A stretch of 37,176 nt of DNA from Scenedesmus sp. PABB004 (GCA_014905635.1 JABVCE010000016.1:806001-843176), one strand, 5' to 3'. Positions 1 through 37,176 are shown, numbered from the stretch's first letter. Notes: a model not told the origin generated them from the sequence alone. Program-made: numbers and translations.

Positions 1-2957
<2,957 letters not shown>

Positions 2958-3725
2958 CGGTCGGGCGCTGTGGGGGTCAGGGGAGTCTGTCCAGCAGCTG
3001 CGGGGCTTGCTCGGCGGCCGCGCGCTAGCGGCCCGCCGCCGCGCGGCCGGCGCGCCGCGCCGCTCCCTTTGAGCGGCGCGCCGCGCGCCGCGGGCCGGGC
3101 GGCGGCGCCGCGCGCGGCCGCGGCCACATTTTTGCGCGCTTTGCCTCAGGCTTGAGGCACGTTGGCCTCACGTGCGTGTTGGAGCTTGGTGGGTGTGTGT
3201 GCTGCTCCGCCGACGGTGACGCTGCCGCGCGGCCTCTAGCGGGCGCGGGCGCGTGCCTGGAGACTTTAATTCGCGTGTGACCGCCGTTGGACCTCTCCCA
3301 CCGGGCCGTGGGCCGCCCACGGCGACGCGCCACACCTTGTGAAAATAGCAGGCTTTGGGCGCCCTCCCTGCCGCGCCCCCGCCCCCACATGCCCGCGCGC
3401 CTCGCCCACCGCCACCCCATTCCGCCCTCAACCCACACAGCACGCCGCGCCCGCGCCAGAGCAGCACGAGCAGCACGACCGCAACTGCGCGGCCACACCC
3501 CCGTCCTGCCGGCGCGGAGGCCCTCAGCGAGCCTCGCGGCAGCTCAGAAAGGCCTTCGTGGAGCTCTCCGCGACAGGGCGTGACGCCACGCGAGCTCGCC
3601 GCGCCGCCGCGGCCAGCGGAGCGGCGGCCTCACGGGGCCGCTGCGCGAGCGCGCCCGTGCCGTGCCGCCCGTGCCGGCGCCCGGCGGCCTCCAGCGGCGC
3701 GCGTGACAGCTCGGGGGGCGCCGTC

Positions 3726-5102
3726 ATGGCGCCGCAGCTGACGGAGGAGCAGGTGTTTTGGTATGAGCGGGGCGTGCTGAGCGCGGAGCACGAGGACAAG
3801 CTCGCCCGCCTGCAGGCCGAGCTCGACGGCGCGCTCCTGCCGGGCCTGGACGACCGGCTGTCGCTGCTGCGCTTCCTCAAGGCCCGTCACTGGCACCCGC
3901 ACCGCGCGGCGGCGATGTACCGGGCCATGGCGGCGTGGCGGCGCGAGGCGGGCGTGTGCGGGGTGCTCGAGTCGTACGACTACGCCGAGCTGCCCGCCGT
4001 GCGCGCGGCGTACCCCCACTTTTACCACAAGACCGACCGCTGGGGCCGCCCCGTGTACATCGAGCTGCTGGGCCACATCGACGTCGACCGCCTGCTCAAG
4101 GTGCGGCGCTGCGGCGCGCCGCGGCGCGGGGCGCAGCGGGGCGCGGCTCGGCGCGACGCAGCGGGGCGCGGCGCGCCTCCCCGGCTCACGCCGCCGCTGC
4201 GCGCGCGCCAGGTGACGAGCATCGACCGCTTCCTGCGCTACCACGTGCAGCAGTGCGAGGCGTTCCGCACGCGCAAGCTGCCCGCGTGCAGCGCGGCGGC
4301 GGGGCGGCCGATCCTCACGCAGACCATCATCCTCGACATGGCCGGCCTCTCCCCGGGCTGCCACTTCACGCTGACCGTCAAGCGCTTCCTCGAGACGCTC
4401 AGCCAGCTCGACCAGGTGCGCGCGCGGGGCGCTGGCTGTCGCCGCGGGGCGCGCCGCGCGGGCGCTGGCCGTCGCAGCGCGCGCGCTTGGGGTGGCGCGC
4501 GCGGCGCGCCGACGCGCCCGCCCGCGTGCGGCGCTTGCAGGACTACTTCCCGGAGCACCTCGGCGCGCTGTTCATGATCAACACGCCCTTCATCTTCAGG
4601 GGGTGAGCGCCCGCCGCAGCGGCGCGGCGGCAGATGCGGCAGCAGCGGCGCGGGCGGGGCGCCGCCGCGCGCCGCGCGGCCGGCGCGCGCGCCCCTCGGC
4701 GCTCACCCGCCCGCGCGCCCTGCCGCGCGCGCGCCGCACGCGCCGCGCAGCTTCTGGGCCGTGATCCGTGGCTTCCTGGACGAGCGCACGCTCGCCAAGA
4801 TCAAGGTGCTGGGCTGCGACTACCGGGACGAGCTGCTCGCCCTCATCCCGGCGGAGAACCTGCCGACGCTGTTTGGCGGCGCCTCGCCCTGCCCCGAGCT
4901 CGCCGACGTCGGGCCGTGGCAGCACGCCAGCCTCGGCGCCGGCGGCGCGGTGCCGGGCGCCGCCGACGCCGTGCTGGCCAAGGCCGCCGCGGCGGGGCGC
5001 GGCGCGCTCGACCTGGCGGCCGACAGCTGCGACGCGGCCAGCGCTGGCAGCCTCATCGGCACGGCCGTGGCGCTCAGCGCGGGCAGCAGCAGCGACGCGT
5101 GA
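3726..5102 (+). CDS. SEC14/CRAL-TRIO lipid-binding (phosphatidylinositol transfer) protein, 4 exons
   Basis: Exons 3726-4100, 4212-4415, 4541-4602, 4751-5102, all GT-AG. Motifs LLRFLKAR, YPHFYHKTDRWGRPVYIE, QDYFPEHLG.LFMINTP, FLDERTLAKIKVLG, ENLPTLFGG. Confidence 0.92.
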
Positions 5103-5872
5103 GCCGCCGGCGCCGGCGCGCGCTCGGACCGCGCGTGGGCGGCTGCGGGGCCGTGCGCAAGCCCCCAGCCGCCGCGCTGGCTGCGCGCGGGCAGAGGGAA
5201 AGAACTGGACGCGCGGACCCCCGCCACGCATCCTGGCGGGTTGTGCGGCCCTTGAATGTGTGCAGCAGTGCAGCGGGCGGACTGTCAGGTCGAGCCTGTG
5301 CTGACCTGCTCTCTGTCGGCGTGTGCAGCGAGGGGAACGGAACCGCACCGCGCCTAGGCCTAGGCACGCAGGCAGCTGCGCAGTTGTCAGAGAAACGTCA
5401 CCAGCGGGCGAGGGTGCACTTGCTGTCGGGGCTCTGAAGCAGTCGGGCGGGCAACGCGCGCTGCTGAACCCCCGGGCGCGGCGGCGGCCTCGGGCCGCGA
5501 ACGACTCGGGTTTCACTCAGTCTCACTCAGTTTCACTCCGTGACTCTCTTCCAAGGAGGGCAGGGCCCGGTGAGCTGCAACACGCTGCCGGCGTGGGAGG
5601 GTGGCCAGCGTGGGAGGGTGGCGGCGGCCGGCAGCCGCCCCGGCCCCGCACGGTTGTAACTCAATGCGCCGTGCTGAGATGCGAGCGCCGCCGCGCCGCC
5701 AGGCGTAAGGTGCGCGGGGCGCGTGGGCGCGCCGTGCACGCGTCGGTGGGCGGCAGCAGCAGCGTCCGCAGGCGCTCCTGCCCACGCGGCGCGGGGCGGG
5801 GGCCAAGCCGAGGGAGAGGTGGAGGCGCAGGAGCTCGGTTCAGGGGTGCTTGTCGGCACGCGCCGCCGACGC

Positions 5873-6778
5873 TCAGAGGTGGCCGCGCGGGCCCCAGCCA
5901 GGGTCGGCGGCGGGCTTCCACAGCCAATGGTTGCGGAGGCCCGTGGCGGCGCAGCGGTCACACGCCACGCAGCCACGGCGCCCGCAGGCCGGGCAGGGGC
6001 CCGTGGCCGCGCGCGGCTCGTCTGGCCAGGCAAAGCCCTGCAGCGGCGACAGCGGAAGCAAGCGGGGCGGGCGGGCGCGCGGTCAGTGCCGGCCGGCGCG
6101 GCGGCCGCCGCGCCGGCTGGCGACCCGCCGCGCCGCACCTGCCGGCCGCGGCCCCGGCACGCGGCGCAGACAACGTAGCCGGTACCGCAGCAGGGGCGGC
6201 AGCGCTTGGGCTGCAGCGCAGCCGCGAGCGCGTCCGCCGCGGGGCGCGCCGCGAGCGCCCCGGCTGCTGCGGCCGCCGCCAGCGCGGGCGCGTGCGCGGC
6301 CGTCGCCTCTGCCAGCGCCTCGGCGTCCCGCGGCGCCTGCGGGCGCGCCTGCGCCGGGCCGGCCTGCGCGCAGCGCGCGTGCGGGGGGGGGGGGGGGGGG
6401 TCGGCGCGGCGCGGCACGTGCGTGGGCGTGGGCGCCGGCCTGGCGTCGGTGTCGCGCGCCCTGGGCTCGCGGCGCTGTGCGCTCTGCGCCGCTCTGCCGA
6501 CGCGCAGCAGCTGCCGGCGCCGCCGCCGCCCCGCGCCGAGCGCGCACCGCGAGCGCCGCAGCTCCCGCGAGGGCCAGCATGCCGGTCAGCACGTCCCGCC
6601 TGCGTGGCGCGGGCGGCGGCGTGGTGCGGCGCTGCTCGCCGAGCAGCCGAGCAGCGCGTCTGCGCTCTGCTCCGCCGCACCTCGCGCGCGGCGCCGCCGG
6701 CGGTGCCGCAGCGCGCTCGGAGGTGCTGGGCGCCCCGGCGCAGCGGGCGCCGGCCGCGCCCGGGGCGAGGGGCAGCAT
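5873..6778 (-). CDS. DnaJ-type (CxxCxGxG) zinc-finger protein without J domain, predicted thylakoid-targeted, 4 exons
   Basis: Exons 6778-6681, 6599-6548, 6363-6139, 6037-5873 join in frame. Four Cys repeats CRPCCGTG, CAACRGRG, CPACGRRG, CDRCAATG. N-terminus is a transit peptide, then RRDVL, a hydrophobic stretch and AQA. Confidence 0.8.
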
Positions 6779-6880
6779 GGCGGCCGGCGCGGGGGCGGCG
6801 GCGCGGGCCGCTGCTGCCGCTGGTGCCGCTGCTGCTGGCGCTGCTGCTGCGGGCGGGAGGTGGCGAGCGGACTCTCGGAC
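6330..6880 (-). repeat. Duplicated 5' gene module, copy A (5'UTR, exons 1-2, two introns, start of exon 3)
   Basis: Near-identical to 11771-12255 by eye, apart from substitutions and intron indels. Confidence 0.92.
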
Positions 6881-7115
6881 TGACAGCACTGTCCGCAGGA
6901 AGCCGGAGCAGCGGCGGCGGCGCTTTTGCGCGACGCCGCAGCGCCCAGCGCCGCCGGCGGTCAGCCACGGTTGTCTCCCGGTCGCACTCACTCACACGCC
7001 GCAGCGCCGGGCTCCGCACGCGCCACGACGCGCAACCGCGGCGGCAGCAGCAGCAGCAGCAGCAGCGGAGCGCCCCGCCGCGCGAGCGAGCGAGCGAGCG
7101 AGCGTGTGCTCGGCC

Positions 7116-8700
7116 ATGGAGTGGCTCAGCAGCGTGCGCAAGCAGGCGGCGGCGGCGGTGGACAGCGCGCTGCACAGCGAGGCGGCGGAGCGCGCGCGCG
7201 AGCTGGCGGCGCAGGCGAAGCAGCAGGCGGCCGCGCTCGCCAAGGAGGCGAGCGCCAAGGCGCAGGAGGTGGCCAAGGAGGCGCTGGGCGAGGCAGAGAA
7301 GAGCCTGGCGGGGCTGCGCCAGGTGCGGGCGCGCCGCCCGGTCGCGCGGCAGTGCCGTGGCGCCGCGGCAGCGCCGGCGGCGGCGCGGGGCGAAGCGCGC
7401 GCCCACGTACCGCCGCCGCCACCGCTGGCGGCGCCGCTGCGGCGCGTCCAGGGCCAGGCGGCAGGGCGGGCTGCCGACCCCGGCGCGCTGGGCATCACGC
7501 CCGAGCTGCTGCAGTTTGTGCGCAGCCTGACGTACAGCACGTTCAGGTGGGGGGCGGCGCGCCCCTCCCTCTCTCGCCGCGCGCCCGCGCGCGGCGAGAC
7601 CCGCTAGTCCACTCACGCACGCACGCACGCCCCTTGACCCCTCCTCCCCCCCCCCCCCCCCCGCCCCTGCCCGCCCGGTCAGCGATTACCCGCTCGACTC
7701 CCTCGACCTGCCGCCCGACCCCGCGGCCGCCAAGCTCACGCCCTGGCAGGAGGGCCACGCGCGCGCGGTGCTGGAGCAGGTGCAGCAGCTGCAGGACCTG
7801 CGCTTCGTGCTCTGCCCCAAGTGAGCGCGTCCGCGCCCGCCCGCGCCCCGGCGCCGCCGCCGCCGCCGCCTCCGCCGCCGCCGCCGCCCCGCCCGACGCT
7901 GCCGCGGCGCGCCCACGCGCCCGCCGGCGTCCCCGCCCCTGTGTGCGTTCACACGCGTGCGCGTGCGTGTCAGGGTCATGGACGAGCATGTCTTCTGGCT
8001 CATCTACTTCACCCTCTGCCGCCGCTACCTGCCGGAGCAGGCGCAGGAGCGCGCGCAGCACTGCGCAGGCGCAGGCGCGGCGCCGCAGCAGCCGCCGCAG
8101 CAGCCGCCGCCGCCGCCGCCGCAGCCCGCGCCGCCGCGCGCGCCCAGCATCAGCAGCGTGCGCAGCGCCAGCCCCGCGCCCGCGCCCGCGCCCGCGGCGG
8201 TGCCTGCGGCGGCGGCGGCGGCGGCGGCGGCGACAGCGGCGGCGACGGCGGGGGCGGCGACGGCCGCAACGGCTGCAGCGGCGGCTGGACCTGACGCGTC
8301 CGCCGGGCTGCCGCTGTCGTCGTCTGCGCCCGACCTGGCACGCGAGTCGGGCGGGACCCAGGCGGCAGCGGCAGGCGGCGGCAGCCCTGAGCCGCCCGCT
8401 GCAGAGGCGGGCGCGGCTGCGGGCGGCGCGGGCGCAGACGCCGACGCGGAGTTTGCGGCGCTGGTGGGCGACCCGGACGACCTGGACGCGTACCTCCAGG
8501 TGCGGGGCTGCGGCGCGTGCATGCGCGCAGGCACGCAGCGGCGGGGCTGCCGCGGGGCGCGGCGCGCCGGCGCGCGCGTGCTGACCGCCCGCGCCGCGCC
8601 CTGGCAGAGCGCGCTGCAGCTCAAGGGCGAGGGCGGCGAGTCTGACATCGAGGACCTGGACGAGTACCTCACCCAGCTCGGCGCGGGTGAGCGGGGCTGA
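7116..8700 (+). CDS. BSD domain-containing protein, 5 exons
   Basis: Exons 7116-7322, 7452-7546, 7683-7820, 7974-8499, 8608-8700. Motif LTPWQEGHA..VL..V.QLQDLRFVLCPKVMDEHVFWLIYF is a plant-type BSD domain. Low-complexity, acidic C-terminus. Confidence 0.85.
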
Positions 8701-8855
8701 GCCGGGCTGAGCTGAGCTGAGGCGCGCACGCGCGCGGCGCCGACGCGCTGGGGGAGGCGCGCGCGCCCGACCACGCTGCGGCCGCCGTCGCACCGCAGAG
8801 GCGGGCGGGAAGTGAGCCTGCGCACGCTGCTGGTGCTCTGCTCGCGTGGTGAACC

Positions 8856-8860
8856 TGTAA
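8856..8860 (+). terminator. TGTAA polyadenylation signal of the BSD gene
   Basis: Canonical chlorophyte poly(A) signal about 155 nt downstream of the stop codon. Confidence 0.5.
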
Positions 8861-8882
8861 CACGGCTCCGCGGGTTCAGACC

Positions 8883-10053
8883 TCACGTCAGCCAGCCTGC
8901 CCAGAGCTCCACCACGTCGGCGCTCCCGTACCAGCGGCGCCCTTTTGCCGCGTCGTGAAACACGCCGGGCAGGACCAGCGCCTCAGCGCCCGGCAGCAGC
9001 GCCGTCTCCACGGGGCACACGCCGTCGCCGTCGACGTCGACGCGCCCGCAGTTGGCGACGTAGCTGCTCTGCACAAACAGCCGATTGCCCGCCTCGCTCA
9101 GCGCCAGCCGCCCGCTGAGCACCGCCCGCACGTTGCTCCAGCCGAACGCCTCGCCTGGCGGGCGGGGGCGGCGTTTAGGTGGCAGTCGGGGCGCTGCGAC
9201 GGCGCAAGCTGCGGCGGGGCGCCCGGCCAGCCGCCGCCGCACCTTTGGCTGCCGCACCGGCCACGCACAGCACGCGCACCGGCGCGAGGCTCGCGGCGTC
9301 AGGCAGGTGGTGGTTGGCCCACTGCAGAGAAGTCGTCACGCCCTTCGGCGCGCAGCCCGTCGCCCGGATCCAGCCCTCCTGCGCGCGGCGGCGGGCGTGC
9401 GCCGCTCGCGCCGCGCGCGTGCGCGCGCACGCCCCTCTCTCGTGCCCGCGCCAGCCGGGCCAGCCCGCCGCGCGCCGCGCAGCCCACCTCAGCACGGCCA
9501 AAGGGATAGGCCTCGGCTGACAGGTGCGGACTGCCGCACGTCACGAGCGCGCTCACCGACGGCCCCAGGCCCCACACGCGGCCTGGCGCGGCGCGGCAGG
9601 GGCGCGGGCGTGGGCCGCTCACGCGCCAGCCGGGCGCGGCCCGCGCCGGCTGCCCGCTGCCCGCGCCGCACCCTCGTACGGCACCGCCGCGAGCGCGAGG
9701 CGCGCCAGCCAGCCGCCGGCCGAGATGCCGACCAGCCCCACGGGGCCGCCGTGTGTGTCGGCGAGGCGCGCCACGTGCTCGGCGGTGCGCTCTAGGAACC
9801 AGGCAAAGCTGCCACCTCGCAGCGTGGGGAGCCAGTCGCGCGTGTGCGCTGGCAGCACGTCGACCGCGTGCCCCCGCGCGCGCAGGTTGGCTGCCAGCTC
9901 GCTGTACTGCGACCCCGGTGACGTCGTCGCGTTCGAGAGGAAGCCCGGCAGCACGAGCACCGGGCAGCGCGGCGTGCAGCTGCCAGCGCCGAGCTGCGCG
10001 TGGCAGCGCTGCGGCGGCGCGGGCGCGCGGGCGCCAGCGCTGCACGCTCTCAT
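8883..10053 (-). CDS. Alpha/beta-hydrolase (lipase/PGAP1-like esterase), 4 exons
   Basis: Exons 10053-9672, 9582-9488, 9378-9243, 9154-8883. PVLVLPGF oxyanion motif, nucleophile GISAGG, LVTCGSPH, DGDGVCP (Asp), GVFH (His), WYGS..VV..W. Start codon is uncertain. Confidence 0.85.
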
Positions 10054-10415
10054 GCCCGGCTGCTCCTGCGGCCTGGTTTTTGCCCCAGGGGGCTTGGCTT
10101 TTGCCCCAGAGCGGCTGGTGGATTGCAGTTGGAGTGCTCCTCGCTGCGCTGGCGACGCCGGATTGGGCAGCGGCAGCGCTTGCCGGCAGCGGCAGCGCTT
10201 GCCGGCAGCGGCAGCGGCGCGGCGTGGCGGCCGGGAGCGGGCGTGTGCGGCCGAGATCGCGGGCCAGGCTGCAGTGACGGAGCTCCAGCAGGACTCGTCG
10301 TTGCCCGTGTGCGAGCTGGGCCGGGGTTCCGCTCCGTCTGCTCGTGTCGCCCAATCGCACGACAACCTCACGCGCCCACAAATGCACAGGCACCACACTG
10401 CGCGGACACACGGCA

Positions 10416-11216
10416 ATGATGCCCGTCCGTCCATCACCGCGCGCCGCCAGCGGCTCAGCGGCGCTCGCGCGCTGGCCGCCGGCGCCGGCGGCGCGGCTCG
10501 CAGCCAGCCAGCGGAGGCGCGGTGCTGTCTCGCAGAGGTCCGACCGCGTGCGGCGGCGGGGCCGCTGCGACGCGGCGGCCGCGAGCGCCGGCGCCGGCGG
10601 GCTGCCGAGCGACGGCGGCCGGCCGGCGCAGTCGCAGGCTCCGCAGGTGCAGGAGCAGCAGCAGCAGCAGCCGCAGCCGCAGCCGCAGCCGCAGCCGCAG
10701 CAGCAGCAGCCGCAGCCGCAGCAGCAGCCGCAGCCGCAGCAGCCGCCGGGCGGGCGCCTCGTTGCACTGCGGGCGCGCCTGTTTGGCGGCGGGCGCCTCG
10801 ACCGCGAGAAGCTCGCGCAGTTCGGCGTCGGCGCGTTCTGCGCGTACGGCGTGCTCTCCAACCTCAACGCCGGCGTGCTGATGACCATCAGCTGGCTCAC
10901 CGTCGTGCGGCGCACGGGGCTCACGCCGCTCGAGGGCGGCAACTGGGCCAGCTTTCTAGGCATCTACGCGGGCCTCTACATCACCACCAACCTCCTGCGC
11001 CCCGCGCGCCTTGCACTCGCGGTCGCCGCGGCGCCAGCCTTTAACTGGGGGCTCGCCGCGCTGCAGGCGCGCCTGGGCCTGAGCCGCGGCGCCGCGGTGG
11101 GCGTGATGCTGGTCTGCATCGCGGTCACCTCGCTCGCCGGGATCACGTTGGCAATTGCGCTCGCCGGCGGCTTCCCGAACGGCCTGCCGCCGCTGCCGTT
11201 CCGCGGCGGGCGCTGA
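10416..11216 (+). CDS. Predicted plastid multi-pass membrane protein of unknown function (FAM210/DUF1279-like pattern)
   Basis: Single ORF: Arg/Ala/Ser-rich N-terminus, Q/P tract, then REKLAQFGVGAFCAYG..SN, TGLTPL, NLLRPARLALA and about three hydrophobic helices. Family call is tentative. Confidence 0.7.
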   Translation: MMPVRPSPRAASGSAALARWPPAPAARLAASQRRRGAVSQRSDRVRRRGRCDAAAASAGAGGLPSDGGRPAQSQAPQVQEQQQQQPQPQPQPQPQQQQPQPQQQPQPQQPPGGRLVALRARLFGGGRLDREKLAQFGVGAFCAYGVLSNLNAGVLMTISWLTVVRRTGLTPLEGGNWASFLGIYAGLYITTNLLRPARLALAVAAAPAFNWGLAALQARLGLSRGAAVGVMLVCIAVTSLAGITLAIALAGGFPNGLPPLPFRGGR

Positions 11217-11543
11217 GCGGAGCGGGGAGGCGGCCGCGTCGCGAGGCGGTGGCCGCGGTGTGTGCGCGGCGGCCGCGGTGTGTGCGCGGCGGTCGCGGGT
11301 AACACGCCGCCGGCTGCGGTGGTGGCAATAACACAGCGCCTGCGCCCATGGCAGCTGCAGCTGGCCTCGCACGAGCGCGGCTGGCCCCTCCCCCCTCCCC
11401 CAAGCAGCGCATGCGCGCCGCCCGGCTCCCGCCGCCGCGCCCGGCCTGCGCTGTCCGCGCCTGGCTCGCGCCGCCCGCGCCCGGCTCCCGCCCGGCTCGC
11501 GCCGTGCGCACGCTCGTCTGCTCCGCTGCACGGCCGCCGCGCG

Positions 11544-12153
11544 TCACTTGTTCTTCTCCAGCCAGTCCGCGATCGCCTGCTGCGTCTCCGACTTGATCCC
11601 CCGCGCCGCGCCCGCGGCGGCGCTGCCGGCCTCAAACTCAAAGTAGTCGGCAAAGTTTCGCTTGTAGTAGTCGTCCAGGCGCGCCTTGTCGTACGCCGCC
11701 TTGTTCGCCCGGCTGCGGGCGAGCAGCGCCTGGATGTACGGCGACTCGGCGGCGGGCACCTCCTTGTTCAGCGGCGCCTGTGGGCGCGCCTGCGCCGGGC
11801 CGGCCTGCACGCAGCGCGCGTGCGGGGGGGGGGGGGGGGGGTCGGCACTCTGCGCTCTGCGCCGCTCTGCCGACGCGCAGCAGCTGCCGGCGCCGCCGCC
11901 GCCCCGCGCCGAGCGCGCACCGCGAGCGCCGCAGCTCCCGCGAGGGCCAGCATGCCGGTCAGCACGTCCCGCCTGCGTGGTGCGGGCGGCGGCGTGGTGC
12001 GGCGCGGCCGCCGAGCAGCCGCCGAGCAGCGCGTCTGCGCGCTGCTCCGCCGCACCTCGCGCGCGGCGCCGCCGGCGGAGCCGCAGCGCGCCCGGAGGTG
12101 CTGGGCGCCCCGGCGCAGCGGGCGCCGGCCGCGCCCGGGGCGAGGGGCAGCAT
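11544..12153 (-). CDS. At1g49975-like (PsaN-like) small thylakoid lumen protein, 3 exons
   Basis: Exons 12153-12056, 11972-11921, 11804-11544. Bipartite signal ..RRDVLTGMLALAGAAALAAGPAQA, then mature part YIQALLARSRANKAAYDKARLDDYYKRNFADYFEF...WLEKNK. Lacks the four Cys of true PsaN. Confidence 0.82.
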
Positions 12154-12255
12154 GGCGGCCGGCGCGGGGGCGGCGGCGCGGGCCGCTGCTGCCGCTGCTG
12201 CCGCTGCTGCTGGCGCCGCTGCTGCGGGCGGGAGGTGGCGAGCGGGCTCTCGGAC
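11771..12255 (-). repeat. Duplicated 5' gene module, copy B
   Basis: Matches 6330-6880, with the same splice sites and the same exon sizes (98 and 52 nt). Confidence 0.92.
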
Positions 12256-12527
12256 GTGTGATCACGCTGCGCGCGGCTGCAGACTCGCCGCGCTCGCTGA
12301 GCCCTGGGTCCCGGGGGTTCGATCGATTTTGAACTGGGCGCCCCGCCCGTTGCCGTCGCCCGCACAACGACGCGACCGTCAGCGCTGCCGCTGCTGCCCT
12401 GCGCGCACCGCCGGCTCCCGCAAGCCGCAGGCGCCGCGAGAGCAGCCGCGATTCGCCTGCGCCCGCCCGCCAGCGCCCGCCTGGCGTGGCCCCGCTCCCC
12501 GCGGACCGGCGCTGTGGTGTGGGGGCG

Positions 12528-15270
12528 ATGAACTTCATCAACACCGCGCCCCGCGCGGGCGGGGGCACCGGGACGGGCACGCCCGGCGGGCCGGGCCGCG
12601 CGGGCGCGTTCAGCGAGCTCACCATGTACAAGGAGCGCCCCAGCGGCGAGATCAGCATAGAGGACTTTGAGAAGTACGCGCTGGACAGGCTGCGAGGTGC
12701 GGCGCGGCGGCGCGGCGCGGCGCGCGGGCGGCGCTGCTGCCGCCGCTGCCGACGCCGCCGGGCTGCCCGCGCGCAGTGCTCAAGGCCATCGACGAGGCCA
12801 AGCTGCGCAGCAAGAGCGATGACGCGATCCAGGCGCGGCAGCGCGCAGGCCGTGCAGGGCGGCGGTTGGCGCCGGGCGCGCCGCGGCCCGCGCGGCCCGC
12901 GCGCGGCGGCCCCCGCGCGCGCGCCCACGCGCCGGCCGGCCGGCGCCGCGGCGCCGCAGGCGGAGGTGGAGGCGCTGCTGAGGAAGCACCTCACGGGCTC
13001 GTCGCGCCAGGAGGCGGCGCGCGCGGACCTCGTGAGCCACCACATCCTGCGCCTCGCGTACTGCCGCACCGCGGAGCTGCGCGCGTGGCTGCTCGCGCAG
13101 GAGACGGCGCTGTTCAAGTACCGCTTCAAGGCGCTCGACACCGCCCAGCAGGCGCGCGCCCCACGCGCTGCGGCGCACGCTCGCGCGCTCCGGCGCTCCG
13201 GCGCGCACGCAGCGGCGCGCGGCGCCGGCGGGCTCACCGCGCCAGGCCGGGCGCCGCGCCGTGCCGCGCAGGTTGACTTTTTCGCGAGCTGCGAGCTGCC
13301 GTACGCGGCGATCAGCGAGGACGAGTACGCGGCGCTGGGCAGCGAGCTCGCGATCGTGGCGGTCGCGTGCGGCGAGCGCGAGCGCGGCGCGGCGCTCGCG
13401 GCGGCGGCCAACAGCAGCAAGGCGGGCGGCGGCGGCGCCGCGACGCCGCACGGCGACACCTGGGCGGTGCAGGACAGGTGCGGCGCCGCCGGCCGGCGCG
13501 CCGCGGCGCGGCCGGCACCCGCGGCCGTGCAGGCGCTCACGCCGCCGCCGCCGCCGCCGCCGCGTCCGCCCCGCGCGCGCCCCGCACGCGCCCCGCTCCC
13601 GCAGGGGCGGCGGCGGCGTGCCGCTGTTCTATCGCGTGCCCTTTGCCGCGGTGCCCGACCTCGTGTTCTCGCGCCGCGTGCTGCTGCGGGACGGCCACGC
13701 GTACGTCGGCCAGGACCAGGTGCCTCGCGCGGCGGCGCGGCCAGCTGGGCTGCCCGGCGCCCGACCGGCGCCCGCCCGCGCCCGCCGCAGCGCCCGGCCC
13801 GCGCGCGCCGCCCACGCTGCCGCGCCGCTCCCTCACCACTCCCCCCCCCCGCCGCCGCCGCCACCCCCCAGGTCTACTCGCTCGTGGTCGGCTCCTTCCG
13901 CGCCAGCCTCAGCGCGGCGCTCGTGGAGGCGGCTCGCGAGTGGGGCGCGTTTGCGGGCGCCGAGGCGGACCGCCTCGCGCCGCTCGTCGACAGCCTGCCC
14001 ACCAGGCGCGGCCCGCCGCACGCAGCGCGGCGCGGCCGGCAGCGCCCCGCCGCACGCCGTACGCGGCGCGCGCGGCGCAGCGCTCACGCCGCGCCGTCGC
14101 GCCGCCGCGCCGCAGGGCGGTCGGCGGCGGCGACGGGCGCAAGGTGCCGGTGGGCGAGGTCTCGGCGGCGCAGCTGGCGGGGCTCGTGGCTGGGCGGCAC
14201 TTCCCGCTGTGCATGACGGTGATGTATGAGCGCCTGGCGGCAGAGTCTCACCTCAAGCACTGGGGCCTGCAGCAGTTCACGCTCTTCCTCAAGACCATCG
14301 GCCTGCCGCTCGAGCAGGCGCTGCTCTTCTTCCGCTCACAGTTTGCGCCGCGGTGAGTGCGCGCGACGCGGCCGCCGCGCGGGGAGCGAGCGGCGCGAGG
14401 GGGCGGCCGCGCGCGCGCCGGCGCCCGCGCTCGGCCCGCGCCGCGACGCCGCCGCCGCCGCCGCCCGCGCCTGCCTGCCCGCTGCGCGCCGCGCCTGGCG
14501 CCGCAGCACGTCTGGCGAGAAGTTCAGCCGTGAGTACGCGTACAACATTCGCTACAACTACGGCGTGGAGGGCAAGCGGGAGAGCTGGAACGAGTGGAGC
14601 TGCGTCAAGATCATCAGCCAGGCGCGCGCGGGAGCTGCGGCGGCGGCGGCGGCGGCGGCAGCGGCGCGCGTCGAGGCGCCGCCCATGCGCCGCCGCCGCC
14701 CGCGCGCGCCGCCGCCGCGCGCAGGAGGTCGGCGGCACGTGCAGCGCCGCGGGCGAGTGCAACGGCGGCTGCCCCTACAAGACCTACGACGCGGCGCAGC
14801 TGCGCGCCGCGCTGGCGCGGCTCAACTGCAACGAAAAGTGCGCGCCGCGCTGCGCGCGCGCCGAGCCCGCGGGGCGCGCTCGCGCGCGCGCCAGGCTCCT
14901 CACGCCCCGCCCCGCGCGCGCGCGCGTCCACCTCCGCCCCAGGGTGGCCAAGGAGGTGGTCGAGAAGGCGCGCGGCAAGCACTACCAGCTCGCCTGCGGC
15001 CTCGCGTTCGAGGGCATCACCGGCGCGCCGCAGGACACGGGCATCAACAAGCCCAGCGAGTTCTACGCCGCCAGCATCGACCTCGCCAACCAGCGCGCCG
15101 CCGCGGCCGGCGCGGCGGCGGGCCCGGCGGCCGGCGCGGCCGCGCCCGCCGCGGCGGGGCCGGCGGGGCAGCAGCAGCAGCAGCAGCAGCAGCACGCCGC
15201 GGCGGCGGCGGGGCAGACGCCCGCGACGCCCGGCGGCGCGCCGCGGCCGCTCGCGGGCGTCGCGGGCTGA
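12528..15270 (+). CDS. PRIM2: DNA primase large subunit, 10 exons
   Basis: Exons 12528-12696, 12777-12832, 12960-13151, 13272-13477, 13605-13719, 13872-14005, 14116-14352, 14507-14621, 14725-14837, 14943-15270. Motifs EISIEDFEKYALDRL, SHHILRLAYC, HLKHWG..QF.LFLK.IG, YAYNIRYNYG.EGKR, and four Fe-S Cys (FPLCM, WSC, GCPY, QLAC). Confidence 0.94.
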
Positions 15271-15542
15271 GCGCGGCGCGGTTGTGGCGGTTGGACCGCT
15301 GCAGTTTAACATCGCCGGAGTCGCGCGGCTCCGCAGTCACGCGCACGGGAGGCCCGAGCAGCGCACACGCGAGAGCGCGGCGGCGTCCGCCGCGCAGCTG
15401 CTGCCGCGCGCTGCCTCGCAGCGCCGCGCTCCTGGTGCAGCAGCACGGCGCACGCAGTCTCGCCACAGCGATCGCATGACGGCAACGCTCCCGCCGACCG
15501 CGAGGGCGGGCAGGGCGCGCGGCGGCGTTTGATTCGCGCGCG

Positions 15543-18500
15543 ATGCCCGCGCCGTCAGCGGCCGACCCCGTCAGCCTGCGCGGCCTGCTGGGCGTGGCGC
15601 TGCAGGATGGGGGCGTGTACAGCGCGATGGTGCCGTGGCTGCTGCTGGAGCAGGAGGACGGCGCGCAGGTGCGGCGAGCGCCGCAGGCAGCGGCGGCGCG
15701 TTGCGCGCCGGCCGCTGCCGCCGGCGGGCGCCCAGGCAGGCCCGCCCCGACCCTCTCGCCGGAATGGCGGCCCGCCGGGGCCGCCGGGACCCGCCGCCGC
15801 TGCTGCAGGCGCCGTCGCTCTGCGCGCACGTGCAGCAGCGCGCCGCGCTCGCGGGCCTGGGGCAGCTGCAGGCGCCGGGCGCGCGCCCCGCGGACGGCCG
15901 CGCCGCGGCGCTGGCGCTGATCGACGCCGCCGTGCGCCACGCCGGCGGGCTGGCGGCCGAGCGCTGCTGCGGCGGCTGCGCGGCACTGGCGGCGCCCGCG
16001 GTGCGGCTCGCGAAGCTCCACGGCCACCTGCTCGCGCACGGCCTGGCGCCGGGCCTGGCGGAGCAGCTGGCCGCCCTGCTCGCGCTGCTGCGCGCGGGGC
16101 CGCTGCCGCCAGGCAGCCCCAAGGCGCCGCCCGGCAGGCGCGCGGGCGCGCCGCGCAGGCAGCTGGCGGACGGCGGCAGCGACGCGGGCGCCGCAGCCGC
16201 CTGCGCCGGCGTTGCCGGCGCGGGGGCGGACGGCGATGCAGGCGGCGGCGCCGAGCTGCAGCCGGAGGCGCTGCTGTGCTGCCGCGCGTGCGCCGCACGC
16301 TACGCGGCCAAGGCGCTCGAGTGCTGCGGCAGGCTGCTGGCCTGCCTGCCGCGCGACCTGCTGCAGCGCCTCGCCGCCAGCCCACACGCGCAGGCGTACG
16401 GCCCGGGCCTGGCGGCGCTCGCGGCGCGCGTGGCGGCGGCGCCCCACAGCAGCGGCGGCGGCGGCACCGTCGCCGCCGCCGCCTCTGCCTCTGCCACCCC
16501 AGCCGTGGTCGCCGCACACGCGGAGCCGTCGCAGCAGCGCGGCGCCGGCACGCGCGACGAGCCCAGCAGCGCTGGCGGCTGGGGCGGGGGCACGCCGGGC
16601 AGCGGGCGGGCGCCCGCCGGCGCCGGCGGCCGGCTGTCCGGGCTGGGGCTGCTGCTGCCGGGCGGCTCGGCGGGCCGCGGCGGCGGCGGCGGCGCGACGC
16701 CGGGCGGCCGCGCTGGCGGCGGCACGGCGTGCAACGCCGAGAAGGCGCGGGACTCGTTTTTTGGCATCCTGCGCCGCGCCAGCAGCCGGCTGGAGGCGCT
16801 GCGCCAGGCGGGCGCGGCCGCGCCGCCGGGCAGCGCCGCGGCGGGCGCGGCCGCGGGCGTCGTCGCCACGGAGCTGGGCGAGCTCGTGGCGGAGGTGGGC
16901 CTGGCGGCGAAGCAGCTGCTGCTGGGCCTCGCGCCGGCCAACCTGCCGTACCTCGCGGAGCTCTTCACCGCGTGCGCGCTGCAGGCCGCGAGCAGCGGGG
17001 AGCCCATCCTGGAGCCCGCGCTGGCGGCCATGGCGCAGCGCGATCCGGGCAAATTCCACAAGCTCGCGCAGCGCCTCGCCCAGGGCGGCGGCGCGTCGCC
17101 GCTGGCGCCCGGCAGCGGGGGCGGCGCCAAGGGCGGCGGCGCCGCCGAGCGCGCCGGCGCAGCGCGGCCGCGCCCCGGGGGCGGGGCGGCCAGGCGGCGC
17201 AGGGCGGCGGTGCGCCCGCGCCGGCGCAGCAGCAGCACCAGCACCAGCAGCACCAGCACCAGCAACAACAGCAGCACGGCAGCAGGGGCAGCAGCAGCCA
17301 GGACGCCGGCGGCGGCCGCGCGCGGGCGCGCGCGGGTGCGCCGGGCCTTGCCAGCAGCGACCTCATGTTCCGCCTGCCCGGCAGCAGCGCGCCCGGCAGC
17401 GGCGCGCCCGGCAGCGGCGCGCCCGGCAGCGGCGGGCCTGGCGGCGGCGGCGCGCCCGGCAGCGGCGCGCACGGCAGCAGCGGCGGCGCCGGCGGCCGTC
17501 GGCAGCAGCCCACGGCGCCGCGCCACATCCGCGCGCAGCCGACGCCCAGCAGCGCCGGCAGCACGGGCGGCAGCCTGCGCCTGGCCGCGGCGGCGGGCAT
17601 GGCGACGCCGCTGCCGTTCGGGGCGGCGGCGGCGGGCGCGGCGTCGCCCCTCGGCGGCGGGCAGCTGGGCGGCGCCGACCCGACGGCGCGCGTGGAGCAA
17701 GCGCAGCCCGGCGGCCGCGGCGCCGAGGACGGCTCGGCGGCGCAGCCGCCCGCCTCGGCCCCCGCCGCGCCGGGCCGGGCGGGGCCGGCGGCCTCCCCCG
17801 CGTCGGGCGGCGGGGGCGCGGCCTCCGCGCCGCACAAGGCCCCCGCGCCGGGCGCGGCCCGCGCGCACGCCGCGCCGGGCGGCCTCGCCGGCGCCGTGAC
17901 GGGGGCGTCCGGTGCGGCGGGGCTGGTGCTGGCGCTTCTCGCCGAGGTCCCGGCGGGGCAGCACGTGCTGCTGCTCGTGCTGCACGCCGCCGACAGCGCG
18001 AGTCTCAACCGCGCCCTGCTCTCCGCCGTGCTGTCGCGCGCCGAGGCGCTGCTGGGCAGCTGCCCGGACAGCCTGGCCGCCGCGGGCGGCCTCGGCGCGC
18101 AGGCGGCCGCGCTCGCGGCGCTGGGGAGCTACGCCAGCTACCTGGCCTTTGTTGCCGGCGCGGCGCAGCCGCCCGCGCGCGGCGCCGGCGCCGGCAGCGG
18201 CGGCGGCGGCGCGCCGGCGGCGGCGCTGCTGCAGCAGCAGCCGCCGCTCGACGTCGCCGCGCTGCTGCAGCGCGCGTCGGCGGCGCCCGCCGGCGGCGGC
18301 GACGCGCTCGCCGCGAGCTGGCGCGTGGCGCTGGCGGTGCCGTTTGCGGTGGCCTTCCTGCGCTACGCCCACCTCGGCCCCGCCGCGGCGGCGAGCGGCT
18401 GCGTGGCGGCGGCGCTGGCGGCGATGCGGCGCCTCGCCGCGCTGCCCTGCATGGCGCCCACGCACGCGGCCTACGGCAGCCTGCCGGCCGCGCTCGGCGC

Positions 18501-20996
18501 CTGCCTGCGCAGCTGCCGGCTGCTGCAGGGCGAGGGCGGGCCCGCGCCACCGCCGCCGCCGCCGGGCCGCCCGACGCGGCGGGCCTCGACTGGCTCGCCG
18601 CCGCGCTGGGCCAGGGCAGCGTCCTCGTCGATGACGCGTTCTGGGCGGTCGTGTGCCCCGGCCTGGCGGCCCTGCCCAGCCTGCTGCCCGGCGCGGCGCC
18701 GCTCGCCACGCCGCAGCGCCGCGCGCCGCCGCAGCGCAGCGGCGCGCAGCCGGGCGACGGCGCGGCCGCCGGCCAGCCAGCCGCCGCCGGCGTCGGCATC
18801 GAGCAGCAGCCGGCGCCGCCCGGCGGCGGCGGCTGCGCGGCCGCGCCTGCGGCCGCAGACGGCAGCCCCGCGGGCGGCGGCGCGCTGCGCCACGCGACGC
18901 CGCTGCTCCTGGCGCCGCGCGCGCCGCCGGTGCTGGACGCGCCGCCGGCGTGCGTGTCCGCGGCGCTGGGGGAGGTCGGCGACCCGCTGCGCGCGGCGCT
19001 GCAGCAGGCCTTGATTGGGCAGTACAGCACGGACGACCACCCGGTGGGGCGGCGCGGGGGGCGGGGGCCCGGCCGGCGCGGCGGCGGCGCGGCGGCGCTC
19101 CCAAGCGCCCGCAGCCCTCACACGCGTCCCTCCCCGCGGGGCGCAGGTCAAGATGCGTGACGTGCTGGCGCTGGTCAACGGCATCCTCTGCGCCAACAGC
19201 CTCGCGCTCGGCCTGGGCACCGGCGTGCCGCCCGTGCTGCAGCGCCGCCTGGACGCCATGGCCGACGCCGTGCACGCCGCGCTCGCGCCGGGCGGCTCTG
19301 CCGCGGCCGACTGGCGGGGCCCGCCCCCCGCGCCGGTGGGCCGGCGCGGCTGGCGCGCGCGCATGCGCGCAGGGACCGTGCGCTCCCAGGTCCCGCGCGT
19401 GCTCAGTGCTGCCGCCGCCGTCGCCGCCGCCGCAGGACCTGGCGCGCGCGGTGCACGCCATCTGTGGGCAGCACTCGGCGCCCGCCGTGCACGCCGCGCT
19501 CGAGGCGGCCATGGAGTGCGCCGCGGGGCACGCCACAGCCGCCGCGGCGGCCGCCTGCGCCGCTCTGCTGCCGGGCGACGTGCCGCCCGCCGCCGCGAGC
19601 GCCGCCGCCGCGCTCGTCGCGTCGTCCTGCAAGGCCAGCTGCGCGCAGCGCCTGCTGCAAGAGGTGCGTGTGTGTGTTTGCTGGGGGGGGCTTGCTCCCT
19701 AGGCCCTCCCTCGCGTCGCCGCCCTGCCCTGCCCGCCCGCCGCGCTCACACGTGCGCGTGGGTCGCCGCGCGCGCGCCCCACCGCAGGTGCCCGTGCTCG
19801 TCGCGTCCACGCTCGCGGACCACGCGGACGAGCTGGTGCGGCTCGTGAGCCGGCGCTGGGCGGTGCACGCGCGCATCACAGCTCCCCTCGACGCCGCCGA
19901 CGGCGCGCCCGGCGCGCCGCCGTGCGGCGCGGACGGCGCCGGCTTGCCCCCGGGGGCGCAGGCAGCGGGCTCGACTACGTCCCCCGCGCCGCTGCCCCGG
20001 AGCAGCAGCGGTGCTGCCGCTGCTGCCGGCGGCGGTCTCGCCGGCAAGCCCGCTCGCCGCATCAGCCCTGTGCCGGTTGCGGGGGCGCCGGACGCTGGCG
20101 TTGCAGGAGGCCGGTCCGGCGGCAGCCCAGCTCAGCCAGCGGACGTGGGTGGTCGCGGCACCGGCCCGGCGCGGCAGGGCGAGGCTGCGAGTGCCGCTGC
20201 GGCGCCGGCGGTGATCGCGAGAGAGCCGGCCCCGCCCGACGAGGCGGACGCTGCGGCTTGCGGCCCTGAGCCCGAGCGCGAGCCGCCGTCCGGCCAAGCC
20301 CTGCCGGCCGGCGTGTCGCCGGCGGCGGCCGGAGGCGCGGGCTCGCCGGCCTCACCTGCCCACATGTCGCGCCTGCCCGGCGGGCCGTCGGGCGCCGCAG
20401 CGGCGGCGTCGGCCGCCGCTTCTGGCGAGCTGGCCGCCCTGCGGCTCGAGGCCGCGCGCGCAGTGTCGGAGCGTGCACTCGGGCGCGCCGTCAGCGCGTA
20501 CGTGGACACGGCCTCCCGGCTGGCGCCCGCGGCTGGCCCGGCGGCCGGCGCCCCGCAGCAACAGCAGCAGCTTGACGCGAGCGGCGCCTGGGCTGGCGTC
20601 GTGGCTGCGGCGTCGTGCGTGGCGGATGTGCTCGTGGCGGGCCTGGCGGCGGGGCACTGCACGGTGCACAAGCTGGAGCAGGAGCTCCTGCTGGCGTGCA
20701 AGCAGCACAGCGGCGGCGGCACGCGTGCAGGCCAACTTTGCCAGCTGCTGGCTGGGGCGGTCATGTGCGCGTTCGTAGGCAGCCGCGTGCAGCAGCCGCG
20801 CGTCTGGGCTGCGGGGCACCTGCCAGCGGCGCCCGCAGGCGCGAGCGATGCGGGCATGCATTACTTTGTGGAGCTGCCGTTGCTCGTGATGCGCGCCGCG
20901 CGCGCGGACGGGCCGCTGTGGCTGCTTCAGCAGCTGCGTGAGTGGCTGCAGGCAGCGACTCTGGGTTTTGAGCACACCGCACTGCCCAGCATGTGA
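15543..20996 (+). CDS. Codanin-1-like protein (large, low-complexity); model needs two frame corrections
   Basis: Exons about 15543-15668, 15809-19043 (frame changes near 17180 and 18545), 19147-19335, 19436-19663, 19788-20996. Segments EKARDSFFGILR, NLPYLAELF...LQAA, DPGKFHKLAQRL and LQQALIGQYS...KMRDVLALV resemble codanin-1 blocks from memory. Confidence 0.55.
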
Positions 20997-21013
20997 GAGG
21001 GAGCATGAAGACG

Positions 21014-21018
21014 TGTAA
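21014..21018 (+). terminator. TGTAA polyadenylation signal of the codanin-like gene
   Basis: About 18 nt after the stop codon and about 60 nt before the satellite begins. Confidence 0.5.
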
Positions 21019-21077
21019 ATGCCTCCAGAGGCCTCCGCCCGAAGCCGAGCCTCGGGGGGTGCTTCTTGCGAGCGCCG

Positions 21078-23353
21078 CGGCGCCGCGGCGCGGCGATGCC
21101 GTGCGCCGTTTCCCCTGCCCCGCCGCCCCTGCGGAGCGGAGGTGCGCGGCTCCAACAGGCTGCCCGGCCACGGGCTGCGCCGCCGAGGTGCGCCGCCGGC
21201 GGCCGCGCCGCGCCGCGGGCCGCGCGCCGCCCGCGCGCGCGCCGCTCGCCGGCGCCGCGGCGCGGCGATGCCGTGCGCCGTATCCCCTGCCCCGCCGCCC
21301 CGGCGCGGCGAGTCGGTGTGCAGCACTGGAGCAGGCTCGGCGTTATCTGCTTGGTGACCTGCTGCAGGATCAGCTTGTTGTTCACTCTGTGGCAGATTAT
21401 GTGATGGACATCTGGAAGATGCGGGACACCGTCCTTAAGGGGCGCGGGACCAATGGGCGCGAGCCTGTGGTGTAACTATCTTTATCTTTATCCCTGCGGA
21501 GCGGAGGTGCGCGGCTCCAACAGGCTGCCCGGCCACGGGCTGCGCCGCCGAGGTGCGCCGCCGGCGGCCGCGCCGCGCCGCGGGCCGCGCGCCGCCCGCG
21601 CGCGCGCCGCTCGCCGGCGCCGCGGCGCGGCGATGCCGTGCGCCGTATCCCCTGCCCCGTCGGAGCCCGCGGCAGCGGCGGCCGGCGACGCAGCTGCCCG
21701 ACGCCGGGACGATGCCCGGCGGGTGCGACATGATGCAGGTGGACGCAGACGGCGGCGGTGCCCCGCCCCGGCGCGGCGAGTCGGTGTGCAGCACTGGAGC
21801 AGGCTCGGCGTTATCTGCTTGGTGACCTGCTGCAGGATCAGCTTGTTGTTCACTCTGTGGCAGATTATGTGATGGACATCTGGAAGATGCGGGACACCGT
21901 CCTTAAGGGGCGCGGGACCAATGGGCGCGAGCCTGTGGTGTAACTATCTTTATCTTTATCCCTGCGGAGCGGAGGTGCGCGGCTCCAACAGGCTGCCCGG
22001 CCACGGGCTGCGCCGCCGAGGTGCGCCGCCGGCGGCCGCGCCGCGCCGCGGGCCGCGCGCCGCCCGCGCGCGCGCCGCTCGCCGGCGCCGCGGCGCGGCG
22101 ATGCCGTGCGCCGTTTCCCCTGCCCCGCCGCCCTTGCGGAGCGGAGGTGCGCGGCTCCAACAGGCTGCCCGGCCACGTAACAAAAAAAAACAAAACAGGC
22201 TGCCCGGCCACGGGCTGCGCCGCCGAGGTGCGCCGCCGGCGGCCGCGCCGCGCCGCGGGCCGCGCGCCGCCCGCGCGCGCGCCGCTCGCCGGCGCCGCGG
22301 CGCGGCGATGCCGTGCGCCGTTTCCCCTGCCCCGCCGCCCCTGCGGAGCGGAGGTGCGCGGCTCCAACAGGCTGCCCGGCCACGTAACAAAAAAAAAAAA
22401 ACAGGCTGCCCGGCCACGGGCTGCGCCGCCGAGGTGCGCCGCCGGCGGCCGCGCCGCGCCGCGGGCCGCGCGCCGCCCGCGCGCGCGCCGCTCGCCGGCG
22501 CCGCGGCGCGGCGATGCCGTGCGCCGTATCCCCTGCCCCGCCGCCCCGGCGCGGCGAGTCGGTGTGCAGCACTGGAGCAGGCTCGGCGTTATCTGCTTGG
22601 TGACCTGCTGCAGGATCAGCTTGTTGTTCACTCTGTGGCAGATTATGTGATGGACATCTGGAAGATGCGGGACACCGTCCTTAAGGGGCGCGGGACCAAT
22701 GGGCGCGAGCCTGTGGTGTAACTATCTTTATCTTTATCCCTGCGGAGCGGAGGTGCGCGGCTCCAACAGGCTGCCCGGCCACGGGCTGCGCCGCCGAGGT
22801 GCGCCGCCGGCGGCCGCGCCGCGCCGCGGGCCGCGCGCCGCCCGCGCGCGCGCCGCTCGCCGGCGCCGCGGCGCGGCGATGCCGTGCGCCGTTTCCCCTG
22901 CCCCGCCGCCCTTGCGGAGCGGAGGTGCGCGGCTCCAACAGGCTGCCCGGCCACGTAACAAAAAAAAAAAACAGGCTGCCCGGCCACGGGCTGCGCCGCC
23001 GAGGTGCGCCGCCGGCGGCCGCGCCGCGCCGCGGGCCGCGCGCCGCCCGCGCGCGCGCCGCTCGCCGGCGCCGCGGCGCGGCGATGCCGTGCGCCGTATC
23101 CCCTGCCCCGCCGCCCCGGCGCGGCGAGTCGGTGTGCAGCACTGGAGCAGGCTCGGCGTTATCTGCTTGGTGACCTGCTGCAGGATCAGCTTGTTGTTCA
23201 CTCTGTGGCAGATTATGTGATGGACATCTGGAAGATGCGGGACACCGTCCTTAAGGGGCGCGGGACCAATGGGCGCGAGCCTGTGGTGTAACTATCTTTA
23301 TCTTTATCCCTGCGGAGCGGAGGTGCGCGGCTCCAACAGGCTGCCCGGCCACG
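21078..23353. repeat. 172-bp GC-rich satellite, left array
   Basis: Monomer CCCCTGCGGAGCGGAGGTGCGCGGCTCCAACAGGCTGCCCGGCCACGGGCTG...GATGCCGTGCGCCGTTTCCCCTGCCCCGCCG repeated head-to-tail, interrupted by retro-fragments. Confidence 0.95.
21302..23308 (+). mobile_element. Four copies of a 191-bp 3' fragment of a non-LTR retrotransposon with a (TATCTT)n tail
   Basis: Copies at 21302-21492, 21770-21960, 22548-22738, 23118-23308. Each encodes ...VADYVMDIWKMRDTVLKGRGTNGREPVV* and ends TGTAACTATCTTTATCTTTATC. LINE origin (RTE/RTEX-like) is inferred. Confidence 0.6.
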
Positions 23354-23707
23354 TCTTGGTCGGAGTAGGTGCGGTTGTTGCCGGCTAGAGGAGCGAGTCG
23401 ACAACGGCGGAGAGCAGCGGTTGGCCAACGAGAGAGCACGGAGACACAAGTGAAGGAGCAAAGGTTACACGTGCGTGGTGAAGAGACTCCTTAGGCAAAC
23501 GGGGCGGGCGCACGGAGCTATATAGCCGAAACGGTATCGGTAATCGCAGCTTCTCGGCGGCTGCCGGAAGCTGCGCCGTAAGCAGCTTCCACCGCGGTTA
23601 GCACCTTCCACAAGAGCCCAACTAAGGCCCAATGTTCCGAGTAGCTTCCTTTAGGCTCCATGCACGCAATGGGGTGAGTGTGCGGCCGAAAACACGCACT
23701 CTCATCA
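23354..23707 (-). repeat. Copia 3' LTR (354 bp)
   Basis: 5'-TGATGAG...GACCAAGA-3'. TATA-like GCTATATAGC near 23517-23526 and TGTAA at 23469-23465. Preceded by a short purine tract GTGGGAG. Confidence 0.95.
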
Positions 23708-23727
23708 CTCCCACGCGGACGCAACAC

Positions 23728-26700
23728 TCACACCATGCCCATGCCGGTGCGGCACGCCACAAACTTGGACAGCGCCAGCGGCTTGGTGAGCGCGTCGGCG
23801 ATGTTGTCGGCCGTGGGCACGTAGTGGAACGTGACCTCGCCGCGGGCCACGCGCTCGCGCGCAAAGTGGTGCGCGACGTCAATGTGCTTCGAGCGCTGCG
23901 AGGACACGGGGTTGCGCAGCAGCTTGATCGCACCCTGGTTGTCGGAGAGGATGTCGATGGCACCGATGTTGAACTTGAGGTCGCTCATGAGCTTGCGCAG
24001 CCAGAGCGCCTCCTTGACCGCAGCGGAGGCGGCCATGTACTCGGCCTCGGTGGTGGAGGCCGCGACGGTCTGCTGCTTCTTGCTGGACCAGGTGATCGCG
24101 CCGCCGTTGAGGGTGAAGACGTAGCCGGTGGTCGAGCGGCGCGTGTCGAGGTCGGCCGCGTAGTCCGAGTCACACATGCCGTTGAGGTCCAGGCTGCCCT
24201 TGATGCCGCCGTAGATGATGCCAATGTTGGTGGTGCCGGCCAGGTAGCGGAGCACGCCCTTGGCCACGCCCCAGTGCACGGTCGTGGGGCAGGACATGAA
24301 GCGTGTCAACGCGCTCACCGCAAAGGCGATGTCGGGGCGCACCGTGATGGAGAGGTAGAGGAGCGCTCCCACGAGCGACGTGTAGGGGTAGGCCACGGTG
24401 TCGAGCGGGTCGCCGTTGTCCTTGGTGAGCTTGGTGCCGAGGCTCACGGGGATGTCGCGGGGCGCGCAGTCGGCGAGCCCGTACTTGGAGACGAGCTCGG
24501 TCACCATCTTCTCGTTGGTGATCTTGATGGTCTTGTTGATGCGGTCGCGCGTGATGTGCATGCCGAGGTACTGGCTCACCTCGCCGAGGTCGCGGGTCTT
24601 GAAGGCGGCAAAGAGCTCCGCCTTGACCGACTCGGCGAGCGCGCAGTTGCGCGCAATGATGAGGATGTCGTCGACGTAGATGAGGATGTACGCGCCGGAG
24701 GTGCCGACGTAGAGCGATGCGTCGGCCTTGGACGGCGCGAAGCCCATCTTGGTGAGCTCCTCGTGCAGGCGCGAGTGCCACGCGCGCGGGGCCTGCTTGA
24801 GGCCGTAGAGCGCCTTGATCAGGCGGCACGCGCGGCCGGAGCCGTCGTCGTAGCCCTCGGGCTGGCTGATCCACACCTCCTCCTCGAGGTTGCCTTGGAG
24901 GAAGGCGTTCTTAATGTCGATCTGGATGATCTCGTAGTCGTGCGCAGCGGCGAGCGCGAGCACCGCGCGCAGCGTGGCGTACTTGCCGACGGGGGCGAAG
25001 ACCTCGTCGTAGTCGATGCCCTCGATCTGGTGGAAGCCCTTGGCGACGATGCGGCCCTTGTAGCGCTCGATGTTGCCGGCGAGGTCGGTCTTGGTCGTTA
25101 GGACCCACTTGGTCGGGATGATCTTGACGCCGGCGGGCGGCACGTCGAGCTCCCACGTGTTGTTGGCCACGTGGGCGGCGATCTCCTCGTTCATGGCGCC
25201 GTCCCACTTGGACGCGTCGAGCCGGCCGAGCGCCTCGGTGCGCGTGGCCGGGTCGGGCAAGATCTGCCCCGCGTAGTGCGCGGCGGCGGCGGCGTTCCAC
25301 CACTCACCGGGCTTGCGCGACACGCGCCCCGAGCGCGTGATGGTGCCGCCGGTGGTGGAGTCGGTGCCGCCGGCGGTCGGCCCCGGCATGTTGTCGTTGC
25401 TCTCGGGCGCCGGGCTCGGCGCGGGCGGCGGCGAGCCGCCCGGGCTCGAGGGCGGGGAGCCGCCGGGGCTCGCGGGCGGGGAGCCGCCCGGGGTGCCCGG
25501 CGGGGAGCCGCTCGGCGGCGCGCCGTCGTGCGCGCCGGAGTCGGGCTCGTCCTCAAAGGCGTCGTCCGCCGGGAACTTCTCGGCGGCGTAGCGGGTGATG
25601 TCGGGGTCGATGAGCGTCGGGGACTTGTAGTTGGCGAAGCTCTTGGAGAGCACCTTGCTCTCGTCGAAGACGACGTTGCGGCTCGACTTGATGTTGCCGT
25701 CGGGCATGAGGATGCGGTAGCCCTTGCCAAAGGCCGGGTAGCCCACCATGATGCCCTTCTCGGCGTGCGGCTCGAGCTTGGTCCTCTTCTCCTTGGGCAC
25801 GTGGGCGTAGGCCGTGGCGCCAAAGACGCGGAGCGTTGACACGTCGGGCTTGAGGCCGAAGAAGGCCTCGAACGGCGTCTTGGGCTTGCCGCTCACGGGA
25901 GAAAGGTTGCGGAGGTGGTTGGCCGTCATGATCGCCTCACCCCACGCCGCGGGCGGGAGCTCGGCGGCGTAGATCATGGGGAGCACCTTGTTGAGGAGCG
26001 TGCGGTTGAGCCGCTCGGCGGTGCCGTTTTGCTCGGGCGTGTAGGGCATGGTCTTTTGGTGCGCGATGCCCTTGTCCTTGAAGAAGCCGGAGAGGTCGGC
26101 GTTGACGTACTCGGAGCCGTTGTCGGTGCGGACGGCCTTGACGTGGGCGTCGGTTTGCTTCTCCATGTAGGTGAGCACCTCCTTGACGGCCGGCGTGACG
26201 TCGGCCTTGCTCTTGAGCGTGCGCACGATGGAGTAGCCCGTCGCGTGGTCGATGAAGGTCGCGGCGTACTTGGCGCCGCCGTAAGAGAGCTCGGTCATGG
26301 GGCCGCACACGTCCATGCTCACGAGCGCGAGCGGCGTGTCGTACACCGTCGCGGACTCACCGAAGGGGAGGCGCGTCGTCTTGCCCATCACGCACGGCTC
26401 GCACATGGGGAGCGCCTTGAAGTCGGTGGTCGTGAGGTCCATGCCGGTCACCATGCCGTGCTTGGCGGCGCGCTCGAGGTTGGCGTAGCCGAGGTGGCCA
26501 AAGCGCGCGTGCCACACCTCGGGCGCCTCTTTGGCAATGAGCGCCGGGCTCGGGGAGCCGCGGAGCGTGTTGCTCACGATGCACGGGATGCCGTTGGGCG
26601 CGTCGATGGCGGTGACGATCGTCTCGCCGCCCATGCGCACGGCGCACTTGTTGCCCTCCATGATGAACGTGGCGCCGGCGAGCTTGGCCATCTTGATGGA

Positions 26701-27858
26701 GACGAGCTTGGCCGCAAAGCCGGGGATGTAGAGCACGCGGCGGAGCACGATGCGCCGCGAGATGACGTTGGACTCGTGCAAGATGGCGTCGCCCTCGAGC
26801 TCGGCGGCGACCACCTCGCCGGTGCCCACGATGACCTTGGTCGAGCACGGCTTGGGATTATTGAGGTCGCCGGCGTCGTTGGTGATGTGGCGCTCGGCCC
26901 CCGAGTCGATGAACCACGTGCACGCGTAGTCCGGGTTGTCGTAGTCGGGCGCGAGCGTGGTGGCGGTCCACGCCACCTCGCGCCGCTCGGTGTCGGGCGT
27001 GCCCTTGCGCGCCTCGACCGCGGCCCGCTCGCGGCACTCACCGATGAAGTGGCCGGGCTTCTTGCAATAGTAGCACACGTCTTTGGCGTCCTTGGACGCG
27101 CCGAAGCGCGGCCGGTTGCCGCCGGGCGAGCCGCCGCCGTTGAACGGGCGCGGCGGGTTGACGAAGCGCGACGCGCCGAGCATGGGCGCGCGCGGGTTGA
27201 AGGGCTTGTTGAAGCGCGGGTTGAACGTCTTGTTGAGCGGCTTGAACTTGGGCCGCGGCGCGGTCGCAAAGTAGGCCTTCTCGGTGTTGGCCGGGGTTTG
27301 CGCCTCCACGGTCAAGAGCTCGGAGATGACCTCCTCGAGCGTGGGGAAGGGCTTCTTGCTCATGATGATCTTCTTGGTGACCTCGTAGGCGCTCGGGAGC
27401 TTGTCGAGCATGGCGAGCGAGATGTCCATGTCGTCCACCGTGGCGCCGGCGGAGATGAGGTTGTCCTTGAGCGCGTACGCGCGGCCGGCAAAGGCCGTGA
27501 TGGTCTCGGTGTTGCCCTTGGCGAGCGTGCTCAACTCGCGCTTGAAGCGCACGATGCTTGCCGTGTTTTGGGTGTGGTACATGTTGGCGAGCTTGTCCCA
27601 CGCTTCCTTGGCGGTGGTGCACGTTTGGATGAGTGGCAAGATCTTGTTGTCGACGGAGAGGACGATGGCGGCGAGGGCCTTGTCGTCCCGCGCGGCGTCG
27701 CGCGCGGGCGCGGCGTCGGCGTCGTTGCCGGGCGGCGGCGCGTCGATGAGCGCGCCATAGAAGCCCTTGAGCTTGAGGTAGAAGGTAATCTTGGTGCTCC
27801 ACGTGACGTAGTTGGAGCCGGTGAATCGCTCAACGCCAAACTTTTCAAAGTCCATCAT
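23728..27858 (-). CDS. Copia gag-pol polyprotein (GAG, CCHC knuckle, protease, integrase, RT, RNase H)
   Basis: Uninterrupted ORF: CYYCKKPGHFIGEC, WFIDSGA, WHARFGH...CEPC, RTDNGSEY, PEQNG.AER, IDIKNAFLQG, LYGLKQAPR, YVDD, TTEAEY, SKHIDV. Domain order PR-INT-RT-RH. Confidence 0.98.
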   Translation of the reverse strand: MMDFEKFGVERFTGSNYVTWSTKITFYLKLKGFYGALIDAPPPGNDADAAPARDAARDDKALAAIVLSVDNKILPLIQTCTTAKEAWDKLANMYHTQNTASIVRFKRELSTLAKGNTETITAFAGRAYALKDNLISAGATVDDMDISLAMLDKLPSAYEVTKKIIMSKKPFPTLEEVISELLTVEAQTPANTEKAYFATAPRPKFKPLNKTFNPRFNKPFNPRAPMLGASRFVNPPRPFNGGGSPGGNRPRFGASKDAKDVCYYCKKPGHFIGECRERAAVEARKGTPDTERREVAWTATTLAPDYDNPDYACTWFIDSGAERHITNDAGDLNNPKPCSTKVIVGTGEVVAAELEGDAILHESNVISRRIVLRRVLYIPGFAAKLVSIKMAKLAGATFIMEGNKCAVRMGGETIVTAIDAPNGIPCIVSNTLRGSPSPALIAKEAPEVWHARFGHLGYANLERAAKHGMVTGMDLTTTDFKALPMCEPCVMGKTTRLPFGESATVYDTPLALVSMDVCGPMTELSYGGAKYAATFIDHATGYSIVRTLKSKADVTPAVKEVLTYMEKQTDAHVKAVRTDNGSEYVNADLSGFFKDKGIAHQKTMPYTPEQNGTAERLNRTLLNKVLPMIYAAELPPAAWGEAIMTANHLRNLSPVSGKPKTPFEAFFGLKPDVSTLRVFGATAYAHVPKEKRTKLEPHAEKGIMVGYPAFGKGYRILMPDGNIKSSRNVVFDESKVLSKSFANYKSPTLIDPDITRYAAEKFPADDAFEDEPDSGAHDGAPPSGSPPGTPGGSPPASPGGSPPSSPGGSPPPAPSPAPESNDNMPGPTAGGTDSTTGGTITRSGRVSRKPGEWWNAAAAAHYAGQILPDPATRTEALGRLDASKWDGAMNEEIAAHVANNTWELDVPPAGVKIIPTKWVLTTKTDLAGNIERYKGRIVAKGFHQIEGIDYDEVFAPVGKYATLRAVLALAAAHDYEIIQIDIKNAFLQGNLEEEVWISQPEGYDDGSGRACRLIKALYGLKQAPRAWHSRLHEELTKMGFAPSKADASLYVGTSGAYILIYVDDILIIARNCALAESVKAELFAAFKTRDLGEVSQYLGMHITRDRINKTIKITNEKMVTELVSKYGLADCAPRDIPVSLGTKLTKDNGDPLDTVAYPYTSLVGALLYLSITVRPDIAFAVSALTRFMSCPTTVHWGVAKGVLRYLAGTTNIGIIYGGIKGSLDLNGMCDSDYAADLDTRRSTTGYVFTLNGGAITWSSKKQQTVAASTTEAEYMAASAAVKEALWLRKLMSDLKFNIGAIDILSDNQGAIKLLRNPVSSQRSKHIDVAHHFARERVARGEVTFHYVPTADNIADALTKPLALSKFVACRTGMGMV

Positions 27859-28165
27859 GACGGTAGCCGCGTTGGCGGGCCGATGGAGTTGTTGGCGGAT
27901 GTCTCCCACGTCACGCCGCGCCGTAGACGCGCGCACGTACGAGGTGTACGGACGCCCCGCCTAGATGTCCGATGCACGCGGCCGAGACGTACGCACACCT
28001 ACGTACGGCGCGGGCGCGGGCGGACGGCGAAGGGGGCAAGGCCCCTTTGAAGTTAGCTCGGGTTTGGAGACACGAGGCGCGCGCTAGCGTAGCGTGCGAG
28101 CGTAGCCGAGGCGCACGCGCGGGCGCAAGAGCGGCCGGGCGCGAGCGCGGCGCGCGTTACGAGTT

Positions 28166-28271
28166 GGTCGAGGGCGCCGAGGGTCGTAGGGGCGCGAGGG
28201 TCGAGGGCGCCGAGAGTCGTAGGGGCGCGAGGGTCGAGGGCGCCGAGGGTCGTAGGGGCGCGGGTCGAGGG
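28166..28271. repeat. 33-bp tandem repeat (about 3 copies) in the Copia leader
   Basis: GGTCGAGGGCGCCGAGGGTCGTAGGGGCGCGAG starting at 28166, 28199 and 28232. Confidence 0.85.
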
Positions 28272-28672
28272 ATGTCCTCCAACGTCACGCCGCCGTGTAG
28301 ACACGCACGCCCAAGGTGCACGGACGCCCGCCTTGATGACCGATGCGCACGGCCGGGTCGTACGTACACCTGTGAGCGGCGCGGGCGGGCGGACGGGCGA
28401 AGGGCCGAGGCCCTTGAGCGTGAGAAGAGGCAAAGTCGGCGCGAGAAGGGCCGACGTCGAGCGCGCGGCGCCGAGTAGATCGAGCGCGGCGCGGGAAGCG
28501 CGACGGAGCGCGACGGAGCGCAAACGAGCACGCGCGAGCAAGCGCGGCGCGATTTACTGCGTTTGACGAGGGCGACTCAAGTACGAAAAGTCGCGGACAA
28601 GGGGCGATGGCTTCTGCCAAGCGCCAAGTAGACAATAGGGCTCTCGAATAGGACGGTGGAGGTCGCAGGATC

Positions 28673-29407
28673 TTTTTTTTTTTTTTTTTTTTTACAATGG
28701 GTGACCAAACAAGGACCGAGGCCCAGGGGCAGCCCACTGAAAAAAACTCCAACGGGAAGAGCGCAGCAACCCCTCGTGAAAAACCGCGCCCCGGCGCCCC
28801 CCGAGAGGGGGCACACACATCACCCAACGGCACAGCCAGAGGCCAACGCCCAACGGGCGCCCAAGGAGACCAGGTGATGCCCCGCAATCAAAGGGGCAGC
28901 AGCAGATCAGGCCGCACACCCCCCTTCCGGTGCGGCGAGCCGCACCGGGCATCGGCGCAGCGAGGTGCACCGGCTCCAAGCCTCCGCGCAGAGACCACGC
29001 GCAAACGCCATCCACGCTGGCGGCGGCAGGGGCCGGCCTCAGCGGCATCAGCCCCCGCGCCTCGCGACGACACACGCACACACCAGGGGGCAGCAGTTGG
29101 CTTTGCTGCAAAAACCCCTGAGAAAGCCGCGCACCGATGAGAAAGCCGCCCCACCGGGCAGGCAGCACGCCAAGCCGCCGCGCACGGAGCGCGTGCAGCC
29201 GCCAAACACGCCGGCGGCGCCAGGGGCCGGCCCCATCGGCTGCAGCCCCCTTGCCGCGCGACGACAAACACGCAGACACCAGCCCCGCGGCACGGGCGGA
29301 CACCGCCCAACCTTGCACGCTGCAGAAGAGGCGCGACACGCATCCAGCCGGGGTCGCAGCAAGCCCGGCCGCGGACCCCCCCGGCCCCTGCAGCTAGCCG
29401 CCGCGCT

Positions 29408-29438
<31 letters not shown>

Positions 29439-30617
29439 GGGGTCCTGCGCCGCCGGCGGGGCCAGCGCCGGCGCCGCCGGCAGCGCCGGCACGCCCGCTG
29501 CGGTGAGCCGGAACTCCATTGTGAAGCGGCCCCCGTGCTGGCCCGTGCGCGCGATGACCCCCCGGTGGCACCACCGGCGTTCGAAATCTGCCTGAGTGAG
29601 CTCCTTGCCGGAACCCGACAGCCATGAGCGCGGCACGCCCGCCAGCGCGCGCACGTCCATCGCTGCCTTGCGCCAGTCCAGCACGACTGCGTCGCGCACC
29701 GAGTACACAAAGATGCGAATCGCCGCCACAGGCGCGTGCCCGGGCTGGCCGCCGCCGTGCCGCGCGCGCGCGGCGAGCAGGGCGCGCAGCAGCAGCAGGC
29801 GGAGGTGCGTCCAGAGCTGCTGCAGCTCCGGCGCGACGCCCGACCTGGCAAAGTCGTCCGCCAGCATCACCCTGGGCGGGGGCGGCGCGCGCGGGAAGCC
29901 CGGCTGCAGCCGCGCCCAGAGGTGAGCAAACCACTGCAGCACCGCCGCCGCCACGGGGCATCCGCCGAGGACGTGGCCGAGCGTCTTTTTTTTTTTTTTT
30001 TTTTTTTTTTGTTACAATGGGTGACCAAACAAGGACCGAGGCCCAGGGGCAGCCCACTGAAAAAAAACTCGAACGGGAAGAGCGCAGCAACCCCTCGTGA
30101 AAAACCGCGCCCCGGCGCCCCCCGAGAGGGGGCACACACATCACCCAACGGCACAGCCAGAGGCCAACGCCCAACGGGCGCCCAAGGAGACCAGGTGATG
30201 CCCCGCAATCAAAGGGGCAGCAGCAGATCAGGCCGCACACCCCCCTTCCGGTGCGGCGAGCCGCACCGGGCATCGGCGCAGCGAGGTGCACCGGCTCCAA
30301 GCCTCCGCGCAGAGACCACGCGCAAACGCCATCCACGCTGGCGGCGGCAGGGGCCGGCCTCAGCGGCATCAGCCCCCGCGCCTCGCGACGACACACGCAC
30401 ACACCAGGGGGCAGCAGTTGGCTTTGCTGCAAAAACCCCTGAGAAAGCCGCGCACCGATGAGAAAGCCGCCCCACCGGGCAGGCAGCACGCCAAGCCGCC
30501 GCGCACGGAGCGCGTGCAGCCGCCAAACACGCCGGCCGAGCGTCTCCAGCGGCGGCTGCTGCTGCGCGCGGCAGAGCGGGTGCGGGCACGCCAGCTCCGC
30601 CAGCTCCGGCGCCGCGC
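28673..30617 (-). mobile_element. 5'-truncated L1/Zepp-like LINE (copy 1) inside the Copia leader
   Basis: Poly(A) tail (T-run from 28673), 3'UTR and ORF2 C-terminus matching the copy at 33473+. TSD GTCGCAGGATC at 28662-28672 and 30618-30628. Confidence 0.93.
29986..30533 (-). mobile_element. 5'-truncated LINE (copy 2, 3'UTR only) inserted into copy 1
   Basis: T-run from 29986. TSD GGCCGAGCGTC(T) at 29975-29986 and 30534-30545. The host sequence resumes exactly as in the uninterrupted copy near 34770-34855. Confidence 0.93.
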
Positions 30618-30745
30618 GTCGCAGGATCGAATCTGGGGCCTTCTTTTTGGGCCGCTTGACGGAGGCCTCCGGAGCTCCGCGGAGTTGTCGAGTTGCCGGA
30701 GCGATGCGCGCGAAGCCTCCGCGATGCCTTTAGAGCACCGGGGAT

Positions 30746-30757
30746 GGGCTCATGACC
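30746..30757 (-). other. Primer-binding site GGTCATGAGCCC (internal, half-tRNA-iMet type)
   Basis: Directly abuts the 5' LTR. Complementary at 11/12 positions to the iMet anticodon arm GGGCUCAUAACC. Confidence 0.75.
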
Positions 30758-31111
30758 TCTTGGTCGGAGTAGGTGCGGTTGTTGCCGGCTAGAGGAGCGA
30801 GTCGACAACGGCGGAGAGCAGCGGTTGGCCAACGAGAGAGCACGGAGACACAAGTGAAGGAGCAAAGGTTACACGTGCGTGGTGAAGAGACTCCTTAGGC
30901 AAACGGGGCGGGCGCACGGAGCTATATAGCCGAAACGGTATCGGTAATCGCAGCTTCTCGGCGGCTGCCGGAAGCTGCGCCGTAAGCAGCTTCCACCGCG
31001 GTTAGCACCTTCCACAAGAGCCCAACTAAGGCCCAATGTTCCGAGTAGCTTCCTTTAGGCTCCATGCACGCAATGGGGTGAGTGTGCGGCCGAAAACACG
31101 CACTCTCATCA
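30758..31111 (-). repeat. Copia 5' LTR (354 bp)
   Basis: No differences from 23354-23707 found by eye. Confidence 0.95.
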
Positions 31112-33472
31112 CCACGGGCTGCGCCGCCGAGGTGCGCCGCCGGCGGCCGCGCCGCGCCGCGGCCGCGCGCCGCCCGCGCGCGCGCCGCTCGCCGGCGCCG
31201 CGGCGCGGCGATGCCGTGCGCCGTTTCCCCTGCCCCGCCGCCCCTGCGGAGCGGAGGTGCGCGGCTCCAACAGGCTGCCCGGCCACGGGCTGCGCCGCCG
31301 AGGTGCGCCGCCGGCGGCCGCGCCGCGCCGCGGGCCGCGCGCCGCCCGCGCGCGCGCCGCTCGCCGGCGCCGCGGCGCGGCGATGCCGTGCGCCGTTTCC
31401 CCTGCCCCGCCGCCCCTGCGGAGCGGAGGTGCGCGGCTCCAACAGGCTGCCCGGCCACGTAACAAAAAAAAAAAAAACAGGCTGCCCGGCCACGGGCTGC
31501 GCCGCCGAGGTGCGCCGCCGGCGGCCGCGCCGCGCCTCGGGCCGCGCGCCGCCCGCGCGCGCGCCGCTCGCCGGCGCCGCGGCGCGGCGATGCCGTGCGC
31601 CGTTTCCCCTGCCCCGCCGCCCCTGCGGAGCGGAGGTGCGCGGCTCCAACAGGCTGCCCGGCCACGTAACAAAAAAAAAAAAAAACAGGCTGCCCGGCCA
31701 CGGGCTGCGCCGCCGAGGTGCGCCGCCGGCGGCCGCGCCGCGCCGCGGGCCGCGCGCCGCCCGCGCGCGCGCCGCTCGCCGGCGCCGCGGCGCGGCGATG
31801 CCGTGCGCCGTTTCCCCTGCCCCGCCGCCCCTGCGGAGCGGAGGTGCGCGGCTCCAACAGGCTGCCCGGCCACGGGCTGCGCCGCCGAGGTGCGCCGCCG
31901 GCGGCCGCGCCGCGCCGCGGGCCGCGCGCCGCCCGCGCGCGCGCCGCTCGCCGGCGCCGCGGCGCGGCGATGCCGTGCGCCGTTTCCCCTGCCCCGCCGC
32001 CCTTGCGGAGCGGAGGTGCGCGGCTCCAACAGGCTGCCCGGCCACGGGCTGCGCCGCCGAGGTGCGCCGCCGGCGGCCGCGCCGCGCCGCGGGCCGCGCG
32101 CCGCCCGCGCGCGCGCCGCTCGCCGGCGCCGCGGCGCGGCGATGCCGTGCGCCGTTTCCCCTGCCCCGCCGCCCCTGCGGAGCGGAGGTGCGCGGCTCCA
32201 ACAGGCTGCCCGGCCACGGGCTGCGCCGCCGAGGTGCGCCGCCGGCGGCCGCGCCGCGCCGCGGGCCGCGCGCCGCCCGCGCGCGCGCCGCTCGCCGGCG
32301 CCGCGGCGCGGCGATGCCGTGCGCCGTTCCCCTGCCCCGCCGCCCCTGCGGAGCGGAGGTGCGCGGCTCCAACAGGCTGCCCGGCCACGTAACAAAAAAA
32401 AATAAAAACAGGCTGCCCGGCCACGGGCTGCGCCGCCGAGGTGCGCCGCCGGCGGCCGCGCCGCGCCGCGGGCCGCGCGCCGCCCGCGCGCGCGCCGCTC
32501 GCCGGCGCCGCGGCGCGGCGATGCCGTGCGCCGTTTCCCCTGCCCCGCCGCCCCTGCGGAGCGGAGGTGCGCGGCTCCAACAGGCTGCCCGGCCACGGGC
32601 TGCGCCGCCGAGGTGCGCCGCCGGCGGCCGCGCCGCGCCGCGGGCCGCGCGCCGCCCGCGCGCGCGCCGCTCGCCGGCGCCGCGGCGCGGCGATGCCGTG
32701 CGCCGTTTCCCCTGCCCCGCCGCCCTTGCGGAGCGGAGGTGCGCGGCTCCAACAGGCTGCCCGGCCACGGGCTGCGCCGCCGAGGTGCGCCGCCGGCGGC
32801 CGCGCCGCGCCGCGGGCCGCGCGCCGCCCGCGCGCGCGCCGCTCGCCGGCGCCGCGGCGCGGCGATGCCGTGCGCCGTTTCCCCTGCCCCGCCGCCCCTG
32901 CGGAGCGGAGGTGCGCGGCTCCAACAGGCTGCCCGGCCACGGGCTGCGCCGCCGAGGTGCGCCGCCGGCGGCCGCGCCGCGCCGCGGGCCGCGCGCCGCC
33001 CGCGCGCGCGCCGCTCGCCGGCGCCGCGGCGCGGCGATGCCGTGCGCCGTTCCCCTGCCCCGCCGCCCCTGCGGAGCGGAGGTGCGCGGCTCCAACAGGC
33101 TGCCCGGCCACGTAACAAAAAAAAAATAAAAACAGGCTGCCCGGCCGCGCTGCGCCGCCGAGGTGCGCCGCCGGCGGCCGCGCGCGCGCCGCGGGCGCGC
33201 GCCGCGCGCCCGCGCGCGCGCGCGCGCCGGCGCCGCGGCGCGGCGATGCCGTGCGCCGTTTCCCCTGCCCCGCCGCCCCTGCGGAGCGGAGGTGCGCGGC
33301 TCCAACAGGCTGCCCGGCCACGGGCTGCGCCGCCGAGGTGCGCCGCCGGCGGCCGCGCCGCGCCGCGGGCCGCGCGCCGCCCGCGCGCGCGCCGCTCGCC
33401 GGCGCCGCGGCGCGGCGATGCCGTGCGCCGTTTCCCCTGCCCCGCCGCCCCTGCGGAGCGGAGGTGCGCGGC
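31112..33472. repeat. 172-bp satellite, right array (about 13 monomers) with a 723-bp higher-order repeat
   Basis: Period 172 (e.g. 31241 to 31413, 31828 to 32000). Variant pattern recurs at a 723-bp offset. Confidence 0.95.
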
Positions 33473-34205
33473 TTTTTTTTTTTTTTTTTGTTACAATGGG
33501 TGACCAAACAAGGACCGAGGCCCAGGGGCAGCCCACTGAAAAAAACTCCAACGGGAAGAGCGCAGCAACCCCTCGTGAAAAACCGCGCCCCGGCGCCCCC
33601 CGAGAGGGGGCACACACATCACCCAACGGCACAGCCAGAGGCCAACGCCCAACGGGCGCCCAAGGAGACCAGGTGATGCCCCGCAATCAAAGGGGCAGCA
33701 GCAGATCAGGCCGCACACCCCCCTTCCGGTGCGGCGAGCCGCACCGGGCATCGGCGCAGCGAGGTGCACCGGCTCCAAGCCTCCGCGCAGAGACCACGCG
33801 CAAACGCCATCCACGCTGGCGGCGGCAGGGGCCGGCCTCAGCGGCATCAGCCCCCGCGCCTCGCGACGACACACGCACACACCAGGGGGCAGCAGTTGGC
33901 TTTGCTGCAAAAACCCCTGAGAAAGCCGCGCACCGATGAGAAAGCCGCCCCACCGGGCAGGCAGCACGCCAAGCCGCCGCGCACGGAGCGCGTGCAGCCG
34001 CCAAACACGCCGGCGGCGCCAGGGGCCGGCCCCATCGGCTGCAGCCCCCTTGCCGCGCGACGACAAACACGCAGACACCAGCCCCGCGGCACGGGCGGAC
34101 ACCGCCCAACCTTGCACGCTGCAGAAGAGGCGCGACACGCATCCAGCCGGGGTCGCAGCAAGCCCGGCCGCGGACCCCCCGGCCCCTGCAGCTAGCCGCC
34201 GCGCT

Positions 34206-34236
<31 letters not shown>

Positions 34237-37176
34237 GGGGTCCTGCGCCGCCGGCGGGGCCAGCGCCGGCGCCGCCGGCAGCGCCGGCACGCCCGCTGCG
34301 GTGAGCCGGAACTCCATTGTGAAGCGGCCCCCGTGCTGGCCCGTGCGCGCGATGACCCCTCGGTGGCACCACCGGCGTTCGAAATCTGCCTGAGTGAGCT
34401 CCTTGCCGGAGCCCGACAGCCAGGAGCGCGGCACGCCCGCCAGCGCGCGCACGTCCATCGCTGCCTTGCGCCAGTCCAGCATGACTGCGTCGCGCACCGA
34501 GTACACAAAGATGCGAACCGCCGCCACAGGCGCGTGCCCGGGCTGGCCGCCGCCGTGCCGCGCGCGCGCGGCGAGCAGGGCGCGCAGCAGCAGCAGGCGG
34601 AGGTGCGTCCAGAGCTGCTGCAGCTCCGGCGCGACGCCCGACCTGGCAAAGTCGTCCGCCAGCATCACCCTGGGCGGGGGGCGCGCGCGGGAAGCCCGGC
34701 TGCAGCCGCGCCCAGAGGTGAGCAAACCACTGCAGCACCGCCGCCGCCACGGGGCATCCGCCGAGGACGTGGCCGAGCGTCTCCAGCGGCGGCTGCTGCT
34801 GCGCGCGGCAGAGCGGGTGCGGGCACGCCAGCTCCGCCAGCTCCGGCGCCGCGCGCTGGTAAGAGAAGACCCTGTCGCCGCTGACGCGCACCCCGCCGTG
34901 CAGCAGGCTCCAGCCAAAGTGTCGCAGGGCGCGCGGCATGCGCGCCTGCTGCGCGCGCGCGTAGCAGGCGGCCCAGGCGGGCGGCTCCGCGCGCTCGCCG
35001 GCGCGCGGCGGCGCAGTCGCACCAGTGAGCGGGTCGACGAGGTCGTTGGCCGCCGGCTCCTGAACCAGGGTCCTGCGCTGCTCCAGCTGCTGCTCCCGCC
35101 GCTGCTCATGCTCCTCGCGCCGCGCCGCGGCGGCAGCGGCCGCCGCCGGCCCGACGCGCTCCATGACGTGGCGCCGCGGGGGCGAGACTTTCTGCCACGC
35201 CGGCAGCCCAGGCTCCGGGTCTGGCGTCTCGGCTCGCTGCCGCTCCGCCCAGCTGCGCTTCTGGCCCGCCTCCCGCCGCGCGATGGCGCTGGCCGGGCAT
35301 GCCTGGCCGTAGCCGGCGCGCCAGAGGCCCGGCACGCAGCCAACGCCGGGCGTCCAGCCCCCTGCCGGCGTGACCTCGCGCGCGCAGCGCAGCTGCAGCA
35401 GCCGCAGGGTCGCGCCGCGCACCGTAAACTGCATGACCGTGGCCGCGTGCCCGAGCCCCCACACGGAGGGGTCGACGCGGACGTCAGGCCAGAAGCCCAC
35501 GAGGAACCATCGCCGCGCCCTGCTGTGCAGCTCCGGCTGCTCCGCCGGCGCCGCTGCCCCGGGCGCTCCGGCCGCCGCGCGCTGCGCGCCCGCCGCTGGC
35601 CGCGGCGCCTGCGCCGCGTCCACCACGCAGCAGTCCTCCCACCCCCCGCCGCGACTATCTCGGGCGGGGGCTCGGCGGTGCGGAGCCTGCTGTCAGGCCC
35701 CACCTCGAAGAAGCTCGCCGCTGCCGCGCCCAGCGCCCACCGCCGTACCCACCGCACGGCGGGCGGCGGCGGCGGCGGCTGCGGCGGCTGCTCCACCGGC
35801 AGCGCCGCCAGCGGCTGCTGGGGCTGCTGCACCACGCCGCCGCCCGGCGACGGCGGCGCCGCGCTGGGCCGCAGCGCCTGCCAACCCGGCGCGCTCGGCC
35901 CGCTGCGCGCGAGCGCCTGCTGCCACTCACCCGGCATGACGACGCCGTCGGCGGCCGGCCGCCACGGCAGGCGCGGCGCCGCCTGCCCGAGGCTGTCGCT
36001 GCGCAGCTCCGCGGGCAGGTCCTCGAGCGACGCGATGCGCGCGCCGCCCAGGGCCGCGCCGACGCTGCAGTTGCCCACCAGGGCCTCCACCCTGATCTGC
36101 TCCACGGTCATGCTGCCGTGGGGGATCACCCGGTGCACGCCGAGAGCCGCAAACGCGCAGGCGATCGCGCCCCACCGCCACGGCAGCTGCGCCCGCAGCT
36201 CCAGCGCGGTGCCCTGCACGAGGGCGGCGGTGCCCCGGCCAGGCAGCGCGCGCGCGAAGCGCGCCGCCGCGGGTGGCTTCCAGGCCGCCCCCACCGGGTG
36301 CAGCAGCCTGGCGGCCGTCTTGGCCAGCATTGCCGTGGTGAAGGCCGCGACGTCGACCTGCGCCTCGCCGCCCATGCTCGCGGGCAGGCACGCGATGGCC
36401 GCCCGCGGAACCTGCCTGATAATGCGGTTGTCGCTCTCGCGGATGCACCAGTTGCCGACGATGTAGGCGGTGACGCGCCGCTGGATGAGGCGCAGGAGGT
36501 CGGCCGGCACCGGCACAAACTGCGCGTGCCAGCCCACGCAGGCCGCGAGCACCTGGCGCGCAACGTGCCGGCGGCCCGGGCGCGTGAGCGCGTACCGCGA
36601 CCAGTGCGCGATGCGGCAGGTGATGGTGCGCAGCCGCTCGCGGTAAAGCTGCGCCGCGTGCCGCCCGACGCCGGTGGCAGAGAGCAGCACGCCCAGGTGC
36701 CTGATCGGCGCCTGCTCTGTGTCCGGGAAGCACACGCCCGTGCTGCACTCGACCAGCTGCCCGCTGCCATCCGGCTGCAGCTGCAGCGCCGGGTGGTCGC
36801 CCAGCAGCATGCCCTTGCACTTGGCCAGGTTGAGCTGCGCGCCGCTGGCCAGGCAGAACGGCGCGACGGCGCCGTCCAGCAGCCGCTTGGCGCTCTCCAG
36901 TGACGCTGCGTGCAGGGTGGTGTCGTCTGCGTGCTGGTGGCAGCAGGGCGCGGCCCTGCGCCGCCGGGCAGCTGCAGGCTGGCAAAACCGGGCTGCCGCT
37001 GCACGCGCCGGCACATGGCCGCCAGCGGCTGCGCCGCCAGCACATACAGCAGCGGGCTGAGCGGGCTGCCCTGCGCGCAGCCCGACGCACGCTGAACTCG
37101 CGGCTGACATGGCCGCCGTTGAAGGCGACGCGCGCGCCGCGTGCCTGCGAGCAGCAGGCGGACCCAGCGCGTGGTT
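33473..37176 (-). mobile_element. L1-clade (Zepp-like) LINE, copy 3, extends beyond the window
   Basis: Poly(A) after CCATTGTAAC, about 700-nt 3'UTR, ORF2 remnant. Inserted in the satellite at GCGCGGC^TCCAAC. Confidence 0.93.
34192..37176 (-). pseudogene. LINE ORF2 (RT C-terminal part and Cys/His zinc motif), frameshifted
   Basis: QGSPLSPLLYVLAAQPL, HQHADDTT, ASGAQLNLAKC, IRHLGV, CPHPLC...ETLGHVLGGC, FERRWCHRGV are spread over several frames (shifts near 36960, 35640, 34680). Could be decay or consensus error. Confidence 0.85.

Follow-up and report, generated by a model that had tools for sequence, protein, structure and literature searches.

Genes and shared sequence at the locus

The analyzed window (the whole stretch of DNA under study, 37176 nt, 76.8% G+C, with no N) contains two genes on the minus strand that begin with nearly the same sequence and continue into unrelated ones (Table 1). 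They are referred to here as gene A, a modelled reading frame with a zinc finger, and gene B, which encodes a small protein. Alignment with MAFFT and BLAST resolved the shared sequence, hereafter the module, as a single colinear duplication in two copies, separated by 5.4 kb and in direct orientation. Identical bases were found at 471 of the 481 aligned positions (10 mismatches), together with one indel of 68 nt in intron 2 and small ones in intron 1. Since random 15-mers from the window match on average at 4.8 of 15 positions, this likeness is far above the level expected by chance.

Mismatches between the copies numbered 3/102 upstream of the ATG, 2/98 in exon 1, 3/80 in intron 1 (plus 4 gapped nt), 0/52 in exon 2, 1/116 in intron 2 (plus the 68-nt indel) and 1/33 in the initial 33 nt of exon 3. 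A repeat search of the window returned the direct repeats 6642-6880/12017-12255 (97%), 6470-6635/11843-12008 (98%) and 6315-6405/11756-11846 (91% across the full span, with an identical core). The C18 run of copy A has a counterpart of equal length in copy B (11824-11841). No third copy was detected when the module was compared by BLAST with all 37176 nt, and outside the module limits identity was at background, except for 17/30 matches directly beyond the 3' limit. The 61 residues encoded by the module were identical at 60 positions, the lone difference being E/G at residue 21 (Glu in gene A). A preliminary description of this DNA had reported a near-identical 5' module common to two unrelated genes, with exons of 98 and 52 nt, 11 common codons of exon 3, one E/G difference in the peptide and similarity ending five codons past the AQA site; alignment and translation agreed with it on all these points.

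Table 1. Features of the two module-bearing genes and their flanks (positions in the window).
Feature	Position	Strand	Basis
Gene A CDS (model), 179 aa; exons 6778-6681, 6599-6548, 6363-6139, 6037-5873 (stop included)	5873..6778	-	canonical GT..AG introns, no internal stop
Zn-finger second half CPACGRRGCVACDRCAATG, exon 4 of A; same spacing, glycines degenerate	5939..5995	-	motif scan
Intron 3 of gene A, 101 nt, CAG/GTGCGG ... CGCTGCAG/GG; joins Zn-finger halves in frame	6038..6138	-	splice model
Zn-finger first half CRPCCGTGYVVCAACRGRG, exon 3 of A; two canonical CxxCxGxG, 3-residue spacer	6145..6201	-	motif scan
Module copy A (putative recipient); same parts as copy B, intron 1 81 nt, intron 2 184 nt	6331..6880	-	alignment, BLAST
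C18 run (G18 on + strand), intron 2 of copy A	6383..6400	-	sequence, alignment
Stretch in copy A only, within intron 2; net length difference between copies 68 nt	6406..6469	-	repeat search, BLAST, alignment
Unshared spacer, copy A to ATG (7116, + strand) of divergent neighbour; no usable minus-strand ATG	6881..7115	.	sequence
Gene B CDS, 136 aa, small helical protein; exons 12153-12056, 11972-11921, 11804-11544 (stop included)	11544..12153	-	public protein match
Module copy B (putative donor); 102 nt upstream, exon 1, intron 1 (83 nt), exon 2, intron 2 (116 nt), 33 nt of exon 3	11772..12255	-	alignment, BLAST
Unshared spacer, copy B to ATG (12528, + strand) of divergent DNA primase large-subunit gene	12256..12527	.	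sequence

Upstream of the ATG only 102 nt were shared, and the remaining sequence to each neighbour (~236 nt for A and 272 nt for B) was unrelated, so that co-regulation of A and B finds no support. No minus-strand TGTAA poly(A) signal was present after A or B, which is uninformative, and a promoter and terminator scan yielded 0 sites with bacterial models that do not apply to a eukaryote. The three genes lying between the copies, searched against Pfam as stop-to-stop ORFs, yielded nothing useful.

Gene B and its family

The spliced translation of gene B matched exactly the public Scenedesmus sp. PABB004 protein P0004. Its family comprises small proteins found throughout the Viridiplantae, nearly all with a twin arginine (RR), a hydrophobic stretch and AxA; the search returned 185 matches at E<=1e-3 and 48 at E<=1e-10, including full-length homology to Chlamydomonas CHLRE_02g086100v5 (E 7.2e-23), a Gonium protein (E 1.3e-20) and a conifer member. 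The full-length protein matched 0 Pfam families at E<=0.1, while exon 3 alone reached 14.8 bits with PsaN (PF05479), below the gathering score of 21, and weak PsaN matches were obtained for 6 of 26 family members (best E 3.2e-4). The gene had previously been described as At1g49975/PsaN-like, which stands as regards a small protein, with PsaN similarity at sub-threshold level only. The mature protein lacks Cys, and its predicted structure is a plain helical hairpin for which no PDB match to the fold was obtained: Foldseek returned nothing better than E 4.9, and VIA-align reached at most Z 5.3, with generic helical chains. GC3 of the gene was 94.7%.

Gene A, a chimeric zinc-finger reading frame

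Gene A is an in-frame chimeric ORF with intact splice sites, all three of its introns being canonical, in which the module is followed by an Ala-rich linker and a four-CxxC zinc finger (11 Cys in total). The preliminary description had one of the genes running on as a DnaJ-type zinc finger, and the four CxxC units in exons 3 and 4 bear this out. Across all six reading frames of the window, the pattern C..C.G.G...C..C.G.G matched only once, within exon 3 of A; the units of exon 4 are of the CxxCxxxG form, without the canonical glycines, and the looser pattern C..C...G...C..C...G matched twice in six frames, in exons 3 and 4 of A. Minus-strand ATGs between 7118 and 6139 occur only at 7117 (inside the start codon of the neighbour), 6778 (the start codon of the module) and 6580 (Met40, exon 2). 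The sole start codon available to gene A thus comes from the module, and the gene itself contributes none.

The gene occupies a gene-sized gap between two plus-strand genes. GC3 of its own exons was 89-91%, below that of B and of the neighbour at 7116 (98.5%), and their codon-position G+C fits coding sequence in a non-discriminating way, as one intron frame reaches 96.7%. The open frame is itself weak evidence at 77% G+C, and one junction in three would fall in frame by chance.

Relatives of gene A were searched with the peptides of exons 3 and 4 separately, each corresponding to half of the intron-split zinc-finger domain. Of 8000 candidates scored against the exon 3 peptide (lengths 133-2000 aa), none reached E<=0.01, and the exon 4 peptide gave 3 candidates and no match (lengths 96-2000 aa). 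Against Pfam, exon 3 as a half-domain query reached zf-AtTam37 at E 0.0016 (19.6 bits, below the cut-off of 27), exon 4 matched no family, and BSD2_CRD was matched by neither. Nothing significant was found among PDB sequences (best E 0.17, EMB2737, a motif-level match). An Atlas feature search with exon 4 pointed to clusters with BSD2_CRD in 13-50% of members, with scores of 0.76-0.80, below the counting level. Two metagenome matches to exon 4, of 10-11 residues each, were discarded as non-relatives. A search run with B detected no second protein carrying the module among 1.84 billion representatives. Gene A is either unannotated as modelled or absent from public protein sets. A search for sequencing runs matching the window returned one DNA run, a freshwater metagenome (share 0.05), and no RNA run. 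When this DNA run was compared with the window at 80% likeness, 393 of 558 records were <90% alike, mostly low-complexity noise, some 151-nt contigs matched 10229-10585 with full identity, and nothing bridged either module copy or junction.

Putative targeting signal carried by the module

Both module copies encode the twin arginine R33-R34. In the column of R33R34 of B, the 26 aligned family members showed 21 RR, 2 QR, 1 KR, 1 RK and 1 truncated sequence. The h-region that follows in B, VLTGMLALAGAAALAAGP, comprises 18 aa with a mean Kyte-Doolittle value of 1.69, and precedes AQA at residues 54-56, a small-x-small site that is aligned in most family members; the structure model of B predicts a helix over residues 32-50. 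The N-terminal 32 residues of B include 25 A/S/T/P/G, 3 K/R and 0 D/E, a statement of composition only. Taken together, the module peptide appears to combine the features of a bipartite chloroplast transit peptide and a twin-arginine lumen signal, the transit peptide being presumed. The RR, h-region and AxA seen across the B family accord with the earlier proposal of a bipartite Tat lumen-targeting peptide.

Polarity and proposed origin

The junction of gene B reads AQA/RPQAPLNKEV, and its Flechtneria rotunda orthologues (...RRTMLW..NQAAQA/RQEPLNKEV) and a JGI relative (..SQA/RQEPINKEV) have corresponding junctions, while gene A retains RPQAP after AQA and then departs from B. Because B orthologues share the same RR...AQA/R(Q)EPLNKEV junction, B would be the donor and A the recipient; judging from these sequences, the module is apparently native to gene B and was copied into gene A. 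The comparison of orthologous N-termini proposed in the preliminary description pointed to B as the donor; for A no orthologue was found in the searches made.

The shared segment includes introns and a non-coding leader and the remainders of the genes are unrelated, which argues for DNA-mediated copying. On these sequence grounds, it is highly probable that a stretch of DNA was recently copied from B to A within the chromosome, a case of exon shuffling, and the local duplication previously suggested to have given both genes one 5' end is in line with this, introns included. The full explanation, in which the 5' end of B was copied 5.4 kb away and made a chimeric gene A with a lumen signal, is considered probable. 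The copied piece would be the first ~485 bp at the 5' end of gene B, with orientation kept, comprising a leader of ~100 nt, exons 1-2, both introns and the first 33 nt of exon 3, and at the new site an unrelated DnaJ-type zinc-finger ORF would have acquired this copy as its 5' end. In this way gene A would have received from B its start codon, the presumed transit peptide, the twin-arginine signal (RR, the 18-residue hydrophobic stretch and AQA) and five post-cleavage residues. If transcribed, pre-A would enter the chloroplast and then be exported by the cpTat pathway, a carrier of folded proteins, and the lumen would receive a zinc-finger protein of ~123 residues starting RPQAP. Given a real B-to-A duplication, the chances that A is expressed and delivered to the lumen seem about even.

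A further step would be that a formerly stromal BSD2-like zinc-finger chaperone was re-routed to the thylakoid lumen in one step by the complete cassette of its neighbour, the Ala-rich stretch after the junction (ALAAAAAAGALAARPAADA...) being a remnant of the old transit peptide of A. Since cpTat exports proteins in folded form with their cofactors, the finger would on this reading arrive intact and loaded with Zn. The re-routing seems unlikely, and the claim lacks support since no A orthologue was found and lumenal DnaJ-like zinc-finger proteins already exist (PSA2, as reported in PMC4806229).

Alternative explanations

The duplication may be real and gene A dead, the copy of B having overwritten or displaced the true 5' end, or landed by a zinc-finger relic, so that the chimera is unexpressed or non-functional; this is possible, if not the expected outcome. 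Neither a homologue nor an annotation of A was found in the searches made, the second half-finger is degenerate, the codon-position G+C signal of its own exons is weaker than that of the neighbours, the E-for-G change falls within the transit-peptide part, and a dead ORF would remain open with divergence as low as 2% and G+C at 77%. Against this, the junction is in frame, canonical sites are kept in all three introns, the exact four-CxxC spacing is maintained across intron 3, and A fills the gap between its plus-strand neighbours.

Under an older acquisition with ongoing ectopic gene conversion, which would keep the 0.5 kb near-identical, the 2% divergence would date nothing, since near-identity would be maintained by repeated conversion. 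The proximity and direct orientation of the copies and the equal length of the C18 runs are compatible with such a process, and the 17/30 matches past the sharp 3' limit, a level reached in 1.0% of 6600 in-frame comparisons of the own coding sequences of A and B, could be old diverged homology outside the conversion tract. However, this stretch was found post hoc and is equally explicable as junction microhomology, similarity is absent further on and past the 5' limit, and two to three indels persist within the tract, so that conversion is judged improbable. An assembly or polishing artefact, with one module copy absent from the organism, appears very improbable, even with further near-identical repeats in the window and long homopolymers that are error-prone: both copies lie within one contig with unique sequence on either side, are separated by 10 substitutions and two to three indels, and lead in frame into downstream exons that differ between them. 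An internal copy of 0.5 kb bounded by two clean junctions is not the usual product of collapse or duplication errors in assembly. The substitutions and the intron-2 indel had already been held to speak against an assembly duplicate, a view now reinforced by the unique flanks.

Significance and comparison with known systems

What is inferred about the gain or change of organelle-sorting signals by nuclear genes comes mostly from old events whose traces have eroded. In the present case the donor, the recipient, the two breakpoints and the introns can still be read, orthologues fix the polarity, and the unit moved would be a whole two-step address (chloroplast import, Tat export and processing site). 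If expressed, the chimera would offer a natural case in which to test if a borrowed Tat signal suffices to relocate a metal-binding protein, and a ready-made native lumen-targeting cassette for algal engineering; if not expressed, it would simply be a partial duplicate of recent date, recalling how often such chimeras are dead from the outset. Should the re-routing reading be true, this would be a natural, datable sub-organellar relocation via a single duplication.

Among known proteins, gene B is clearly homologous to CHLRE_02g086100v5 and so belongs with the small lumen proteins of the Cre02.g086100 type. A Tat-type signal is common to PsaN, which is listed among Tat substrates in PMC3813922, and to the gene B family, yet B remains below the PsaN gathering score, is Cys-free when mature and has a hairpin model with no counterpart in the PDB. 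PSA2 is reported as a DnaJ-like zinc-finger protein of the thylakoid lumen in maize and Arabidopsis (PMC4806229, PMC7662858); like A it is small with a DnaJ-type Cys-rich finger, a likeness of domain type, and A differs in having a signal that can be shown to come from a different gene. BSD2-type Cys-rich proteins (BSD2_CRD) share with A four CxxC units in two pairs with 3-residue spacers, but the Atlas scores are sub-level and neither half-domain exon peptide matched the Pfam family.

The literature search found no work on exon shuffling of twin-arginine thylakoid lumen signals. The copying of targeting peptides on separate 5' exons between unrelated nuclear genes is reported, e.g. for cytochrome c1 of plants (Long et al. 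1996, cited in PMC7456531), and the present event, which follows the same principle, is a fresh case of this already known spread of presequences by exon shuffling. It differs from the cytochrome c1 type in being very young, with introns and leader ~98% identical, in having donor and recipient as neighbours 5.4 kb apart, in a 3' break that falls within exon 3 and not in an intron, and in its unit, a complete bipartite signal made up of a presumed transit peptide, a twin-arginine lumen signal and a cleavage site.

The duplicated 5' module and the genes that carry it

The 37,176-nt window (G+C 76.8%, zero N) was found by repeat search, MAFFT and BLAST, in agreement, to hold a single segment twice, in direct orientation and about 5.4 kb apart (module copies A and B; see table). 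The preliminary description had proposed that two genes share a near-identical 5' module and had suggested aligning the copies; the alignment bears this out, with 10 substitutions in 481 aligned bases (2.1%) and a 68-nt indel in intron 2, against a chance baseline in which random 15-mers from the window match at 4.8 of 15 positions on average. BLAST of the module against the whole window returned no third copy. Intron 2 of both copies contains a C18 run of equal length (gene strand; G18 on the + strand), and a comparable C-rich run lies within an intron of a + strand gene.

Positions in the window, strand and properties of the features described
Feature	Position	Strand	Properties
Module copy A	6331-6880	minus	
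Module copy B	11772-12255	minus	
Module, upstream leader		minus	3/102 aligned nt mismatched; no indels
Module, exon 1		minus	2/98 aligned nt mismatched; no indels
Module, intron 1		minus	3/80 aligned nt mismatched; 4 gapped nt
Module, exon 2		minus	0/52 aligned nt mismatched; no indels
Module, intron 2		minus	1/116 aligned nt mismatched; 68-nt indel, copy A longer
Module, exon 3 (first 33 nt)		minus	1/33 aligned nt mismatched; no indels
C18 runs, intron 2 (A; B)	6383-6400; 11824-11841	minus	
C-rich run, intron of + strand gene	7640-7664 (run 7646-7664)		
Gene A	exons 6778-6681, 6599-6548, 6363-6139, 6037-5873	minus	179 aa
Gene B	exons 12153-12056, 11972-11921, 11804-11544	minus	136 aa
Neighbour of gene A	start 7116	plus	intron-containing gene; GC3 98.5%
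Neighbour of gene B, DNA primase large-subunit gene	12528-14356	plus	Pfam DNA_primase_lrg, E 2.3e-16
Single-exon ORF	10416-11216	plus	Q/P-rich (CAG/CCG) run 10650-10750
Tandem array	31112-33473		about 13 copies of a 172-nt unit
Blocks related to the array	21763-23353 (21.8-23.4 kb)		
1.3-kb repeat pair	28674-29986; 33473-34782		99.3% identical

All introns of gene A (the modelled chimeric ORF) and gene B (the small-protein gene) are GT..AG, with the local consensus G/GTGCGG ... GCAG/G. The spliced translation of gene B matches 'hypothetical protein HT031_004805 [Scenedesmus sp. PABB004]' letter for letter, which gives independent support to the splice model of the module. The two encoded proteins are identical at 60 of their first 61 residues, the exception being residue 21 (E in A, G in B). 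Besides this E/G codon, synonymous Ala and Pro sites and substitutions in the leader distinguish copy A from copy B. The only minus-strand ATGs in 7118-6139 are at 7117 (within the start codon of the neighbour), 6778 (module start) and 6580 (Met40), so that the finger of gene A can be translated only from the borrowed 5' end.

Gene B family and direction of the transfer

When 1.84 billion representatives were searched with B in a full HMMER pass, there were 185 matches at E<=1e-3 and 48 at E<=1e-10, among them Chlamydomonas CHLRE_02g086100v5, proteins of Gonium pectorale and Chlamydomonas incerta, Flechtneria rotunda transcripts and one conifer protein. Across 26 aligned members, the column of R33R34 of B holds RR in 21, QR in two, and KR, RK and a truncated sequence in one each; it is followed by a hydrophobic stretch, a small-x-small site and a conserved mature start, NKEVD..SP.IQ.LL. 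By a cruder count, 65 of 80 full-length matches have RR in the 63 residues ahead of the mature core; the 80 are what was left of 152 examined once 26 lacking the core motif and 46 with short N-termini had been set aside. The likeness of B to PsaN is weak: exon 3 scores 14.8 bits against Pfam PsaN (cut-off 21), and six of the 26 relatives match it at E<=0.1 (best 3.2e-4). In an AlphaFold model of B (pLDDT 79.5), a helix at 32-50 covers the hydrophobic part of the signal and the mature part forms a helical hairpin; no fold match for the model was found in the PDB. Table 1 of PMC3813922 includes PsaN proper (At5g64040) among the Tat substrates, and the accession list of PMC13354564 names At1g49975 'PsaN'. 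No mention of Cre02.g086100 was found in the literature search.

Across the junction (slash, cleavage site), the closest relatives of B read ...RRTMLWSTTAGVTAWVTLNQAAQA/RQEPLNKEVDAAESPYIQ in Flechtneria rotunda and ...SQSQA/RQEPINKEV in a JGI protein, gene B reads ...AGPAQA/RPQAPLNKEVPAAESPYIQ, and gene A AQA/RPQAP followed by RDAEALAEA..., which bears no likeness to anything in the B family. The whole stretch from the signal through the cleavage site to the five residues beyond it is thus native to B. Judged from these junctions, the N-terminus comparison with B orthologues that had been suggested earlier shows B to be the donor and A the recipient.

The zinc finger of gene A

Past the junction, gene A encodes about 43 residues of Ala-rich linker, followed by CRPCCGTGYVVCAACRGRG (exon 3) and, on the far side of an intron of 101 nt, by CPACGRRGCVACDRCAATG (exon 4). 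When the whole window was scanned in six frames, C..C.G.G...C..C.G.G occurred once, at the exon 3 site, and the looser C..C...G...C..C...G twice, precisely at the exon 3 and exon 4 sites. On these patterns, the DnaJ-type zinc finger attributed to one of the genes in the preliminary description holds up: we take it to be a genuine four-CxxC finger of the DnaJ/BSD2 type, with the canonical glycines lost from its second half. Beyond the motif pattern, family-level support is weak: the exon peptides, each a half-domain, reached E 0.0016 with zf-AtTam37, short of the cut-off, and E 0.17 for the best PDB match, at motif level, and Atlas scores were 0.76-0.80, 13-50% of the cluster members carrying BSD2_CRD.

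Searches with the exon 3 and exon 4 peptides found no homologue among longer proteins or in metagenome contigs, and the HMMER pass with B yielded no second protein bearing the module; the modelled gene A thus seems to be missing from the public protein sets.

Genomic context

Genes A and B are each head-to-head with a different + strand neighbour, and three genes lie between the module copies. The start codons of B and the DNA primase gene are 374 nt apart. Upstream of the ATG, A and B share 102 nt only, the rest of the spacers (236 nt in A, 272 nt in B) being unrelated, so that the sequence does not imply shared regulation. A convergent neighbour lies on the left side of A, marked by a + strand TGTAA at 5655.

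The single-exon ORF on the + strand, in which hydrophobic segments follow the long Q/P-rich run, resembles a small organellar membrane protein; its only Pfam match is weak and of low complexity (TFIIA, E 0.0058). Two 151-nt contigs from a freshwater metagenome run are identical to the window within 10229-10585, and that run may contain the same or a very close alga at very low depth. The array-bearing part of the contig, with higher-order periods of 207-210 nt and about 380 nt in the array, is duplication-prone.

Origin and fate of the chimera

Since introns and leader were copied, the event was DNA-based: the 5' end of B, including both, would have been copied at the DNA level into A. At its 3' end the copied segment breaks off within exon 3, and A is in frame across the junction. 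Just past this sharp limit, 17 of 30 bases agree (6301-6330 vs 11742-11771), a value reached in 1.0% of 6600 in-frame control comparisons; as a hint only, the agreement may reflect microhomology at the junction, or else a remnant of older, wider homology beyond a conversion tract.

Were A expressed, its protein would carry all the sequence features needed for chloroplast import and Tat export, and would be cleaved after AQA. A young chimera that was dead on arrival fits the data almost as well as one that functions; the open frame (at 77% G+C), the in-frame junction (a one-in-three chance) and the 2% divergence do not separate the two.

Comparison with known systems

No literature joining thylakoid lumen, twin-arginine and exon shuffling was found, and nothing relevant on a targeting peptide acquired through partial gene duplication or a chimeric gene in a green alga was among the matches listed. 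For a DnaJ-like finger in the lumen, PSA2 offers a precedent (PMC4806229). The gain of targeting peptides via exon shuffling is an already established idea (PMC7456531), of which the A/B event is an unusually fresh new example.
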